Positions 1 through 64,000 of a DNA stretch of 64,000 bases are shown here, piece after piece. The position numbers were made by a program, and so were the translations under genes. Within the stretch, counting starts at the first letter, position 1; the number at the start of each line of letters is the position of its first letter. Location of the stretch: the NCBI GenBank assembly GCA_002389045.1, contig DGNS01000009.1:381975-445974 (forward strand), read 5' to 3'. The notes under the pieces are model-generated. The model made no database searches. It worked only from the letters and a program-made list of their open reading frames with translations, and was not told where the DNA came from. This stretch comes from Thiotrichaceae bacterium UBA4486 (GTDB taxonomy: Bacteria; Pseudomonadota; Gammaproteobacteria; Eutrophobiales; Eutrophobiaceae).

Positions 1-511
1 TCGACCCACTACCGGCAGCTACACGTTGAATGATCACGATGTGACCGGCCTCGCCGACGAAGAACTGGCGACGATACGCCGCGAGAACATCGGTTTTGTA
101 TTCCAGTTCTTTCATTTGATACCGCGACTGACGGCGAGTGAAAATATCGCCATACCCCTGATCCTGGCCGGCCTCGCAGCGCCGGAAAGAAACCAGCGGG
201 TTGCAGCCGCACTGAACGTATTCGGCCTTGAAAAACGCGGCGATCACCGGCCGGATCAGCTTTCCGGTGGTGAACGCCAGCGGGTGGCCATTGCCCGTGC
301 CACCATCATGCAACCTGCCGTGATCCTCGCCGACGAACCGACCGGCAACCTTGACCAGACGACCGGCAAACAGGTGATCAGCCTGCTGGAAAAACTCAAT
401 GGCGATAATGTCACCCTGATCATCGTCACTCACGATGCTGATATCGGTAAACGGGCACAGCGCCGGTTAAGACTGGTCGATGGCCGTATCGCCGAAGACA
501 AGCAGGGCTGA
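1..511 (+). CDS. ABC transporter ATP-binding protein (LolD/MacB-type), 5' end cut by window edge
   Basis: ABC signature [14 protein letters not shown], Walker [13 protein letters not shown]-loop VTHD; Walker A must lie upstream of the window; stop TGA 509-511 directly precedes the next gene. Confidence 0.85.
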
Positions 512-513
512 CC

Positions 514-1719
514 ATGCGCTACGCCGATAATATCAATCTTGCCTTCAGGGCGATCACAGCCCACCGCCTGCGAACGCTGTTGATCCTGATCGGCATCGGC
601 ATCGGTGTCAGTTCCGTCATCCTGTTGACGGCACTGGGTGACAGCGCCCGCCGTTACGTTACCGGCGAATTTGCAGCGCTGGGCACGAACCTGCTCATCG
701 TTCTGCCCGGTCGCTCGGAAACCACCGGCGGCCCGCCGCCGTTGATGGGCGAAACACCGAGAGACCTGACCATCGATGATGCGCTGGCATTGTTACGTTC
801 GCACAACATCAGGTACGTTGCGCCGATTACCGTGGGCTCGGCACCGATTAACTGGCGTGGCAGGGAACGCGAGGTGAATATCCTCGGCACCACGGCATCG
901 ATGCAGAAAGTCCGCCATCTCGAACTATCGCAAGGCCGTTTCCTGCCGGATACGGATCCGCGACAGGCCGCACCGGTATGTGTCATCGGTGAAAAAATCC
1001 GCAGCGAACTGTTCGGACCGGAACGATCCCTGGGTGAATGGTTGCGCATGGGCGATCGCCGCTGCCGCATCATCGGCGTAACCCGATCCACCGGCGTATC
1101 CATTGGTGTGGATATGGACGATGTGGTGATGATTCCGGTTGCCTCGGCCAGAATACTATTTGATTCGCCGGGCCTGTTCCGGGTGCTGATCGAGGCAAAA
1201 ACACCCGCGGCCATGCAGGCAGCCAGTGAAGACATTCGCAACATCATTCGTCAACGGCATGAAGGTGAAGATGACATCACCATCATCACCCAGGACAGTA
1301 TCATTGCCACCTTCGACAGGATCCTCAATGCGCTGACGCTGGGCATCGCCGGTATCGGCGCCATCAGCCTGGCCGTTGCCGGGATCCTGATCATGAACGT
1401 GATGCTGGTCTCGGTCGCCCAGCGCCGCGCCGAGATCGGTTTGCTCAAGGCCGTCGGCGCACCCGCCCGTACCATCCTGCGCCTGTTCATAACCGAGGCG
1501 CTGATGCTGTCGCTGTTCGGCGCGGTTGCCGGTGTATTACTGGGACTGGGTGCGGTGGAACTCCTGCAACGCCTGTATCCGGACATTCCCTTTGTCGCGC
1601 CACTCTGGGGAGTTCTCGCCGCCGGCGGCATCGCGCTGATCACGGGCCTGCTCTTCGGTGTATTGCCGGCCAGACGCGCGGCGCGAATGGATCCCATACA
1701 GGCGCTGGCCAGGCACTGA
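514..1719 (+). CDS. ABC transporter permease, FtsX/MacB family (LolC/E-like)
   Basis: 401 aa; N-terminal TM, large periplasmic domain, three C-terminal TMs typical of FtsX; start 2 nt after the ATPase stop. Confidence 0.85.
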   Translation: MRYADNINLAFRAITAHRLRTLLILIGIGIGVSSVILLTALGDSARRYVTGEFAALGTNLLIVLPGRSETTGGPPPLMGETPRDLTIDDALALLRSHNIRYVAPITVGSAPINWRGREREVNILGTTASMQKVRHLELSQGRFLPDTDPRQAAPVCVIGEKIRSELFGPERSLGEWLRMGDRRCRIIGVTRSTGVSIGVDMDDVVMIPVASARILFDSPGLFRVLIEAKTPAAMQAASEDIRNIIRQRHEGEDDITIITQDSIIATFDRILNALTLGIAGIGAISLAVAGILIMNVMLVSVAQRRAEIGLLKAVGAPARTILRLFITEALMLSLFGAVAGVLLGLGAVELLQRLYPDIPFVAPLWGVLAAGGIALITGLLFGVLPARRAARMDPIQALARH

Positions 1720-1722
1720 ATC

Positions 1723-2922
1723 ATGCGCACGCGCGACCTGCTAACACTGTCCGTCGGCGCGGTACTGGCGTACCGTCTGCGATCCGCGTTGACCGTACTC
1801 GGCATACTCGTCGGTATCGGTTCAGTGGTCCTGCTGACGTCCATCGGTGAGGGCGTACGGGTGTTCGTCGTCAACGAATTCACCCAGTTCGGCACCAACA
1901 TTATTGCGGTGGTACCGGGCAAAACGGAAACCTTCGGAATATCCGGCGCCACCATCAGTACCGTAAGGCCCCTGACCATTGACGATCTGCAAGCACTGTC
2001 CCGCATCGACAACGTCATTACCGCCGTGCCGGTCGTGCAGGGTAATGCCAGTGTCGAATACGGATCACGCGCACGCCGTACCGTGGTGCTGGGCGTTAAT
2101 TCCGGTGTCCCCGAAACCTGGAAGATGCCGGTGGGCAGCGGCCGCTTTTTACCCGCGGACAACATGCGGGCTTCACGCGCCTTTGCCGTACTCGGATCGA
2201 AACTGCGCGATGAGTTGTTCGGCAATCGCAATCCACTGGGAGAACGTATCCGTGTAGGTGGCAACCGTTACCGTGTTATCGGGGTCATGGCCTCGAAGGG
2301 ACAGATGCTCGGTTTCGATCTGGACGACACCATATACCTGCCCGTCGACAAGACACTGGAGATGTTCAACCGTGAAAGTCTGATGGAAATCGATATTCTT
2401 TATAAAGCCGGAACCTCCGTTGAGGTCATTCAGGATGACATCCGCCGCGTGCTTGTCGCCCGGCACGGCGATGAAGACTTCACACTGATCACGCAGGACA
2501 AGATGCTGGACGTACTCGGCTCCATTCTCGATATCCTGACACTGGGCGTGGCCGCCATTGGCGGTATCTCGCTACTGGTCGGCGCGGTGGGGATCCTGAC
2601 CATCATGACCATCTCGGTCACGGAAAGAACATCGGAAGTCGGCCTGCTGCGCGCATTGGGCGCAAGGCGCGGACATATATTGCAGTTGTTCCTTGCCGAG
2701 GCCGTGGTGCTGAGCCTGGCCGGCGGCATGCTCGGTGTTGGATCCGCCGTCGCCCTGATCTGGACAGTGCAACTGCTGCTGCCCTCATTACCGGTCGCCA
2801 TTGCCTGGAGTTATGTGGGCATCGCCCTGCTGCTGGCCCTGATCATCGGTCTCGTCACCGGCATTATTCCGGCCCGGCGCGCCGCCGCGATGCAACCGCT
2901 GGACGCGCTGCGCACGGAATGA
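1723..2922 (+). CDS. ABC transporter permease, FtsX/MacB family (second paralogous permease)
   Basis: 399 aa, same architecture and clear paralogy to the previous ORF; ATG 3 nt after the upstream stop. Confidence 0.85.
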   Translation: MRTRDLLTLSVGAVLAYRLRSALTVLGILVGIGSVVLLTSIGEGVRVFVVNEFTQFGTNIIAVVPGKTETFGISGATISTVRPLTIDDLQALSRIDNVITAVPVVQGNASVEYGSRARRTVVLGVNSGVPETWKMPVGSGRFLPADNMRASRAFAVLGSKLRDELFGNRNPLGERIRVGGNRYRVIGVMASKGQMLGFDLDDTIYLPVDKTLEMFNRESLMEIDILYKAGTSVEVIQDDIRRVLVARHGDEDFTLITQDKMLDVLGSILDILTLGVAAIGGISLLVGAVGILTIMTISVTERTSEVGLLRALGARRGHILQLFLAEAVVLSLAGGMLGVGSAVALIWTVQLLLPSLPVAIAWSYVGIALLLALIIGLVTGIIPARRAAAMQPLDALRTE

Positions 2923-3015
2923 CTCGCAAAGGGGTTCGATCGATTCCCCATGCCGGGCAGGATAGAATTAACGGGGGATCTTACCCACCCGGATCAGCAC
3001 CGGATACTGTTTATT

Positions 3016-5103
3016 TCATCCGGACAAAACCCGGTTGCGGCCCGCGTTCTTGGCTTCATACAACAACTTGTCTGCGCGTTTCAGCGTGTTCTCGAGGCTT
3101 GCGTCGGAATCGGAATTAAACAGTGTTACACCGAAGCTTGAGGTAAAACGAATTTCTCCTTCATCGTGTTTCACTACACTGGCTTCGAAAAAACTGCGCA
3201 GAGACCCGGCAAAAGATATGGCATCTTCCAAACCGGTTTCCGGCAACAAAAACACGAATTCTTCACCGCCTATGCGTGCACAAATGTCGCTGATACGCTG
3301 CCGTTCCCTGCAGACAGCAGCCAGATAGCGGAGGACTGCGTCGCCGGCATCGTGACCGTATGTATCATTGATTGCCTTGAAATGATCGATATCAAAATAA
3401 ATCACTGACAATTCACGGCCATAACGCCGTGCGCGCTGAATTTCCTCCTCACCGCGCCTGAACAATTCCTTTCTGTTTATCAATTCGGTCAAGGCGTCTG
3501 TAGTCGCTTCATAGCGCAATTCCTGCTCGGCAATACGGCGAAACTCCAGTGCACGCACCTCGATCAGGATTTTTCGTATTTCAGCAGCGACAATGTATTC
3601 ACGGCTGTTAAAGGGCTTGCTTTTCCCACGGATTGTCTCTTTCCATGATTCAAACGAGGCGCGTGGGGTCAAGGGCCGCATGGCCGCGGTATCTTCATTC
3701 GACAATCTGGAAGGCTCACCACCCCAGGTTATGGTTTTCAGGTATTCAGCCCTGCCAAAACACAGGTAATCTTTCTCATCCAGATTGATGATAATACCGC
3801 CTGTAAGATACTCCAGCTGGTCATCGGGTAGATTCCAGAGTTGCCCCAGCTGATCCGAAATATAGACAGTATGCTGCATGGCCTCATGATCCGGTGCCAG
3901 AAAGAAACTTCCAGCATGTTTGGGTTCGGTGATGTATTCATCCCCGAATTTCAGAAACAGGCTGTCAGCCTCGAGCAGCGTCATGAGTGTCTGCGCATGA
4001 TGCCTGAAAGCAGTTATAAATCTCTGACCTTTTATGATTTCCCGGGTAAATTCTTCAAGAGCATGTTGTGTCTCATTCTCTAGCAGCACCCTGGACGACG
4101 AACTTAATCTTGCCAGGTGTGAACTTATGGCAACACTCAGGCTCTGGCAGGCCGCACGGGCATGAATCGATACCGTTCTGGCTGCACGGTGATGGCACGC
4201 AATCAAGGCCACCAGTTTCCCTTCAATAACTATGGATATTGAAAGACTGGCCTGTACATTCATATTGCGCAGGTACTGTATATGTACGGGAGCAATACTT
4301 CTGAAAGTGGCATAGGTCAGGTCGGGGCTGCGCCCGTTCAGCGGGTTTTTTTCCGGCTCGATCGGTACAGGTTCAGCATCGATATCAAAGATAAACCGCA
4401 AGGGATTTTTAAGATAGAGTTCACGTGCACGGGCGGGTATATCGGCAGCCGGAAACCTGTGTTCAAGGTAGGATTTGACGGAATTGTCAGCCACTGCCTC
4501 GTTGGTAACGATCCCTGTGCCGTCGCTGTCAAACCGGTAATACATTACCCGGTCATATTGTGTTAGTGCCTGTATTTCAACAACGGCCTGTTGCAGCAAT
4601 TCGTTTTCTGTCTCAACCTGGCCCAACCGGACCAGCGCGGACAGTAATCCATGATGGGCAGTAACCGGATTCAGGTACTCAGTCTCATAGCGTTCGAATT
4701 CAAGCATGATTGCCCCGGAATTTTTATGTGCCGTTATAATCAACTCGTGATTCAAACCTTTATCATCGGTGATATTCACAAGTAATGGCTCATGCATATT
4801 CGGAAACGAGGGTGCCAGATCAACACTGTAAACCAGGGACGCCTGTTCCTCGCCGAGTAATTCATCCAGCTTTCTGCCGAGTAAATCATTCGCTGAAAAG
4901 CCGGTGTAATTTTCGATATTGATGCTGACCTGCAGGATTTTCCCCGTTGCTTCATCTGCGACAAGCAGGGCGCCAAACGGTTGTATACTACCGGGCATAT
5001 GGATGGGTTCGTTTTCACAACCCTCGTAGAGAGCAACACGTGGATCATGTTCATCTGTTGTGAACTGGTTATTCACGGGCGAGGTACTCGTAAAAGCAAT
5101 CAA
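3016..5103 (-). CDS. bphP: bacteriophytochrome photoreceptor with C-terminal GGDEF diguanylate cyclase domain (PAS-GAF-PHY-GGDEF)
   Basis: N-terminal EGCENEPIHMPGSIQPFGALL (biliverdin-binding Cys + EPIH motif), HRFPAADIPARARELY, MHIQYLRNM...ACHH GAF motifs; C-terminus has I-site RISD and an intact GGEEF. Start is non-ATG (TTG at 5103 or GTG at 5076). Confidence 0.85.
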   Translation of the reverse strand: MIAFTSTSPVNNQFTTDEHDPRVALYEGCENEPIHMPGSIQPFGALLVADEATGKILQVSINIENYTGFSANDLLGRKLDELLGEEQASLVYSVDLAPSFPNMHEPLLVNITDDKGLNHELIITAHKNSGAIMLEFERYETEYLNPVTAHHGLLSALVRLGQVETENELLQQAVVEIQALTQYDRVMYYRFDSDGTGIVTNEAVADNSVKSYLEHRFPAADIPARARELYLKNPLRFIFDIDAEPVPIEPEKNPLNGRSPDLTYATFRSIAPVHIQYLRNMNVQASLSISIVIEGKLVALIACHHRAARTVSIHARAACQSLSVAISSHLARLSSSSRVLLENETQHALEEFTREIIKGQRFITAFRHHAQTLMTLLEADSLFLKFGDEYITEPKHAGSFFLAPDHEAMQHTVYISDQLGQLWNLPDDQLEYLTGGIIINLDEKDYLCFGRAEYLKTITWGGEPSRLSNEDTAAMRPLTPRASFESWKETIRGKSKPFNSREYIVAAEIRKILIEVRALEFRRIAEQELRYEATTDALTELINRKELFRRGEEEIQRARRYGRELSVIYFDIDHFKAINDTYGHDAGDAVLRYLAAVCRERQRISDICARIGGEEFVFLLPETGLEDAISFAGSLRSFFEASVVKHDEGEIRFTSSFGVTLFNSDSDASLENTLKRADKLLYEAKNAGRNRVLSG

Positions 5104-5692
5104 ATGTGGCTGCAGCCCCGGATACAGCCTCGTTTATCAATGGTTGTGAACTGCAAAAGGCTTCCGCCCTGCGGCAAAACTGGTTCCAGCTTTTTCCCTG
5201 ATCACTATCCGCGCCGGTGAGAAATCGCAGTCCTGTATCAACTGTCAAATCCAGGGTTTTTGCCAGATGCCCGGCCATGACCCGTCCACCATGCCTGGAA
5301 CCTTCGAGTACATAAAGGCAGCCGACTTCAGCCGCGTCGGAATTAAATAACGGCAACGGTGCCGGGGATTCAGCGACAGGGATGTCCGCCTTCAATACGC
5401 AAAGGTCCGATTCCAGTTCCGCGCTGCGGATCCGGTAACCAAGATTGACCGTCATGGTTCGTCCCGGTTGCGTCAGTAAGTCTTCCAGGGGGCGGTAAAT
5501 TGACAGAAATATCTGCAAAAGCCTGATGTATTCAGTGCGGGTATAATTCTGCCTGAAAATACGCTGCATGGCCGGCAACGATTCCAGCCGTTGATGCCGG
5601 CTACGTGTATCGGCGCGAAGCTGTGTCAGTAAGGCCACGTTAACCAATGTTGTTACTGGCGGTCTCCCGGGTTTTCTCACGGCCATGCGCAT
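5069..5692 (-). CDS. bphO: heme oxygenase (biliverdin-producing, BphO-type)
   Basis: LTQLRADTRSRHQRLE heme-oxygenase N-terminal motif; immediately upstream of bphP on the same strand, overlapping its start. Confidence 0.75.
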   Translation of the reverse strand: MRMAVRKPGRPPVTTLVNVALLTQLRADTRSRHQRLESLPAMQRIFRQNYTRTEYIRLLQIFLSIYRPLEDLLTQPGRTMTVNLGYRIRSAELESDLCVLKADIPVAESPAPLPLFNSDAAEVGCLYVLEGSRHGGRVMAGHLAKTLDLTVDTGLRFLTGADSDQGKSWNQFCRRAEAFCSSQPLINEAVSGAAATFDCFYEYLARE

Positions 5693-6087
5693 GATGATAA
5701 GAGCCTGACTTCACATATATTTACCTGATACTAATGTGATATCGGAACGTTTTTTCCGAATACTTGATGTTAACGATACGCCTTTATTCCGGTAATTCAA
5801 CTCACTTCCCGGGCGTCGTAACCGGACAGGGAGCGATTGTCCGGATCCTCTGAATCGGTGGATATATCACGCCCATTCACTCCTGTAGTCAGCGTAGGAA
5901 TTATGAACGTGTACGCCGGCTGGGTTGACGCCCGTAATAAGGTTCGGGAAAAGCCGGCATGCAGTGAAGACTGTATCAAGGATTCCAGCAAGAACCCGGG
6001 GGGAATAAAAAAACAGCAATGAGGGTACAACAGATCGTGTTCGTGAACCGCTGGAAGACACTGATTACAAAACTTTACAGCACCGTA

Positions 6088-7016
6088 CTACCGGAAGGCC
6101 TTGACATTGATCGTTTCATCCGTGTTTTTCAGCGCCCCAACGTGACCGGCCAGGAAAGCAGCCGAGTGATCAGCACCCATGTATTTATTCAGCATGCTGC
6201 GCCGGGTATTGCGCAGATCCACGAAGATCAATCCATCAACGACGTCGGCGAACTCCGGGTCGATGTTGAATCCGACAAAACGTCCGCCGAGTTTCAGGTA
6301 CTGCCTGACCAGTATGGGCACACCCTTGTTGTCCTTTTCCAGCGCTGAAACAATATCGGATACGAGGTTCAGATCGTCAATGGCGTCCAGGTCCTGCTTG
6401 TGCCAGGCCTGTTGTCCACCGCTGCGCCAGGGTCGGCGGGCCTTGACGTAAGGCGACAGCGTGGGCTCGAAATTGTGCAAACTCAGACAATCCACCAGCA
6501 GGTGCCTTGAGACAAGACCGTACTCCTTGCTGATACTGACCGGTCCGAACAGTACAGGACAGGTTGGATGTTTCGCCACGAATACACCGATACCCCGCCA
6601 GAGCAGGTTCAGTGCGAGGAAACTTTTTTGATACTCACAGCGAACGAAGGAACGGCCGACTTCGATAGCCCGATCCAGCAGCGGCAGGATCCCACGCTTG
6701 AATTTGAATAACGAGCAGGTATACAGCCCCTTGCGACCATAATGCTGCAGGATCTCGTGAACAAGGCCGAGACGGTAGGCGCCCACCAGTTCCTGTTGCT
6801 CACAGTTCCATAAAAACAGTGGTGATAGTATGAATCAAACAAATCCAGATCCATACTTCTGCCCGTATCCTCACCGGCCTGCCGGAACGTCAACTCGCGC
6901 AGGCGGCCGATCTCCTGCAGGACCATGGGAGTATCGGCAGTGCGGGCGAGATAAACCTCATATTCGCCGGTTTCGATCAGACGCTGTGGTGGCGACAGTA
7001 CCCCGATTTCAGCCAT
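6088..7016 (-). pseudogene. OlsB-like (COG3176, GNAT-type) N-acyltransferase, reading frame split in two (-1 frameshift at an A5/T5 run near 6813-6817)
   Basis: N-terminal 55 aa (YEVYLARTADTP...LRELTFRQAGEDTG, DLDLFD) are in ORF 6609-7016. The remainder (VGAYRL...LYTCSLFKFKRG...LELGRSFVR...YQKS...LLWRGI) is in ORF 6088-6786, in a different frame. The join maps to a homopolymer run. Could instead be a sequencing error, making it an intact ~300 aa CDS. Confidence 0.55.
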
Positions 7017-7523
7017 TAATTAATTAACGGAAATCGCGGCAATGATTTTTTTGCCGGCATGGCTTGCAGAGATGCGTTGCTGGCTGCAGCCTGATTCGAC
7101 CCCGTGTATCCCAGTGCGTTGATAACTGGTACGAACTCATTCTGGTGGTTGCGGGTTTTGCCATTCTGCGGCTATTCAATCTGAACACGTTGTATCTGGT
7201 TATGGTGTTTGTTGTGATCGGTATCGGTATGACAACGATCATTCAGGACTCGGGTCGTATGGATTGAGAAAACTTTACATATCCTGATTTCATACCTCAG
7301 TCATTTTTCCTTGTAAAAACAATCTGTTAGCACCTAATGCACTATTCCGGTGCGTTGCGATAATCTCGCCTATCGTCGAAAAGCTTTACAGTCTGTACAC
7401 CCACTCCAGATATAAGCAAGTAATTCATATTATTAATCAATAAGTTATAAAACTGTCACGGTTATTGCACTAAATTGATTCAACGATTCAGTTAAAACTT
7501 CATCTACACGGAGTAAAAGAACA

Positions 7524-8222
7524 ATGAAGACATTCAATACCCTGTTGTTGCAGTGCTTGTTGCTCATCGCAGCGCCGGTTTCTGCACAAGTTCTGGATTT
7601 CAAGGCCATTGCCAACACCAATGAACGTGGCTACTCATCCATCAATCTCGATTCAACACCCGGATTTGATATCAATCTCGATGTCGACATTTTCGGTAAG
7701 TATTCAAACAGTACCGGTGTTCTCGATGCCTATGCCTACATGGACAAGGGTAATGCCGGTCTTGGTGTCTGCAAGGCGCTGACCAGCAGCAACCAGTGCA
7801 CACCTTCCAGCGACGATAACGTCACCGGTGACTCAACATATTATGAATATCTCGTCTTCGTATTCAACGAGGCCGTCACCATTTCCAAACTGTGGTTCAA
7901 TAACAACCATGACCCGGACAGACACCTTGACGGCGACACGATCACCATTGGCGGTAGTGACGTCACATTTGCCTATACCGATATCGATCCGAGCCGCAGT
8001 TCCGGCATTAGCAGCAGTAACAATGACTATCTGTATAATTCCGTGCTCTCTTTTGTGGCCGGTGAATCACTGATCATTTCGTATTATTCCGGTACAGATT
8101 TGCGGGCGGACGAATTCTACCTCAGTGCCATGGATATCACGGCCGTTCCCGAACCTGGCGCGCTGGCATTACTGGGTCTGGGTCTGATAACGCTGGGGAT
8201 GTCGCGCAGGCGCCGTACCTGA
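7524..8222 (+). CDS. PEP-CTERM sorting-domain protein (exosortase substrate), secreted
   Basis: N-terminal signal peptide (LLLQCLLLIAAPVSAQ); C-terminal VPEPGALALLGLGLITLGMSRRRRT = PEP motif + TM + Arg cluster; RBS GGAG upstream. Confidence 0.85.
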   Translation: MKTFNTLLLQCLLLIAAPVSAQVLDFKAIANTNERGYSSINLDSTPGFDINLDVDIFGKYSNSTGVLDAYAYMDKGNAGLGVCKALTSSNQCTPSSDDNVTGDSTYYEYLVFVFNEAVTISKLWFNNNHDPDRHLDGDTITIGGSDVTFAYTDIDPSRSSGISSSNNDYLYNSVLSFVAGESLIISYYSGTDLRADEFYLSAMDITAVPEPGALALLGLGLITLGMSRRRRT

Positions 8223-8245
8223 ACTTTCTCAACATTACCTACCAG

Positions 8246-8275
8246 TAAAAAAGCCGCTTCAAGCGGCTTTTTTAT
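8246..8275 (+). terminator. rho-independent terminator after the PEP-CTERM gene
   Basis: aaaaAGCCGCTTcaAAGCGGCTtttttatt: GC hairpin followed by T-run. Confidence 0.7.
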
Positions 8276-8305
8276 TCTGGTCGAGTCAACCTGTTCTGTG
8301 TCCTG

Positions 8306-8765
8306 CTAGCGGTAATTGACTATTTGTTGATCCATCCTGCCGGGGGTACCCAGTCCGGCCAGAAACCGCATCGCGTTTTCCTGCCCCATGTATTTATCCA
8401 GAACCGTGCGGTACGTCTTGCGCAGGTCAACAAAGATCAAGCCATCCACGACCTCACTGAAATCGGGATCAACGTTAAAAGCGACAAAACGTCCTCTCAG
8501 TTTCAGGTACTGTTTCACCAGTACCGGGACACCCTTGTTGTCTTTCTCCAGTTCCTGCTTCAGCCAGGCAACCTGACCATGACGTTTGTATGGATTACGT
8601 GGCCTGACCAGACAGGATAATGAGGATTCAAAGTTGTTTATGCTCAGGCAGTCCACCAGCAAATGTCGTGAAACAGTCTCATAGTCCTTGCTGATGCTGA
8701 CCGGACCAAACAGGATGGGACAGGTTCCGTTACCGTGCCTGCCAATGCGCCATAAAGTGCAAACG
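8306..8765 (-). pseudogene. 5'-truncated remnant of a second OlsB-like N-acyltransferase paralog (C-terminal ~150 aa only)
   Basis: Translation ...CPILFGPVSISKDYETVSRHLLVDCLSINNFE...VPVLVKQYLKLRGRFVAFNVDPDFSEVVDGLIFVDL aligns with the C-terminal half of the 6088-7016 gene (about 75% nt identity). The frame hits a stop at ~8763 just where the GT4 gene ends, so there is no N-terminal half. Confidence 0.55.
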
Positions 8766-8773
8766 GGGTTTGA

Positions 8774-9817
8774 TCAGCCGGTTGCACAGGCGTCACTGAT
8801 CGATTGCGGATCCGGGTGAGGATTCACAGGGGCGAGATGCTGCAGGAAGCACTCAGCGGAAGCGCGCCAGCAAAACGTTCTTGCATAGACCACGCAATCA
8901 TCGCGATTGAGTTGCAATGCGCCTTCCACCGCCGCCTTCAGGTCTTCGTCGAGTATGCCGGTCACGCCCTGTTTGACGACATCAATGGGCCCGGTGACCG
9001 GGTAGGCCGCCACCGGCAGTCCGCAGGCCATGGCTTCGAGCAGAACGATACCAAAGGTATCGGTACGGCTCGGAAACACAAATACATCGCAGGCTGCGAG
9101 CATGGCAGCAAGTTCTTCACCGAATTTAAAGCCGGTGAAAATCACATCCGGGTAGGCGGACTTCAATTTGTCGAGGTCCGGGCCATCACCGATCACCAGC
9201 CGGGTACCGGGCAATTCGAGATCCAGGAATGCCTCGATGTTTTTTTCCACGGCGACGCGACCCAGGTACACGGAGATCGGGCGTTTGTGATCGAAAATAT
9301 TCCGGGGTCCCGGTTTGAACAATGCGGCATCGACGCCACGTGACCAGACGATCACATTTTCAAAACCACGGTTAATCAGTGTGCCACGCATATACTGACT
9401 CGGCACCATGGTTCTCACCGCGGGCTGATGAAACCTGCGCACCATGGCGTAGCCCAGAGACAATGGCAACGGAACCCGGGCGCGGAAGTATTCGGGAAAC
9501 TGCGTGTGGTAGGAGGTGGTAAACGGCAGCTGGTTTTGTAAACAGTATTTACGCGCCGCCTGACCCAGCGGGCCTTCCGTGGCGACATGAATAGCGTCGG
9601 GGTTGATGCATTCAAGGCGCGCGCGTACGCCCCGGTACGGCATGACAGCCAGGCGTATCGATGGATAGGTCGGGCAGGGAATGGTGTGAAATTCGCCGGG
9701 ATGGATGAATTGAACATCATGGCCAAGTAATTGCAATTCACGCTGCATGTATTCGTAGGTGCGGACAACACCATTGACCTGGGGTCGCCAGGCGTCGGTA
9801 ACCACAACAATCTTCAT
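8774..9817 (-). CDS. glycosyltransferase family 4 (GT-B, 'group 1')
   Basis: MKIVVVTDAWRPQVNGV N-terminus, EGPLG and GRVAVEKNIE (E-x7-E) motifs; start overlaps the upstream gene's stop (ATGA). Confidence 0.8.
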   Translation of the reverse strand: MKIVVVTDAWRPQVNGVVRTYEYMQRELQLLGHDVQFIHPGEFHTIPCPTYPSIRLAVMPYRGVRARLECINPDAIHVATEGPLGQAARKYCLQNQLPFTTSYHTQFPEYFRARVPLPLSLGYAMVRRFHQPAVRTMVPSQYMRGTLINRGFENVIVWSRGVDAALFKPGPRNIFDHKRPISVYLGRVAVEKNIEAFLDLELPGTRLVIGDGPDLDKLKSAYPDVIFTGFKFGEELAAMLAACDVFVFPSRTDTFGIVLLEAMACGLPVAAYPVTGPIDVVKQGVTGILDEDLKAAVEGALQLNRDDCVVYARTFCWRASAECFLQHLAPVNPHPDPQSISDACATG

Positions 9818-10614
9818 GCCACGAGATCGTGCTGCTTGATGGAATGCTGTTTATCGGTCCAGTGCAACAGTTCCATGCTGCCCTGGTGTGTTTCCACCAG
9901 CGCCGTGCAACTCTCCACCCAGTCGCCGCAGTTGCAATACACCATATTATCGAGGCGTGTTATCTCGGCGCGATGGATATGACCGGATATAACTCCATCA
10001 ACACCGTGGGTCATGGCTTCATGAACCAGTGCGGCCTCAAAATTACTGATGTACTTTACCGCTTCCTTGACCTGGTGTTTCAGCATATTGGACAGCGACC
10101 AGTAGGACAGCCCGCAGCGGCGGCGAATGACATTTACCCAGGTATTGGCTTTCAGCAGAACCTCGTACAATGCACTGCCCAGCAGCGCCAGCATTTTCGA
10201 ATTGGTAACCACCCCGTCAAACTGGTCGCCGTGGATGACCAGGAAACGCTTGCCGCAGCGGGTTTCGTGTATGGCTTCATCGACGAGGGTAAGATTACCG
10301 AAACTCATACCGGAAAAATCCCTGAGCAGTTCATCGTGGTTTCCGGTAACGTAAATGATCCGGGTGCCGTGCTTGGCCTTGCCGAGCAGTGTGCGAATGA
10401 CATCGTTATGCGCCTGCGGCCAGTGCAGTTTGCGTTTCATCTGCCAGATATCGATGATGTCACCGACAAGGTACAGGTAATCACAGCGGGTGGAACGCAG
10501 AAAATCCAGCAGATAACCGGCGCTGCATCCGGGAAAACCCAGGTGCACATCAGAGATGAATATGGAACGGTAGTAGGTGGGCTCGATCCTGTGAATGTTC
10601 TTCATAAGATCCAC
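9814..10614 (-). CDS. LpxH-family metallophosphoesterase (UDP-2,3-diacylglucosamine diphosphatase-like)
   Basis: ISDVHLG, GDIIDIW, GNHDE, GHIH calcineurin-like motifs in LpxH order; translationally coupled to the GT4 gene. Confidence 0.7.
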   Translation of the reverse strand: MDLMKNIHRIEPTYYRSIFISDVHLGFPGCSAGYLLDFLRSTRCDYLYLVGDIIDIWQMKRKLHWPQAHNDVIRTLLGKAKHGTRIIYVTGNHDELLRDFSGMSFGNLTLVDEAIHETRCGKRFLVIHGDQFDGVVTNSKMLALLGSALYEVLLKANTWVNVIRRRCGLSYWSLSNMLKHQVKEAVKYISNFEAALVHEAMTHGVDGVISGHIHRAEITRLDNMVYCNCGDWVESCTALVETHQGSMELLHWTDKQHSIKQHDLVA

Positions 10615-10797
10615 GCAAGTGAAAGTTCACGCGAAGTCTTATCAAAAAATATGACAATTCAATTCAAAACACATGACATTTTTATGAAAAATACCTGATC
10701 ACAAAGGGAAAAAACCCTATATCAATCGTGTCATTAAACAGTAAATTTATCAGGCTAGACTGATATACCCGGCTGGAAGAAACACAGGTAATGCATC

Positions 10798-11001
10798 ATG
10801 ATTGATACCGCTGAAGAGAACATTCTTTTATCCATAAGTCAGAGTGAACGCCTGAGCATGCTGGAAGCACGACGCCTGCTGGAGCTTCGCCGCAGGTACC
10901 CCACAAGGCCTGCCATCGATCTGTTAAACAACAATAGCGAATGCCGGGATGCGACCCGAACCTGCAAGGCCAGACCTGCCCGACAAATGATTGATGACTG
11001 A
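10798..11001 (+). CDS. hypothetical small protein (67 aa), uncertain
   Basis: only + strand ORF in the 395-nt gap between divergent/convergent neighbours; helical, Arg-rich; weak RBS; no family recognised. Confidence 0.25.
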   Translation: MIDTAEENILLSISQSERLSMLEARRLLELRRRYPTRPAIDLLNNNSECRDATRTCKARPARQMIDD

Positions 11002-11009
11002 GCACAGAA

Positions 11010-11570
11010 TCAGGGTAGTTCCGTCGTCAGTTCGATCGCATTACGCCGGGTGCTGACCGGGTCCTCGTCGGCATAACCGTACCAGATCAGACCAACCACC
11101 TCTTCGACTTCCCGGTCCACCCAGACAAGATCATAAAAGCGATCAGCGCGGATGACTTCCCCGGTGGTCCATTTCATACCAATACCATGCAACCAGAGCA
11201 CCAGTGACAGGTTATGTATCACACAACAGCAAGCTGCGTAATCCTCTTTGGCAAGCAGCGAATCATTTGATTTCTGGCAGGTCACCACCAGCCAGCCGGG
11301 AACCTGTAACCATTTCTCGAGTTTCATGCGGCCGGCCTCTTCGCCTTTGGCAGCGCTGACCAGTTCCGCATTCAGGCGGCAAACCTGTTCGCGGGTATCG
11401 GCACCCAGCAGGTAAAAGCGCCAGGGTTCGGTAAGGTGATGATTGGGCGCCCACACCGCGGTATCAATCGCATCGCGAATCACATCAGTAGGTACCGGCT
11501 GCGGTTTGAACCGGTTGATTGAACGCCGGTTCCTGATCAGTGTTTCAATGTTATGCTTGTCACTGCTCAT
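11010..11570 (-). CDS. nitroreductase family protein
   Basis: RRSINRFKPQPVPTDVIRDAIDTAVWAPNHHLTEPWRFYLL nitroreductase signature. Confidence 0.8.
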   Translation of the reverse strand: MSSDKHNIETLIRNRRSINRFKPQPVPTDVIRDAIDTAVWAPNHHLTEPWRFYLLGADTREQVCRLNAELVSAAKGEEAGRMKLEKWLQVPGWLVVTCQKSNDSLLAKEDYAACCCVIHNLSLVLWLHGIGMKWTTGEVIRADRFYDLVWVDREVEEVVGLIWYGYADEDPVSTRRNAIELTTELP

Positions 11571-11596
11571 GATGTCATGACCTCGTATTGCAAATT

Positions 11597-13564
11597 CTAT
11601 TTGCCGCTGTTCTTTCTGGCTTCGCGGATCTTGCGCAGGGCTTTCTGCAAACCTTCATTGTCCGGTGAGATTTCCAGCGCTTCACGCACGTAATTCTCGG
11701 CCAGTTCGAATTCTCCCGCTTCCAGCGCTTGTTTCAGGTTTCGTTCAAAATTTCGTGCCATGCGTCTGGCCAGGTTACGGGCATCCTGGTCGTCCGGATT
11801 TCTGCTCAGCATCTCCCTTATTTGCAACAGCATACTGCGTTCCTGTTCCGTCATCAGCGAGGTGCGGTCCTGCTCCACCACCGAAGGCAAGTCACCCTGC
11901 GATTGTGTTGATTCTGCTTGTGCAGGCTCCGGACGGTTCTGACGTGACGCCGCGGCTACAGCGGCCCGCATGCGTTGCCGGGCATCATCCAGTCCGGAGT
12001 GAGACGGTTCAACATCGACCGCCTTGCCGAGGTAATTGCGGGCCTGGATCCAGTCCTCACGCATGAGTGCCGCATCCATCAATTCGATGTATTTGCCGGC
12101 AACCGTGTACAGCCCGGTGGCGGCCTCACGGTTTTCCGGCTCGAGCCCCAGCACCTGTTGATATTTTTCCACGGCATTGTTGCCTTCGGGACTGGTCAGG
12201 CGCAGTGCCTCGATATCCTGCCCGGCCACCCGCAGAAGCCGGGCAATCCGGTTCTCTGTGTCTGCGGCGGATTGCGTATCGGTGCTCTCTTCCCCGTCCG
12301 GCGACGACACTGTTGTAGCAGAGGTGCTGTCGGGCAACACGGTCGGAGTTGATCGGTCCGACCCGGCTTCCGCCTGTTGTTGTGGCTGCGGAGTGACCGG
12401 TTTTTGCGGATCTTGCCGGGCATTATGAACGAGTACTGCCAGCAACAGCACTGCAAGCAGGCTGATCCCCCACTTCAGTTTCCGGTGTGTGACGGGCGCA
12501 ACATGCGGCGTTGCCGGTGCCGGTGCCGGTGCCGACGCCGGTTCATCAGCACCGGTGGATACATTGCCGGTAGATTCGAACTGAAAGGTTTCACCCGCGT
12601 TGACCGCAGCCGCGGGCGTGGCTTCCGTCGCAGCATCACCATTCGGATACAGCGGCAGCGTTGCGGCTTCTGAATCCGCGCTAACGCCCGTAAATTCACT
12701 GCGCCATGCGGCAATATCCTGCGGGCGGTCATCGGCCCTGAAGCACAGCGCGTGATCGACAGCGTGCAGAAACGCCTTGCTGAAACCGGCCGGCATAATC
12801 TCCACGGCCGGCACCAGAATGTCCTTGCCGGCGTGCAGCAAGGCCTCACTGCGATCCACGGCATTCGGCGGTGAGCGGCCAACCGTGGCGCGATACAGGG
12901 TGGCGCCCAGTCCGTAGATATCCGTCCACGGTCCCTGCTTGTCACTCTTGCTGACGTATTGTTCAAACGGCGCGAAACCCGGTGAAACCATGGTGGTCAG
13001 CGTCCGTGTCTGCTGGCCGAGCGCCTGGCGCGCCGAACCGAAATCCAGCAGCACCGGTGTGCCGTCCTCGCGCTGGTAAATATTGGCCGGCTTGATGTCG
13101 CGATGAATGAAGCCCATGGCATGGACTTGTTCCAGACCGTCCAGCAAAGGCATGATCAATTGCCGCTGTTCCGCCTCGGGCAACATGCCGCGTTCTTTCA
13201 ACACATCATGCAGGGCACGGCCCTGCTCGTATTCCATGACCATGTAGGCGGTATTGTTGTCGGTGAATACCGTCAGCACCCTGACAATATTCGGGTGCTT
13301 GAAGCGGGCCAGTGTTCTGGCTTCCTTGATGAAGCGATCCAGTCCCCAGGCGTATTGATCACCGTGCTCGCCGGAGACCGGATGCACCGAGTCATCGTCC
13401 TCCCTGAACGCCAGTTCCGTCGGCAGGTATTCCTTGATCGCGACCCGCTGGTTGAGATTGGTATCATCAGCCAGGTAGGTAATGCCGAAACCGCCCTGTC
13501 CGAGGACGTCACGAACCACATACCAGTGCAGCTTGTAGCCGGACGGCAGCGAATGTCTGGCCAT
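11597..13564 (-). CDS. serine/threonine protein kinase with central TM segment and C-terminal TPR-like periplasmic region
   Basis: GQGGFG P-loop, AIKEY, HRDIKPANI, DFGSA, APE-like motifs; hydrophobic WGISLLAVLLLAVLV; C-terminal helical repeats. Confidence 0.8.
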   Translation of the reverse strand: MARHSLPSGYKLHWYVVRDVLGQGGFGITYLADDTNLNQRVAIKEYLPTELAFREDDDSVHPVSGEHGDQYAWGLDRFIKEARTLARFKHPNIVRVLTVFTDNNTAYMVMEYEQGRALHDVLKERGMLPEAEQRQLIMPLLDGLEQVHAMGFIHRDIKPANIYQREDGTPVLLDFGSARQALGQQTRTLTTMVSPGFAPFEQYVSKSDKQGPWTDIYGLGATLYRATVGRSPPNAVDRSEALLHAGKDILVPAVEIMPAGFSKAFLHAVDHALCFRADDRPQDIAAWRSEFTGVSADSEAATLPLYPNGDAATEATPAAAVNAGETFQFESTGNVSTGADEPASAPAPAPATPHVAPVTHRKLKWGISLLAVLLLAVLVHNARQDPQKPVTPQPQQQAEAGSDRSTPTVLPDSTSATTVSSPDGEESTDTQSAADTENRIARLLRVAGQDIEALRLTSPEGNNAVEKYQQVLGLEPENREAATGLYTVAGKYIELMDAALMREDWIQARNYLGKAVDVEPSHSGLDDARQRMRAAVAAASRQNRPEPAQAESTQSQGDLPSVVEQDRTSLMTEQERSMLLQIREMLSRNPDDQDARNLARRMARNFERNLKQALEAGEFELAENYVREALEISPDNEGLQKALRKIREARKNSGK

Positions 13565-13568
13565 AGGC

Positions 13569-14561
13569 TCAGGTCTTGCCCATGTCCAGCACCGCGGCGC
13601 CGGTCAGACGCCCGGCACGCAGATCGTCCATGGCCTCATTGGCCTGTCGCAGGCTGTAGCGGCTGACCTCGGTATGAATGGCCATGTCACACAGCAGTTG
13701 CATGAATTCCTCACCGTCCCTGCGGGTAAGATTGGCTACCGACTGGATGCGCCGCTCGCCCCAGAGAATGGCGTAGGGAAACGCCGGGATATCCGACATG
13801 TGAATACCCGCGCAGACAACCACACCGCCCTTTTTAACCGCTTTCAGGGCCGCCGGAACCAGCTCGCCCACGGGCGCGTAGATGATGGCTGCATCCAGGG
13901 ATTCGGGTGCGGGTTCACCGGCATTGCCGGCCCAGACCGCCCCCAACTGGCGGGCGAACGCCTGGGCGCGGGTATCGCCATCACGGGTGAAGGCGTATAT
14001 TTCTCGGCCCTGCTGCCGGGCAATCTGGCTGATGATATGGGCGGCCGCGCCAAATCCATAGATCCCCAGCCTGCGGGCTGCACCTGTCATTCGATAGGAT
14101 CGATAACCGATCAATCCGGCGCACATGAACGGCGCCGTGGCTATCGGATCGGCATGCGGGGGAACGGGCAAGGCAAAACGGGGGCTGGCAAGCGTATACT
14201 CGGCAAAACCACCGTTGACGTGATAGCCGGTAAATTGCGCCTCATCACAGAGATTTTCCCTGCCGGAGCGGCAGAATTCACACACACCGCAGGTCCGGGC
14301 CAGCCATGGTACGCCGACGGTATCGCCGACGGCCATGCCTGTGACATCCCCGCCGATCCCGGCGACGGTGCCGATGATCTCGTGCCCGGGGATCACGGGC
14401 AGCATCTGCTCCGGTAAATCGCCGTCGCAGATATGCAGATCGGTCCGGCATACGGCACAGGCCTGGACCTGGATCAGGATCTCGTCCGGCCCGCAGGCCG
14501 GTGTTGATAACTCTTTAAAAACCAGTGGCTTATGGATTTCTTCCAGAACCATGGCCCGCAT
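13569..14561 (-). CDS. zinc-dependent alcohol dehydrogenase (AdhP-like)
   Basis: CAVCRTDLH, GHEIIG, structural-Zn CGVCEFCRSGRENLC, GxGxxG region; 4 nt upstream of the kinase gene on the same strand. Confidence 0.85.
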   Translation of the reverse strand: MRAMVLEEIHKPLVFKELSTPACGPDEILIQVQACAVCRTDLHICDGDLPEQMLPVIPGHEIIGTVAGIGGDVTGMAVGDTVGVPWLARTCGVCEFCRSGRENLCDEAQFTGYHVNGGFAEYTLASPRFALPVPPHADPIATAPFMCAGLIGYRSYRMTGAARRLGIYGFGAAAHIISQIARQQGREIYAFTRDGDTRAQAFARQLGAVWAGNAGEPAPESLDAAIIYAPVGELVPAALKAVKKGGVVVCAGIHMSDIPAFPYAILWGERRIQSVANLTRRDGEEFMQLLCDMAIHTEVSRYSLRQANEAMDDLRAGRLTGAAVLDMGKT

Positions 14562-14691
14562 GGGGAGTTCTCCTGTTTAATCCGGGGCAAATGGATTATT
14601 ACAGCGATCGCGCCGCGGACACAATGCCTCAAGCTTCAGCCATCCCGGCCGATACCTGTCGGAGAAGTCGACTTTCGACAGGAGGATAAGC

Positions 14692-15093
14692 ATGAAAAAA
14701 ATCCCGAACAGTCATACAGAACCGGAACAACTCTCCTCGGTTACCGCCCTGACCCATTTACTGGCGATGAACACGATGATGGAAGCCGCCCGGGCCGGCC
14801 GTGAGGCCAGGGGCTTTGCCGCCGTGGCCGGGGAAATCCAGGACCTCTCCCGCAAAACCAACCAGTCATTCGCACGCGGCGGGATCCCCGGATTATCTGA
14901 CATCAAACTGGATCAGGATGATCTCGATATGGCCGTTCATGATCAACTGAATGCGCTGGAAGAACTCAACACCACCCAGGGTTCCATTACCCGGATCAAC
15001 AACGGCACCCGCGGCGGCAGAGATCTGCCGATCCGTGATCTGAATCACCTGTACCAGTTGCTTTGCCACGATCAGGGTAACGAATCCGCCTGA
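14692..15093 (+). CDS. small protein containing only a methyl-accepting-chemotaxis-protein hairpin-tip segment ('mini-MCP'), otherwise unknown
   Basis: LLAMNTMMEAARAGREARGFAAVAGEIQDLSRKT matches the invariant MCP tip ([30 protein letters not shown]); strong RBS GGAGG 6 nt upstream; no sensor, HAMP or methylation helices. Confidence 0.5.
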   Translation: MKKIPNSHTEPEQLSSVTALTHLLAMNTMMEAARAGREARGFAAVAGEIQDLSRKTNQSFARGGIPGLSDIKLDQDDLDMAVHDQLNALEELNTTQGSITRINNGTRGGRDLPIRDLNHLYQLLCHDQGNESA

Positions 15094-15388
15094 GCGGCTG
15101 CTGATGACCCGGTTGTTTCTCCGGAGATTTTGACCATCAAACAACCCGGCCAGGATTCATCGGCCGGGTGATGTGCGGTATTCCCTGCTGTCACGCCCAC
15201 TCCCCACGGCTTTAGAGTCACTGCCCTGAAACCGCCCGCTTCAGCCACCGGGTGTATCGCAGTTACCGGCTTCGATAACTACAGCGGGCGCTCCTTCTCC
15301 GATACAATGAAGTGAGTTGCGGATTTCAGGAGGCATCGGAACCTGGTGTCCGCCTGTTAACGAAATCGAATAATTCGGAGACACCATC

Positions 15389-15856
15389 ATGGCAATTGAA
15401 GAAGGCAAACGCGCACCGGCATTCACCCTTGTAAATCAAAGCGGCGAAAAAGTATCTCTGAAGTCATTGCAGGGCAAACACGTCATCGTCTATTTCTATC
15501 CTAAAGATGACACCCCCGGTTGTACTAAAGAAGCCTGCGGTTTTCGCGATGCCTGGAAGGACATTCAGAAAACCGGTGCCGTCGTTCTCGGTATATCACC
15601 GGATGATCAGGCGTCGCACAGGAAATTCATCAGCAAATACAAATTGCCGTTCCAGTTGCTCAGCGACCCGGATAAAAAAGTCATGAGCAAATACGAAGCC
15701 TACGGCGAGAAAATGATGTACGGGAAAAAAGTCGAGGGCGTGATTCGTTCCACGGTCTGGATCGGTCCGGATGGCAAGGTCATCAAACACTGGCGCAGGG
15801 TTCCGAAAGCGGCCGATCATCCGGACAAGGTTCTGCAAGCCCTGCAGAATGCCTGA
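15389..15856 (+). CDS. bcp: thiol peroxidase Bcp (peroxiredoxin Q)
   Basis: FYPKDDTPGCTKEAC peroxidatic Cys motif, 155 aa. Confidence 0.9.
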   Translation: MAIEEGKRAPAFTLVNQSGEKVSLKSLQGKHVIVYFYPKDDTPGCTKEACGFRDAWKDIQKTGAVVLGISPDDQASHRKFISKYKLPFQLLSDPDKKVMSKYEAYGEKMMYGKKVEGVIRSTVWIGPDGKVIKHWRRVPKAADHPDKVLQALQNA

Positions 15857-15858
15857 TC

Positions 15859-16347
15859 ATGAGTCGCTGGCGGGAACGCGGTCCGGCGCCCTCGCCCTAC
15901 ATCACCGCGGAGGGGTACCGGCAACTGGAGCAGGAATGCAAATCACTGTGGCAAAAACGTGAACAGGTACGCCAGGCGGTTGCCGCGGCCGCCGCCGAAG
16001 GCGACCGATCCGAGAACGCCGAATACATTTACCGCAAGAAACAATTACGGGAAATCGACCGGCGTATCGCCTACCTGCAAAAACGCCTGCCCGAACTCAA
16101 TGTCCCTGCAGCAACGCCGGATAGCGACCGCGTCTTTTTCAGCGCCACGGTGACGCTGGAAGATGATGCCGGTAACCGCTTTCAGTACCGCATCGTCGGG
16201 CCGGATGAAATCGGCCGGGATGATGGCTGGATCAGCGTGGATTCACCGCTGGCGCGCACCCTGCTTGGCAAATGCACGGACGATGAGGTCTGTCTGCGTA
16301 CCCGCAAGGGCGAAGCCCGCTATATAATCCTCTGCATCACCTACTGA
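15859..16347 (+). CDS. greB: transcription elongation factor GreB
   Basis: ITAEGYRQLEQE..., GDRSENAEY, YRKKQLREIDRRIAYLQK closely parallels E. coli GreB. Confidence 0.8.
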   Translation: MSRWRERGPAPSPYITAEGYRQLEQECKSLWQKREQVRQAVAAAAAEGDRSENAEYIYRKKQLREIDRRIAYLQKRLPELNVPAATPDSDRVFFSATVTLEDDAGNRFQYRIVGPDEIGRDDGWISVDSPLARTLLGKCTDDEVCLRTRKGEARYIILCITY

Positions 16348-16353
16348 ACCACC

Positions 16354-16878
16354 ATGCTACAGTACCTGGAAATCTACCTGCTTGTATCGGGATTACCCGC
16401 TGTCTGGGCAATTGTTATCTACAATCTGCTGGTGCGCGATAAAAACCGGGTGCTCACCGCCTGGAGTGATATCGATGTGCAGCTCAAGCGCCGCCACGAC
16501 CTGATTCCGAAACTGGTGGAGGCGGTGAAACACTATGCCGACTATGAAAGCACCATGCTCACACACATCACTGAACTCAGACAACAAAGCGAAACCGTGG
16601 CCGACATCGCCAGAAAGGGTGAAGTAGAACAGGAACTCGCCGGGACCGTGAACAAGCTGCTGGCCATTGCCGAGGATTATCCGGATCTCAAGGCCAGCGC
16701 ATCCTACCTGGATTTACAACGGAATCTGACTGACGTCGAGCAGCAGTTGCAGTATGCCCGGCGCTATTACAATGGCGCGGTGCGCAACCTGAATATCCGC
16801 ATCGAATCCTTTCCCGATATGCTGGTGGCACGACTGTTTGGTTATCGACAGGCGCAGTTTTTCCAGTACGAGAACTGA
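16354..16878 (+). CDS. LemA family protein
   Basis: N-terminal TM then LemA motifs ([19 protein letters not shown]...[21 protein letters not shown]). Confidence 0.85.
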
Positions 16879-16879
16879 G

Positions 16880-18793
16880 ATGAAAACATTGACGCTCATC
16901 ACTTCTGCGTTGTCGGCTTTGCTGTTGTCAGTTTCCTGTTTTGCCGCGGAAGAAATTCTTCAATTTCACAGTAACATTGATGTCTACGAAAACGCGGAGA
17001 TGCAGGTCACCGAGCAGATCACCGTCAACGCCGAAGGCAGGAAGATCAAGCGCGGGATCTACCGGGATTTTCCCACTGAATACAGGGACCGGATGAACAA
17101 TCGCTACCGTGTCGGTTTTGAAATCGAGTCCGTATCGCGCAATGATTACCGCGAGGATTACCATACGAGTGTGCTGGATAACGGTATTCGCATCTACTTC
17201 GGTCACAAGAACCGAACGCTGGCTCCCGGTAAACACAAATACAGCCTGCGCTACAGAACCAATCGTCAGCTCGGTTTCTTTGACGATCACGACGAACTCT
17301 ACTGGAACGTGACCGGCACCGACTGGGATTTTCCCATTCGCAAGGCCAGTGCACGGGTACGTCTGCCCGACGGCATACCGGCCGGTGAGATCAGCGTCGA
17401 AGCCTACACCGGCCCGCAGGGCGCCAAGGGACAGAACTACCGGGCTGAAGTGCGTGGGGATGGCCTGGTCTATTTCGAAACCACCCGTGCCCTGCCGAAA
17501 CAACATGGCCTGACCATCGTGGTCAGCTTTCCCAAAGGCTACATCGATGAACCCACTACCGGGGAACAACTGCAATACCTGCTCGATGATAACCGCGGCG
17601 CTCTCCATGCGCTGATCGGCCTGCTGGTCGTGATCGCATATTACTGGCTGGCCTGGTTGAAAGCCGGCCGGGATCCGGAAGCCGGTGTCATCATTACCCG
17701 GTACACGCCGCCGAATGGCTATTCACCGGCATCCATGCGCTTTATCGAAAAGATGGGCTATGACAATAGCTGTTTCGCCGTGGCGCTGGTCAATCTTGCC
17801 GTCAAGGGTTACCTGGAAATCCGCGAGATATCCGGGAATACATTCCAGCTCCGCAAAAAACCGGATGCCGTGGTAACCATGGCGCCGGGGGAAAATGCCC
17901 TGGCCGGGGCGCTGTTTGACAAGCGCACACAAATCGATATGGAACAGGAAAATCATTCCGCATTCCGTGCGGCGAAGGCGGCACACAAGGCATCGTTGAA
18001 GCAGGACTATGAAAAAATATATTTTCTCACCAACCGATCATTCTTCATCATCGGCGTCTTGATCACTATCCTCGTGCTGGTGACCGCCATCGCGGCAGCC
18101 GGCAGCAGTTTCGCTCCGGGTGCGATATTTCTGCTGGTCTGGCTGACCGGCTGGACCTTCGGCGTTATTTTCCTGCTCAAGAACGCGTGGCTGCAATGGC
18201 AAAAAGTCAGTCAAAGTCCGTTATATATCATTCCGGCGATTTTCATCACGGCCTTCGCCCTGCCCTTTATCGGCGCGGAGTTGTTTGTCATGCAGGAACT
18301 GGCGAAACTGACTTCGCTGACCCTGATCATCATTTTCCTGCTGACCATACTGGTCAACTGGCTGTTTTACGAGTTGCTGAAAGCGCCAACCCGCGCCGGG
18401 CGTGAACTGCTGGATCACATCGAGGGTTTTCGTCACTACATCGAGGTCGCCGAAAAAAATGAACTGGAAGCAAGGTATGCCCCGGAAAAAACCCCGGAAC
18501 GTTTCGAGGCGTATCTGCCATACGCCATGGCCCTGGGCGTGGAAACGCAGTGGGCCAATATCTTCTCCGGTGCGTTTCGGGATCTGGAGAGCCAGGGCCA
18601 GACCTATCATCCGCGGTGGTATCACGGGACGCGCTGGAATATGCACCACATCGGAGATTTCACCTCGGGCATGAGTTCATCCCTGTCCGGTGCAGTGGCC
18701 TCATCCTCCACGGCCCCGGGCTCATCCTCCGGCAGCGGCGGTGGCGGTTCTTCCGGTGGCGGTGGTGGTGGCGGTGGTGGCGGCGGCTGGTAA
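16880..18793 (+). CDS. DUF2207-family membrane protein with poly-Gly/Ser C-terminal tail
   Basis: signal peptide [22 protein letters not shown], large extracytoplasmic domain, TM cluster, C-terminus [18 protein letters not shown]; classic partner of LemA. Confidence 0.8.
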
Positions 18794-18799
18794 GGCGAT

Positions 18800-18973
18800 A
18801 TGAACCAGAAGACAAACAGAACCATCAAACTGCCACCACGACCGCGTGAACCGGATCCGTCCGAATGCTGCGGACGCGGCTGCGATCCCTGTGTCTACAC
18901 TTACTATGAACGGGCGCTGGAACGCTGGCATGAAAAAATTGCCAAACTGAAACAACACAATACCGGAGACTGA
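18800..18973 (+). CDS. small Cys-rich protein (57 aa) with Oxidored-like/CCxxGC motif; below the ORF-track length cut-off
   Basis: MNQKTNRTIKLPPRPREPDPSECCGRGCDPCVYTYYERALERW...; ATG 18800 preceded by AAGG; fills the gap between DUF2207 stop and cupin start. Confidence 0.45.
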   Translation: MNQKTNRTIKLPPRPREPDPSECCGRGCDPCVYTYYERALERWHEKIAKLKQHNTGD

Positions 18974-18982
18974 AGCGGAGTA

Positions 18983-19447
18983 ATGGCCATGAGCAAGCGT
19001 ACAATAGCTTTCCTGATCCTGATATTCGTCATTTTCCTTAACCCGGCCCGGGCCGGCGACAACGGCATCGTCGTGATCAAGACACCCGAGGAACTGATAT
19101 CAAAACAGAAACTGCCCTACTTTCACGGCATATCGGCTGCCAGCGCCGGTTCGAAGGTGCTGTCCATGAACCTGGTCATGATCCCACCCGGCGCTGAGGC
19201 CGAAGCTCATTACCATGACGGCTTCGAGTCGGCGGTTTACCTGATCCAGGGACGGGTGGAAACGCGCTACGGCAGTAACCTGGAACAAAGCGTCATCAAT
19301 GAAAGCGGTGATTTTATTTTCATCCCACCGAATGTCCCGCACCAGCCGCGTAATCTGAGTGACACGGAAACGGCAATCGCCATCGTTTCAAGAAATGATC
19401 CGAACGAGCAGGAGAGCGTGGTGCCTTATGAAGCTGACCGGGAATAA
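18983..19447 (+). CDS. secreted cupin-domain protein
   Basis: signal peptide FLILIFVIFLNPARA; cupin motifs HYHDGFESAVYLIQG ... GDFIFIPPNVPHQP. Confidence 0.75.
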   Translation: MAMSKRTIAFLILIFVIFLNPARAGDNGIVVIKTPEELISKQKLPYFHGISAASAGSKVLSMNLVMIPPGAEAEAHYHDGFESAVYLIQGRVETRYGSNLEQSVINESGDFIFIPPNVPHQPRNLSDTETAIAIVSRNDPNEQESVVPYEADRE

Positions 19448-19618
19448 CCCCGGGTACCGGCATGCAGTTACCCGGACTCAGAGGAAGTCCTGTTTTTTGT
19501 AGCCATCATTGTGAAGCCCATTGTCGTATGCCGTGTCATTCATCAGGGGCATCATTAAAAGATCAAGGTTAAACTGAGTGCCATTCTGATCTGAACTCAC
19601 CAATTTACAACTTTTTCA

Positions 19619-20554
19619 TTACAGCAGTTGCACCGAATACAGGTGTAATTCCCTGGTTTCCGGTAAATCGACCGTAAAGCATCCCAGTCCCCCCACCTGC
19701 GCCAGGTCGAGTCTGCGGCCGGCCGGTGCTGCGGCCACATCATCCAGCGGTATCGTGATGGTATTGTTGCCGGGCACGATGCGAAAGCTGCGATTAAAGC
19801 GGTCGCTGTATTCCTCGTCACCATCGCTGTGCACGATGTCATGTATACGGCAGGTCAGATCCAGTGCTCTATTTTCAGGATTGACAATGCGGATCTGTAA
19901 CGAACTGTAACCACGCCAGTCACGGGGAAAATAGTTCATGGCAAAGCCTGAATACCGGTCGGTGCCATGCAGCAGTTTCAACCCGGTTTCATTATTGTCA
20001 TGGACAAGTCCGGCAACGGCGTCACCATGGATGCGTGTGATCGCGACAGGCATGGAGAATTCCAGCAACACGGGAAACTGCTGTCGCGCCATCATGTCAT
20101 CATATAAATGGATGATGCCGGTTCGATTGTGCCAGGCGATAATCAGGCAAACGCCGAACAACCAGGCAATCAGCGGCACGACAGCGGTTCTCCGGTGGAT
20201 TCCCGTATACACAACAAAAGCCAGTACACTGCCAAGAACATCGTTGATGACATCCGCCACTTCGGCCTGACGCCCGAGGGGCACCTGCAGGTATTCGATC
20301 AGCACACCCGATACCAGCGCCGCGAGTACACAGATCAGCAGACGCAGCGGCCAGCGCAAGGCCGCCAGGCGGGAAAACGTTTGCAAAGCAAGGAGTGTCC
20401 AGAGAAAAAAGGCAAACAGGTGACCCAGATTCCACAGGGCCTTGAAACTTCGGGAGGCATAGGGCCCGGCCTGACCGGCAAAGAGCAGGACCAGAACGAC
20501 CACGCACAACAGCAACAGCGCAATGCTGACTCCCCGGGCGTGAACCGTTTTCAT
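19619..20554 (-). CDS. VanZ-like membrane protein with C-terminal soluble domain (tentative)
   Basis: four N-terminal TM helices with VanZ-like LIEYLQ motif region; 180-aa C-terminal extension of unknown fold. Confidence 0.4.
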   Translation of the reverse strand: MKTVHARGVSIALLLLCVVVLVLLFAGQAGPYASRSFKALWNLGHLFAFFLWTLLALQTFSRLAALRWPLRLLICVLAALVSGVLIEYLQVPLGRQAEVADVINDVLGSVLAFVVYTGIHRRTAVVPLIAWLFGVCLIIAWHNRTGIIHLYDDMMARQQFPVLLEFSMPVAITRIHGDAVAGLVHDNNETGLKLLHGTDRYSGFAMNYFPRDWRGYSSLQIRIVNPENRALDLTCRIHDIVHSDGDEEYSDRFNRSFRIVPGNNTITIPLDDVAAAPAGRRLDLAQVGGLGCFTVDLPETRELHLYSVQLL

Positions 20555-20570
20555 GGCAGGGCGACGGCTG

Positions 20571-21026
20571 TCAGGTGATTTGCCTGTTGTCCTCCTCGGT
20601 CTTGCCGGCGCGGCTGTAGCCGTCGTCCTGACGCTTGATATTGACCGCGTGTTTTTGTGTGTAAACGTCGAAGACTTTCTCCGGCGTCAGGCCCGCGCAG
20701 ATCATTGCCGAGACCAGGAAATGCAGCATATCGATCAATTCCACGCGAATATTCTGCAAATCAATATCGTCACGGCTCCACCATTTCCATAACAGTTCCT
20801 CGTCGAGTTCATTCAGTTCGTCCCGCATCGCCTTGGCATAGCGGGCAAGCCACTGGTTGGGCAAGCCGTTGGCGCCCAGTTCACCCCGGTTCACGGCATC
20901 GAAAATCGCCGCCATGGTCAGGGGCGTGCCATCCGGGCCGGCAATCCGGTTGTTCTCGAACACATAATCATTCAACTGCGTTTGCATGCTGAATATCCGG
21001 CTTAACATATCGTCTTGTTCACTCAT
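20571..21026 (-). CDS. all-alpha NTP pyrophosphohydrolase, dimeric dUTPase/MazG-like (dUTPase_2 family)
   Basis: LNELDEELLWKWW and MLHFLVS motifs typical of dUTPase_2/MazG-like proteins. Confidence 0.55.
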   Translation of the reverse strand: MSEQDDMLSRIFSMQTQLNDYVFENNRIAGPDGTPLTMAAIFDAVNRGELGANGLPNQWLARYAKAMRDELNELDEELLWKWWSRDDIDLQNIRVELIDMLHFLVSAMICAGLTPEKVFDVYTQKHAVNIKRQDDGYSRAGKTEEDNRQIT

Positions 21027-21042
21027 GATCGGTATCCTGGAA

Positions 21043-21369
21043 TTATTTTGCGCAATGAATGCAGAACGGATTGGATGGATCCAGTTTCAGGCGTTCGATA
21101 CTGATTTCCTCGTCACAGGAGACACAGATCCCGAATTCACCCCTTTCGATTTTTTGCAGCGCCTGGTCGATCCGCGCGAGTTCAAGTTCGCGACGGCGTT
21201 GCGCTTCGCGGGACATGGCCTGGGATTGCATGGCATCCATCCTCGACAAACGTCCGACACGGGTTTGATCCAGTTCGACTACACCCGCCGCCTCATCACC
21301 GGTTTTGCGGATCAATTCGATGGCCTGCCTGCGTTCCATGAGGACGGATTTAAAGTATTCTGAATCCAT
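21043..21369 (-). CDS. DksA/TraR family C4-type zinc-finger protein
   Basis: C-terminal CVSCDEEIS...FCIHC 4-Cys finger. ATG at 21369 with GGAGAA RBS. The longer 218-aa ORF-track call is an upstream over-extension. Confidence 0.75.
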   Translation of the reverse strand: MDSEYFKSVLMERRQAIELIRKTGDEAAGVVELDQTRVGRLSRMDAMQSQAMSREAQRRRELELARIDQALQKIERGEFGICVSCDEEISIERLKLDPSNPFCIHCAK

Positions 21370-21441
21370 CAGGATTCTCCGTGATATTCTGGGCACCGAG
21401 TATAACCTAATCACCGGACCGGGTTTACCGCTCCGGCATTT

Positions 21442-22348
21442 ATCACAACCGATGATTGACAAACGTTTTCTGGTACACGGTTTTTTGCCGGCCATTGCCG
21501 CAGCGTGCAGTTTTGCCGTGATGGCCGGGCTCGTCAAAATGGCCTCGGCGGAAGTTCCGCTGCCGGTGCTGGTGTTTCTGCGCAACCTGGCCGGCCTGGC
21601 CATCATCCTGCCCGTTGTGCTGCCACGGGGCCGCCAGTACCTGAAAACAAAAAAGCTGAAAATGCATATGTTTCGAAGCCTGATCAGCCTGTGCGCCATA
21701 ACCAGCTTTTTTTATGCCCTCGGTCATATCGGTCTGGCGGAAGCCTCTCTGCTCAATGCCACGTCACCGTTATTTATCGGTATCCTGGCGACGTTAATTC
21801 TTGGTGAATCCCTGAATCGCGCCCTGGTGTTGTCACTTCTGACCGGTTTTATCGGCGTCACGCTGATCCTGAAACCGGGTACCGAGCTGTTCACGCTTGC
21901 CGCCCTGGCCGGACTGGCTTCCGGTTTTTTTATAGCCTGTGCAAAAATTATTATCCGTTACATGGCCAGCACCGAACCTGTTTTACGCACAGTCTTTTAT
22001 TTCAGCCTGCTCACGACCATTTACTCCGCTGTGCCCCTGCTCTGGCTGTGGCAGACACCATCACCCCGGACGTTCATCATCATGGTACTGGCCGGTATGA
22101 CCGCCACGCTGGGTCAGACTTTCCTGACCTACGCGTATACCCATAACCGGGCCGTAAAGGTTGCGCCGTTTACCTATGTAACCGTACTCATCGCCGCCCT
22201 GATCGGCTGGTGGATATGGAAGGAAATTCCCGATGCCGGCTCCAGCATCGGCGCCCTGCTGGTGATTACGGCGTGCCTTGTCATTACCCTGGAAGGCAAA
22301 CCGCTCATTGCCTGGAGGAAACAACCGCCACCGGCGGCAAGAGATTGA
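21442..22348 (+). CDS. EamA/DMT-family transporter
   Basis: 10-TM duplicated EamA architecture; start at ATG 21442 (MIDKRF), divergent from the DksA-like gene. Confidence 0.75.
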
Positions 22349-22393
22349 CAATCGTCCTGCGCTACCGACGATTCAATGCTGCACCGGCAAGAT

Positions 22394-22503
22394 TTGTGGT
22401 GAACGTTTTCTCGCCGTAGTCGCCAGATACATGATGTTCAGGAATGATTGATGACCATGACAGCCGCTGACCGGGCCGTATTTCCATACCGCATTTTTAT
22501 GCT
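22394..22503 (+). repeat. copy A of a ~110-nt repeated intergenic element (second copy at 35334-35445, ~86% identical, same orientation)
   Basis: shared core ttttctcgccgtRgtcgccagRtRcatKatgttcaggaa..attgatgacc..gacagccRctgaYcggg..gtatttcYaYaccgcatttttatgct. Confidence 0.8.
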
Positions 22504-22557
22504 GACAATCCATATATAATAGGCAGTTCATGAGCACGCAGACACAGAACCCGGCCA

Positions 22558-23382
22558 ATGAAAGTAGATTTACACACGCATAGCACACGATCGGACGGCA
22601 GTCTCGACCCGCCCGGCCTGGTCATGCTGGCGCAACAGCGGCGTATTGATATGTTATCCATCACCGATCACGATACCATCGCCGCCTACCGGGATATTGA
22701 TGTCCCCAAGCTATCCGGAATCAGGATTATCGCCGGTATCGAGTTCTCAACCACATGGCGTGGCGTCGGCATCCATATCCTCGGACTCAATATTGATCTT
22801 GATAACCGGGAACTGCAACGCGGTGTTGATCAACAACTGGCCGCCCGTGAACAACGCGCCGTTGAAATCGCCCGCCGCCTGCAAAAGAAACTCGATATTG
22901 ACGACCCGCTGCCTGCGGTCAGGGCCATTGCCGGTCACGGCAATATCGGGCGACCGCATTTTGCCCGCCACCTGGTCAACAACGAGATCACCAAAAGCAT
23001 GGATGTCGCGTTTCATAAATACCTGGGGTCGGGGAAGATAGGTGATGTCCGGGAATCCTGGGCGGATCTGGCCAGTGTTACCCGGTGGATCACGGTCGCC
23101 AACGGAACGGCTGTTCTCGCCCATCCACTCAAGTACAAGCTGACGCGCACGCGCCTGCTGGAATTGCTGGATGATTTTACCGGAGCAGGCGGCAGCGGCA
23201 TGGAAGTGGTTAACGGTCAGCAGAACGAGGAGCAAACCCTGAAACTGGCAAAGATCTGCAACGCCCGCGGCTTGCTTGCTTCCTGCGGTTCGGATTTTCA
23301 TAATATGGAATCAGGCTGGTCCGCCATGGGATCGTATTCGAAGCTGCCGGATTCGTGCACGCCTGTCTGGAGTTGCTGGTAA
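22558..23382 (+). CDS. trpH: PHP-domain phosphoesterase (TrpH/YciV, RNase AM family)
   Basis: MKVDLHTHSTRSDGSL...ITDHDT PHP motifs, 274 aa. Confidence 0.85.
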   Translation: MKVDLHTHSTRSDGSLDPPGLVMLAQQRRIDMLSITDHDTIAAYRDIDVPKLSGIRIIAGIEFSTTWRGVGIHILGLNIDLDNRELQRGVDQQLAAREQRAVEIARRLQKKLDIDDPLPAVRAIAGHGNIGRPHFARHLVNNEITKSMDVAFHKYLGSGKIGDVRESWADLASVTRWITVANGTAVLAHPLKYKLTRTRLLELLDDFTGAGGSGMEVVNGQQNEEQTLKLAKICNARGLLASCGSDFHNMESGWSAMGSYSKLPDSCTPVWSCW

Positions 23383-23704
23383 TTCAATCCTGATTATCAC
23401 TGTTGCAGGACCGGGCAGGGCAAATCAGGCATTTCGATCTGCGGGTAATTGTGTGACTTCCACTACGTGTCCCCGATCCTGTTTTCCTTATATCTACTTA
23501 AAATACAATAACCTGTGAAGTTACTGCCCGGGTATCGTCTGCACGTGATAGATTAATACTATTGTCTTGATATATATAATTTAATTTATATATAGCTCAT
23601 AATTGCCTATTATCGCATTCAATCCATGGCCGACTGGTGAAGTCACCGGCCAAATCGAGAATTTTTAACCATTCACACATACACGTAAATTTTAAGGAGA
23701 TACC

Positions 23705-24448
23705 ATGTTAAACAGTAAAGAAGGTCAAAGAGTACCCGAAGTTACCTTTCGTACCCGACGTGAACACGAGTGGGTCGATGTAACGACTGCGGACATCTTC
23801 AAGGGTAAGACCGTTGTTGTATTTTCACTTCCGGGTGCATTTACACCGACGTGTTCATCATCCCACGTGCCACGTTACAACCAGCTCGCTCCCGTGTTCA
23901 AGGCCAACGGTGTTGATGAGATCGTCTGCATTTCAGTCAATGACGCCTTCGTCATGAACGAATGGAAAATCGACCAGAATGCCGATCGCATCACCTTTCT
24001 GCCGGACGGCAACGGCGAGTTTACCGAAGGCATGGGCATGCTGGTCGACAAGAACGACCTCGGCTTCGGTAAACGCTCCTGGCGTTACTCCATGCTGGTA
24101 AAAGACGGCGTGGTGGAAAAAATGTTCATCGAGCCGGAAGTTCCGGGCGATCCGTTTGAAGCCTCTGATGCCGATACCATACTGAATTACATCGCGCCCG
24201 ATGCCAACAAGCCCATGGACGTGACCGTGTTCAGCCGCAAGGGTTGCCCCTTCTGCGTCAAGGCCAAGGCACAATTGCAGGAAGCCGGCATCGAGTACGA
24301 GGAACTGGTTCTCAACGAGGACTACACCGACCGCACACTGCGCGCGGTTGCCAATGCCACGAGCTTCCCGCAGGTGTTCATCAACGGCGAACACATCGGT
24401 GGCTCGGATGAAGTGGAAAAATGGCTGGCCGGCAGGGCCGCTGCCTGA
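23705..24448 (+). CDS. pgdX: peroxiredoxin (Prx5-type) / glutaredoxin hybrid protein
   Basis: N-terminal [11 protein letters not shown] peroxidatic Cys, C-terminal glutaredoxin GCPFCVKAK...[16 protein letters not shown]. Confidence 0.85.
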
Positions 24449-24467
24449 ACCCCGGGCGTTGAAAAAC

Positions 24468-24499
24468 AAAGGCGGGCATGAAGCCCGCCTTTTTTATTG
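24468..24499. terminator. bidirectional rho-independent terminator between convergent genes
   Basis: aaaGGCGGGCatgaaGCCCGCCttttttatt; A-run on one side, T-run on the other. Confidence 0.8.
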
Positions 24500-24525
24500 T
24501 CCATACCGTGAACCCGGTTTCATGC

Positions 24526-25056
24526 TCATTCCGGTTTTTCCGTTGTTGGCAGAAATCCGGCCCGGGTTACGGATATTTCGGCCAGCAGCCCCGTCGTCTG
24601 CCGTAACCTGAGACTGATGATCTGGGCGATTTTCCACAGCAACCTTACCCCGAGTGCGCACTGATCGTGGACCAGGTCCCTGAAATCCTCACGGCTCATT
24701 AACAGCACCACGGAATCGCTGGCGGCAATGGCCGATGCGGACAGCGGTTTGCCGTCCACTATACCCATCTCGCCTATTGTGCCCCCGGCCAGAATATCGG
24801 CAATTTTCATATGCTCGTTGGGCGTGGTTTCCTTGAATATGGAAATGTTGCCCTCAACCAGGAAACACAGGCTCGCCGTGGCGCTGCCCTCCTTGAAGAT
24901 ATAGGCGCCGACCGGTGCTGAATAGGCCTTGACCCAGTTGGCAATAAATTCGATATCACCCGGGCTGAAATCCGCAAAAAAATCCGTTTTCTGAATCAGT
25001 TTACAGGTGGTTTCCCTGAATGAATCTCCTCCACCCAGTAACAAGAGCTCACTCAT
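24526..25056 (-). CDS. cyclic-nucleotide-binding domain protein (stand-alone cNMP-binding domain, no HTH)
   Basis: FKEGSATASLCFLVEGNISIF...GEMGIVDGKPLSASAIA cNMP-binding beta-roll. The likely start is the internal MSELLLLGGG; the ORF track extends further, to 25182. Confidence 0.65.
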   Translation of the reverse strand: MSELLLLGGGDSFRETTCKLIQKTDFFADFSPGDIEFIANWVKAYSAPVGAYIFKEGSATASLCFLVEGNISIFKETTPNEHMKIADILAGGTIGEMGIVDGKPLSASAIAASDSVVLLMSREDFRDLVHDQCALGVRLLWKIAQIISLRLRQTTGLLAEISVTRAGFLPTTEKPE

Positions 25057-25342
25057 AATATATGTTCCCCGCCCGGTGTTGGTGTCGTTACAGGGCCCGC
25101 TTTTCACGGCAGTGCAGCGGTGATTCATGTCCCGGGTAACCAGGGTCCGCGGCATTAACAGCCGGAAAGGGCTTGCAGACACTATAGACTATATACCCGC
25201 CGGAATCCCGCAGTTGATCCAGGTAACCTTGTTGTGGAATTCGTTATTAAGCAGTGACCGGACTCGCAATGATACGCTGTTTTCCATGTCCATGGCCCGG
25301 GTTCCGGTATCTGATCAAACTCAGTAACAGGAAAATACCGGA

Positions 25343-26578
25343 TCAGTTTTGCTCAATCAACGTTTCCGCCTTGCGGGTCAATTCGGCAAGATCCGCTTCG
25401 CTAAATTTTCGAGCTAGTTTCACCAGCGCCTTGTTCGCCGGTTTGACTCCGGCTTTGGAAGCCGCATAAAGCCACTGGTAGGCCTCGTGTAGATCCTTGC
25501 CCGTACCCTTGCCGGTGTACAACATCATGCCGCAATAATAGCGTGCCGGCCTGGATCCGTTTTTCGCGGCTTTTAATATACATGCATAGGCTTTTTCCGG
25601 ATCCGCTTCAACACCGTCACCGGCCATGTACATTTTACCGAGGGCAAACTGGGCACGGGCATAATCCTGTTCAGCGGCCTGACGCATCCATTTAACAGCG
25701 CGATCCTTATTCACCTTGAATACACGGCCCTTGTGATAGCACCTGGCCAGCACGTAGCAGGCTTTTACATAGCCCTGTTCCGCTGCCGCCTGCAGCCACA
25801 GTTTTGCCGATTCCCGGTTTTTGGTAACACCCTTGCCCTTCAGGTAAAGCAAGCCGAGATCGTATTGCGCGCGGTCATAGCCACTCTCGGCCGCGCGTGT
25901 GCACCAGTGAACCATTTGTTCCATGTCTTTGGGAACGCCACGGCCCTGCTCATACATGAGCGCCAGGTTATACATGGCCTTGTGATAGCCGGTTTCCGCG
26001 GCCTTGCGAAAAGCCTCGACCGCCTCGATGTCATTACGCGGCGTGCCCTCACCCGCCGCCAGCAACATGCCCATGTGCAACAGGGCCCTGCTGTTGCCCT
26101 GTTTTGCCGCCTTGCGATACCAGCGCAAGGCTTCCTCGACATCGGCATCCACGCCGATGCCGATCTCGTACATATAGCCGACGTTGTAACGTGCCCCGCT
26201 ATGACCCCGTTGCGCCGCGCGCAGATACCACTTCCAGGCTTTCTGGTGGTTACGGGGGATCCCCATGCCTTCCTGGTACATCCAGCCGATGTTGGCAAGC
26301 GCGGAGGCATCGTCCTGGTCTGCGGCTTTCTTAAACCAGCCCAGGGCTTTTTCCAGGTTCCTGTCGACACCGATGCCGTTCAGGTACATTTCGCCAAGCC
26401 GCGACTGCGCCCTGGACGATCCCTGCTTCGCTGCCTCGATGAACCAGCGGGCCGCCAGACCGTAATCACGGTTGATGACTTCACCGCTTTCATACAATCC
26501 GGCCAGTGTCAGTTGTGCCGTGATATCGCCGCTTTTGGCGCGCTGGTCAAGATCGGCGATGTGTTGCTTGTCGTACAT
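25343..26578 (-). CDS. Sel1-repeat (TPR-like) protein
   Basis: about 10 tandem ~36-aa repeats of the form A..W..KAA.QG...A...LG.MY..G.GV..D. Confidence 0.85.
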   Translation of the reverse strand: MYDKQHIADLDQRAKSGDITAQLTLAGLYESGEVINRDYGLAARWFIEAAKQGSSRAQSRLGEMYLNGIGVDRNLEKALGWFKKAADQDDASALANIGWMYQEGMGIPRNHQKAWKWYLRAAQRGHSGARYNVGYMYEIGIGVDADVEEALRWYRKAAKQGNSRALLHMGMLLAAGEGTPRNDIEAVEAFRKAAETGYHKAMYNLALMYEQGRGVPKDMEQMVHWCTRAAESGYDRAQYDLGLLYLKGKGVTKNRESAKLWLQAAAEQGYVKACYVLARCYHKGRVFKVNKDRAVKWMRQAAEQDYARAQFALGKMYMAGDGVEADPEKAYACILKAAKNGSRPARYYCGMMLYTGKGTGKDLHEAYQWLYAASKAGVKPANKALVKLARKFSEADLAELTRKAETLIEQN

Positions 26579-27083
26579 GGCGGGTTGCGACTGGTGCGTT
26601 CAAGCTGAATTTTCTGCCCTGGCCGGAGAAAAGGGAAGCGGATTAAGCATTCATTCCGTGAACCATGCACGAATAACAGCACGGACAGGCAAAAAATCCC
26701 GCCTGCCTGATTATCATTGACGGAGGTTTATCCTCTAATCAAAGGCAAAATCGCTTGCGTCATGAATCCATTTTGGATGTTGCGTTGCAGTATGCAGAAA
26801 TGATTGCCCGGGTGCACGAATGAACTATGCTTGTCATAATGGCCATGCAGGGAAAGCCGGATATCAGGTAATCACCGCTGCCTTGCGAACAACCGATTTC
26901 AGCGGGAAAGGCTGGATTTATAATCAGATGTAACCGTAAGGAGATTGTCTATGACGGAATGCGGGTTGAAGTCCGTGCGCAGGGATTCGGTGTTTTACCC
27001 ATGATATTGATGCCGTTGAAATCATCCCCGCAGTCAGGGTACCGCCGGAGTAATCGTTTTCTTACCTTATCCAGGCCACACTC

Positions 27084-30000
27084 TTGACTACACGCATGCC
27101 CACCGACCATGGTACGGCAGCAGCCGCCGATGACAGCCGTTTTCGAAGCCTGATCGAAAACAGTAACGATGTCATTTCCCTCGTCGATCGTACCGGCACG
27201 ATCCTCTACAGTTCGCCCTCGGTATACGGGGTTCTCGGTTACGACCCCGATCAACGCCCCGGCCAAAGCATTTTCGAAAACATTCATCCGGAGGATCGGC
27301 CGAGACTGGAAGAAGTCTTCAAACGCTTGCTCAGCGAACCAGGACAGTCCATTCATGCAATCACCCGCTACCAGCACCGCGACGGTCACTGGCTATGGAT
27401 GGAAGGCAGCGCTAAAAACCTGCTCGAAGATCCCGATGTCAGGGCGATTGTCGTCAACTACCGGGACATTACCGAACGCAAGCAAGCCGAGGATAAACTG
27501 GCGGCAAACGAGCAGCGGCTGAGCGTCCTCATGGAGAACCTGCCGGGAATGGTTTACCGCTGCAGGAATGACCCGGACTGGTCCATGGAATTCATGAGTT
27601 CCGGTTGTGTTGATCTCACCGGTTACAGTGCGGATGACTTTCTGTCCGGTCGCATTCGCTATCACGATATCATCCATCCGGATGACCGGGATCGGGTCTG
27701 GAACGAGGTTCAGGATGCGCTGGCCGGCAAGACGCGATTCAGGATTGAGTACCGTATTCGCACGGCAACCGGTGAGGAAAAACAGGTATGGGAACAGGGC
27801 TGTGGAATTTGGGAAAGCAATGCGGATGTACTCGCGCTTGAAGGCTTCATTACCGATGTAACAGAACGCAGGAAAATAGAAGACGAGCTCCGGACCAAAA
27901 CTCGTGATCTGAACGAGCGGGTCAAGGAAATCACCTGCATCAATATCATCAGCGCCATATTTGATGAACCGGGCAGCAGCCTTGATGAACAGATTGAAAG
28001 GGTTGTTAACACCATTCCGGATGCAATGCAGTATGCGGAGATTTCCTGTGCGAGGATCGGTCTTGATGATAAAACTTTCTCTACAACCAACTTCGATCAC
28101 CCGGTTGCAACTCTATCCCGGGATATCGTTGTAAATAAAACTGCAATCGGAACAATCGACATCGGTTATCTCGAACAACGTCCGGGAACGGATACGGATC
28201 CTTTCCTTGACGAGGAAAAAGATCTGGTCAGTATCATTGCCAGCAAACTGGCGCAGCATCTTGAGAACAAGCGTATCGAGCAGGAACTGGTTGAATCAGA
28301 GCGTTTCGCCAACGCCACTATCAACGGGCTTTCCGCCCACATAGCCATCATTGACAGGACCGGCACTATCCTGCATATCAACCGGGCCTGGAAACAGTTC
28401 GCCGAGAATAATTCCACGGAAATCCGTGCCCTGTGTACCGGGGCTAATTATCTCGATGTTTGCGACAGGGCCTCCAGGCTTGCCGGCGATACCATTGCAG
28501 CACAATTTGCCGATTGCATCCGTTCGGTGCTGGCCGGCGAGATCTCCGAATTCGTTCTTGAGTATCCCTGTCATTCGCCCGAAGAACAACGCTGGTTCCA
28601 GGGCCGGATCACGCCGTTCCCCGGCGAGGGCCCGGCAAAAGCCATTGTTGCCCATGAGAACATCACCGATCGCAAACTCAGTGAGGCCGCACTGGGCGCC
28701 AGCGAGGAGCGATTACGGCTGGCGCTGGACGCAGCCCACATGGGCACGTTCGACTGGGACATCCGGAAAAATCACATCACCTGGTCACGCTGGCACGAAG
28801 AACTCTGGGGATATGAATCCGGTGAGTTTGACGGTACCTATGAGGCCTTTGAACAGCGCATACATCCGGATGATCTTCCCGGGATCAACGCGGATATCGA
28901 ACGCTGCATAGACACGCATGTGCCTTTTATTCGTGAATTCCGGGTTGTCTGGCCGGACGACAGTATACACTGGATCCAGGCCCGGGGTGAATTCACTTAC
29001 CCCGCAGATGATTCCGCCGACCGTATGCGCGGTGTGGTCATTGAAATCACCGAACGAAAACAAACCGAGCAGGCCCTGCGCCGTGAACACGATTTTTCCA
29101 ATGCGCTGCTGAACAGTCTTCCCGGTATTGTCTATTGCTTTGACGAAAACCTGAATTTCCTGCGTTGGAACAGAAATTTTGAAAACATCAGTGGTTACAC
29201 CGGTGAAGAGATCGCCAACAGCCGGCCTCTGGACTTTTTCTCAGGCGACGACCGGGAACTGATCCGGCGGTGTATCGGGGAAGTATTCGAAAAGGGTCAG
29301 GCCGAGACTGAAGCCGGCTTCGTAAGCCAAGATGGCAAGGTTATACCCTACTATTTTACCGGCATGCACGCCGATATCGGCGGGAAAACCTGCCTCGTGG
29401 CCGTCGGCATTGATATTACCGCTATCAGGCAAAAGGATGAGGCCCTAAGGATCAGTGAAGCCCAGCTTTCCAACGCGCTGGAAATCGCCCGGGCCGGATA
29501 TTGGGAATACGATGTCGCCACGGATCGGTTTACATTCAACGATCATTTCTATGCCATATTCCGCACCTCCGCCGAGCGTGAGGGCGGTTACAGCATGTCT
29601 CCGGCCGAATACGCCGGCAGGTTTGTACACCCGGACGACAGGGATGTAGTCGACAGGGAAGTCAAAGCCGCCCTGGAAACCACGGATCCGGATTTCACCC
29701 GTGAACTTGAACACCGGGCCATCTTCGCCGACGGCGAAACCGGTTACATTGCCGTACGGGTATTCATAAAGAAGGATGACTCCGGGAAAACCGTCAAAAC
29801 CTACGGCATCAACCAGGACATCACGCAACGCAAGGAAGCGGAGCAGCGCCTGACCCTGCTAAATTTCGCCCTTAACCATGCGAGTGAGGCCAGCTACCTG
29901 ATGGACAGGCAGGGCCGCTTCCTGGATGTCAACAGGGAAGCCTGCCGTGCACTGGGTTATACACGGGATGAGTTACTGGCAATGAAGGTCTTTGACATTG

Positions 30001-32414
30001 ACCCGGGTCTGACAATTGAAGCATGGAACAGGTACTGGAAGACGATCAAGAAGTCAGGCACCACGACCCTTGAGGCAAATCACTGGCGCAAGGACGGCAG
30101 CTCATTCCCGGTGGAAATTACCGCCAATTATTTCAGGTTTGAAGGCAAGGAGTACGATCTGGCGCTGGCCCGCGATATCACCGAACGGAAAATAGCCGAA
30201 TCCGCATTGAAAGAAAATGAAATGCGTTTCAGGAATGTAGCCAGAGCGACATCGGATATTGTCTGGGACTGGAATCTGAACACCGATTCAGTCTGGTGGA
30301 ATGATGGCATACATACCCAGTTCGGATACCAGCCCGGCGAACTGGAAAAAGACAGGTCATCGTGGAGCCATCGCATACATCCTGACGACAGGGCACGGGT
30401 GATTGAAAGCATTCACAAGGTAATCGAGGCCGGGGAGGAAAACTGGTCGGACGAATACCGCTTCAGACATAAAAACGGCAACTATGTCTATGTCAGTGAT
30501 CGCGGTTACGTGGTGCGTAATGACAAGGGCAGGGCCGTGCGCATGGTCGGCGGCATGACCGATATCAGCGAGCGTAAGGCAGCGGAAGCCAAAATCATGC
30601 GGCTGAACCGCGTCTACAGGATGCTGAGTGAAATCAACTCGTTGATCGTGCATGTCCAGGACCGCCAACAATTGTTCGAGGAGGCCTGCCGTATTGCCGT
30701 CGAGGATGGCGGCTTTTTGCTGGCCTGGGTCGGCGGTGTTGACAGTGAAACCGGCCAGGTCACCCCTCTCGCTTACAGCGGCAAACACGACTACCTGGAA
30801 AACGTCCATATCACCATGGACCCGGACAAACCCGGCGGCAGGGGACCCACGGCCATCGCCCTGCGCAACGCGAAGCCATCGATTTGTAACGACATCAAAT
30901 CCGACCCGAGCATGGCCCCCTGGCGGCAACGGGCGCTTGCACGGGGCTTCGTATCCTGCGCCGCCATACCGCTCAGCGAAGCGGGCAAGGTGATTGGCGC
31001 CATCAACCTGTACGCGGGCGAAACCGGATTTTTTGACGATGAAGAGATGAAGCTGCTTAATGAACTTGCAACTGATGTTGCCTATGCCTGTGAGAATATT
31101 TCCCGGAAGGAAAAACTTGAATATATCGCCTCTTTTGATCAACTCACCGGCCTCGCCAACCGCCACCTGTTCAATGAACATCTGAATTCCGTACTTGGAC
31201 GGGCCAGAAAAAACAACAAAAAAGTCGCCCTGCTGGTTTGCGATCTGAAGAAATTCCGTCATATAAATAACCTGTACGGCCGCAAGGCCGGAGACCGGAT
31301 CATCCAGGAAACGGCACGCCGGTTGAAAAAACAGACCTCCGATCCGGTCAATATCGGCCGGCTTACCAACGATTACTTCGCCATGATCCTGCACGATGTG
31401 CGCGATTCCACCGGCATCGCCTACATGTTCGAAAATATCCTGTTCCCGTCAATGAATGCGCCATTCCGGATTGACGACCTTGAAATACAGGTCGGTTTCC
31501 GGGGCGGCATAGCCGTGTATCCGACCGATGGCAGCGATGCTGAAGAACTCTACAGGAGTGCAGAAGCCGCGTTGAAGCGCGCCAAAAATTCCGGTGAAGA
31601 ATACGTTTTCTATCAACCGGAGATGACCAACCGTATCGCCGAAACCCTGAAGCTGGAAAACAAGTTGCGCAGCGCCCTGGACAAGGATCAATTTGTCCTG
31701 CACTACCAGCCGAAAATCAACACGGTGACCCGGAATATATGCGGCCTTGAAGCCCTGATCCGCTGGAATGATCCGGAGACCGGGCTGGTGCCCCCGGGAG
31801 ATTTCATTCCGATCCTGGAGGAGACCGGGCTCATCCTCGATGTCGGCCTCTGGGCGCTGCGCAGGGCGGCAAGCGATTACCGCCGCTGGACGGCGGAGTT
31901 TGCAGCCGTACCCACGATCGCCGTCAACGTCTCGGCTGCGCAGTTGCATCAGGCGGATTTTGCCCGGCAAATACTCAAGGCCGTGGAACACGACGGTGAA
32001 ACCACGCCGGTAGACCTGGAAATCACCGAAAGCATGATCATGGTGAACATCGAGCAGAATATCGAAAAACTCGGTGTTCTGCGCCAGGCGGGGATCGGCA
32101 TTGACATCGATGATTTCGGCACCGGGTATTCATCCCTGAGCTACATCGCCAGTCTGCCGATCGATGCGCTGAAAATCGACCGCTCGTTTATCACCAACAT
32201 GACCACGCAGCCACAAAGCCTGACCATTGTCACCAGTATCATCAGCCTTGCGCATTCCCTGGATCTGAAAGTGGTCGCCGAGGGCGTCGAAAACGAGGAA
32301 CAGGCAAAATACCTGCGTTTGCTGAATTGCGATGAAATGCAGGGCTTTTTATTCAGTAAACCGCTACCGGCGGAGGAAATCACCGCACTTTTACAGTCCG
32401 GCGTTATAAAATAA
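27084..32414 (+). CDS. 1776-aa multi-PAS/PAC-GAF sensor protein with degenerate GGDEF and intact EAL domain (probable c-di-GMP phosphodiesterase)
   Basis: at least 8 PAS/PAC units (repeating ...HPDDR...W...G...DITERK). GAF domain. GGDEF position reads GRLTNDYFAMIL (no GG[DE]EF). EAL domain has EALIRW, DDFGTGYSSLSYI, KIDRSFI, EGVENEEQ. Start is TTG 27084 or ATG 27096. Confidence 0.85.
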   Translation: MTTRMPTDHGTAAAADDSRFRSLIENSNDVISLVDRTGTILYSSPSVYGVLGYDPDQRPGQSIFENIHPEDRPRLEEVFKRLLSEPGQSIHAITRYQHRDGHWLWMEGSAKNLLEDPDVRAIVVNYRDITERKQAEDKLAANEQRLSVLMENLPGMVYRCRNDPDWSMEFMSSGCVDLTGYSADDFLSGRIRYHDIIHPDDRDRVWNEVQDALAGKTRFRIEYRIRTATGEEKQVWEQGCGIWESNADVLALEGFITDVTERRKIEDELRTKTRDLNERVKEITCINIISAIFDEPGSSLDEQIERVVNTIPDAMQYAEISCARIGLDDKTFSTTNFDHPVATLSRDIVVNKTAIGTIDIGYLEQRPGTDTDPFLDEEKDLVSIIASKLAQHLENKRIEQELVESERFANATINGLSAHIAIIDRTGTILHINRAWKQFAENNSTEIRALCTGANYLDVCDRASRLAGDTIAAQFADCIRSVLAGEISEFVLEYPCHSPEEQRWFQGRITPFPGEGPAKAIVAHENITDRKLSEAALGASEERLRLALDAAHMGTFDWDIRKNHITWSRWHEELWGYESGEFDGTYEAFEQRIHPDDLPGINADIERCIDTHVPFIREFRVVWPDDSIHWIQARGEFTYPADDSADRMRGVVIEITERKQTEQALRREHDFSNALLNSLPGIVYCFDENLNFLRWNRNFENISGYTGEEIANSRPLDFFSGDDRELIRRCIGEVFEKGQAETEAGFVSQDGKVIPYYFTGMHADIGGKTCLVAVGIDITAIRQKDEALRISEAQLSNALEIARAGYWEYDVATDRFTFNDHFYAIFRTSAEREGGYSMSPAEYAGRFVHPDDRDVVDREVKAALETTDPDFTRELEHRAIFADGETGYIAVRVFIKKDDSGKTVKTYGINQDITQRKEAEQRLTLLNFALNHASEASYLMDRQGRFLDVNREACRALGYTRDELLAMKVFDIDPGLTIEAWNRYWKTIKKSGTTTLEANHWRKDGSSFPVEITANYFRFEGKEYDLALARDITERKIAESALKENEMRFRNVARATSDIVWDWNLNTDSVWWNDGIHTQFGYQPGELEKDRSSWSHRIHPDDRARVIESIHKVIEAGEENWSDEYRFRHKNGNYVYVSDRGYVVRNDKGRAVRMVGGMTDISERKAAEAKIMRLNRVYRMLSEINSLIVHVQDRQQLFEEACRIAVEDGGFLLAWVGGVDSETGQVTPLAYSGKHDYLENVHITMDPDKPGGRGPTAIALRNAKPSICNDIKSDPSMAPWRQRALARGFVSCAAIPLSEAGKVIGAINLYAGETGFFDDEEMKLLNELATDVAYACENISRKEKLEYIASFDQLTGLANRHLFNEHLNSVLGRARKNNKKVALLVCDLKKFRHINNLYGRKAGDRIIQETARRLKKQTSDPVNIGRLTNDYFAMILHDVRDSTGIAYMFENILFPSMNAPFRIDDLEIQVGFRGGIAVYPTDGSDAEELYRSAEAALKRAKNSGEEYVFYQPEMTNRIAETLKLENKLRSALDKDQFVLHYQPKINTVTRNICGLEALIRWNDPETGLVPPGDFIPILEETGLILDVGLWALRRAASDYRRWTAEFAAVPTIAVNVSAAQLHQADFARQILKAVEHDGETTPVDLEITESMIMVNIEQNIEKLGVLRQAGIGIDIDDFGTGYSSLSYIASLPIDALKIDRSFITNMTTQPQSLTIVTSIISLAHSLDLKVVAEGVENEEQAKYLRLLNCDEMQGFLFSKPLPAEEITALLQSGVIK

Positions 32415-32501
32415 GCCGGTTGGCCCGATGCGGATTTTCTCTCGCGGTGGTCAATACCGTATCATGTGGACCACTCACCGTTTTGACAGTAATGAATAAC
32501 C

Positions 32502-32750
32502 ATGGAAAAAAGTGCACTTCACGTTGTTTCTGAAAAATACGATCCGCGCTTCGGCCAGATCGCCGTCGACCTCGGCTTTATTACCCATGCGCAATTAAAA
32601 GAAGCGCTGTGCCGGCAAATTGATGAAAATCTCGCCGGCGGCAAACATCGCCTGCTGGGAACCATACTCTTTGACATGGACCTGATGAGCAGCGAACAGA
32701 TTGAAAAAGTACTGAATGTGCTTTTTTCAGGGCACAGCAACTCTGCCTGA
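32502..32750 (+). CDS. small stand-alone MshEN (T2SSE_N)-like domain protein, candidate c-di-GMP receptor
   Basis: RFGQIAVDLGFITHAQLKEALCRQ fits the 24-residue MshEN motif RLGxx(LVI)(LVI)xxG(LFVI)(LVI)xxxxLxxxLxxQ. A 5-residue spacer and a weaker second copy (LLGTILFDMDLMSSEQIEKVL) follow. Confidence 0.5.
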   Translation: MEKSALHVVSEKYDPRFGQIAVDLGFITHAQLKEALCRQIDENLAGGKHRLLGTILFDMDLMSSEQIEKVLNVLFSGHSNSA

Positions 32751-32820
32751 ACGGCAGTTCCGGTTTCCGTGTATTTTCAGGAAAGCATTGATCCGGATCC
32801 GGCAATACGGCAGCCGTTTC

Positions 32821-33696
32821 TCAGACCAGCGTCTGCAGGGTATTCAGGCAGGACGGGTAATAACTCCGACCGAACAGGTTCAGGTGATTGAGTTCATGAT
32901 AGAGGCGATAAAGGCGAATACGCTCCTCCGCGCCCGGCTGCAGCGGCCAGACCTCACCGTAGGCCGCCTCGCATACGGGACCAAAGCCTCCGAACATCCG
33001 CATCATGCCGATTTCAGCCTCCCGGTGACCGTAGTAACTGGCCGGGTCATAGATTACCGGCTCACCGCATTTGTCACTGGCGGCATTCCCGGACCAGAGA
33101 TCGCCGTGCAGCAAGACGGCGGGCTCATCAACAGCGCCCAGATACTCATCGAGCCGGTGCATTAATTTCTCCCCCAGCTTGAGCAGGGGATCATCCACAG
33201 CGGTTTTGCCGGCGTACAAATCCAGTTGCCAGCCAAGTCGTTGATCGCGCCAGAAGGACAACCAGTCATCCATCCACGGATTCGGCTGCGGCGTGGTGCC
33301 GAGGTAATTATCCATGCCGAAACCGAAGCGATTCTGCTTCGTCGCCGTGTGCAGTGCGGCCAGTTGCCGGCCGATCTTTTCATGCCAGTCAGCGGCGGGC
33401 CTGCCCAGTTGGATGTGTTCCATGACAATGAATTCATCGGCACAGACCACCGGCGCCGGAACCCGGATAACTCCAGGGGCGGAGAGAAGTTGTAACGCCT
33501 CGAATTCCGCCCTGAAAAAACCGGGATACTGACCGGCGGAAGGGTGGGTCTTGATGAAGAACCGCCGGCCATCGCCAAGCGTGACCACGCGGCTGTCATT
33601 GATGCAACCGCCGGCGGCAATACCGCACTGTGAAAATGCCGCGGCTTGACCCGTCGCCCCGGTAATGGCCTCTTCTATTCGCGTCTGCAGTTTCAC
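32821..33696 (-). CDS. fructosamine/ketosamine-3-kinase family protein
   Basis: FFIKTHP...FRAEFEALQLL, LLHGDLWSGN, YDPASYYGHREAEIGMMRMFGGF motifs of the FN3K family. Confidence 0.8.
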   Translation of the reverse strand: MKLQTRIEEAITGATGQAAAFSQCGIAAGGCINDSRVVTLGDGRRFFIKTHPSAGQYPGFFRAEFEALQLLSAPGVIRVPAPVVCADEFIVMEHIQLGRPAADWHEKIGRQLAALHTATKQNRFGFGMDNYLGTTPQPNPWMDDWLSFWRDQRLGWQLDLYAGKTAVDDPLLKLGEKLMHRLDEYLGAVDEPAVLLHGDLWSGNAASDKCGEPVIYDPASYYGHREAEIGMMRMFGGFGPVCEAAYGEVWPLQPGAEERIRLYRLYHELNHLNLFGRSYYPSCLNTLQTLV

Positions 33697-34199
33697 GGCC
33701 GGCGGTTATTGATAATGTCGAGAACCTGTTCAAACATGGCCGGACAAGCGGCCTCGATCATATCGATTACGGCCTCGAAACCGGCATCTCCGCCGTAATA
33801 GGGATCCGGCACCGGCCGGCCCAGACGCGCATCCCGGGCATCGGGCAGGAAACTGCCGAGCATGCGCAGATGCGGCCGTGAACCGCCGGCCAGATATTCC
33901 AGGTCCGTCAGGTTGTCTTCATCCATGGCAACCACCAGGTCAAATGTATCAATGTCATCACGACTGACCTGGCGGGCGATGGATTCGAGCCGGTAACCCC
34001 GCCGTGCTACCGCGGTTTGCATACGCGGATCGGCCGGATTACCGCTGTGGTAGCCGATGGTACCGGCGGAATCAATGAAAACCCGGCTCGCATAACCCTG
34101 GCCGGCCACGTAATGCCTGAACACGCCTTCACCCGTGGGCGAACGGCAGATATTGCCCATGCAGACAAACAGGATACTGGCTTCGTATTCGTCCGGCAT
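33693..34199 (-). CDS. low-molecular-weight protein-tyrosine phosphatase
   Basis: ILFVCMGNICRSP (CX5R P-loop) and DP..G motif; stop overlaps the downstream kinase-family gene start by 4 nt. Confidence 0.85.
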   Translation of the reverse strand: MPDEYEASILFVCMGNICRSPTGEGVFRHYVAGQGYASRVFIDSAGTIGYHSGNPADPRMQTAVARRGYRLESIARQVSRDDIDTFDLVVAMDEDNLTDLEYLAGGSRPHLRMLGSFLPDARDARLGRPVPDPYYGGDAGFEAVIDMIEAACPAMFEQVLDIINNRRP

Positions 34200-34375
34200 G
34201 GTTCGTTTTTACACCCTGGTTGATGTCCCCTGGTTGTCGTCTATGATTACCCCGATCATACCGGGGGTTGCCATAGCAGCCATTATGCACATGTAATCAT
34301 TCACAGTTCATAGTGTTTACAATCAGACCGATACGCCTGCTATCATGATCATATGATTGCTGCCGATGTGCAAAT

Positions 34376-34990
34376 ATGAACAAACCTTTTTCGCAGTCCT
34401 GTGAAAACAACAAGAAGCCCATACTTTCGGTCATCGAGAGCCTCTGGACAGGTTCCGCCGAAATTCTTGAAATCGGCAGCGGCACCGGGCAACACGCGGT
34501 TTACTTTGCCGCGCACCTGCCGCACCTGCACTGGCAACCCTCGGATCGTGGCGTGATGATTGAGGGCATGCACATGTGGTTTGACGAGGCCGGCCTGTCC
34601 AATATCCGACCACCACAAATTCTGGACGTTGAACTGGATCCGTGGCCGGTCACCCGCTTTGACGGCGTTTTTACCGCCAACACGCTGCATATCATGAGCT
34701 GGAATCACGTACAGTTATTATTTCACCGTCTCGGCACATATCTGCCGCCGGGCGGCCTGTTTGTTTGTTACGGCCCCTTCAACAGGGGTGGACAATATTC
34801 AAGTGAAAGTAACGCACGGTTTGATCAGTGGCTGAAACGGCAGGACCCGGTCAGTGCCATCCGTGATATCGATGATCTTGAACAACTGGCTGTAAAACAG
34901 GAAATTGAACTCGAATCCAATGTGGACATGCCCGCCAACAACCGCATCCTGGTCTGGAAGAAATCACCGGTTGCAGGGATACAATTCTGA
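34376..34990 (+). CDS. class I SAM-dependent methyltransferase, DUF938 family
   Basis: LEIGSGTGQH SAM motif I, DGVFTANTLHIMSW, characteristic DUF938 length and order. Confidence 0.6.
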   Translation: MNKPFSQSCENNKKPILSVIESLWTGSAEILEIGSGTGQHAVYFAAHLPHLHWQPSDRGVMIEGMHMWFDEAGLSNIRPPQILDVELDPWPVTRFDGVFTANTLHIMSWNHVQLLFHRLGTYLPPGGLFVCYGPFNRGGQYSSESNARFDQWLKRQDPVSAIRDIDDLEQLAVKQEIELESNVDMPANNRILVWKKSPVAGIQF

Positions 34991-35374
34991 CAAAACAGTA
35001 TTGGCCGCAACAACAGCCGGTTTTTGCAGCAATTCCGGATCTTGCCGAATACCCTTGATCACGGTTCTTGCCAGGGTTTCCTCCACGGCATCCGCGGGCA
35101 AACAGACTTCCGGAACATCGTCATCATGATAACAATCACAGGGCGTCACATACCAGTGACACACCATACCCTCCGTGTGTGTAAACCCGGACGCCAGAGC
35201 GGTTTCGCAGGCATCGACCAGACGGGCTCCGTTGATGGAATCCGCCTGAGCCGATGCAAACATCAGATAGAGAATGACAATCCGTGATACGTTGCGGACA
35301 AACACAGTAATTATTTGTGGTTCCTCAGCAAAATCTGTGGGTGGCAGTTTTCTCGCCGTGGTCGCCAGGTGCAT
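34964..35374 (-). CDS. hypothetical Cys-rich protein, possibly secreted; 5' end probably over-called
   Basis: The 38 N-terminal codons are encoded by repeat copy B read in reverse. A plausible signal-like segment VILYLMFASAQA then follows. The true start may be near 35263. Confidence 0.3.
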   Translation of the reverse strand: MHLATTARKLPPTDFAEEPQIITVFVRNVSRIVILYLMFASAQADSINGARLVDACETALASGFTHTEGMVCHWYVTPCDCYHDDDVPEVCLPADAVEETLARTVIKGIRQDPELLQKPAVVAANTVLSELYPCNR

Positions 35375-35445
35375 TATGTTCAGGAAATATTGATGACCGG
35401 GACAGCCACTGATCGGGAAGTATTTCTACACCGCATTTTTATGCT
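35334..35445 (+). repeat. copy B of the ~110-nt repeated element (see 22394-22503)
   Basis: 84 of 98 aligned core positions identical to copy A. Confidence 0.8.
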
Positions 35446-35667
35446 CTCGCCAAGCACGCCATGAACGCCAAGGAAATCATCCACACTATTCATGAAGTCG
35501 GATCCCGTGAGATGGACGAAGAGCAGGCATAGGGTATATGGAATTCGGGATAGCACCATTTCGCCATATTCTACATTCCGTTTCCGTTATTATTTTTCCT
35601 GGCGTGCCTGGCGTCCTGGCGAGAGAAAAAATTCTTTGTCCATACCCACAAATTCCGCTGACGTTCC

Positions 35668-36270
35668 TTATTTGTTGAGGTATCGTTGGTCCCTGAAACT
35701 ATATACCCAGTCAGGACGATAGACAACAAACAGGGTGATCAGGCCCGAGGTCAGAAATGCTTCGGAAAATCCGAACAAAAGAAAGTAAGGCAGGTACTCT
35801 CCGCTGAGCAGCGACCATTTAAAGACGTTAAATACAACCAGCACCAGCGCAATGGCGAGTCCCGTACAGGCATTGGTCAGCCAGGCGCCAAAAAAGGCGG
35901 AACCATATATGTAGATAAAGAAATGTCGCGGTAATTTGTATTCCAGCAGCAGAAAGATGAAACAGGCCACGGTGACCGGCAAAACCGCATTGAGCATGAT
36001 CGCCGTACCGATGTTCATCCAGAGGGCGTCACGAAACAGGGTGACCAGTACGTTCACCAGCGAAAGACCAAGTACACCCATGCGCCAGCCGAACATCAGC
36101 GCCACAAGCATGGCGCCGAAAAGATGAATATTCAGACCGGAATCAAGCGATACACGCAGCATCGAGACCATGGTCAGAAAGAAAATCGCCCACAGCCAGT
36201 GGTTGATTCGGCGAATACTGCAGTGTGTTGATGAACGTAAACTGTTTACAATCAACATCACCAACGACAC
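35668..36270 (-). CDS. polytopic membrane protein (about 6 TM; ECF S-component-like, family not recognised)
   Basis: 200 aa almost entirely hydrophobic helices; GTG 36270 or ATG 36258 start; lies 345 nt downstream of ribB(A) on the same strand. Confidence 0.45.
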   Translation of the reverse strand: MSLVMLIVNSLRSSTHCSIRRINHWLWAIFFLTMVSMLRVSLDSGLNIHLFGAMLVALMFGWRMGVLGLSLVNVLVTLFRDALWMNIGTAIMLNAVLPVTVACFIFLLLEYKLPRHFFIYIYGSAFFGAWLTNACTGLAIALVLVVFNVFKWSLLSGEYLPYFLLFGFSEAFLTSGLITLFVVYRPDWVYSFRDQRYLNK

Positions 36271-36615
36271 GCTGCACAGGATTGTCGTCAGGCTGAACCA
36301 AACGGGAAAATAATGTCCGGTAAAATCCAGGTTATCCTCCGGGATAAATGAACAACCATAATGTCAGGTTAGCCCCGACAGGCAAATCCGGAACCTGTCA
36401 GAACCCGGTAAAATACATACGTTATATTAATAACAGGAAGCAGCGGGTAATTCCAGATACACCATGCCATGCAGAGAGAGATATATATTACCCGTTAGCT
36501 GATACGTATGCCGGTACAGACAAGGTTGTTCGGAACGGAGGTCAATACTACAATTGTGTATCGGGATAATTCCGGTTTCTTGAGAAATGACAGGGGAACT
36601 GCACAGACCTTCCGG

Positions 36616-37794
36616 TTAACGTGAACTGTTAAGCCCGTACATCGAGTGTTCCCGGGTACATGCCTGCGACTCTTTCCCCCGGCTATCAATACCGGCTCCG
36701 ATATAATCGGTGACTTCAAGACCGAATCCTGAAAGAGCCGGCATCTTTTTCGGTGATCCAAGAACACGGATTTTCCGGATTCCAAGATCATGTATTATTT
36801 GCGAGCCCATGCCTGTCATTCGAAGGTTTTTTCTGCTGTGCAAATTAACAATATTATCCTGTTTATTATCATCCATACTATTATTGAGCTGATCCAGACT
36901 GCTGGTCGAATCGGCCTGGTTCTGCAAAATCACGACTACACCTTTTCCTTGCTGTGAAATGTATTTCAGCGCGGAACGAATACTCCAGCCGTACTCGTCG
37001 GTTATCGTACCGATCAGATCACGTACCGGGTTGTGAACATGTACACGCACTGTAACTGTTTCATCAGCATTAATATATCCACGGGTCAATGCAAAGTGCT
37101 GGTCCTGGTTGATGCTGTCTTCATAGACCACCAGATTGAAGTCACCGAACTCCGTGGAAAGTGTGCGGGTATTCTTTCTCTCAATGGTTTTTTCATTCTG
37201 GATACGAAATTCGATCAAATCCGCAATTGTTCCGATTCGGATATTGTGTTTTTTGGCAAACACCTCCAGATCCGGCCGCCTCGCCATTGTGCCGTCTTCA
37301 TTAAGCACTTCTACAATGACCGCCGACGGCTTCAGTCCCGCCAGCCTGGCAAGGTCGCACCCGGCTTCAGTATGACCGGCGCGGGTCAGTACACCCCCGG
37401 GTTGCGCCATCAGCGGAAAAATATAACCCGGCTGTACAAGATCGGCCGGCGTGGCGGCATCGGCTATTGCGGACCGGATGGTCCGCGCACGATCCGCTGC
37501 AGAAATACCCTTGGTGACTCCCCGCGACGCATTGATTGACATGGTGAAATTTGTCCCATGATGGCAATTGTTCTGGTTCACCATCATGGGCAAATCAATT
37601 TGCCGGCATTGTTCCCTGGTCAGGGTAAGACATATCAGGCCACGGCCATAATTCGCCATGAAATTGATGTCATCCGGCGTCGCTTTTTCCGCGGCGATGA
37701 GAAGATCGCCTTCATTTTCGCGATCCTCATCATCCATAACAAGAACCATCCTGCCGTTACGCAGGTCATCGATAATATCCTGAATCCTGTCCAT
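36616..37794 (-). CDS. ribB: 3,4-dihydroxy-2-butanone-4-phosphate synthase with C-terminal degenerate GTP-cyclohydrolase-II-like domain (RibBA-type)
   Basis: N-terminal RibB motifs ([18 protein letters not shown]). The C-terminal RibA-like fold lacks the Zn-binding CxxC...C residues, as in the gammaproteobacterial RibBX form. Confidence 0.8.
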
Positions 37795-37834
37795 AACTGT
37801 TATTTATGCGCGCCTGTAAAATCGCGGTACAGCA

Positions 37835-38938
37835 TCAGGAAGTGCGCTTGACCTTGTCGGGATCCAGTATCGGCATGGTACCGGTTTTAGCTCCGGATTT
37901 TATACTGTCACCGTGCACCTCAAGGGTAATACCCGGCCTGGCGTATTCCTTGTCGATGCGAACCATTGCGATGGACTTGTTCAGTACTATTGAATAACAG
38001 GGGGCTGTCACAAACCCTATTTTACTGTCTCCATCATATATTGCTGCATCGGCTTCGAGCAGTTCGTCGGTATCTGCAACGATGCTCCATGTCGTGGTCT
38101 TTTCCTTGCCCATGGCATCCATGCATGCTTTCTTGCCGCGATAATCGCCTTTTTTATCCTTGGATACGGCGAATCCAAGGCCGACATCCCATGGCGTGGA
38201 ATCCTCGTTCATATCATATGGATAAAACAACAGTGCAGCTTCCACCCTGATGGCGTCGATACAGTTGAATGAACAGGGAATAATGCCTTCTGATTTCCCG
38301 TTTTCCAGAATAGCATCCCATATCGGAACAATATCCTCAGCCTTTGCGAATATTTCATAACCCCTCTCACCGGAATAACCCGTACGGGAAATCATGCAAT
38401 GACGATCGAAAAGTGTTGTCGGGATCTGATGGAAATATTTCAGTTCGTGCAGATTACATGGCGTGTACTTATCCAGGAAATCCACTGATTTCGGACCTTG
38501 CAAGGAGATATCGTGCAAATCATCATCGAATTCAATCTTTACATCCTTGCCCTTTGCCGATTTCTCAAGTTGCTCCATGGCAGTGCCGCCACCATGCACC
38601 AGCATGATATCATTTGGCCGGATATGAAAAATAATGCAATCGTCGGTAATACCGCCGTCATCATTCAGGATAATGCCATATGCTGATTTTCCGGGATAAA
38701 TTTTTTCCATATCACGGGTAAACACGTGATCAGCGACCGCCTTGGCGTCCGGTCCGGTAATATGAATTTTCTTGAGACCGGAAACATCGAAAAGCCCCGC
38801 GGCATTACGGACTGCTTCGTGTTCCAGTCGCAATTCCTGGTCATACTCCCACGGCACATCCATACCGTTCCAGTCATCCAGTTTTGCGCCAAGCGCTTCG
38901 TGGCGCGCTCTCAATGCGGATTGTCTCGGGCTGGTCAT
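37835..38938 (-). CDS. aminomethyltransferase (GcvT) family protein, probable THF-dependent demethylase component
   Basis: GLFDVSGLKKIHITGPDA, RTGYSGERGYEI, GcvT N- and C-domain order, 367 aa. Could be GcvT proper or a DmdA-like substrate-specific paralog. Confidence 0.7.
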   Translation of the reverse strand: MTSPRQSALRARHEALGAKLDDWNGMDVPWEYDQELRLEHEAVRNAAGLFDVSGLKKIHITGPDAKAVADHVFTRDMEKIYPGKSAYGIILNDDGGITDDCIIFHIRPNDIMLVHGGGTAMEQLEKSAKGKDVKIEFDDDLHDISLQGPKSVDFLDKYTPCNLHELKYFHQIPTTLFDRHCMISRTGYSGERGYEIFAKAEDIVPIWDAILENGKSEGIIPCSFNCIDAIRVEAALLFYPYDMNEDSTPWDVGLGFAVSKDKKGDYRGKKACMDAMGKEKTTTWSIVADTDELLEADAAIYDGDSKIGFVTAPCYSIVLNKSIAMVRIDKEYARPGITLEVHGDSIKSGAKTGTMPILDPDKVKRTS

Positions 38939-38975
38939 TATTACCTCCTACAATATTTGTATTAGTTCAATCAAG

Positions 38976-39683
38976 TCAGATTCCCAGATAGGCCTTGCGG
39001 ACATGTTCATTATCCATCAGGCCTGAAGCCTCGCCTTCCAGGGCGATATTACCGGTCTCAAGAACGTAGCCATGCCGTGCCAGTTCGAGTGCCAGTTCGG
39101 CATTCTGTTCCACCAGAACGATAGATACGCCCTGTTTATTAATATCACGCAGTATACGTGCAATCTCCTGCACGATAACCGGCGCCAGACCCAGTGAAGG
39201 TTCATCAAGCAATAATAATTTCGGCCTGGACATCAGCGCCCGTCCAATAGCAACCATCTGCTGTTCACCGCCGCTCATGGTCCTGGCTGACTGATTTCTG
39301 CGCTCGCGTAATCTCGGAAAATGTTCGAAGACCATCTCCAGGTCCTGCTCGATACCGTTAACATCAACGCGTGTAAACGCACCCAGGCGGAGATTTTCGA
39401 TTACCGTCAAATCCTTGAAAACACGCCTTCCTTCCGGGACGTGGGCAATCCCGAGTTTGAGGATCCTGTCGGCAGATAACTGTTCTATGCGGTTTCCATC
39501 AAAGATAATCACACCGGCGCTGGGATGGTCCAGACCGGAAATCGTGCGTAGAGTTGTACTTTTACCGGCACCATTGGAGCCGATTAAGGTAACGAAATCA
39601 CCTTCCTCGACCTGAAGGGAAATACCCTTTAACGCCGCTACATGGCCATAATGAACATGAATATCCTTGACCTCCAGCAGCAT
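38976..39683 (-). CDS. ABC transporter ATP-binding protein, HAAT family (LivF/UrtE-like)
   Basis: GSNGAGKST Walker A, SGGEQQMVAIGRAL signature, LLLDEPS Walker B. Confidence 0.85.
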   Translation of the reverse strand: MLLEVKDIHVHYGHVAALKGISLQVEEGDFVTLIGSNGAGKSTTLRTISGLDHPSAGVIIFDGNRIEQLSADRILKLGIAHVPEGRRVFKDLTVIENLRLGAFTRVDVNGIEQDLEMVFEHFPRLRERRNQSARTMSGGEQQMVAIGRALMSRPKLLLLDEPSLGLAPVIVQEIARILRDINKQGVSIVLVEQNAELALELARHGYVLETGNIALEGEASGLMDNEHVRKAYLGI

Positions 39684-39684
39684 A

Positions 39685-40440
39685 TCAATTTGCCCCGCCG
39701 AGATAGGCTTCTATCACTTTATCATTGCTGCGAACTTCTTCAGGAGTTCCCTGCGCCAGCAGTTGCCCGAAATTCAGTACAGTCAGATAATTGCAAAGAC
39801 CCATAACCGCTTTCATATCGTGTTCTACCAGTACAATTGTAATACCGGACTCCCGTACCTTGCGTGTCAGCTCCATCATGTGATTGGTTTCCTCGGGATT
39901 CATTCCCGCGAAGGGCTCATCCATTAACATGAGTTTCGGTTCGGAAACAAGCGCAATCGAAATCGCCAATGCACGTTGTGAGCCCAATGGGAGTTCGGAG
40001 GCCAGTTGGTCCCTGCGTTCACTCAGGCCCATGAATTCCAGAACCTCCATAACCTTGTCTGCCGCCTGCCTCTGTTTTTGTTTGTCCAGGCCCAGAATGG
40101 CCGAAAAAAGATCGGTTCGCGCCCTGGTATGACATCCAACCAGCGCATTTTCAAATACCGTCATTTCCTGGAACAATGTTGTTTCCTGGAATGTCCTGAC
40201 AATCCCCATTTCGGCGATTTGATGCGGCTTCCTTCCGGAAATGGACTGTCCCTGGTAGTGAATGTCTCCGCTGGTTGGCTTGTAAAAGCCGGCAATGTTT
40301 TTAAACATGGTACTTTTGCCGGCACCATTGGGACCAATCAATCCCCGAATTTCACCCTCGTCAACATGAAAGCTGATGTTATCAAGAGCAGTAAGACCAC
40401 CAAACTGCTTGGTTACATTTTTAACTTCCAGTATTGGCAT
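39685..40440 (-). CDS. ABC transporter ATP-binding protein, HAAT family (LivG/UrtD-like)
   Basis: GPNGAGKST, ALAISIAL...LMLMDEPFAGMNPEE; 1-nt gap to the next ATPase gene. Confidence 0.85.
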   Translation of the reverse strand: MPILEVKNVTKQFGGLTALDNISFHVDEGEIRGLIGPNGAGKSTMFKNIAGFYKPTSGDIHYQGQSISGRKPHQIAEMGIVRTFQETTLFQEMTVFENALVGCHTRARTDLFSAILGLDKQKQRQAADKVMEVLEFMGLSERRDQLASELPLGSQRALAISIALVSEPKLMLMDEPFAGMNPEETNHMMELTRKVRESGITIVLVEHDMKAVMGLCNYLTVLNFGQLLAQGTPEEVRSNDKVIEAYLGGAN

Positions 40441-40457
40441 GATTATATTTTCAACAG

Positions 40458-41450
40458 CTATTCATCGGTTAACGGCGGCTCGACAACTTCAGAACCGATA
40501 AACCAGGCTTTAAGCTTGCCTGGAATACTTTCCAGTCCCAGTGGCAGGAACAATATTGACAGGATCAGAACAGCACCATAAATGGCCGGCCTTATTTCAT
40601 CAAATCCACGTATGGATTCATCGAACATGGTCAGTACAATGACACCGATTATGGGACCATAGAATTTGTTATAACCCCCGACGATTACCCATATCAGAAT
40701 GAAAACCATGAAGCCTATTCCATACTGATTCGGCGTTATCGTTCCGATATAATGAACCTTCAGCGCACCGGCGATACCCACGAAAAAAGATCCGGTAATG
40801 AACGCCAGGGCGCGGTAGCGCCAGGTATCGACACCCACTGACTCGGCCAGGGGCGCCTTCCAGTGCACCGAGTGCAGGGTCAGTCCCACTCTCGATTTTT
40901 CAATACGGTAGAGCAGAAAAAGACAAATCGATACCACGGTTAATGCCAGGTAGTAATAGGGAATCGGATCCATAAAATCTATATCACCAATCATTGGAGG
41001 GGATACACCACTCAGCCCGCCCGTGCCTCCGAACGGATCAAGAAACTGTATCCAGACCAGACGTATGGCCTCACCCGCCGCGAATGAACCAATCAGGAAA
41101 TAGAACTGCGTCATCCTCAGGAGGGGAAAACACAGTAGAGCGGCTACAGCAGCGGATAACAGTCCCGCTGTCGGCAATGTGAACCACATACCGAGTTCAT
41201 AGTTCAGAAACAACAAGGTTGCAGTGTAACCACCGACACCCATCATAACCGCATGTATCAGTGACCATTCACCGGTCAGTGTGACGAGACGGTAGCTTGC
41301 AACAACAAGCACGTTTATGGTCAGAAATATCAGCAAATCCTGGTGATGAAATTCCAGAAAATGGGGTACTATCAGCAGCACGATAAGGATAATAAGGCCG
41401 ACAATGGATCTGATTAGCATATTCATATCGTTATTCGCTGATCCTGACAC
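40458..41450 (-). CDS. ABC transporter permease, HAAT family (LivM/UrtC-like)
   Basis: 330 aa, multi-TM, branched-chain-amino-acid-permease-type topology. Confidence 0.8.
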   Translation of the reverse strand: MSGSANNDMNMLIRSIVGLIILIVLLIVPHFLEFHHQDLLIFLTINVLVVASYRLVTLTGEWSLIHAVMMGVGGYTATLLFLNYELGMWFTLPTAGLLSAAVAALLCFPLLRMTQFYFLIGSFAAGEAIRLVWIQFLDPFGGTGGLSGVSPPMIGDIDFMDPIPYYYLALTVVSICLFLLYRIEKSRVGLTLHSVHWKAPLAESVGVDTWRYRALAFITGSFFVGIAGALKVHYIGTITPNQYGIGFMVFILIWVIVGGYNKFYGPIIGVIVLTMFDESIRGFDEIRPAIYGAVLILSILFLPLGLESIPGKLKAWFIGSEVVEPPLTDE

Positions 41451-42300
41451 CCATGATGCCGGTGGGTTTGATAATCAATACAAGCACCATCAGTAGCAGG
41501 CCGCTGATTGTAGCTATTGTTCCACCAAAATAGACCGTCATGAAAGTATGGAACAGTGCGTAGAGGATGGCAGCCAGAACGGCCCCCGAGAGACTGCCTA
41601 CACCACCTACAATGGTAACAATGAAGGCAGTGATAATGACATTATGCCCCATATGTGGATTGATATTGGTCAGCGGCGCCATGAGAGCACCGGCCAGACC
41701 AGCCATTCCCGCACCAACACCAATGGCTATCATGGATATACGATTGATATTGATTCCCTGCAATGCCGATGCCTCCCTGTCCAGCGCCACGGCACGTAAT
41801 GCCCAGCCCAGTTTGGTGCGTGCCAGGAAATACCAGAGAGTAACCAGTGCCGCTACCGATATTACCAGGGCAAAGATCCGCTGATTGGGAATTCTCAGAA
41901 AATCGAACACAACCAGTGTTCCCTGAAAAACCGGTGGCACCTGCTTGGATGGCCCTTCTCCACCTATCAATGTAGCTATTACCTGGAGTATAAACAACAT
42001 ACCGATAGAACAGATCAGTCCGGCCAGTGGGTCATTACGCGTCGGTCTGAACAGAAATCGTTCCATCAAAAGACCAATCAGTGTTACCAGGACTACCGCG
42101 ACAACGACCGTTGGCAGATAACCCAGTCCTTGCTGGGCATGCAGATACCAGATTGTATAGGCCCCCGCCATAACCAGCTCGCCGTGGGCGAAATTTACTA
42201 CGCCCATCACTCCGAAAATCATCACCAGCCCGACAGCAAACAGGGCGTACAGGCCGCCCTGGATCAAACCGTTAATTATTGATTGGAGAATAAGCTCCAC
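41431..42300 (-). CDS. ABC transporter permease, HAAT family (LivH/UrtB-like)
   Basis: 289 aa multi-TM; 20-nt overlap with the downstream permease gene. Confidence 0.8.
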   Translation of the reverse strand: MELILQSIINGLIQGGLYALFAVGLVMIFGVMGVVNFAHGELVMAGAYTIWYLHAQQGLGYLPTVVVAVVLVTLIGLLMERFLFRPTRNDPLAGLICSIGMLFILQVIATLIGGEGPSKQVPPVFQGTLVVFDFLRIPNQRIFALVISVAALVTLWYFLARTKLGWALRAVALDREASALQGININRISMIAIGVGAGMAGLAGALMAPLTNINPHMGHNVIITAFIVTIVGGVGSLSGAVLAAILYALFHTFMTVYFGGTIATISGLLLMVLVLIIKPTGIMGVRISE

Positions 42301-42459
42301 AAATACTCCCCTTGCAGATATTGACTGGACAGTTGTGCATGTTGTGCATGTTGTGTGTCAGGTAACCAACCGCGGTCATCGACGGGCCGCTAATCCGCTA
42401 AATACAGGAAGGGATTTAACCCCTTCCTGTATTGTTTCGATTTACCGGCCTGTTACTGA

Positions 42460-43725
42460 TTAAACAGTACGCAGACCAAGTTCCTTCATATGTTTGATGA
42501 GCACATCCTTGTTTTTATCAAGCCAGCCACTGACGCTGCGGTACTCCCTGATACGAGCCTTGCCATCTTCTACGACGACGACCGGCCAACGGCCAACAGC
42601 TGCGTTATCAAGGCCCCAGAGCTGGCTTCCCCACCACTGGCCCTCACCGAATATGAATACCGGATCGCTGGACTTGAGCGATTTCAGTACCTCGGTGGGT
42701 TCAACAGTGCCGGCCGCTTTGGCACCTTCGAGCCAGTTCAGCAAAATAGCGGGGTATTCCCAGGCCACGGCTGACCAGTCATTGGGATGATCTTTTCTGA
42801 ACTTGGCGTCGAAATCTCCCGGGTTGGGGAAATTGATACCTTCCTGGTTTAACGCCGGATCATCAAAATCCGGGAACTGGAAGATAGTGCCGTTAACAAA
42901 TTCCTTGCTGGTCTTGGCAATAATTTCATCATAATAGTCCAGTGTGCAGGATATAATCTTGCCCTTGAAGCCCTGATGATATAACTGTTCCATCAATGGT
43001 GTAACGTAGAAACTGGTTGCCATGCAGAAGATGTCAGGATTTTTAGCCAATACGGAACTGACAATCGGCGCAAAATCAGTGATGTCAAAACCATGCAGGT
43101 TGACATCAATGACATCGATACCTGCCACCTCGAAAGCCGCCTTGTAGGTTGCCGCGGATTGCAGGCCATATTCTGCATCGTTATTGGTTACGATTGCGGC
43201 TGTTTTGGCTTCAGGATAATTTTCCGCCAGCCACTCCACTCCTGTGACGTTATACAATGGGTGCGATTCGCATGTAGCGATCAGATATTCCGAATCCGGG
43301 GTAATGTCGCTCGGCAACAGGGTGGTGGTCAGCATTTTTTTACGTTGCGCCCATGGCAATACGGATGCCACGGTAGACCCGCCCAGCATCATTACCATTT
43401 TTACATCGTCCTGCAGAACGAGTTTCTTGTATCCCTGTACGGCTTTTTCAGTATCATATGCATGGTCGAAGGCGACCATTTCAATCATGTAATTTTCACC
43501 GCCAATTTCAACACCGCCGGCAGCATTCAGATCGTCCGCGATGATCTGGCAACCATAAAGGCCCGGTAAACCCCAGGGAGCGTAATCGCCGGTCATTGGA
43601 ATATTCATTCCAATCTTGACTGTCTTTTGCTTGGCGGCGAACAAACGGCCCGGGAAACTTGCAGTACCTGCGACTACTGCGCCGGCAGCGGTTGCACGTA
43701 ACAGATCTCTTCTAGTCATACCCAT
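42460..43725 (-). CDS. periplasmic substrate-binding protein, HAAT family (UrtA/FmdD-like), Tat-exported
   Basis: twin-arginine signal MGMTRRDLLRATAAGAVVAG...AAKQ; 421 aa, the size of urea/amide-type rather than LivK-type binders. First gene of the A-B-C-D-E ordered operon. Confidence 0.8.
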   Translation of the reverse strand: MGMTRRDLLRATAAGAVVAGTASFPGRLFAAKQKTVKIGMNIPMTGDYAPWGLPGLYGCQIIADDLNAAGGVEIGGENYMIEMVAFDHAYDTEKAVQGYKKLVLQDDVKMVMMLGGSTVASVLPWAQRKKMLTTTLLPSDITPDSEYLIATCESHPLYNVTGVEWLAENYPEAKTAAIVTNNDAEYGLQSAATYKAAFEVAGIDVIDVNLHGFDITDFAPIVSSVLAKNPDIFCMATSFYVTPLMEQLYHQGFKGKIISCTLDYYDEIIAKTSKEFVNGTIFQFPDFDDPALNQEGINFPNPGDFDAKFRKDHPNDWSAVAWEYPAILLNWLEGAKAAGTVEPTEVLKSLKSSDPVFIFGEGQWWGSQLWGLDNAAVGRWPVVVVEDGKARIREYRSVSGWLDKNKDVLIKHMKELGLRTV

Positions 43726-44050
43726 GGTACAATCCTCCTCAGAATTGAACTTAAATTAGTGTCAATCAGAACGTATTAGTTATCTGAAACAATCATTAAT
43801 AATTATAACCGTACGCTACAACCATTCTTCTGACCTCGCCTGTATACGTCAATTCCTACTGAGGAGTATCACGGAAGTCATACGTAATACTACGTAGTCG
43901 AAATAATACGCTCAAAACCCGGGATATCACATCATATCTCATTGTTTTAAAAGGCAATATCAGCACAATTATCTTCAATAAAAACTGCCGGGGCGATACT
44001 TCAGGAATACCGGCATAACAGGTTCTCAGGGTACACAATAGCACAATGCA

Positions 44051-44776
44051 TCATATCGCAGCTTCACGGAATCCTTGCCTTGCGTTTATGAGTTGCGATA
44101 GTGAATTTATTTCCGTATCAGGCCTGGGTAAATGTTGCGGATAAGTCCTGTTATTCCTGTTCAGCCAGACACTGTATACACCCGTTCCGGAAGCACCGAG
44201 AACATCCGTTTCGGGTTCATCACCGATGTGCATGACAGCATCCGAACCGATACTGTATTTTCTGAATATGCCATAAAACATTACCGGGTCCGGTTTTGAA
44301 GTACCCGCATCAGCGGGTGATATAACCATATCGAAATAATGACCGATGCCAATACTGTTGACATCGGCATTGCCATTACTCATTGCCACGAGATGGTATT
44401 TTCCACTGACCTGTTGCAGAAAAGGGATGACATCATCGTATAAAACAACATTATTTCTCGCCCGTAGAAAAACATTCATTGCACAGGTGGCACAGGCTTT
44501 TTCGTATCCGGACTCCTGACAAATTATTGTCAGTGATTCATGGCGCAACCTGGTCATATCGTGGCTGATTTCCGGCATTTCGGCAGCCAGTTTTTTTCGA
44601 TGTTTTTTCAGCCCCTGAATTGTATACCTCTCAGCAATGACTGGTAATTCCTTTTGCAACCACAAATACAGGGTATTTTCCGCATACTCCAGTACAGGAA
44701 CGTTATCCCAGAGAGTATCATCCAGATCCAGGCTGATAACGGATACTTTTTCGGCAAATTGAGGAACCAGCGACAT
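44051..44776 (-). CDS. HAD-superfamily hydrolase (subfamily IA)
   Basis: LDLDDTLWD motif I, VAMSNG motif II, GDEPETDVLGA motif IV; start overlaps folE2 stop (ATGA). Confidence 0.8.
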   Translation of the reverse strand: MSLVPQFAEKVSVISLDLDDTLWDNVPVLEYAENTLYLWLQKELPVIAERYTIQGLKKHRKKLAAEMPEISHDMTRLRHESLTIICQESGYEKACATCAMNVFLRARNNVVLYDDVIPFLQQVSGKYHLVAMSNGNADVNSIGIGHYFDMVISPADAGTSKPDPVMFYGIFRKYSIGSDAVMHIGDEPETDVLGASGTGVYSVWLNRNNRTYPQHLPRPDTEINSLSQLINARQGFREAAI

Positions 44777-45594
44777 CAGCGAGACGAATTCAACTGATCT
44801 ATCATTGCGTATGCAGAATGATTGTGTATCGATTCGAAATTTTCGGTTTCTACAACAAAGCCGGTAATTCTCTCATCATTCTGCAGGCAAAGTGCTATAT
44901 CGCGAACCATATCTTCCACAAACTTCGGATTTTGATATGCGTGTTCGGTCAGATATTTTTCATCCTCTCTTTTAACCAGTCCATAAACCTCGGCCGAAGC
45001 ATTTTTCTCAGCGATCTCGATTATTTCCTCGATCATCATGGTCTGGCTGCTTTGAACGGTAATGGTAATCAGCGAGCGTTGATTATGAGCACCAAAATCC
45101 GATATTTTTTTGGAACACGGACATAAACTGGTGGCGGGCACTTCAACCTTGACCTGAATATCCGTTTTGCCGTCCGCATAATCACCGGCAAGATATACAT
45201 GGTAATCCATGGCTGATCTGATACCGGAGACAGGCGCATTCTTCCATTTAAAATAGGTAAAATCGATTTCAATCCTGCTGCTGTCTGCATCCAGGATTTT
45301 TGCTACTGTTTCAGGTAATTGCCGGAAATTATCAACACTGAGATCCTGGTTGTTTTCATTCATCAAGGAAATAAACCGCGACATATGCGTGCCGCGCTGA
45401 TCGGCAGACAAGCTTACATACAGATTGCAGGTTGCCCGTGTCTGCTGGCTGCCCTCTTTGTCCGTGAATATCACCGGATAGGTCAAATCCTTTATCCCGA
45501 CCTTCTGTATCGGCAGGCGTCTCTGGTCTGCGTCTGCCTGTACGTCAATGAGTTGCTTGACATATTGACAGTCTATCTTCAGTACCGCTGTCAT
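44776..45594 (-). CDS. folE2: GTP cyclohydrolase I type 2 (FolE2/MptA family)
   Basis: SLCPCSKKISDFGAHNQRS metal-site motif, 272 aa. Confidence 0.8.
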   Translation of the reverse strand: MTAVLKIDCQYVKQLIDVQADADQRRLPIQKVGIKDLTYPVIFTDKEGSQQTRATCNLYVSLSADQRGTHMSRFISLMNENNQDLSVDNFRQLPETVAKILDADSSRIEIDFTYFKWKNAPVSGIRSAMDYHVYLAGDYADGKTDIQVKVEVPATSLCPCSKKISDFGAHNQRSLITITVQSSQTMMIEEIIEIAEKNASAEVYGLVKREDEKYLTEHAYQNPKFVEDMVRDIALCLQNDERITGFVVETENFESIHNHSAYAMIDQLNSSR

Positions 45595-45878
45595 AATTCA
45601 GTACTCCTGTTCAAAATACAACCATATCAATACGCTAATTATGAATTCGTTAATGTGAGGCGCATATATCTATTTGGATATACCTAATCAGAAAGCATGG
45701 ATGATATGTCCGGTAATTTGACATGCATTGACGGCTCCCGGCACCGGATTTTGCCGGATGCATTATGATTTTATGTCGGTATCAGAATCTGCTGACAACC
45801 CGGTAACCATGACAGTTTTTTTACCGGCTCATGAATATGAATAGCTGAAATTACAGATCTCGGATATTTTCATATAAT

Positions 45879-46841
45879 CTATTCAAAATGTCCCGGCAGC
45901 TCCTCGGCTATATCGAAAATATCGGCAACTATTCCGTATTTTGCAATACTGAAAATTGAGGCTTCGGGATCCGTGTTGACAGCGATAATATTCTCTACAT
46001 GCTTCATTCCCGCCTGATGCTGAACAGAGCCTGATATCCCCATTGCAATATACAATTTACAATTGCTTACGGTTTTACCGGACTGTCCTACCTGTCGTGA
46101 TTTCGGCAACCAGCCGCTGTCTGCAATAGGCCGCGAGCAACCCAGGGTTGCACCGACGGCGTCAGCCAGCTCCTCGAATTGCTCAACATTACTCTCTTCA
46201 CTGATACCTCGACCTATGGAAAGCAAAAATTCAGATTGTGTAATATCGATATCGCCTGTATCTTCAGGTTCGATGAATTGTTTATGCTGACTTCTTGCCT
46301 GGACTTCCGGACAATTGAAACTCGATACCGTCGGCTCGGCTTTTTCCTCTTCCGGTTTGAAGACTCCCCCTCGAACTGTCAAAGCAATGGTTTCCTTACC
46401 CGGGAAATCGACATCCATATATACTTTTTCCTTGTATGCGGCCCTTGTTGCAACAAGTTCTCCGTCTTCATATCGTATACCGAATACATCGGTAGAAAAT
46501 CCGTATTCACCTCCGGCACCAAGAGCAGGCGCGTAACCCCATGCATCCACAGAATGTGGAATCAGGACAAGGGAGGGTTTTTTATCTTCTATCAGGCCTC
46601 GTACACAAGCTTCATAAATATCCGGCTGGAATTCATCCTGATCAACCTGGACAGTAATAATTTCATCTACACCACGTACACCAAGATCCTCTACATACCT
46701 GTCAGGCTCTTTACCGATTACAGCAACCATAACGGTGCCATCACTCTGTTCCTTCAGCCCTGTGGCCGCAGTTACAAGTTCAAATGTAGCAGGCCGAATT
46801 TCGCCTTGCCGGTGTTCGGCAATAACCAGTATGCCACTCAT
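45879..46841 (-). CDS. etfA: electron transfer flavoprotein alpha subunit
   Basis: MSGILVIAEHRQGEIRPATFELVTAA N-terminus; C-terminal FAD-binding region SGSVQHQAGMKHVENIIAVNTDPEASIF. Confidence 0.85.
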   Translation of the reverse strand: MSGILVIAEHRQGEIRPATFELVTAATGLKEQSDGTVMVAVIGKEPDRYVEDLGVRGVDEIITVQVDQDEFQPDIYEACVRGLIEDKKPSLVLIPHSVDAWGYAPALGAGGEYGFSTDVFGIRYEDGELVATRAAYKEKVYMDVDFPGKETIALTVRGGVFKPEEEKAEPTVSSFNCPEVQARSQHKQFIEPEDTGDIDITQSEFLLSIGRGISEESNVEQFEELADAVGATLGCSRPIADSGWLPKSRQVGQSGKTVSNCKLYIAMGISGSVQHQAGMKHVENIIAVNTDPEASIFSIAKYGIVADIFDIAEELPGHFE

Positions 46842-46843
46842 AT

Positions 46844-47638
46844 TTATACTCCTCTGAATTCTTTGATTATTTCAGCCAGTCGTTTAGCCTGCTCGGCGGA
46901 CGTACCCTCTATAAGCTCCGCATGTCCTCTTTCCGGAATATACATTTTACGAATACGGGAAACACTGCCGGCTTCACCAACATCATTATCATTGAGACCC
47001 AGGTCTGTATGGGAGAGATCCTCAACAGGTTTTGCCGCTGCCTGTTTTATACCACGCAATGAGGCATAACGAGGCTCGTTGATTCCCAACTGTATACTCA
47101 GCACGGCAGGGCAATCGATCGCGATCTCCTCCTCCAGTCCCGCCTCCAGTTCACGCTTCAGGGTGGCATGATTATCACCGGAGTTATAATCAAGGCTGGA
47201 AACGACCGCGGCATGTGGCCAGCCGAGCATGGCCGCAACCGTCATACCGGTCTGGGCAAAAGCGTGATCTGACGCCTGAACACCGAGAAACACCATATCC
47301 GGCGCTTCCTTTTCCACTACGCAGGCTATTATCCTGGCTATTGCGACCTGGTCGGAACCTTCTATTGCATCATCCCAGACCCGTATACCTCTGTCAGCGC
47401 CTTTTGCGAGACACTTGCGTAACTCATCCTCCGATTGCTCGGGCCCAACAGTCAATACTACAACCTCGCTTTCACTATTTGACCTTTCCTTGATCAGCAA
47501 GGCTTCCTCAAGCGAGTAATCATCCCATTCATTGATTTCATAATCACAAAAATCATGATCAACATCTCTGCCGTCATCGAGCATCTCGAACTCATCATCG
47601 AGTATGGCTACCTGTTTAATAGCAACGAGTATCTTCAT
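46844..47638 (-). CDS. etfB: electron transfer flavoprotein beta subunit
   Basis: MKILVAIKQV N-terminus, ETF-beta fold, 264 aa; 2 nt upstream of etfA. Confidence 0.85.
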   Translation of the reverse strand: MKILVAIKQVAILDDEFEMLDDGRDVDHDFCDYEINEWDDYSLEEALLIKERSNSESEVVVLTVGPEQSEDELRKCLAKGADRGIRVWDDAIEGSDQVAIARIIACVVEKEAPDMVFLGVQASDHAFAQTGMTVAAMLGWPHAAVVSSLDYNSGDNHATLKRELEAGLEEEIAIDCPAVLSIQLGINEPRYASLRGIKQAAAKPVEDLSHTDLGLNDNDVGEAGSVSRIRKMYIPERGHAELIEGTSAEQAKRLAEIIKEFRGV

Positions 47639-49017
47639 TATCTACACTCCAAATTGGTCTGATTAACCATTTGCATGGCCAGAGCACGAACTGCACTGAA
47701 TCTTACTTCCTGGTCAGGATCGTTTGCCAACTGCCATCTGATCCGTCTGTCACAGCACTGTCGACTCGCCAGGATAATCCTGTTAAGAGGGTAAGGGTCC
47801 TCTACTAATAAATTAAGTACCTCCACGGTAACGCCGGTATTCAGAATCACCGAACGTCTTATATCCTTATTATCACTGAGAGCAAGGCGTTTCAGTATAT
47901 GCACGGGTGTATTCGGATTTCTGCCAATAGCCGACTGGATATCAATATCTTCCTCTTCAGACAACTGTAACAGCAATTCAGCCGGCAAATCATCTCGCAA
48001 TGCCACACCAGCTTTTACCCATGGCGATGGATCGCGTGCCAGTATTTTCAGCAAATAAACCGGGCAGGATTTATTTCTTGAGACTGAACGTCTTACGTAT
48101 AGATTTTCATCCTCCACCAGCTTTTGCAATATATCTTCGGGAGTAGTCGGATTTCCCGCGGTCCAGCGCCGGACCCACGCATCACGGTCTTCAGCAAGTT
48201 TATTGATCACTTCCCGTGCCAGACCTTCTCGTCTGGCTTCATGTCGACGTACATAATCAGAAGGGTCATCACTAAGACGATGTTCCTGTTCCACGGAAAT
48301 TTCCTGATTACGGACCACTGCCGCACGAACCTTTGGCGATTTATCCAGCAGAAGTCTATACAAAACCTTTGTTGATAATGCAGGATTCTCTGCCAGTTTT
48401 TGCCTGACAATCACCTCATCACTGGCAACGGCCCTGTCAACCAGTTCTTCAGGGAATGCACCATGAGAAGCTACCTCAGCCTTCACATATGCATCACCGG
48501 TATTCCATAACATTTGCAGCAACTCTTTATCAAGATTCGGATTTCCGGCAATCATTTTTTTTTCGGTTACCGTACAAATATCCAGAATTTCCCTGATCAC
48601 ATTCAATGGCGTATTCGCATTTCCGCATAAAGCCTTTCGTAATGAATCCGATTCCCGCCAGTTTATCTGTTCAAGTATTTTCCCGGGTGTATTTGCATGA
48701 CCGGCAATCAGAATTCTCATTCTGGCCGTACATTTTCCGGAAAAGATCCCGGCCAGGGTTTCGGAGCCCGTATTCGGATGCTTCAATATCCTGATGCGTA
48801 ACTGCTTGTCGTCATCCACCGACAGCCTGTCAAGCACTGAGCCCGGTGTATAATGAGCGCTTGCGAACACGTATTTCAGACGCCGGCTTGCAAACATCTG
48901 CTGTTCAAGCTTTACCCGGATTTTGTCATCCACATAAGGATGCAGAGCCAATGCACCATAGGGGTCTGATTGTTCAACAACCCCGTTCACCAGATCATCA
49001 AGCGTTTGCGGGAGCAC
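47638..49017 (-). CDS. leucine-rich-repeat-variant (LRV) repeat protein
   Basis: about 12 tandem ~24-aa units of the form (A/T)GNP(N/T)TP..(L/I)..L..D.(D/S)..VR..V..N. Confidence 0.7.
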   Translation of the reverse strand: MLPQTLDDLVNGVVEQSDPYGALALHPYVDDKIRVKLEQQMFASRRLKYVFASAHYTPGSVLDRLSVDDDKQLRIRILKHPNTGSETLAGIFSGKCTARMRILIAGHANTPGKILEQINWRESDSLRKALCGNANTPLNVIREILDICTVTEKKMIAGNPNLDKELLQMLWNTGDAYVKAEVASHGAFPEELVDRAVASDEVIVRQKLAENPALSTKVLYRLLLDKSPKVRAAVVRNQEISVEQEHRLSDDPSDYVRRHEARREGLAREVINKLAEDRDAWVRRWTAGNPTTPEDILQKLVEDENLYVRRSVSRNKSCPVYLLKILARDPSPWVKAGVALRDDLPAELLLQLSEEEDIDIQSAIGRNPNTPVHILKRLALSDNKDIRRSVILNTGVTVEVLNLLVEDPYPLNRIILASRQCCDRRIRWQLANDPDQEVRFSAVRALAMQMVNQTNLECR

Positions 49018-49023
49018 TTTGGG

Positions 49024-51180
49024 TCAGTCAGTATCAGCAGTCTCATCGCTGGTATGACTTTTATCATCACTGAAAACCATACATTCCGCTACCAGTTCAA
49101 TCAATTCCTTCACTACGAAGTCCTTTTCATGGCCGGTTGATTTGACAGCATCCTCCATCATGGTCATGCACTTCGGACAATTGACCACCATGACATCGAG
49201 ATCCTTTATCTTCCCGGCTTCCCTGACCCGATTCTCGGACGGCTTTTCCTGTCCGACCGGATCAGCATGCCAGATACGGCCACCACCGGCGCCACAACAG
49301 AAGGAGTTGTCCCGATTCCGTTCCATTTCCACAAGATTCGCACCCAGTTTCCTGATCGTGTCACGTGGTGGATCAAAACCCTTGTTATAACGGCCCAGGT
49401 GACAGGGATCATGGTAGGTAACCTTGTAATCCAGTTTCCCTGATAATCTAATCTCACCCGCGTCCAACATTTGTTTGATCATGGCGCTGGCATGCTGGAT
49501 TTCATATTTACCGCCAAAGCCGGGGTATTCATTCCTTATGGTGTTATAGGAGTGAGGGTCAGTAGTAACAATTTTCCTGAATTCACATTTTTCCAGCGTA
49601 GCTATATTGGACTCGGCCAGATGCTGATACAAACCCTCTTCACCAACCCGTCGGACGTCATTGCCCGCGGTCATTTCGGCTTCATACAATATTCCGAAGT
49701 CGACATTACATTCGTGAAGTATCCGGGCAAAATCCTGCGAAACTTTCTGATACCTCGGATCGAATGATGCGTAGTCCCCCACAAACCATAGTACATCCAC
49801 GGGCTCTTTCCCGGCATTCTTGATCTTGAAGTCCAGCTTTTTGGTCCAGTTCGGCCGTTTGCGTTTTGAATCTCCGAAGGAGTTGCCGGTTTTATGTATC
49901 GCCTGCAGTGTATTTTGCAGCATCGGGTCCATTTCACCTTCTTCTATCAGCGACCTTCGCATTTCAACAATCATAGGCACATGCTCTATGCCCACCGGAC
50001 AGATCTCGACACATGCTGCACAGGTACGGCATGCCCACAGCGTGTCGATTCTTACCTGGTTTACCTCATCGCCATATGCAACCAGTTCGTCTTCGCCCGC
50101 AAGTGATTTCGATTCCAGTTTGTCATTGGCAAGCTCGCGCAAGGTTAATATAAAATCACGTGGTGACAGTGGATAGTCGGTGGCGTTTGCGGGGCAGGCT
50201 TCATGGCAGCGACCGCATTTGGTGCAGGCATCCAGGTGCAATAAATACTTGTTGCTGAAATCCGTTATATGTTTATAGCCGATTTTCTCCTGCTCCATAT
50301 CCGCCATCGGCAGGCGCTGGACGGACATGGGATCACGTAATGCCAGCGATCCCATTGCTGTGAAAATATGCTTGACCTTGGTCCATGGAATGAAGGCAAT
50401 GAACGTCAATGAAAGAATGCCGTGAAACCACCATAAAATCATACGACTGTCAGCAGCCGCTTCGGGGTTCATTCCAAGTGCCTTGAAAAAATAAGCGATA
50501 CCTGTACCTACCGGTGACCACCAGCGATAATCCCACACCGTTGAATCATTCTGCAACCAGACCAGACGCACCGCTTCGAGTAAAAAACCGGTAACGGCGA
50601 TCAGAATAAGTGTCCATAGAAATATCCAGTCTTCACGCCGATATTTCATTCGGTCGTAGTCCGGTTCGCCCGGCTTGCGATCAGGCCTAGTATAGTCAAG
50701 TTTGGGCAGCGCAAGCCACTTACGCCGGTACATCATGTAAATCAACCCGGCGATCAATGCGATGCCCGCCAGATCCAGAATCAGGGAAAACCAGAGATAA
50801 AATGATCCATACCAGAACTTGTATCCAAACAGTGGATACAGGATGTCATATTCAAGGGTTATTATTGAGGTACCTGCAAAGAGCAGGGCAAAACCATAAA
50901 ATATATGCGTATGGGCTATGCCTGCACTTGTATCGCGTCTTCTCAATGTCCGGTGGCTGAGCACCGCGGATATCATGCTTTTGATGCCCGCTGTAATATC
51001 AGCGACTGTTTTTCGGAATGAAACACCATGACGATATTTACGGATTTGCACATAACATCCGTAAAGAAAAACAAAAATCGCGGTAAAGCCGATAATATAA
51101 AACGAAACAGACATCCACGTGGGAAATTCCTGAAACAGGATTCGCGTGATGTCCTGGGAGTCATGAGCCTGGTTTATCAT
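49024..51180 (-). CDS. membrane-bound Fe-S oxidoreductase: NarI/DsrM-like heme-b TM domain fused to 2x[4Fe-4S] ferredoxin + two CCG domains (HdrD/GlpC-like); candidate ETF:quinone oxidoreductase
   Basis: six N-terminal TM helices with conserved His (HTHIFYG, WFHGILS); CTKCGRCHEACP and CRTCAACVEICP ferredoxin motifs; two Cys-rich CCG blocks (FCCGAGGG). Confidence 0.75.
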   Translation of the reverse strand: MINQAHDSQDITRILFQEFPTWMSVSFYIIGFTAIFVFLYGCYVQIRKYRHGVSFRKTVADITAGIKSMISAVLSHRTLRRRDTSAGIAHTHIFYGFALLFAGTSIITLEYDILYPLFGYKFWYGSFYLWFSLILDLAGIALIAGLIYMMYRRKWLALPKLDYTRPDRKPGEPDYDRMKYRREDWIFLWTLILIAVTGFLLEAVRLVWLQNDSTVWDYRWWSPVGTGIAYFFKALGMNPEAAADSRMILWWFHGILSLTFIAFIPWTKVKHIFTAMGSLALRDPMSVQRLPMADMEQEKIGYKHITDFSNKYLLHLDACTKCGRCHEACPANATDYPLSPRDFILTLRELANDKLESKSLAGEDELVAYGDEVNQVRIDTLWACRTCAACVEICPVGIEHVPMIVEMRRSLIEEGEMDPMLQNTLQAIHKTGNSFGDSKRKRPNWTKKLDFKIKNAGKEPVDVLWFVGDYASFDPRYQKVSQDFARILHECNVDFGILYEAEMTAGNDVRRVGEEGLYQHLAESNIATLEKCEFRKIVTTDPHSYNTIRNEYPGFGGKYEIQHASAMIKQMLDAGEIRLSGKLDYKVTYHDPCHLGRYNKGFDPPRDTIRKLGANLVEMERNRDNSFCCGAGGGRIWHADPVGQEKPSENRVREAGKIKDLDVMVVNCPKCMTMMEDAVKSTGHEKDFVVKELIELVAECMVFSDDKSHTSDETADTD

Positions 51181-51398
51181 GTCCGCTATATATGATCGGT
51201 TATCTGATGCGTCTGTTTCTGTATGCGGTTAAAAGACAGGCAAATTATCTATCAGCCCGCAGGCAGATGAAATATCATCTTGTAAATACTCATAAAGAGT
51301 TATACGGAAATCACCAGATACGAATTTCATGATTGTTCTCCGTTCAGTAATTGGCACCCGGGATATTCAGCCGGTTACCGCGTGTTGCGCACTGCCTG

Positions 51399-51424
51399 AA
51401 AAAAAAGGGCGGCCGGAGCCGCCC
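51399..51424 (-). terminator. rho-independent terminator after the TMADH-family gene (read on - strand)
   Basis: aaaaaaaaGGGCGGCcggaGCCGCCC on + strand = hairpin followed by U8 on the - strand transcript. Confidence 0.8.
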
Positions 51425-51437
51425 TCGGCAATGAATA

Positions 51438-53657
<2,220 letters not shown>

Positions 53658-53873
53658 TTACGTTTTCAGCTCTTCGAATACCGTAAATCAAACAGCATCT
53701 CGAATTCAAAAGCAGGAAATAAGTATTAATACGGCCGACACAAGGTCGCGTATATGCACCAAGTATCGCATCAGCACCGGATGGAGAGTATAGGGGGTTA
53801 CACTTACTTATTACTGAATACCACTACCTGTATATCACTTTCTATATACCTCTATTTATACGCTAACCTGTTG

Positions 53874-54494
53874 TTAATCAATGGCATTTTTCATTTCAAG
53901 TCTTATCCTGACCAGTTGTGCCAGTGATCGCACTTCGAGCTTTCTCATAACCTGGGAACGATGCACCTCGACAGTTCTTTCTGAAATTCCGAGCTCAAGA
54001 GCTATCACCTTGTTCGCATGGCCATCCGCGACACGTTCAAAAATATCACGCTCCCGGGTTGTCAATGTCAACAGTTTCCTCTTGCTTTCCTCACGTTCAC
54101 GGAGTTCGTCGCGTATTCCTTTTTCGTAGTCAAGCGCTTCCTGTATCCGTTCCAGTAAATCCTGTTCACGAATCGGTTTACGCAGAAAATCCATCGCGCC
54201 CTGGCGCATGGCTTCCACGGCCATAGGCACATCACCATGGCCGGTAATAAATATAATTGGTAAAAATGCATTCATATCTTTCAGACGCTGCTGGAGTTCA
54301 AGGCCATTTATGCCGGACATACGGATATCCAGGACCAGGCAGCCTCTCTGGTTGCCGTCATAGTTATCCAGAAAATCATCCGCTGATATATAACACTGGT
54401 GTGGCAGGCCCATGGTTTCCAGTAACATACTCATTGAATCCCTGACCGCATCGTCATCATCAATGATGAATACTTTCTGCTCACTGTTGCTCAT
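53874..54494 (-). CDS. fixJ: FixJ-family response regulator (REC + LuxR-type HTH)
   Basis: ITGHGDVPMAVEAMRQGAMDF and C-terminal LTTRERDIF...NKVIALELGISERTVEVHR closely match FixJ. Confidence 0.8.
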   Translation of the reverse strand: MSNSEQKVFIIDDDDAVRDSMSMLLETMGLPHQCYISADDFLDNYDGNQRGCLVLDIRMSGINGLELQQRLKDMNAFLPIIFITGHGDVPMAVEAMRQGAMDFLRKPIREQDLLERIQEALDYEKGIRDELREREESKRKLLTLTTRERDIFERVADGHANKVIALELGISERTVEVHRSQVMRKLEVRSLAQLVRIRLEMKNAID

Positions 54495-56323
54495 GATCCG
54501 TTACTGATTTGCTGCCTGAAAGGAAGGGTAAAATAAAAGGTTACACCACAATTATTCGAATTATTGATATATTCCAGTTGTCCGCCGTGCGCCCTTATTA
54601 TGGAGCGGCTAATCGACAAACCCATGCCCATGCCGGTGTCCTTCGTCGTCGAAAAAGGTTTGTATATCTGCTCCATGGTCTTGTCATTAATACCGTTGCC
54701 GCTGTCAATTACCGAAATCTTGACACCGGTCGCTGTACGACTTGTACGTAATATAATGCGGTTGCCGTTCCTGAATCCGGCTTTTTTCATTGACTCCATA
54801 CCGTTTCTCAGAAGATTCAGTATGACCTGCTGAATCTGTACAGGATCACACTCAATTGTCGGCAACAGGCGGGACAGTTTCAGGGTGATAACAATATCAC
54901 GGATATGCGCTTCCACTTCCGCCAGTTTATGTACATCCTTTATCAATGCATTGCAGTCTACCTTCTCGCTATGGCAGGACTGCTGTCTCGACATTTGTTG
55001 CACCCGTTCGATGACCGAACCGGCACGGCGTGCCTGAACAATAAGTTTTTCCAGGGCATCCCTGAGTTTTTGCGGACCTGATATCCTGTCATTGTCAAGT
55101 AGATGCAGGCTGGACTGGGCATACATCGAAATTGCCGTCAGTGGCTGGTTTATTTCATGGGCAATGACTGATGCCATCTCACCCAGTGTATTCAAACGAT
55201 CTACATGGGCCAGTTGCTCACGTTGTTCCCTGACCTCCTTTTCAGCGGCTCGCTGGGCGGAAAGGTCGCGAACCAGAAAAACATATTTTTTACATTCACT
55301 TTCATACTGGACCTTGCTTATCGACAAATGAATCGGGAATTCGGAATTATCGCGACGTTTACCCGTAAATTCATGACCCATACCGACCATTTGTGATTCA
55401 TTGGTGCTCAGGTAATGCGTAACGAATTCCTCGTAATCCTCATGATAGGTTTCGGGTAACAGCACCAGTATGTTTCGGCCTGTCAGCATATCCCCGCTGT
55501 AATCGAACATCTTTTGTGCCGCCCTGTTGGATGTCTCGATGTAACCCCTGTCATCGGTAGTGATCACGGCCTCGACTGCAGCATCCACGACAGCCTTGGC
55601 ATAGGATTCCGCCTGCATCAATGCCTGTTCAGCCAGCTTGCGATCGTTAATATCAGTGATCAATCCCTCAAGGATGGTCTCACCATTCATAACTCCGACT
55701 GCGCAGCCACGCTCCCAGACCCATTTGATGTCACCATCCCGCGTAATAATCCGGTATTCAACCTCGAATGGCTCATCATTCGCCACTGCCTCCAGAATAC
55801 TTCGCTCAACCGGCTCTATTTCATCCGGATGTGTAAAACTGCCCCACAATACCCGCTGTTCTTCCAGCTCGCTGCGGTCATATCCGCATAATGCCTTGCA
55901 TCCTTCACTGACGAAATCCATTGGCCAGTTCTTCCGGTTGAAACAACGATAAGCCATACCGGGCAGATTTTTCAGCAGTGTTTCCAGGCGATCCGCATTG
56001 ATATGAATCTGCCGTACCCTGTATTTTTCTTTCAGAAAAAAATACATAAGTACTGCAACAAGAGGGATCAGAAACAGTCTGAGAACCTGCATAACCATTT
56101 CCACGAACGTATCAGCGTCCTGATTCAACTGGAATTCGTATGGCAGGATTATGAGTGCGACGATACAGCCGGTTAATACTGAAATAAGGGCAAGCAGGAA
56201 AACTGAAGGATTTTTTCTTGCGGGAAATATGTACGGCTTGCGGATTTCGTGATGCATGGTCGCGCCCGGCAGACTAGGCCTGGATACTGTGATTTTTTCC
56301 GGAGGGCATACAGTTATATACAA
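54491..56323 (-). CDS. fixL: FixL-like heme-PAS oxygen-sensor histidine kinase (TM + PAS + heme-PAS + HisKA + HATPase)
   Basis: second PAS aligns to FixL heme pocket (PETYHEDY ~ PDRSRHDSY proximal His; FTGKRRDNSEFPIHLSISKVQ ~ VTGKRRDGTTFPMHLSIGEMQ); H-box HVDRLNTLGEMASVIAHEINQPLTAI; overlaps fixJ by 4 nt. Confidence 0.75.
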   Translation of the reverse strand: MYITVCPPEKITVSRPSLPGATMHHEIRKPYIFPARKNPSVFLLALISVLTGCIVALIILPYEFQLNQDADTFVEMVMQVLRLFLIPLVAVLMYFFLKEKYRVRQIHINADRLETLLKNLPGMAYRCFNRKNWPMDFVSEGCKALCGYDRSELEEQRVLWGSFTHPDEIEPVERSILEAVANDEPFEVEYRIITRDGDIKWVWERGCAVGVMNGETILEGLITDINDRKLAEQALMQAESYAKAVVDAAVEAVITTDDRGYIETSNRAAQKMFDYSGDMLTGRNILVLLPETYHEDYEEFVTHYLSTNESQMVGMGHEFTGKRRDNSEFPIHLSISKVQYESECKKYVFLVRDLSAQRAAEKEVREQREQLAHVDRLNTLGEMASVIAHEINQPLTAISMYAQSSLHLLDNDRISGPQKLRDALEKLIVQARRAGSVIERVQQMSRQQSCHSEKVDCNALIKDVHKLAEVEAHIRDIVITLKLSRLLPTIECDPVQIQQVILNLLRNGMESMKKAGFRNGNRIILRTSRTATGVKISVIDSGNGINDKTMEQIYKPFSTTKDTGMGMGLSISRSIIRAHGGQLEYINNSNNCGVTFYFTLPFRQQISNGS

Positions 56324-56509
56324 CGCCTATCATGGTTAATCTTGATGATACATGCATTTCACGCAATTACTGGATTTGTGCATTTAGCATCGATAACAAA
56401 ATTACCATACATGGATAAAAGATAAACGATTACAAGTTTGATGCAAATGCAGTCGCCACTTCCCGACACAGGATCCCGGTACCCGGAAATCCGTAGAGTA
56501 TATACCGGG

Positions 56510-56541
56510 CAAAAAAAAACGGCCCTTCAGGGCCGTTTTTT
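56510..56541. terminator. bidirectional rho-independent terminator downstream of the porin gene
   Basis: aaaaaaaaaCGGCCCttcaGGGCCGtttttt. Confidence 0.8.
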
Positions 56542-56565
56542 CAAACTGTAAAACCATTCATCAAA

Positions 56566-57393
56566 CTAGAAACTGCGCGAGATGGTAAATACAAGCCTGT
56601 CATCACTGTTTTCGGGTGTAACCAGGAAGTCCGTAACCAGATCATCGGAGAATTTGTCATCACTGGTGTCATGATAACGAAGGTCCAGACCGAAACCGAG
56701 GAAATCCCTTGACAGGCCGACTTCCCAGTGATCGTAGGTCCAGCCTCCGGTACCGAAAACTGATGGATCACCATAATCTCCACCGTCAACAGTTTGCACA
56801 CCGTAGCCGGCATTCAGGCTGAATCCGGCAGGCAGGCTGAGGGTAATATCACCCTTGATGTAATGCCCGTCCCCGCTTTCAAAGAAGTAATCCGGAGTGT
56901 ATGCATAGAGAACATGGAAAGACGGGCTTAACGGCGCATCTGCAAATGAGCGGGTAACGTCAACCCAGACTTCAAACACGTCCTCGTCAAGATCCGCTGT
57001 CGGGGTTCCGGTTGCCAGAGCGAAATCATCATCGTCAAAACCCCAGAAATGATAGTAAATCGGCATTACCCACCAGTCGAAACCGGCAAATGAATTGGCA
57101 TAACCGGCGTAAAAATCGCTTTCCAGTTCATAGCCACTGCCATCGGTATCAGCGAGGCTGGATGACCACCAGCCGGCGAACCAGTTGCCATAACCCCAGT
57201 CGAAACTGCCCTGCAGCGCAGGCAGGGAATCACTGAAGGAAATGCCCCTGAACACGTAATCAGATGTAAATGTCAGTGTAGCTGAAAAATTCTCCGTGGC
57301 GAATGGACCACCATCCTCCTCAGCCACTGCATTCCCCATATAGCCAACCGCCAGTAAGCCGGTCAGACACATCGCTTTAAAATTCTTCATCAT
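56566..57393 (-). CDS. TorF-family outer-membrane beta-barrel porin (TIGR02001/Gcw_chp)
   Basis: signal peptide MMKNFKAMCLTGLLAVGYMGNAVA; alternating aromatic/Gly-rich beta-strand pattern and C-terminal ...FTISRSF; matches the TorF/'conserved hypothetical porin' family. Confidence 0.65.
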   Translation of the reverse strand: MMKNFKAMCLTGLLAVGYMGNAVAEEDGGPFATENFSATLTFTSDYVFRGISFSDSLPALQGSFDWGYGNWFAGWWSSSLADTDGSGYELESDFYAGYANSFAGFDWWVMPIYYHFWGFDDDDFALATGTPTADLDEDVFEVWVDVTRSFADAPLSPSFHVLYAYTPDYFFESGDGHYIKGDITLSLPAGFSLNAGYGVQTVDGGDYGDPSVFGTGGWTYDHWEVGLSRDFLGFGLDLRYHDTSDDKFSDDLVTDFLVTPENSDDRLVFTISRSF

Positions 57394-57456
57394 TAATCTC
57401 CCATGCTTCGTCTATTCGAATGAAACGCCCTTAAAATTACACGCAGAATCAATATG

Positions 57457-57494
57457 ATACATCATTCATCTGAAGTAACACAATAATGATGTAT
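57457..57494. promoter_or_regulatory. 10-bp perfect inverted repeat (ATACATCATT-N18-AATGATGTAT) in the divergent promoter region between the porin gene and the histidine kinase gene
   Basis: seen directly in sequence; centred ~80 nt upstream of the porin start codon. Confidence 0.4.
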
Positions 57495-57926
57495 ATTATT
57501 GAGTTCATTGAGAAAATCCAGGCCAACCCTGTACTTGTCGGTATCCCGGATATTAGTGAAGTGCTCTTCAGTCACCGACACAATTACTTCGACCGGCTAT
57601 TCCCCTTTACTTCTCCAGTTGTACTGAAGATATACCGATTGTAGTCTATGGAATACTCAGCTGAATTTTCTTTAGAGTCAATAACCTGTGTGTGGTATCA
57701 CTTTAGTAATAGATACCAGTAACGTTAATAATCTTAATAAAGCAGCACTACGGATGTAATGTCAAGAGACGATCCTTGAAGGAACCAGGACCTCCCGGTA
57801 TCGATATATGGCAGGATGCTTCCAGCGTGCATTATAATTACAGGGCCCGAAGTTGTTTTTTAGTGATTTTTTCTACAGAATCAATAATCTGCAGCGATAG
57901 CTGCACCATATGGTTCACTGATACCT

Positions 57927-59759
57927 ATGAAATTAAACCGGCTATTGCTTGTTATTCCCATACTTGTCACCGCAATCGGGGCCGCTGGTTGGTGGTTAGT
58001 CCATTCAGAGGCTGTATACCAGTCCAGGCTGCAGAATATTTATTCAGTCGGTGCGGATATCGACGCCGTCATTCTGATAGTCAAACTGCGCCATCTACAA
58101 GATCCGTTAACTGATTCCATGCTGGTCGATACTCTTGGCTCACTCGAGGAGAACATCAATGCTTTAATGACAAGTGGTGGTACGGGCAAATACACGGTAT
58201 CCGATCAAACACTCACCCGGTTCGAGGAATTTGAATCCGTCTGGCACTCTGCCATTTATCCACGTCTGCAATGGCTGGCAAGAGACAGCATTCGTCGGTT
58301 CAGCCCGGCAGAACAAACCCATCTACTCAATATTTTAAGGGAAAATCGATCGGATATTGAACAAATCGGCACCATGATATCTGCACACAGGTCGTTCACT
58401 TCAATACTGATTATCGGCATCGGCCTGCTTTCAATCATTCTTTCCTTTGCCCTGGTACTGCTCCTGTACAGGTCCCCGAAAATAATAAAACGGGTTAAAA
58501 CAGTACAGGATGGCAGCCATGAAAAACCACGTACAGCAAAGCCTGCGCATAATGGCGCAGGGTCAGCTGATATCAGCACTAACACAATAATCGATTACCA
58601 GTCCGACAATACCGCCAGGGAACAACTGGCGCTTGAAGCACTGACCCAACTCGTCAAACAACCCGAGTCCACGAAACCTTTTGTTTTACTGTTAAATGAT
58701 ATTGAAAAACTGAGTGGCGCGCTGTCAAGTGCTATCTTCGTGGCTACGGATCCGTCATCAGAGTTATCTCTATGGACATCTACTGATCCGGATGACACCG
58801 GTTGGCAAACAATCGTAGTTGACAATAAATTACCGAATACCGGAATGATCGAAAGTGATACTAATATGATGGAATCGATTGAAATGCCCGGAGAAGTGCC
58901 GGTAAAGTATTACTTTACACGTCTTTGTCACGCTTCTGATGATTTTTCAATCCTGGTACTGAAATGCCCGGCAAACCATAGTTTACCGGATTCCCTGAAT
59001 AATATATTCAGCGACCATATAGAGCGACTTACGAATATTGTATCCAGTGTAAGATTTGCCCGGCTGAAACTTCGTCATGCCCAGTACGAGGAACGTGCGG
59101 TTATCGCAAGGGAATTGCATGATTCGCTGGCACAGTCCCTGTCCTATCTGAAAATACAGACCAGCCGCCTGCAAAAGATACTTACAGCCAGCGAAATGCA
59201 GGAACACAGTAATTCAATCGAAATTGATGCAATCATGCAGGATATCCGTATCAACCTTAATATCGCCTATCGTCATTTACGAGAACTGATCAGTACCTTC
59301 AGACTGACCATGGGAGGCAAGGATTTTTCCCAGGCACTCATGGATTCAGTCGGTGAATTTGCCAAACGCAGCAGTATCGCTTTTGATATCGATAACCGTT
59401 TGCCATCCGGAGTACTGACGGTCGGCGAGGAAACCCAGTTATTGCATATTATCAGGGAATCACTTTCCAATATTGTCAGACATTCCCGCGCCAGGCTTGC
59501 CTTGATTTCCATTCACTACAATCATGGCCAGGTAAAAGCCTCGATAGAGGACGACGGTGTAGGATTAATCAACATATCTGACCAGGAACAGCACTTTGGT
59601 ATTATATTGATGCAGGAGAGAGCACACTCCATTGGTGGCAGTATAAATTTATCTGAAAGATCCGGTGGCGGAACATGTTTGATTGTCAGATTTCAGACTG
59701 AAAAACACGCCGATATTGATACATCGGAAGTTGTACAGAAACAGGGCAATATTGCATGA
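57927..59759 (+). CDS. sensor histidine kinase, NarX/UhpB (HisKA_3) type, with periplasmic helical sensor and cytoplasmic GAF-like module
   Basis: two TM helices flanking a ~140-aa periplasmic domain; ARELHDSLAQSLSYLKIQ HisKA_3 H-box; HATPase_c with N, G1, G2 boxes. Confidence 0.8.
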   Translation: MKLNRLLLVIPILVTAIGAAGWWLVHSEAVYQSRLQNIYSVGADIDAVILIVKLRHLQDPLTDSMLVDTLGSLEENINALMTSGGTGKYTVSDQTLTRFEEFESVWHSAIYPRLQWLARDSIRRFSPAEQTHLLNILRENRSDIEQIGTMISAHRSFTSILIIGIGLLSIILSFALVLLLYRSPKIIKRVKTVQDGSHEKPRTAKPAHNGAGSADISTNTIIDYQSDNTAREQLALEALTQLVKQPESTKPFVLLLNDIEKLSGALSSAIFVATDPSSELSLWTSTDPDDTGWQTIVVDNKLPNTGMIESDTNMMESIEMPGEVPVKYYFTRLCHASDDFSILVLKCPANHSLPDSLNNIFSDHIERLTNIVSSVRFARLKLRHAQYEERAVIARELHDSLAQSLSYLKIQTSRLQKILTASEMQEHSNSIEIDAIMQDIRINLNIAYRHLRELISTFRLTMGGKDFSQALMDSVGEFAKRSSIAFDIDNRLPSGVLTVGEETQLLHIIRESLSNIVRHSRARLALISIHYNHGQVKASIEDDGVGLINISDQEQHFGIILMQERAHSIGGSINLSERSGGGTCLIVRFQTEKHADIDTSEVVQKQGNIA

Positions 59760-60418
59760 ATGATAAAAAGATCAATACTGTACTGATCATTGATGACCAT
59801 CCATTGTTTCGAAAAGGTGTCATTGAACTTCTGAACAGTCAGCCTGATTTCGAGGTAATTGGCGAGGCCGCGTCAGGTGAAGAAGGTGTCGGCATGGCAG
59901 TTGAATTAAACCCGGATATTGTTCTGACCGACCTTAATATGAAGGGTATGGGCGGTATTAATGTTGTGAAAGCTATTAGAAATACCGAACTTCAGTCATT
60001 CAATATAATACTTACCGTGTCGGATACAGAGGAAAACCTGTTAACTGCCCTTCGTTCAGGTGCGGATGGTTATCTGCTCAAGGATACAGAACCGGAGATG
60101 ATAATCGATAAACTGAGAAGTTCCCTGAAAGGCGAAATTGTTGTGGATGAAAGCCTGACCAGGCTCGTCACAAACACCCTGCGTGATACGAAGCGCTGGG
60201 TACCAAACGACCAGAATATTCTGTCGGAACGTGAAACTGAAATTATCAAACTTATTCTCCGGGGTATGAGTAACAAGTTGATTGCCAGGGAGCTTGGAAT
60301 CACTGAAGGGACAGTAAAGGTTCATGTAAAGAACCTGTTGAGAAAACTGAATCTGAAATCACGACTGGAAGCAGCATTATGGGCAATTGAACATGGATTT
60401 ACAGACCAGAACACATGA
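59756..60418 (+). CDS. NarL/FixJ-family response regulator
   Basis: REC domain (LIIDDHPLFRKG, LTDLNMKG) plus LuxR HTH (LSERETEIIKLILRGMSNKLIARELGITEGTVKVHVKNLL); start overlaps the kinase stop. Confidence 0.85.
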   Translation: MNDKKINTVLIIDDHPLFRKGVIELLNSQPDFEVIGEAASGEEGVGMAVELNPDIVLTDLNMKGMGGINVVKAIRNTELQSFNIILTVSDTEENLLTALRSGADGYLLKDTEPEMIIDKLRSSLKGEIVVDESLTRLVTNTLRDTKRWVPNDQNILSERETEIIKLILRGMSNKLIARELGITEGTVKVHVKNLLRKLNLKSRLEAALWAIEHGFTDQNT

Positions 60419-62553
60419 AAGCTCAAATCAATAAACTCAAGCTGATCGGCAAGAGTACGGAAAACGGTAAACCGCAGAAAACATCCGCTGACAGGGATAG
60501 CGATATTGTCGCACTCATTAATGGATTGAGTCAGACTGTCTTCGAGATTAACAGTTCAGGAGAACTGGTTTATATCAATACTGAATGGGAAAAACTGTGC
60601 GGCTTTTCCATTGGTGAATCGCTGGGTTCGGACTATATACAATATGTTCATCCATATGACAGGGAACAGTGTGCACAATTTTTCAATAATATATTGAATA
60701 ATAACAAGGATTCGTCCTCAGTCAGGCTGCGGATGTTGACCAAAACCGATGATCTTTGCTGGGTAAACCTGCGTGCAAACAGTTTTGTTAACTATAATGA
60801 CAATAATCTGTATATTGTTGGTGTTCTCTCCAATATAACAGACCGGGTTCGCGAATACGGTTTACATCAGGCCAATTTCCGCACCCTCTATGAACTCATA
60901 AATAACCTGTGTGGACTTGTCTACCGCGGCCGTAATGACCGTGAATGGACAATGGAATTTGTAAGTGATGGATGTCTGGAGTTAACCGGTTATAAACCCA
61001 AGGATCTGGAAAACAAGACTGTAACCTTTGGCAGCCTGATTAACCCTAATGACCAGGATCTTGTCTGGAATAATGTACAGTCAGCACTGGCTGAAAAACG
61101 TTATTATGATATCAATTATCGCATCAGAACCAGTACTGGTACCGAAAAATGGGTATGGGAGAGAGGTAAAGGCAATTTCTCAACTACCGGTGAGTTGTTA
61201 AGTATCGAAGGACTGATAGTAGATATTACAGATTATAAAAGAAACAAAATTGAAAAAAACGAAAGTCATCTTTACAAGACAATATCACGGCTCCCGCAAA
61301 AAATACTTTTCATAGACCGGCTGGACCTCGCGGTAAACAAAACAAAAACCATAAAAAGTTATAAATTCGCGTTTATGATACTGAGCCTCGATAAATACAG
61401 CAAGTTACAGGAAAGGTATCCTGCAGACAGGATAGACAAACTGAATATTGCTGTCAGCAGTATTTTCAAACAGGCCATAAATCCCTATGATTCACTATGT
61501 ATGTACGATACCGGGGAATTCGCTTTCCTGCTCGAACATGTTGAGTCCATAAATGATGTTACATCAATCATCAAGACTATCCAGAAAAACATGCTTGAAC
61601 CGGTGGTTATCAATAACATACAGACTTATCTTACGTTCAGCATCGGCGTAACGTTGATAGACGAGCCGGCGATTGAGAGAAAAAACGTTATCGAACAGGC
61701 CTATTCAGCACTGAGCCATGCAAAATCCCTGGGAGGATCACGTTATGAAATATTTAACGAAGAACTCAACGCCAAAATGTTTGCTCTCGACAGAATGGAA
61801 AATGAGGTGCTGTACGCCCTGGATAATGATGAATTTCTGGGTTGTTACCAACCGGTAATAGCCATAAAGGATGCAACCGTTATTGGTATGGAAACTCAAC
61901 TGTACTGGAAACATCCACGAAGAGGCAAGATACCTGCATCTGCATTCTCTCCGATTGAAACAAATATCGAACTGATAACATCATTGAATAAATGGATATT
62001 GTCCCGCACTCTCAAACAAATTGATACCTGGTCAAAAGATGAGGATTTTAACAGGCAACTGCAAATTATCGTTCATCTTTGTGGTCACCGGATTTTTTCT
62101 CCGGAACTCGTAAGTTATATGAAAGACATACTGGAGAAGGCAACTCTGGATAAATTCAGGTTAATGATCAGGTTCGATGCGTCTTTTGTCCCGTTACTGG
62201 AAGCGGACGATATTGCCTCCATAGGTAAACTGAAGGAACAGGGACTTGAGCTTGTTATAGCGATGGATAACAGTGGAATTATTCCGGGCAGTGATTTGTT
62301 TTCAATCGCCGCGGATACTGTAGTTCTTGAAAAACCTGCCGATACCGAAAGCTTGCTTCATACAAAGGCCAGAATTGATTTTATCCATGCTCTGAACAAG
62401 AAAGTTATTCTGAATGATATCAATACGAAAGATGAACTGGATCTTGTACAAAAACTCGAGTTTGATTATATAAAGGGAAAAGCCGTCGTACCCCCTCTTA
62501 ATCGGGACGATATAGCCGAGTATTTACTCCGGAACAGACCGGAAACTGCATAA
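60415..62553 (+). CDS. PAS-domain protein with degenerate GGDEF and degenerate EAL domains (probably non-catalytic c-di-GMP-related sensor/adaptor)
   Basis: Two PAS units. GGDEF site reads YDTGEFAFLL. EAL site reads METQLYW and lacks DDFGTG and EGVE-type catalytic residues. Start overlaps the regulator stop. Confidence 0.75.
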   Translation: MKAQINKLKLIGKSTENGKPQKTSADRDSDIVALINGLSQTVFEINSSGELVYINTEWEKLCGFSIGESLGSDYIQYVHPYDREQCAQFFNNILNNNKDSSSVRLRMLTKTDDLCWVNLRANSFVNYNDNNLYIVGVLSNITDRVREYGLHQANFRTLYELINNLCGLVYRGRNDREWTMEFVSDGCLELTGYKPKDLENKTVTFGSLINPNDQDLVWNNVQSALAEKRYYDINYRIRTSTGTEKWVWERGKGNFSTTGELLSIEGLIVDITDYKRNKIEKNESHLYKTISRLPQKILFIDRLDLAVNKTKTIKSYKFAFMILSLDKYSKLQERYPADRIDKLNIAVSSIFKQAINPYDSLCMYDTGEFAFLLEHVESINDVTSIIKTIQKNMLEPVVINNIQTYLTFSIGVTLIDEPAIERKNVIEQAYSALSHAKSLGGSRYEIFNEELNAKMFALDRMENEVLYALDNDEFLGCYQPVIAIKDATVIGMETQLYWKHPRRGKIPASAFSPIETNIELITSLNKWILSRTLKQIDTWSKDEDFNRQLQIIVHLCGHRIFSPELVSYMKDILEKATLDKFRLMIRFDASFVPLLEADDIASIGKLKEQGLELVIAMDNSGIIPGSDLFSIAADTVVLEKPADTESLLHTKARIDFIHALNKKVILNDINTKDELDLVQKLEFDYIKGKAVVPPLNRDDIAEYLLRNRPETA

Positions 62554-62685
62554 CACATTCCGCGCTTTCCGGCGTTCGCTAATCTGCAATATCGGCTTCA
62601 AAACCATAAAGATATCCGGAAGCCTGCCGGTTCAACGGCTTCTTGAAGATAACAGAATTATATTACATCCGGGACAACGGTGGAT

Positions 62686-63300
62686 TCAGATCCGGTCGGC
62701 AACCTGATAGCCGTATTCTGCTGCAGCATGTATGATTACTTCGTAAAAGCTCTGTCCGAAGGACCGGGCGACATAGATATCGAACGTTTCCTCATCAAGG
62801 CAGTGGATCAGGGCATTCATGTGAAACAGGCTGGTGGTTCGTGCATCTCCCGGAGCAAAGTGACCGGGGTCCATATCCAGAGTTGTTCCCTTGCGTAACA
62901 CATTGCGGGACTGTGGTCCGGACAACCGGAGTACACAACGACTATGACTCTGATCGGTAATGGCCGCCATATCGGCTGTCACATCAGCCCCGATAACAGC
63001 ATGCAAATCACGCGTTTCCTTTTCCACGATCAACCATCTCGCAGGACCCAGCCAGATAGCGCTGATATCTTCTGATGATATGGCACTACAAGGTTCTGCT
63101 GACGGCTTTATTCCCGCGGCCACTTCTATTGTCGCAATGACAGCATCAGTCTGATCTTTCCAGGCTGCGACCTGGATTATGCTCAGGGCATGACGTTCAC
63201 AGATACTGACTCCCGCTTTACCTTTTACAAGGTCGCCGAATTCTCCGGTCCGGTATATTTCAAACAGCGCTGAACGCCGCTTAACTGCTGGATCAGCCAT
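62686..63300 (-). CDS. soxG: sarcosine oxidase gamma subunit family protein (SoxG/MgdD-like)
   Basis: about 200 aa following the soxA-like gene with a few-nt gap; probable start is the internal ATG (MADPAVKRRSALFE) rather than the TTG of the longer ORF-track call. Confidence 0.6.
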   Translation of the reverse strand: MADPAVKRRSALFEIYRTGEFGDLVKGKAGVSICERHALSIIQVAAWKDQTDAVIATIEVAAGIKPSAEPCSAISSEDISAIWLGPARWLIVEKETRDLHAVIGADVTADMAAITDQSHSRCVLRLSGPQSRNVLRKGTTLDMDPGHFAPGDARTTSLFHMNALIHCLDEETFDIYVARSFGQSFYEVIIHAAAEYGYQVADRI

Positions 63301-64000
63301 GTAAACGCTCTCCTTCCGGGTCAACAAATACCGGTGATACAACCTTCATCGGTACAATTATGTTTCTCAACGGGTAACTCATATATACCACCCTGTCCTT
63401 CCATGCATCCAGTCCTCCCCTTATCAAGCCCAGTCCAATCGGGTGATCATGCTCCACACAATAACCCGTTGATGTGACATGACCAATCATCTCGACCGGC
63501 GGTGCAGCATTTTCATTTACTACAATCTGCGCACCTGCCTTCAGGGGAGTTTTGCCGTCTGCGGGAACAAAACCGACAAATTTCTTGCGATTTTCTCCAG
63601 TCATTGAATCCCGGTACGCCAGTCGTTTTCCGACAAATTCCTTTTTCTTTGACATCATCATGCCCAGACCGAGATCATCGGCAGTAGTACGGCCATCCAG
63701 TTCCGGACCTGCTACATGACCTTTTTCGATACGCATGTTACCCAGTGTTTCCGTTCCATAAGGTACAATGTCGAACTCCCGGCCGGCCTCATATATTTTT
63801 TCACAGACATACCGCGCGTAATCACATGGCACGTTGATCTCAAACGCCAGTTCCCCGGAGAAAGAAATCCTGAATAACCGGCAGCCGGGGATCCCTGCAG
63901 CCACGCATCCGGATGCGCCCATAAACGGAAAAGCCTCATTGGAGACATCAATGTCGACAATTTTTTGTATCACCTTACGCGAATTGGGCCCGGCCACGGC
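63293..64000 (-). CDS. soxA: sarcosine oxidase alpha subunit family protein (SoxA/MgdC-like), C-terminal GcvT-like part only; continues beyond window
   Basis: C-terminus ...IGHVTSTGYCVEHDHPIGLGLIRGG...VVSPVFVDPEGERLHG typical of SoxA aminomethyltransferase-like domain; the ORF is open at the window edge. Confidence 0.65.
   Translation of the reverse strand, partial: AVAGPNSRKVIQKIVDIDVSNEAFPFMGASGCVAAGIPGCRLFRISFSGELAFEINVPCDYARYVCEKIYEAGREFDIVPYGTETLGNMRIEKGHVAGPELDGRTTADDLGLGMMMSKKKEFVGKRLAYRDSMTGENRKKFVGFVPADGKTPLKAGAQIVVNENAAPPVEMIGHVTSTGYCVEHDHPIGLGLIRGGLDAWKDRVVYMSYPLRNIIVPMKVVSPVFVDPEGERLHG

Follow-up and report, generated by a model that had tools for sequence, protein, structure and literature searches.

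The two similar intergenic sequences found in the window (the whole stretch of 64,000 nucleotides analysed here) are very probably parts of a decaying family of ISL3-derived miniature inverted-repeat elements (MITEs), that is, of a non-coding mobile element. The free-standing repeat unit of about 110 nt, as it had been described in an earlier note on this DNA, is an artefact of comparing a full copy of the element with a truncated one. The source organism, a gammaproteobacterium, is uncultured and has been seen in metagenome assemblies only.

The similarity of the two copies, here designated A and B, is well beyond chance. Positions 22387–22503 and 35328–35445 of the window are 83–86% identical, where approximately no such pair is expected by chance. 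Ungapped comparison at an offset of 12942 yields 97 identities in 131 positions, compared to at most 45 at neighbouring offsets, and the blastn alignment of the two copies covers 118 nt with 83% identity (E = 1e-29). Mismatches occupy 14 of the 99 positions across the core at 22405–22503, and for one 21-nt block, TTTTCTCGCCGTNGTCGCCAG, the window has exactly two occurrences, compared to 0.01 predicted from shuffles. These values agree with the two intergenic copies of about 110 nt reported in the earlier note, with 84 of 98 positions identical, and a repeat scan of the complete 64 kb found no third copy in the window, as the note had also stated. Both copies are intergenic and have the same orientation, 12,942 bp apart. 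Copy A is located between the stop of an EamA transporter gene at 22348 and the start of trpH, a PHP phosphoesterase gene, at 22558, and ends 55 nt upstream of trpH. Copy B is located between the GTG start of a Rap1a-like gene at 35305 and the stop codon of a gene for a CbiM-like membrane protein at 35668–35670, both on the minus strand.

The true extent of the repeated unit is revealed by a third copy. A scan of metagenome sequences with a pattern derived from the middle block returned one true copy and two chance matches; the window's own copies were not returned. The true copy, in contig MRWG01000085.1 (here L014), is 183 bp long and represents a short form of the element. It is located downstream of a ferredoxin gene, in a setting unrelated to the window, and the settings of the three copies (A, B and L014) are mutually unrelated. 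The homology between the L014 copy and copy B continues past the 3′ limit that the earlier note had assigned to copy B, with a piece of 44–53 nt recurring about 170 nt further on, where it abuts the CbiM-like stop codon. In blastn comparisons 137 nt on the left and 53 nt on the right are common to both, with a gap between positions 137 and 297 of element B. The unit at site B is therefore not the 110-nt sequence originally proposed, as the family homology extends well past it, to the 349-bp element listed in Table 1.

Table 1. Features of the element copies and their surroundings in the window.
Feature	Position	Strand	Remarks
Copy A, truncated and decayed MITE relic	22387..22503	+	element positions 10-127 only
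Lineage-specific segment holding copy A, 176 bp	22360..22535	.	homology to L008 ends at 22359 and restarts at 22536
MITE copy B, long form, full length	35319..35667	+	349 bp; ends given by the limits of L014 homology and the duplications
Left target-site duplication TTATTTGT	35311..35318	.	exact 8-mer abutting the element
Right target-site duplication TTATTTGT	35668..35675	.	holds the TAA stop of the CbiM-like gene (minus strand)
Left terminal inverted repeat GGTTCCTCAGCAAAATCTGTGGGT	35319..35342	+	as at that end of ISL3 elements where the transposase gene stops
Right terminal inverted repeat	35644..35667	+	reverse complement is GGAACGTCAGCGGAATTTGTGGGT; inverted-repeat pair I3
Segment of element B homologous to copy A	35328..35445	+	'copy B' of the earlier note
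Long-form-specific interior	35446..35615	+	missing in the 183-bp L014 copy, present in the L023 locus-C fragment

Element B has the anatomy of a transposed unit. Its ends are directly abutted by an exact 8-bp repeat, for which the chance of occurrence at the ends of the homology is approximately 1.5e-5 per site. The L014 copy has the same two termini as element B; the 8-bp repeat on either side of it is a different one, TTAAAGCT. Element B has imperfect terminal inverted repeats, with 18 of 24 positions matching between left and right, and copy B is, at its 5′ end, complementary to the distal piece beside the CbiM-like stop (pair I3). The arms are likewise imperfect and unusually long (about 50–70 nt), and in the predicted fold their pairing gives the element a long imperfect hairpin (z = −2.63). 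Inverted repeats I1, I2 and I5 delimit the interior that only the long form has. The insertion point is in a 5-nt spacer region between the CbiM-like stop and the Rap1a-like GTG start: after removal of the element and one duplication, the CbiM-like stop sits 5 nt upstream of the Rap1a-like GTG, which indicates that the insertion pushed two adjacent genes 357 bp apart.

The assignment to the ISL3 family is based on transposases that accompany the same termini elsewhere. Viral contigs scanned with the terminal motif gave five matches, three of them at the termini of ISL3-type elements. Contig L029 has a 259-aa ORF that matches PF01610 (DDE_Tnp_ISL3) with E = 7e-75 and whose stop codon is overlapped by the motif. 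Both inverted repeats of an element of about 1.6 kb in L028 are formed by the motif; this element encodes a frameshifted ISL3 transposase, which matches PF01610 with E = 1.5e-40 and includes the ISL3 zinc ribbon. In the IMG/VR contig L032 (positions 898–1230) the motif is found at both ends of an element of about 330 bp that is non-coding and has an 8-bp duplication, GCATCGGT, on its flanks. The first 24 nt of element B match the L029 end at 22 of 24 positions, the L028 end at 21, and the two L032 ends at 21 and 20. Within the repeat, the transposase ORFs of both L028 and L029 end with the codons THRFC-stop; read as its reverse complement, the left end of element B still gives ATHRFC-stop. Published ISL3 inverted repeats of 24 bp have a similar CGGAATTT-TGG core (PMC7643977), and the classical direct-repeat length of the family is 8 bp (PMC7643977; PMC12554700). 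The remaining two matches in the viral scan (L030 and L031) were ruled out as ISL3, as they have no ISL3 features. The L032 element is itself an unrelated high-GC MITE in a viral contig, with ISL3-type termini GGCTCTTCAGCAGAATCTGTGGGT.

The ends of IS26-type elements, which we take to have the form GG-N7-GCAAA, resemble the first 14 nt of the element. IS6 elements also produce 8-bp duplications, and the length of the duplication alone therefore does not fix the family; moreover, two IS6-derived MITEs are on record (PMC7986276). One could thus view the element as a MITE of another family with 8-bp duplications (IS6/IS26, IS256, IS1595 or others) rather than ISL3, and IS6/IS26-family MITEs share both the duplication length and the GG start with the element described here. 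We nevertheless consider such an origin very unlikely. The inverted repeats of IS6 are just 14 bp long (PMC7986276), whereas the similarity of the present termini to ISL3 ends spans 24 nt, and these termini contain the stop region of the ISL3 transposase. The only transposases found beside the terminal motif are ISL3 transposases (PF01610), at 21–22 of 24 matching positions and with THRFC-stop inside the repeat, while the motif scan yielded no IS6 transposase.

The ISL3-derived element does not encode the means of its own transposition. Neither the 349-bp nor the 183-bp copy has coding capacity for a transposase, and the only trace of one in the element is its last five codons, beyond which tblastn finds nothing. 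Searches by tblastn with two ISL3 transposases detected no ISL3 transposase, and hence no autonomous partner with these exact termini, in the window or in the loci of the host lineage, from which we conclude that the element is non-autonomous. Among GTDB species-representative genomes, a pattern derived from the 3′ block gave seven matches, all judged to be chance. Searches starting from other parts of the element were similarly unproductive: blastn of the whole element against a plasmid collection returned short chance matches only, a profile of the 46-aa minus-frame ORF matched nothing beyond itself, and a 76-aa ORF of the element compared with 1.84 billion representatives gave one weak match, which we take to be chance.

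Copies without a transposase could also arise if full-length ISL3 insertion sequences had inserted separately at each site and had then been reduced in place by independent internal deletions. This process would leave the same termini and the same 8-bp duplications, and deletion in place does occur, as documented by the L014 short form and by a 53-bp remnant in L023, a locus of the sister lineage. Members of the ISL3 family are roughly 1.3–2.3 kb in size. Independent deletions from an element of 1.3–2.3 kb would not converge on the same junctions, yet independent sites share both the transposase-free interior and the junctions: element B and the L014 copy have in common the left 137 and right 53 nt, while element B and a fragment at L023:303–496 share the join between the interior and the right arm. 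No trace of a transposase past the last five codons was found by tblastn, which likewise argues against reduction in place. Separate reduction of full-length insertions is accordingly improbable in our assessment, and the presence of a common transposase-free interior at independent sites favours the view that the element was mobilised as a MITE. Copies with the common interior at unrelated sites comprise A, B, L014, L023:303–496 and a junction in contig L035 described below, a small total.

Comparisons with related genomes provide some insight into the history of these copies. The next-closest TrpH proteins are 96% identical at the amino acid level and belong to the sister lineage; identity then falls to 67% or less. 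At site B, the sister-lineage locus L023 has the duplication TTATTTGT at the same position, with the element reduced to 53 bp, consisting of 11 bp of its right end and 42 bp of its left end. Because L023 shares the duplication together with a remnant of the element, the insertion at site B predates the split of the two lineages, and the element was later gutted in one of them. A second sister-lineage copy, L023:303–496, is a right-half fragment located between the ETF-alpha and GCHY-1 genes (locus C) and is 79% identical to positions 147–346 of element B. In the window, the spacer between the ETF-alpha and GCHY-1 genes (45748–45873) consists of 126 bp of unrelated sequence with a hairpin-like repeat of its own, CCGGTAAAAAAACTGTCATGGTTACCGG. 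Clean empty sites were not recovered in relatives at site A, site B or locus C: a different segment of 1079 bp is found at A, the 53-bp remnant at B, and locus C differs but not cleanly.

The known copies exhibit several states of decay, including the left part (copy A), the full element (B), the 53-bp remnant (L023, site B), the right part (L023:303–496) and the short form (L014). Since inverted repeats enclose the interior of the long form, the short form appears to be the product of a deletion between the hairpin arms, by which about 160 nt would have been lost.

Other assemblies of the source species contain element B with 100% identity. A different situation is found in L035:3941–5916 (JGI 3300035358, Ga0247264_00440), where a 99.7% identical element is joined to a different flank with radical-SAM/SPASM and TENA/PqqC-like genes. 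The sequence departs at the left terminus of the element, which has the variant GGTCCC in place of GGTTCC, and the element is followed by ATCAATACACTACC at the junction. Two further contigs end inside the element. The L035 junction and the two contigs ending inside the element point to at least one more near-identical copy, and the data fit the presence of at least one such copy elsewhere in the genome. The L035 junction could represent a second locus, a recombinant strain or an assembly chimera, although even a chimera still needs a second similar copy. The interpretation of the repeat as a MITE explains the contig breaks and mis-joins at the element in the source organism.

Copy A is a truncated relic that retains the left third of the element. 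Its left tip is degenerate, and it is without a right arm, a right terminal repeat and a recognisable target duplication; the truncation was plausibly left by an adjacent deletion. The blastn alignment of copy A with the L014 element covers 97 nt with 88.7% identity. In the close relative L008, the lineage-specific segment that holds copy A (Table 1) is replaced by 1079 bp that contain a second EamA gene, overlapping with trpH, and an ORF of 35 aa, and blastn comparisons detected no element at site A in any of the relatives L008–L012. The replaced segment in L008 (positions 8900–9978, between the first EamA gene and trpH) includes a terminator-like hairpin in addition to the 35-aa ORF and the second EamA gene, which encodes 298 aa. 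The more distant relative L012 has no EamA gene at this position.

The two copies share one orientation, are separated by 12,942 bp and bracket a block of genes, which raises the question of whether they are att-like repeats or composite-transposon ends of a 12.9-kb island extending from trpH to the Rap1a-like gene. This is extremely improbable. The relatives keep the gene order over the block in the absence of copy A and with only a remnant of copy B, the genes between the copies are of housekeeping type, and copy B has terminal inverted repeats and an 8-bp duplication of its own, which means that it was inserted as a unit.

A different question is whether the core of the repeat is maintained by selection. 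Comparison of copies A and B yielded no coding signal in any of the six frames, with 2–5 synonymous and 16–19 non-synonymous differing codons. In this respect the observations of the earlier note are accurate: the tiny ORFs MMFRND and MFRKY are both present, and the changes are mostly non-synonymous, in fact in every frame. The note had concluded that selection appears to act on the nucleotide sequence and had listed a small RNA gene, a cis-regulatory leader and a miniature inverted-repeat or REP-type element as candidates. Of these, the last is the one upheld, by the terminal inverted repeats and the 8-bp duplications, while the small RNA and the leader found no support; the common descent of transposon copies accounts for the similarity that had been attributed to selection.

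The alternative of a regulatory small RNA with paralogous genes, or of a 5′ leader acting in cis, kept by selection on RNA sequence or structure, would be consistent with a non-coding sequence that is 83–89% conserved over three copies in two organisms, with the location of copy A 55 nt upstream of trpH, and with that of copy B upstream of the Rap1a-like gene (minus strand). Several results make this quite improbable. The earlier note had proposed a search of Rfam and an analysis of covariation, and both speak against an RNA. No Rfam family matched anywhere in the window at gathering thresholds, and consensus folds of the three copies contained no compensatory pairs (0 of 34 pairs on the plus strand and 0 of 24 on the minus strand, with several pairs broken, in a comparison of n = 3 sequences). 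Single-sequence folding of the 110-nt core on both strands showed no excess stability over shuffles (z from −1.4 to +0.6), and a scan detected neither a sigma-70-like promoter nor an intrinsic terminator in or beside the core. Copies A and B share no orientation relative to their downstream genes. The close relative lacks copy A and has the core deleted from its copy B, and the core is thus dispensable; moreover, transposon anatomy accounts for the similarity without selection. When the Rfam threshold was relaxed to E ≤ 10 around copy A, the sole match was to the archaeal C/D-box sR28 model, with 20 bits against a gathering score of 39. This match was driven by AUGAUG and CUGA motifs, and we rejected it as a sub-threshold chance hit.

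These results lead us to propose that the copies originated by transposition in trans. An ISL3-family DDE transposase made elsewhere would recognise both terminal inverted repeats of the element, and insertion would proceed through staggered cuts 8 bp apart in AT-rich DNA, leaving the 8-bp target duplicated. The copies would subsequently decay by internal and terminal deletions. We infer that the transposase was an ISL3-family enzyme of the host lineage and that shared ancestry, rather than selection for a function, underlies the 83–89% similarity among the copies. Effects on neighbouring genes, such as those of 357 bp of hairpin-forming DNA placed between two genes, are possibly a by-product of the insertion rather than its purpose. 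A role acquired after insertion also appears improbable, although one could speculate that the hairpin insert of about 350 nt serves as an insulator, an attenuator or an RNase target that uncouples the adjacent genes, or that the copy A relic provides a promoter or leader for trpH after the loss of the EamA gene.

The proposed element can be compared with several known systems. ISL3 insertion sequences (ISPst2/CLJ-ISL3, ISAeme19, ISPpu12 and the elements in L028 and L029) resemble element B in having terminal inverted repeats of about 24 bp that start with GG, 8-bp duplications of AT-rich targets, and a terminus that contains the THRFC-stop codons. They differ in that they carry a transposase gene, as in the L028 element of about 1.6 kb, whereas the present element has none, nor is its interior related to transposase coding sequence. 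In the archaeon Methanosarcina acetivorans, one ISL3-derived MITE is on record (PMC3852290); this 179-bp MITE, related to ISMac21, likewise has ISL3-type ends and a short non-coding interior and is non-autonomous. The L032 MITE (about 330 bp) shares the terminal motif and is flanked by an 8-bp duplication. Both of these MITEs differ from the present element in their interior, and the present element is distinguished by its gammaproteobacterial host, its long arms, and the existence of long and short forms. The enterobacterial ERIC/IRU and REP/BIME sequences (about 35 to about 127 bp) are also intergenic, non-coding and capable of forming hairpins, but they are without transposase-type termini or 8-bp duplications, and we saw no sequence similarity between them and the element.

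The main value of these findings is in annotation, as they account for an otherwise puzzling conserved non-coding repeat. They also add a gammaproteobacterial example to the few ISL3-derived MITEs that we found described, and illustrate decay by deletion between hairpin arms and by terminal truncation. In other respects the element amounts to ordinary selfish-DNA debris, and no new biological question arises from it.

Two annotated coding sequences overlap with the element. A 46-aa 'hypothetical protein' (P0169; 22373–22513, minus strand) is called entirely within copy A, and the Rap1a-like protein is called with 136 aa (34964–35374, minus strand), starting from an ATG inside element B, while in the sister lineage the Rap1a-like protein has 113 aa and starts from a GTG equivalent to that at 35305. 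The 46-aa protein and the 23-aa N-terminal extension of the Rap1a-like protein are annotation artefacts of the element. The Rap1a-family (type VI immunity-like) protein proper (34964–35305, minus strand) has a signal peptide, and its gene is immediately downstream of the CbiM-like gene (35668–36330, minus strand), whose homologs are 221 aa long, which makes the TTG at 36330 the probable true start of the latter gene. The pairing of the Rap1a-like and CbiM-like genes is kept in the sister lineage, and no effector gene was seen nearby.

Elsewhere in the window, a second direct repeat of 167 nt with 77% identity (6176–6342 and 8385–8551) flanks a gene for a PEP-CTERM protein. One of its copies is located in a GNAT-like (Acetyltransf_5) minus-strand ORF of 232 aa and the other in what appears to be a truncated paralog of 118 aa. 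The segment between the two MITE copies includes a gene (27084–32414, plus strand) for a very large signalling protein of 1772–1776 aa with GGDEF and EAL domains, one GAF domain and many PAS domains; its counterpart in the sister lineage (1637–1641 aa) is shorter by about 135 aa.

What the first reader, a model, noticed from the sequence alone, without database searches (positions are those of the whole stretch)
32502..32750. Stand-alone 82-aa MshEN-like protein immediately downstream of a giant PAS-GAF-EAL phosphodiesterase
The small ORF contains RFGQIAVDLGFITHAQLKEALCRQ, which fits the c-di-GMP-binding MshEN motif at 23 of 24 positions. The exact 5-residue spacer follows, then a weaker second repeat. 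MshEN domains are normally the N-termini of MshE/GspE-type ATPases; a free-standing one 87 nt after an EAL-domain gene looks like a dedicated c-di-GMP receptor or adaptor paired with that enzyme. The window has three other GGDEF/EAL proteins (BphP-GGDEF; the 1776-aa protein; the degenerate PAS-GGDEF-EAL at 60415), so this is a c-di-GMP-dense neighbourhood.
Basis: partly seen in the sequence, partly recalled or inferred. Interest (0 to 1): 0.65.

Follow-up and report, generated by a model that had tools for sequence, protein, structure and literature searches.

The report
Small stand-alone MshEN-type c-di-GMP receptor candidate
An 82-residue protein encoded just after a c-di-GMP-degrading enzyme is a free-standing copy of the helical c-di-GMP-binding module of MshE-type ATPases; it belongs to a widespread, unstudied family of small proteins that often, though not always, sit beside c-di-GMP genes.

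Summary
The ORF at 32502..32750 (+) is real and is homologous to the N-terminal four-helix subdomain of MshEN (MshEN_N). It passes NCBIfam NF053729, 'c-di-GMP_motif, MshE-related' (52.6 bits, cutoff 38). The AlphaFold model superposes on V. cholerae MshEN bound to c-di-GMP at 1.1 A over 62 columns. The first 24-residue half-site is well kept.

It starts at L51-L52-G53 after an 11-residue spacer, not 5. It lacks the terminal Gln (L74) and, in this copy, the turn Gly (D60).

The protein is not unusual in being free-standing. A profile search finds 3112 50%-identity cluster representatives, and 98 of the best 150 are 120 aa or shorter. All named members are 'hypothetical protein'.

Pairing with this EAL gene holds only in close relatives. 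Across 26 lineages, however, 5 of 44 immediate neighbours carry GGDEF, EAL or PilZ domains, against 1 of 193 other genes in the same loci (p about 0.001).

The most likely reading is a single-domain c-di-GMP receptor or adaptor that acts through protein contacts. Binding is inferred, not shown. I rate it a new variant of a known kind, of moderate interest.

The parts
32502..32750 (+). Gene for the 82-aa stand-alone MshEN_N-like protein (stop codon included)
   Evidence: ORF listing. The exact protein is on record on 15 contigs, named 'hypothetical protein'. Homologues of 42-99% identity share the same N-terminus. NCBIfam NF053729 scores 52.6 bits against a cutoff of 38. AF2 mean pLDDT is 83, with helices at 5-12, 17-23, 29-44, 52-58 and 64-79.
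32547..32618 (+). Half-site I (residues 16-39, RFGQIAVDLGFITHAQLKEALCRQ): predicted contacts for the first GMP moiety. R16 stacks on the base, G18 gives the backbone amide to guanine, L32/L36 form the hydrophobic platform, and Q39 bonds the ribose-phosphate.
   Evidence: Full match to the relaxed Wang-2016 motif and 8 of 11 strict positions. Counts out of 111 aligned sequences (110 small homologues plus the query): R16 96, F17 108, G18 104, Q39 110. Aligned to MshE R9-Q32.
32619..32651 (+). Extended spacer (residues 40-50, IDENLAGGKHR). It has a conserved acidic patch (positions 41-43) and near-invariant H49-R50. It is 6 residues longer than the MshE spacer.
   Evidence: Profile alignment to 5htl shows a 6-residue deletion in MshE here. 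Of the small homologues that have both features, 58 of 59 have the HRhhG start exactly 10 residues after half-site I. H49 is kept in 100 and R50 in 99 of 111. In the model, helix 2 runs on to residue 44 and is followed by a loop at 45-51.
32652..32723 (+). Half-site II (residues 51-74, LLGTILFDMDLMSSEQIEKVLNVL), a diverged copy. The L-L-G start and the hydrophobic I67/L71 are kept. The turn Gly is D60 and the terminal Gln is L74.
   Evidence: Mapping L51=R38, L52=L39, G53=G40 of MshE. G53 is kept in 106 of 111. Position 60 is G in 66 and D in 18. Position 74 is always hydrophobic (L67 M20 V9 I8). Leu at motif position 1 occurs naturally in the nanomolar binder PilF GSPII-B (L196; PMC11731258).
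32415..32501 (+). 87-nt intergenic gap between the EAL gene and the small gene
   Evidence: No sigma-70-like promoter and no + strand terminator-like site was found, so co-transcription is possible but not shown. The gap is not alignable to the corresponding gap in the 87%-identical relative L001, although the flanking genes are 92-93% identical in DNA.
27084..32414 (+). Upstream neighbour: 1776-aa sensor protein with 7 PAS stretches, GAF, degenerate GGDEF and EAL; a probable c-di-GMP phosphodiesterase
   Evidence: Pfam: PAS families, GAF_2, GGDEF (E 3e-33), EAL (E 4e-71). TNDYF stands at the GGDEF site. EALIR, DDFGTG, EGVE and QGF are intact.

Best explanation
The gene encodes a single-domain member of the MshEN_N family, the N-terminal four-helix subdomain of MshE/PilB-type ATPases that binds one extended c-di-GMP molecule through two pseudo-symmetric 24-residue half-sites.

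Shown here:
- Homology to MshEN_N.
- The four-helix fold.
- Near-invariance across the family of the residues that contact the ligand in half-site I (R16, F17, G18, Q39) and of the Gly that starts helix 3 (G53).
- Wide distribution of free-standing homologues.
- Enrichment of the family next to c-di-GMP genes.

Inferred mechanism: the protein binds c-di-GMP. One guanine lies between R16 and the L32/L36/L52 cluster. The other lies between L51 and the F17/I67/L71 cluster. The backbone amides of G18 and G53 bond to the guanine N7/O6, and Q39 bonds to the ribose-phosphate. Because the protein has no output domain, the ligand-bound form, which in MshEN_N-type domains becomes ordered on binding, would act by binding and regulating another protein, as single-domain PilZ adaptors do.

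In this genome the adjacent multi-PAS EAL phosphodiesterase may set the local c-di-GMP level that the receptor sees. That pairing is lineage-specific and is not a defining feature of the family.
For: NCBIfam NF053729 (a 53-position model of the MshE c-di-GMP motif) scores 52.6 bits against a cutoff of 38, E 2.9e-14. All 13 close family members pass.

The profile of 65 small homologues hits MshE 5htl at E 2.5e-5, PilF at 9e-8 and Geobacter PilB at 1e-4, with contiguous alignments over both half-sites.

The AF2 model has pLDDT 83, and above 90 in the core. Foldseek against the PDB returns only MshEN/GSPII domains as its top 14 hits. The best is 5htl_B, the c-di-GMP complex, at rmsd 1.1 A over 62 columns and probability 1.00.

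Conservation across 111 aligned sequences (110 small homologues plus the query) is concentrated on ligand-contact positions.

From the literature: the isolated V. cholerae MshEN_N (construct 1-62 in the paper's main text, listed as 1-65 in its Supplementary Table 6) binds c-di-GMP at KD 0.35 uM, so the C-terminal subdomain is dispensable (PMC5013675). Leu at motif position 1 is natural in PilF GSPII-B and favours affinity, and the consensus was extended to (R/K/L)LG (PMC11731258). Ile in place of Leu at the platform positions costs only 2.4-fold (PMC12002112). Proven binders have spacers of 5-7 residues (PilF GSPII-C and Geobacter PilB alignments).

P15 precedes R16, so helix 1 cannot extend N-terminally. 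Such an extension blocks binding in PilF GSPII-A.

Genomic context: 5 of 44 adjacent genes in 26 lineages carry GGDEF, EAL or PilZ, against 1 of 193 non-adjacent genes; Fisher one-sided p = 9e-4 (loci).

The same unit is fused to REC, Rrf2, Ser/Thr kinase and FHA domains, as expected of a signalling input module.
Against: Half-site II departs from the published motif. The terminal Gln is replaced by a hydrophobic residue throughout the family (L74). The turn Gly is Asp in this copy (D60). The spacer is 11 residues rather than 5.

Both Gln residues bond to the ligand backbone in PilF GSPII-B. The Q218E mutant lost 77-fold in affinity.

Even a perfect consensus does not guarantee binding, as PilF GSPII-A with a restored motif and D. 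geothermalis PilB_3 show.

The protein is mildly acidic (net charge -3, pI 5.7), whereas the MshEN_N face that meets the ligand is basic.

Pfam T2SSE_N does not hit.

The neighbourhood statistic rests on crude ORF calls and on few, not strictly independent, lineages.
Confidence: 0.6

Rival explanations
1. It is a degenerate MshEN_N scaffold that keeps the fold but no longer binds c-di-GMP. It serves only as a small protein-protein interaction module, as the N-terminal domains of XpsE/GspE bind XpsL and the N-terminus of Xanthomonas PilB binds PilZ.
For: Half-site II lacks Gln24 family-wide, this copy lacks the turn Gly, and the spacer is 11 residues. Non-binding MshEN relatives with good-looking motifs are documented: PilF GSPII-A, D. 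geothermalis PilB_3 and XpsE. The structural hit list includes the PilB(N-terminus)-PilZ complex 7lkm. The conserved acidic patch at 41-43 together with H49-R50 could be a structural latch or an interaction surface rather than a ligand site (inference).
Against: The strongest conservation falls on residues whose known role is ligand contact, not fold: R16, the two Gly that must lack a side chain (G18, G53), and Q39, kept in 110 of 111. The non-binders cited carry changes at these very positions (G11V, R38G and G40L in XpsE; S39 and A41 in GSPII-A). The family is enriched next to c-di-GMP enzymes.
Confidence: 0.2
2. It is a dedicated local partner of the adjacent 1776-aa PAS-GAF-GGDEF*-EAL phosphodiesterase. 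On this view it is co-transcribed with the enzyme and physically associated with it, either as its private receptor or as a regulator of its activity. It is a narrower version of the best explanation, not an exclusive rival to it, so this confidence does not add with the others to one.
For: Same strand, an 87-nt gap, and no predicted + strand terminator or promoter in the gap. The pairing is kept in all contigs of this species and in an 87%-identical relative. Other family members lie 9 nt before a PAS-GGDEF-EAL gene (L026) and 88 nt after a HAMP-GGDEF gene (L050). Local DGC-receptor pairing is documented for the MshEN protein NfrB (PMC8669469; title and abstract only).
Against: The pairing is absent in every relative below about 87% identity. 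Six Gallionella/Nitrosomonadales-type loci have folB upstream instead, and others are heterogeneous. The neighbouring c-di-GMP gene differs in kind from lineage to lineage (PDE, DGC, PilZ). The intergenic sequence is not conserved even between the two close relatives. No interaction evidence exists.
Confidence: 0.15
3. It binds a different nucleotide, such as 3'3'-cGAMP, c-di-AMP or pGpG (the linear product of EAL enzymes), because the second half-site has been remodelled.
For: MshEN binds cGAMP weakly (PMC5013675; section heading and Figure 1 legend). One half-site is canonical and the other is systematically altered (L74, the longer spacer, invariant H49-R50), which could suit an asymmetric ligand (inference). 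The gene lies next to an EAL enzyme that would produce pGpG.
Against: No positive evidence. G53 and the hydrophobic platform of half-site II are kept as in guanine-binding sites. Neighbours include cyclases and PilZ, not only EAL enzymes.
Confidence: 0.05
4. It is a chance ORF in an intergenic region, not a gene.
For: No obvious Shine-Dalgarno sequence before the ATG. Against the 87% relative there are 11 non-synonymous and 6 synonymous codon differences.
Against: Homologues of the same length and register occur across Gammaproteobacteria, Nitrosomonadales, Nitrospirota, Desulfobacterota and Thermodesulfovibrionia, with invariant core residues. The fold prediction is confident. The non-synonymous changes lie mostly in the unconserved tails.
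Confidence: 0.01

Closest known systems
MshEN_N, the N-terminal four-helix subdomain of V. cholerae MshE (PDB 5HTL). The isolated construct (1-62 in the main text, 1-65 in Supplementary Table 6) binds c-di-GMP at KD 0.35 uM (Wang et al. 2016, PMC5013675).
   Same: Same fold (rmsd 1.1 A over 62 columns). Same order of two 24-residue half-sites. Half-site I is conserved at every ligand-contact position. The module is sufficient for binding without the C-terminal subdomain.
   Different: This is a natural free-standing protein, not a truncation. The spacer is 11 residues, not 5. Half-site II starts L-L-G rather than R-L-G, and has Asp in place of the turn Gly and Leu in place of the terminal Gln. 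Position 2 of half-site I is Phe rather than Leu. There is no ATPase and no MshEN_C subdomain.
GSPII-B and GSPII-C domains of Thermus thermophilus PilF (PDB 8PDK, 8PE0; PMC11731258, PMC12002112)
   Same: GSPII-B naturally has Leu at position 1 of half-site II, as this protein does, and binds at 6 nM. GSPII-C has a 7-residue spacer and Pro at that position. Both show that the motif tolerates these variations.
   Different: Those domains keep both terminal Gln residues and the turn Gly, carry the C-terminal alpha/beta subdomain, and are part of a pilus ATPase.
Other 'MshEN_N only' architectures listed by Wang et al. 2016 (Supplementary Table 4): the tandem (MshEN_N)2 protein cce_1044 of Cyanothece, REC-MshEN_N Bd2402 of Bdellovibrio, and MshEN_N-AAA_31 EpsG
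   Same: MshEN_N is used without the T2SSE_N1 subdomain as a portable input module. The EpsG N-terminus gives a weak hit to residues 11-42. Tandem and REC-fused versions of this exact variant unit exist.
   Different: The part of Supplementary Table 4 read here does not list a single, unfused MshEN_N protein. The cce_1044 units have spacers only 2-3 residues longer than MshE.
Single-domain PilZ adaptor proteins (for example MapZ/PA4608), named from my own knowledge as the functional analogy
   Same: A small c-di-GMP-binding domain with no output domain, which works by ligand-dependent binding to a partner protein.
   Different: Unrelated fold (beta-barrel) and unrelated binding motif. No homology.

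Membership tests
MshEN_N / GSPII N-terminal subdomain (homology) | Sequence profile match above a curated threshold | tested here: met
   NCBIfam NF053729 'c-di-GMP_motif, MshE-related': 52.6 bits against a cutoff of 38, E 2.9e-14, profile positions 1-50 of 53. All 13 of 13 close relatives match. The family profile hits 5htl at E 2.5e-5.
MshEN_N / GSPII N-terminal subdomain (homology) | Four-helix bundle fold that superposes on solved MshEN_N | tested here: met
Canonical 53-residue c-di-GMP-binding motif of MshEN | Half-site I: RLGxx(L/V/I)(L/V/I)xxG(L/V/I)(L/V/I)xxxxLxxxLxxQ | tested here: met
   All positions of the authors' relaxed search motif match. Of the 11 strict positions, 8 match, and the three departures are hydrophobic-for-hydrophobic (F17, A21, F26).
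Canonical 53-residue c-di-GMP-binding motif of MshEN | Half-site II with the same consensus, including Gly at position 10 and Gln at position 24 | tested here: not met
   L51-L52-G53 fits the extended (R/K/L)LG start, and I67/L71 are hydrophobic. Position 10 is D60, though it is G in 66 of 111 aligned family sequences. Position 24 is L74, hydrophobic in 104 of 111.
Canonical 53-residue c-di-GMP-binding motif of MshEN | 5-residue spacer between the two half-sites | tested here: not met
   The spacer is 11 residues (I40-R50), with a 6-residue gap in MshE in the profile alignment. The spacing is fixed in 58 of 59 small homologues that have both features. Proven binders vary only from 5 to 7 residues.
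Canonical 53-residue c-di-GMP-binding motif of MshEN | Binds c-di-GMP 1:1 with micromolar or better affinity | not testable with these tools
   No ligand docking or binding assay is available. The claim is inferred from conservation of contact residues and from genomic context.
Full MshEN / T2SSE_N domain (Pfam PF05157) of MshE/GspE/PilB ATPases | N-terminal helical subdomain plus C-terminal alpha/beta subdomain (about 145 aa), fused to a T2SSE ATPase | tested here: not met
   No PF05157 hit even at E <= 1; the only weak hits are DUF4388 and FumaraseC_C. The protein has 82 aa and is all-helical. No ATPase gene is adjacent.
Conserved receptor-enzyme gene pair with the upstream EAL phosphodiesterase | Co-occurrence of the small gene with an orthologue of the upstream gene across genomes | tested here: not met
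   The pairing is kept only at 87-100% identity. It is absent in the other 25 lineages. A general enrichment for c-di-GMP genes as neighbours is present: 5 of 44 against 1 of 193.

The most novel reading that the evidence does not exclude
These small proteins, about 80 aa long, are a distinct, widespread and so far unstudied class of single-domain c-di-GMP adaptors. Their remodelled second half-site has an 11-residue hairpin with an acidic patch and invariant His-Arg, and Leu in place of the terminal Gln. On this reading the hairpin acts as a ligand-gated latch, or shifts ligand specificity towards an asymmetric ligand such as pGpG or cGAMP. In this genome the protein would work in a local signalling pair with the adjacent multi-PAS EAL phosphodiesterase.
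Probability: 0.15. Interest if true: 0.7.

Novelty: new variant of a known kind. Interest (0 to 1): 0.42.

Why it matters
Many bacteria encode dozens of c-di-GMP synthases and hydrolases but few recognised receptors. Only PilZ and MshEN, and lately ComFB, are regarded as widespread receptor domains (PMC12448109).

MshEN is usually looked for as the N-terminus of secretion or pilus ATPases. A family of free-standing MshEN_N proteins would add a class of small adaptors comparable to single-domain PilZ proteins. It would also help to fill the receptor gap in Nitrosomonadales, Nitrospirota, Desulfobacterota and this gammaproteobacterial lineage. Members of this family carry no Pfam domain and are annotated 'hypothetical protein'.

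The conserved departure in the second half-site offers a natural test of which motif positions are needed for binding.

One homologue, WP_148896540.1, is in the cultured Geothermobacter ehrlichii. It lies between a HAMP-GGDEF gene and a sensor kinase gene, so experiments are feasible.

Tried and rejected
- **Pfam on the 82-aa protein.** There was no T2SSE_N hit. The only hits were sub-threshold DUF4388 and FumaraseC_C. I took these as cross-hits to the helix-turn-helix repeat, not as family assignments.
Rejected: it matches 5 of 11 positions, has no (R/K/L)-h-G start, and disagrees with the profile alignments and the helix boundaries.
- **A register starting at R50 (R-L-L-G).** Rejected: Gly falls at position 4.
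- **Conserved partner gene.** All-against-all clustering of neighbours found only lineage-local synteny: folB, plsY and ppsA in Gallionella-type loci, a hybrid PAS kinase in one deltaproteobacterial group, and BrnT/BrnA in another. There is no universal partner.
- **dN/dS against the 87% relative.** Uninformative: 17 differing codons, mostly in the tails.
- **Promoter and terminator scan of the gap.** Nothing on the + strand, which is weak evidence either way.
- **Rfam scan of the window.** No c-di-GMP riboswitch or any other family.
- **Literature search for 'single-domain/orphan MshEN'.** It returned nothing relevant. No paper read here describes a natural unfused MshEN_N protein.
- **cce_1044 as an experimental proxy for this variant.** Rejected: its spacers are only 2-3 residues longer than MshE, and it is not in the ITC table.
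Full report
**What is there**

Window 32502..32750 (+) holds an ATG-started ORF of 82 codons:

MEKSALHVVSEKYDPRFGQIAVDLGFITHAQLKEALCRQIDENLAGGKHRLLGTILFDMDLMSSEQIEKVLNVLFSGHSNSA

It begins 87 nt after the stop of a 1776-aa protein at 27084..32414 (+). Pfam describes that protein as seven PAS stretches, a GAF domain, a GGDEF domain (E 3e-33) and an EAL domain (E 4e-71). Its GGDEF signature is degenerate (TNDYF). The EAL signatures EALIR, DDFGTG, EGVE and QGF are intact, so it is probably a phosphodiesterase.

Downstream on the opposite strand lie a fructosamine kinase and a low-molecular-weight phosphotyrosine phosphatase. A DUF938 methyltransferase follows on the + strand.

The window also encodes a bacteriophytochrome-GGDEF protein (3016..5103, -) and a PAS-GGDEF-EAL protein (60415..62553, +).

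The exact small protein is on record on 15 metagenomic and genomic contigs of up to 578 kb, named 'hypothetical protein'.

The organism is an uncultured lineage. Its RibBA is 100% identical to a protein on a 578-kb contig. The next relative is only 68% identical, and the named hits at 58-60% are Gammaproteobacteria, Chromatiales and Candidatus Parabeggiatoa MAGs.

**Is it a gene, and is the motif more than chance?**

A first search found twelve homologues of 80-93 aa and 42-99% identity. They share the N-terminus and 15 invariant residues.

A profile search of 1.84 billion cluster representatives gave 3112 hits at E <= 1e-3 and 543 at E <= 1e-10. Of the best 150, 98 are 120 aa or shorter with a single unit, and 20 are 121-210 aa, several of them tandem pairs. 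The remaining 32 are longer proteins with one to eight units.

The relaxed motif that Wang et al. used for database searches occurs once in the six-frame translation of the 64-kb window, at this ORF. Shuffles give 0.12 on average. The ORF is a real, conserved gene.

**What family?**

- **Pfam.** It has no model that fits. T2SSE_N does not hit, and only DUF4388 (16.7 bits) and FumaraseC_C appear below threshold.
- **NCBIfam.** NF053729, 'c-di-GMP_motif: cyclic di-GMP-binding domain-containing protein, MshE-related', is a 53-position model. It scores 52.6 bits against a curated cutoff of 38 (E 2.9e-14). It matches all 13 sequences of alignment A1.
- **Solved structures.** The single sequence finds T. 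thermophilus PilF (E 8e-4) and V. cholerae MshE. The profile of 65 small homologues finds PilF (9e-8), MshE 5htl (2.5e-5) and Geobacter PilB (1e-4).
- **Predicted structure.** AlphaFold2 on the 13-sequence alignment gives mean pLDDT 83, and above 90 for residues 21-70. Helices lie at 17-23, 29-44, 52-58 and 64-79, with a low-confidence N-terminal helix.
- **Fold search.** Foldseek against the PDB returns only MshEN/GSPII domains in its top 14 places. First is the MshE:c-di-GMP complex 5htl_B (rmsd 1.1 A over 62 columns, probability 1.00).

The protein is therefore a free-standing copy of MshEN_N, the helical subdomain that holds the ligand. It has no MshEN_C alpha/beta subdomain and no ATPase.

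**Anatomy of the two half-sites**

Half-site I, residues 16-39:
- It matches the relaxed motif at every position and 8 of the 11 specified strict positions.
- The departures are F17 for Leu, A21 and F26.

Half-site II, register:
- The profile alignment to 5htl is contiguous apart from a 6-residue deletion in MshE inside the spacer. It maps H49 to G36, R50 to R37, L51 to R38, L52 to L39 and G53 to G40.
- The real half-site II is therefore L51...L74, after an 11-residue spacer.

Conservation across 111 aligned sequences (110 small homologues plus the query):

| Position | Kept in |
|---|---|
| R16 | 96 |
| F17 | 108 |
| G18 | 104 |
| A21 | 105 |
| G25 | 101 |
| Q39 | 110 |
| H49 | 100 |
| R50 | 99 |
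| G53 | 106 |
| I55 | 105 |

- Position 60, the turn Gly of the motif, is G in 66 and D in 18. It is D here.
- Position 74, the terminal Gln of the motif, is always hydrophobic.
- The spacer carries a conserved acidic patch, [DE][DE][DN], at positions 41-43.
- The 10-residue distance from the end of half-site I to the Arg of H-R-h-h-G is fixed in 58 of 59 small homologues that have both features.

This is a coherent subfamily signature, not random decay.

**What the literature says about such departures**

- In MshEN, the position-1 residue stacks on the guanine.
- The Gly-3 amide bonds to N7/O6.
- The two Leu at positions 17 and 21, with Leu-2 of the other motif, form the platform under the base.
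- The terminal Gln bonds to the phosphate and the 2'-OH (PMC5013675; PMC11731258).
- The isolated MshEN_N (construct 1-62 in the main text, 1-65 in Supplementary Table 6) binds at KD 0.35 uM.
- PilF GSPII-B naturally has Leu at position 1 of half-site II. L196R weakens binding four-fold, and the authors extended the consensus to (R/K/L)LG.
- Ile for Leu at the platform costs 2.4-fold. Ala for Gly-3 costs about 10-fold. Ser at position 1 abolishes binding.
- The Q190E and Q218E mutants lose 158-fold and 77-fold, yet still bind at sub-micromolar KD. The double mutant does not bind.
- Spacers of 7 residues occur in PilF GSPII-C and Geobacter PilB.
- A perfect consensus is not sufficient. GSPII-A with a restored motif does not bind until its extended helix 1 and its inter-subdomain contacts are removed. 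D. geothermalis PilB_3 shows no detectable binding.

Applied to this protein, the start triplets, both Gly-3 residues, all platform residues and Q39 are compatible with binding. P15 prevents an N-terminal extension of helix 1. The missing second Gln, D60 and the long spacer are the uncertain points.

**Genomic context**

The pairing with the EAL gene is kept in the same species and in an 87%-identical relative. In that relative the intergenic sequence is unalignable, although the flanking genes are 92-93% identical.

More distant relatives sit elsewhere:
- after folB in six Gallionella/Nitrosomonadales-type loci;
- beside a histidine kinase, a sigma-54 regulator and multihaem cytochromes;
- beside an aspartyl protease and folE2, BrnT toxins, or a patatin-Omp85 protein;
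- beside AddAB and MscL;
- beside hybrid PAS kinases.

Independent lineages do lie next to c-di-GMP genes:
- a PAS-GGDEF-EAL gene 9 nt downstream (L026);
- a PilZ gene upstream (L009-L011);
- a HAMP-GGDEF gene 88 nt upstream in the cultured Geothermobacter ehrlichii (L050);
- a convergent GAF-GGDEF gene in a Thermodesulfovibrionia MAG (L051).

I used crude ORF calls and phmmer seeds over 55 loci, collapsed to 26 lineages. Of 44 immediate neighbours, 5 carry GGDEF, EAL or PilZ, against 1 of 193 other genes in the same loci (Fisher one-sided p = 9e-4). I treat this as supporting evidence, not proof.

The same variant unit also occurs in tandem, and fused to REC domains. Related units are fused to an Rrf2 regulator, Ser/Thr kinases, FHA domains and zinc ribbons. 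That is typical of a signalling input module.

**Most likely function**

It is a single-domain c-di-GMP receptor of the MshEN_N type (confidence about 0.6). Binding and the contact scheme are inferred from homology. With no output domain, the protein would act by ligand-dependent binding to a partner. That partner is unknown and probably differs between lineages. Here the adjacent phosphodiesterase is a candidate for local control, but no conserved pairing supports this (sub-hypothesis, about 0.15).

The main rival is a binding-dead scaffold (about 0.2). A changed ligand specificity (about 0.05) and a spurious ORF (about 0.01) are minor.

**Comparison and novelty**

The module, its fold and its first half-site are those of a known receptor domain, and an NCBI curated model already recognises it. 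Three things are not described in the papers read here:
- a natural, unfused, single MshEN_N protein, which is absent from the part of the 2016 architecture table read here;
- the conserved variant second half-site with the 11-residue hairpin;
- the size of this family, whose named members are all 'hypothetical' and carry no Pfam domain.

I rate it a new variant of a known kind, with interest 0.42. It is a useful lead for the missing-receptor problem in c-di-GMP signalling, but it is not surprising in kind, and its key property is untested.

Noticed in passing
window 27084..32414 (+): The giant upstream sensor has seven PAS stretches and a GAF domain. Its GGDEF domain has TNDYF at the active site and no RxxD I-site at the usual place. 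Its EAL domain has all catalytic signatures. It is probably a phosphodiesterase with a regulatory pseudo-cyclase domain. Public gene callers start it 4 codons later, giving 1772 aa.
   Followed up: partly
window 57927..62553 (+): A HisKA_3 histidine kinase, a LuxR-type response regulator and a PAS-GGDEF-EAL protein overlap by 4 nt at each junction. They look like one operon that links a two-component system to c-di-GMP turnover. The GGDEF and EAL scores of the last protein are low (63 and 96 bits), so either domain may be degenerate.
   Followed up: no
window 3016..5103 (-) and 5069..5692 (-): A bacteriophytochrome (PAS_2-GAF-PHY) is fused to a GGDEF domain, which suggests a light-regulated diguanylate cyclase. 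A 207-aa ORF overlaps its start. It might be a haem oxygenase, but I did not check.
   Followed up: no
proteins P0015, P0036, P0073, P0103 (multi-repeat relatives found): Pfam PF10415 (FumaraseC_C) scores above its gathering threshold on proteins made of MshEN_N-like repeats, for example 55.7 bits against a cutoff of 32.5 on P0015. These proteins have nothing else in common with fumarase, so the hits look like cross-hits to the repeat. If so, Pfam lacks a dedicated MshEN_N model, and such proteins risk being mislabelled FumaraseC_C or DUF4388.
   Followed up: partly
L005 6138-6392, L006, L008/L012, L021, L024, L048 (folB immediately upstream); L013 (folE2 downstream): In Gallionella/Nitrosomonadales-type genomes the small gene directly follows folB (dihydroneopterin aldolase), overlapping it or at most 31 nt away. 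In one other lineage it lies beside folE2 (GTP cyclohydrolase I type 2). This may be plain synteny or a link to GTP/pterin metabolism. It is unexplained.
   Followed up: partly
L019 5035-5427 and 5545-5748; L037 352-534 and 777-1184: Two family members are encoded side by side in two loci. Together with the tandem two-unit proteins (P0018, P0019, P0027), this hints that the unit may work as a pair.
   Followed up: no
window 32415..32501 compared with L001 9919..10000: The 87-nt gap before the small gene cannot be aligned between the window and its 87%-identical relative, although the genes on either side are 92-93% identical in DNA. The gap seems to have been replaced or to evolve very fast.
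   Followed up: partly
L026 1066-3130: The PAS-GGDEF-EAL gene that follows the small gene in this metagenomic contig is split between two overlapping frames (1066-2232 and 1991-3130). This is either a sequencing frameshift or a pseudogene.
   Followed up: no
window 11597..13564 (-) and 25343..26578 (-): The window contains a 655-aa Ser/Thr protein kinase and a 411-aa protein with seven Sel1 repeats. Together with the many PAS proteins this shows a neighbourhood dense in signalling genes. No Rfam family, including the c-di-GMP riboswitches, reaches threshold anywhere in the window.
   Followed up: partly
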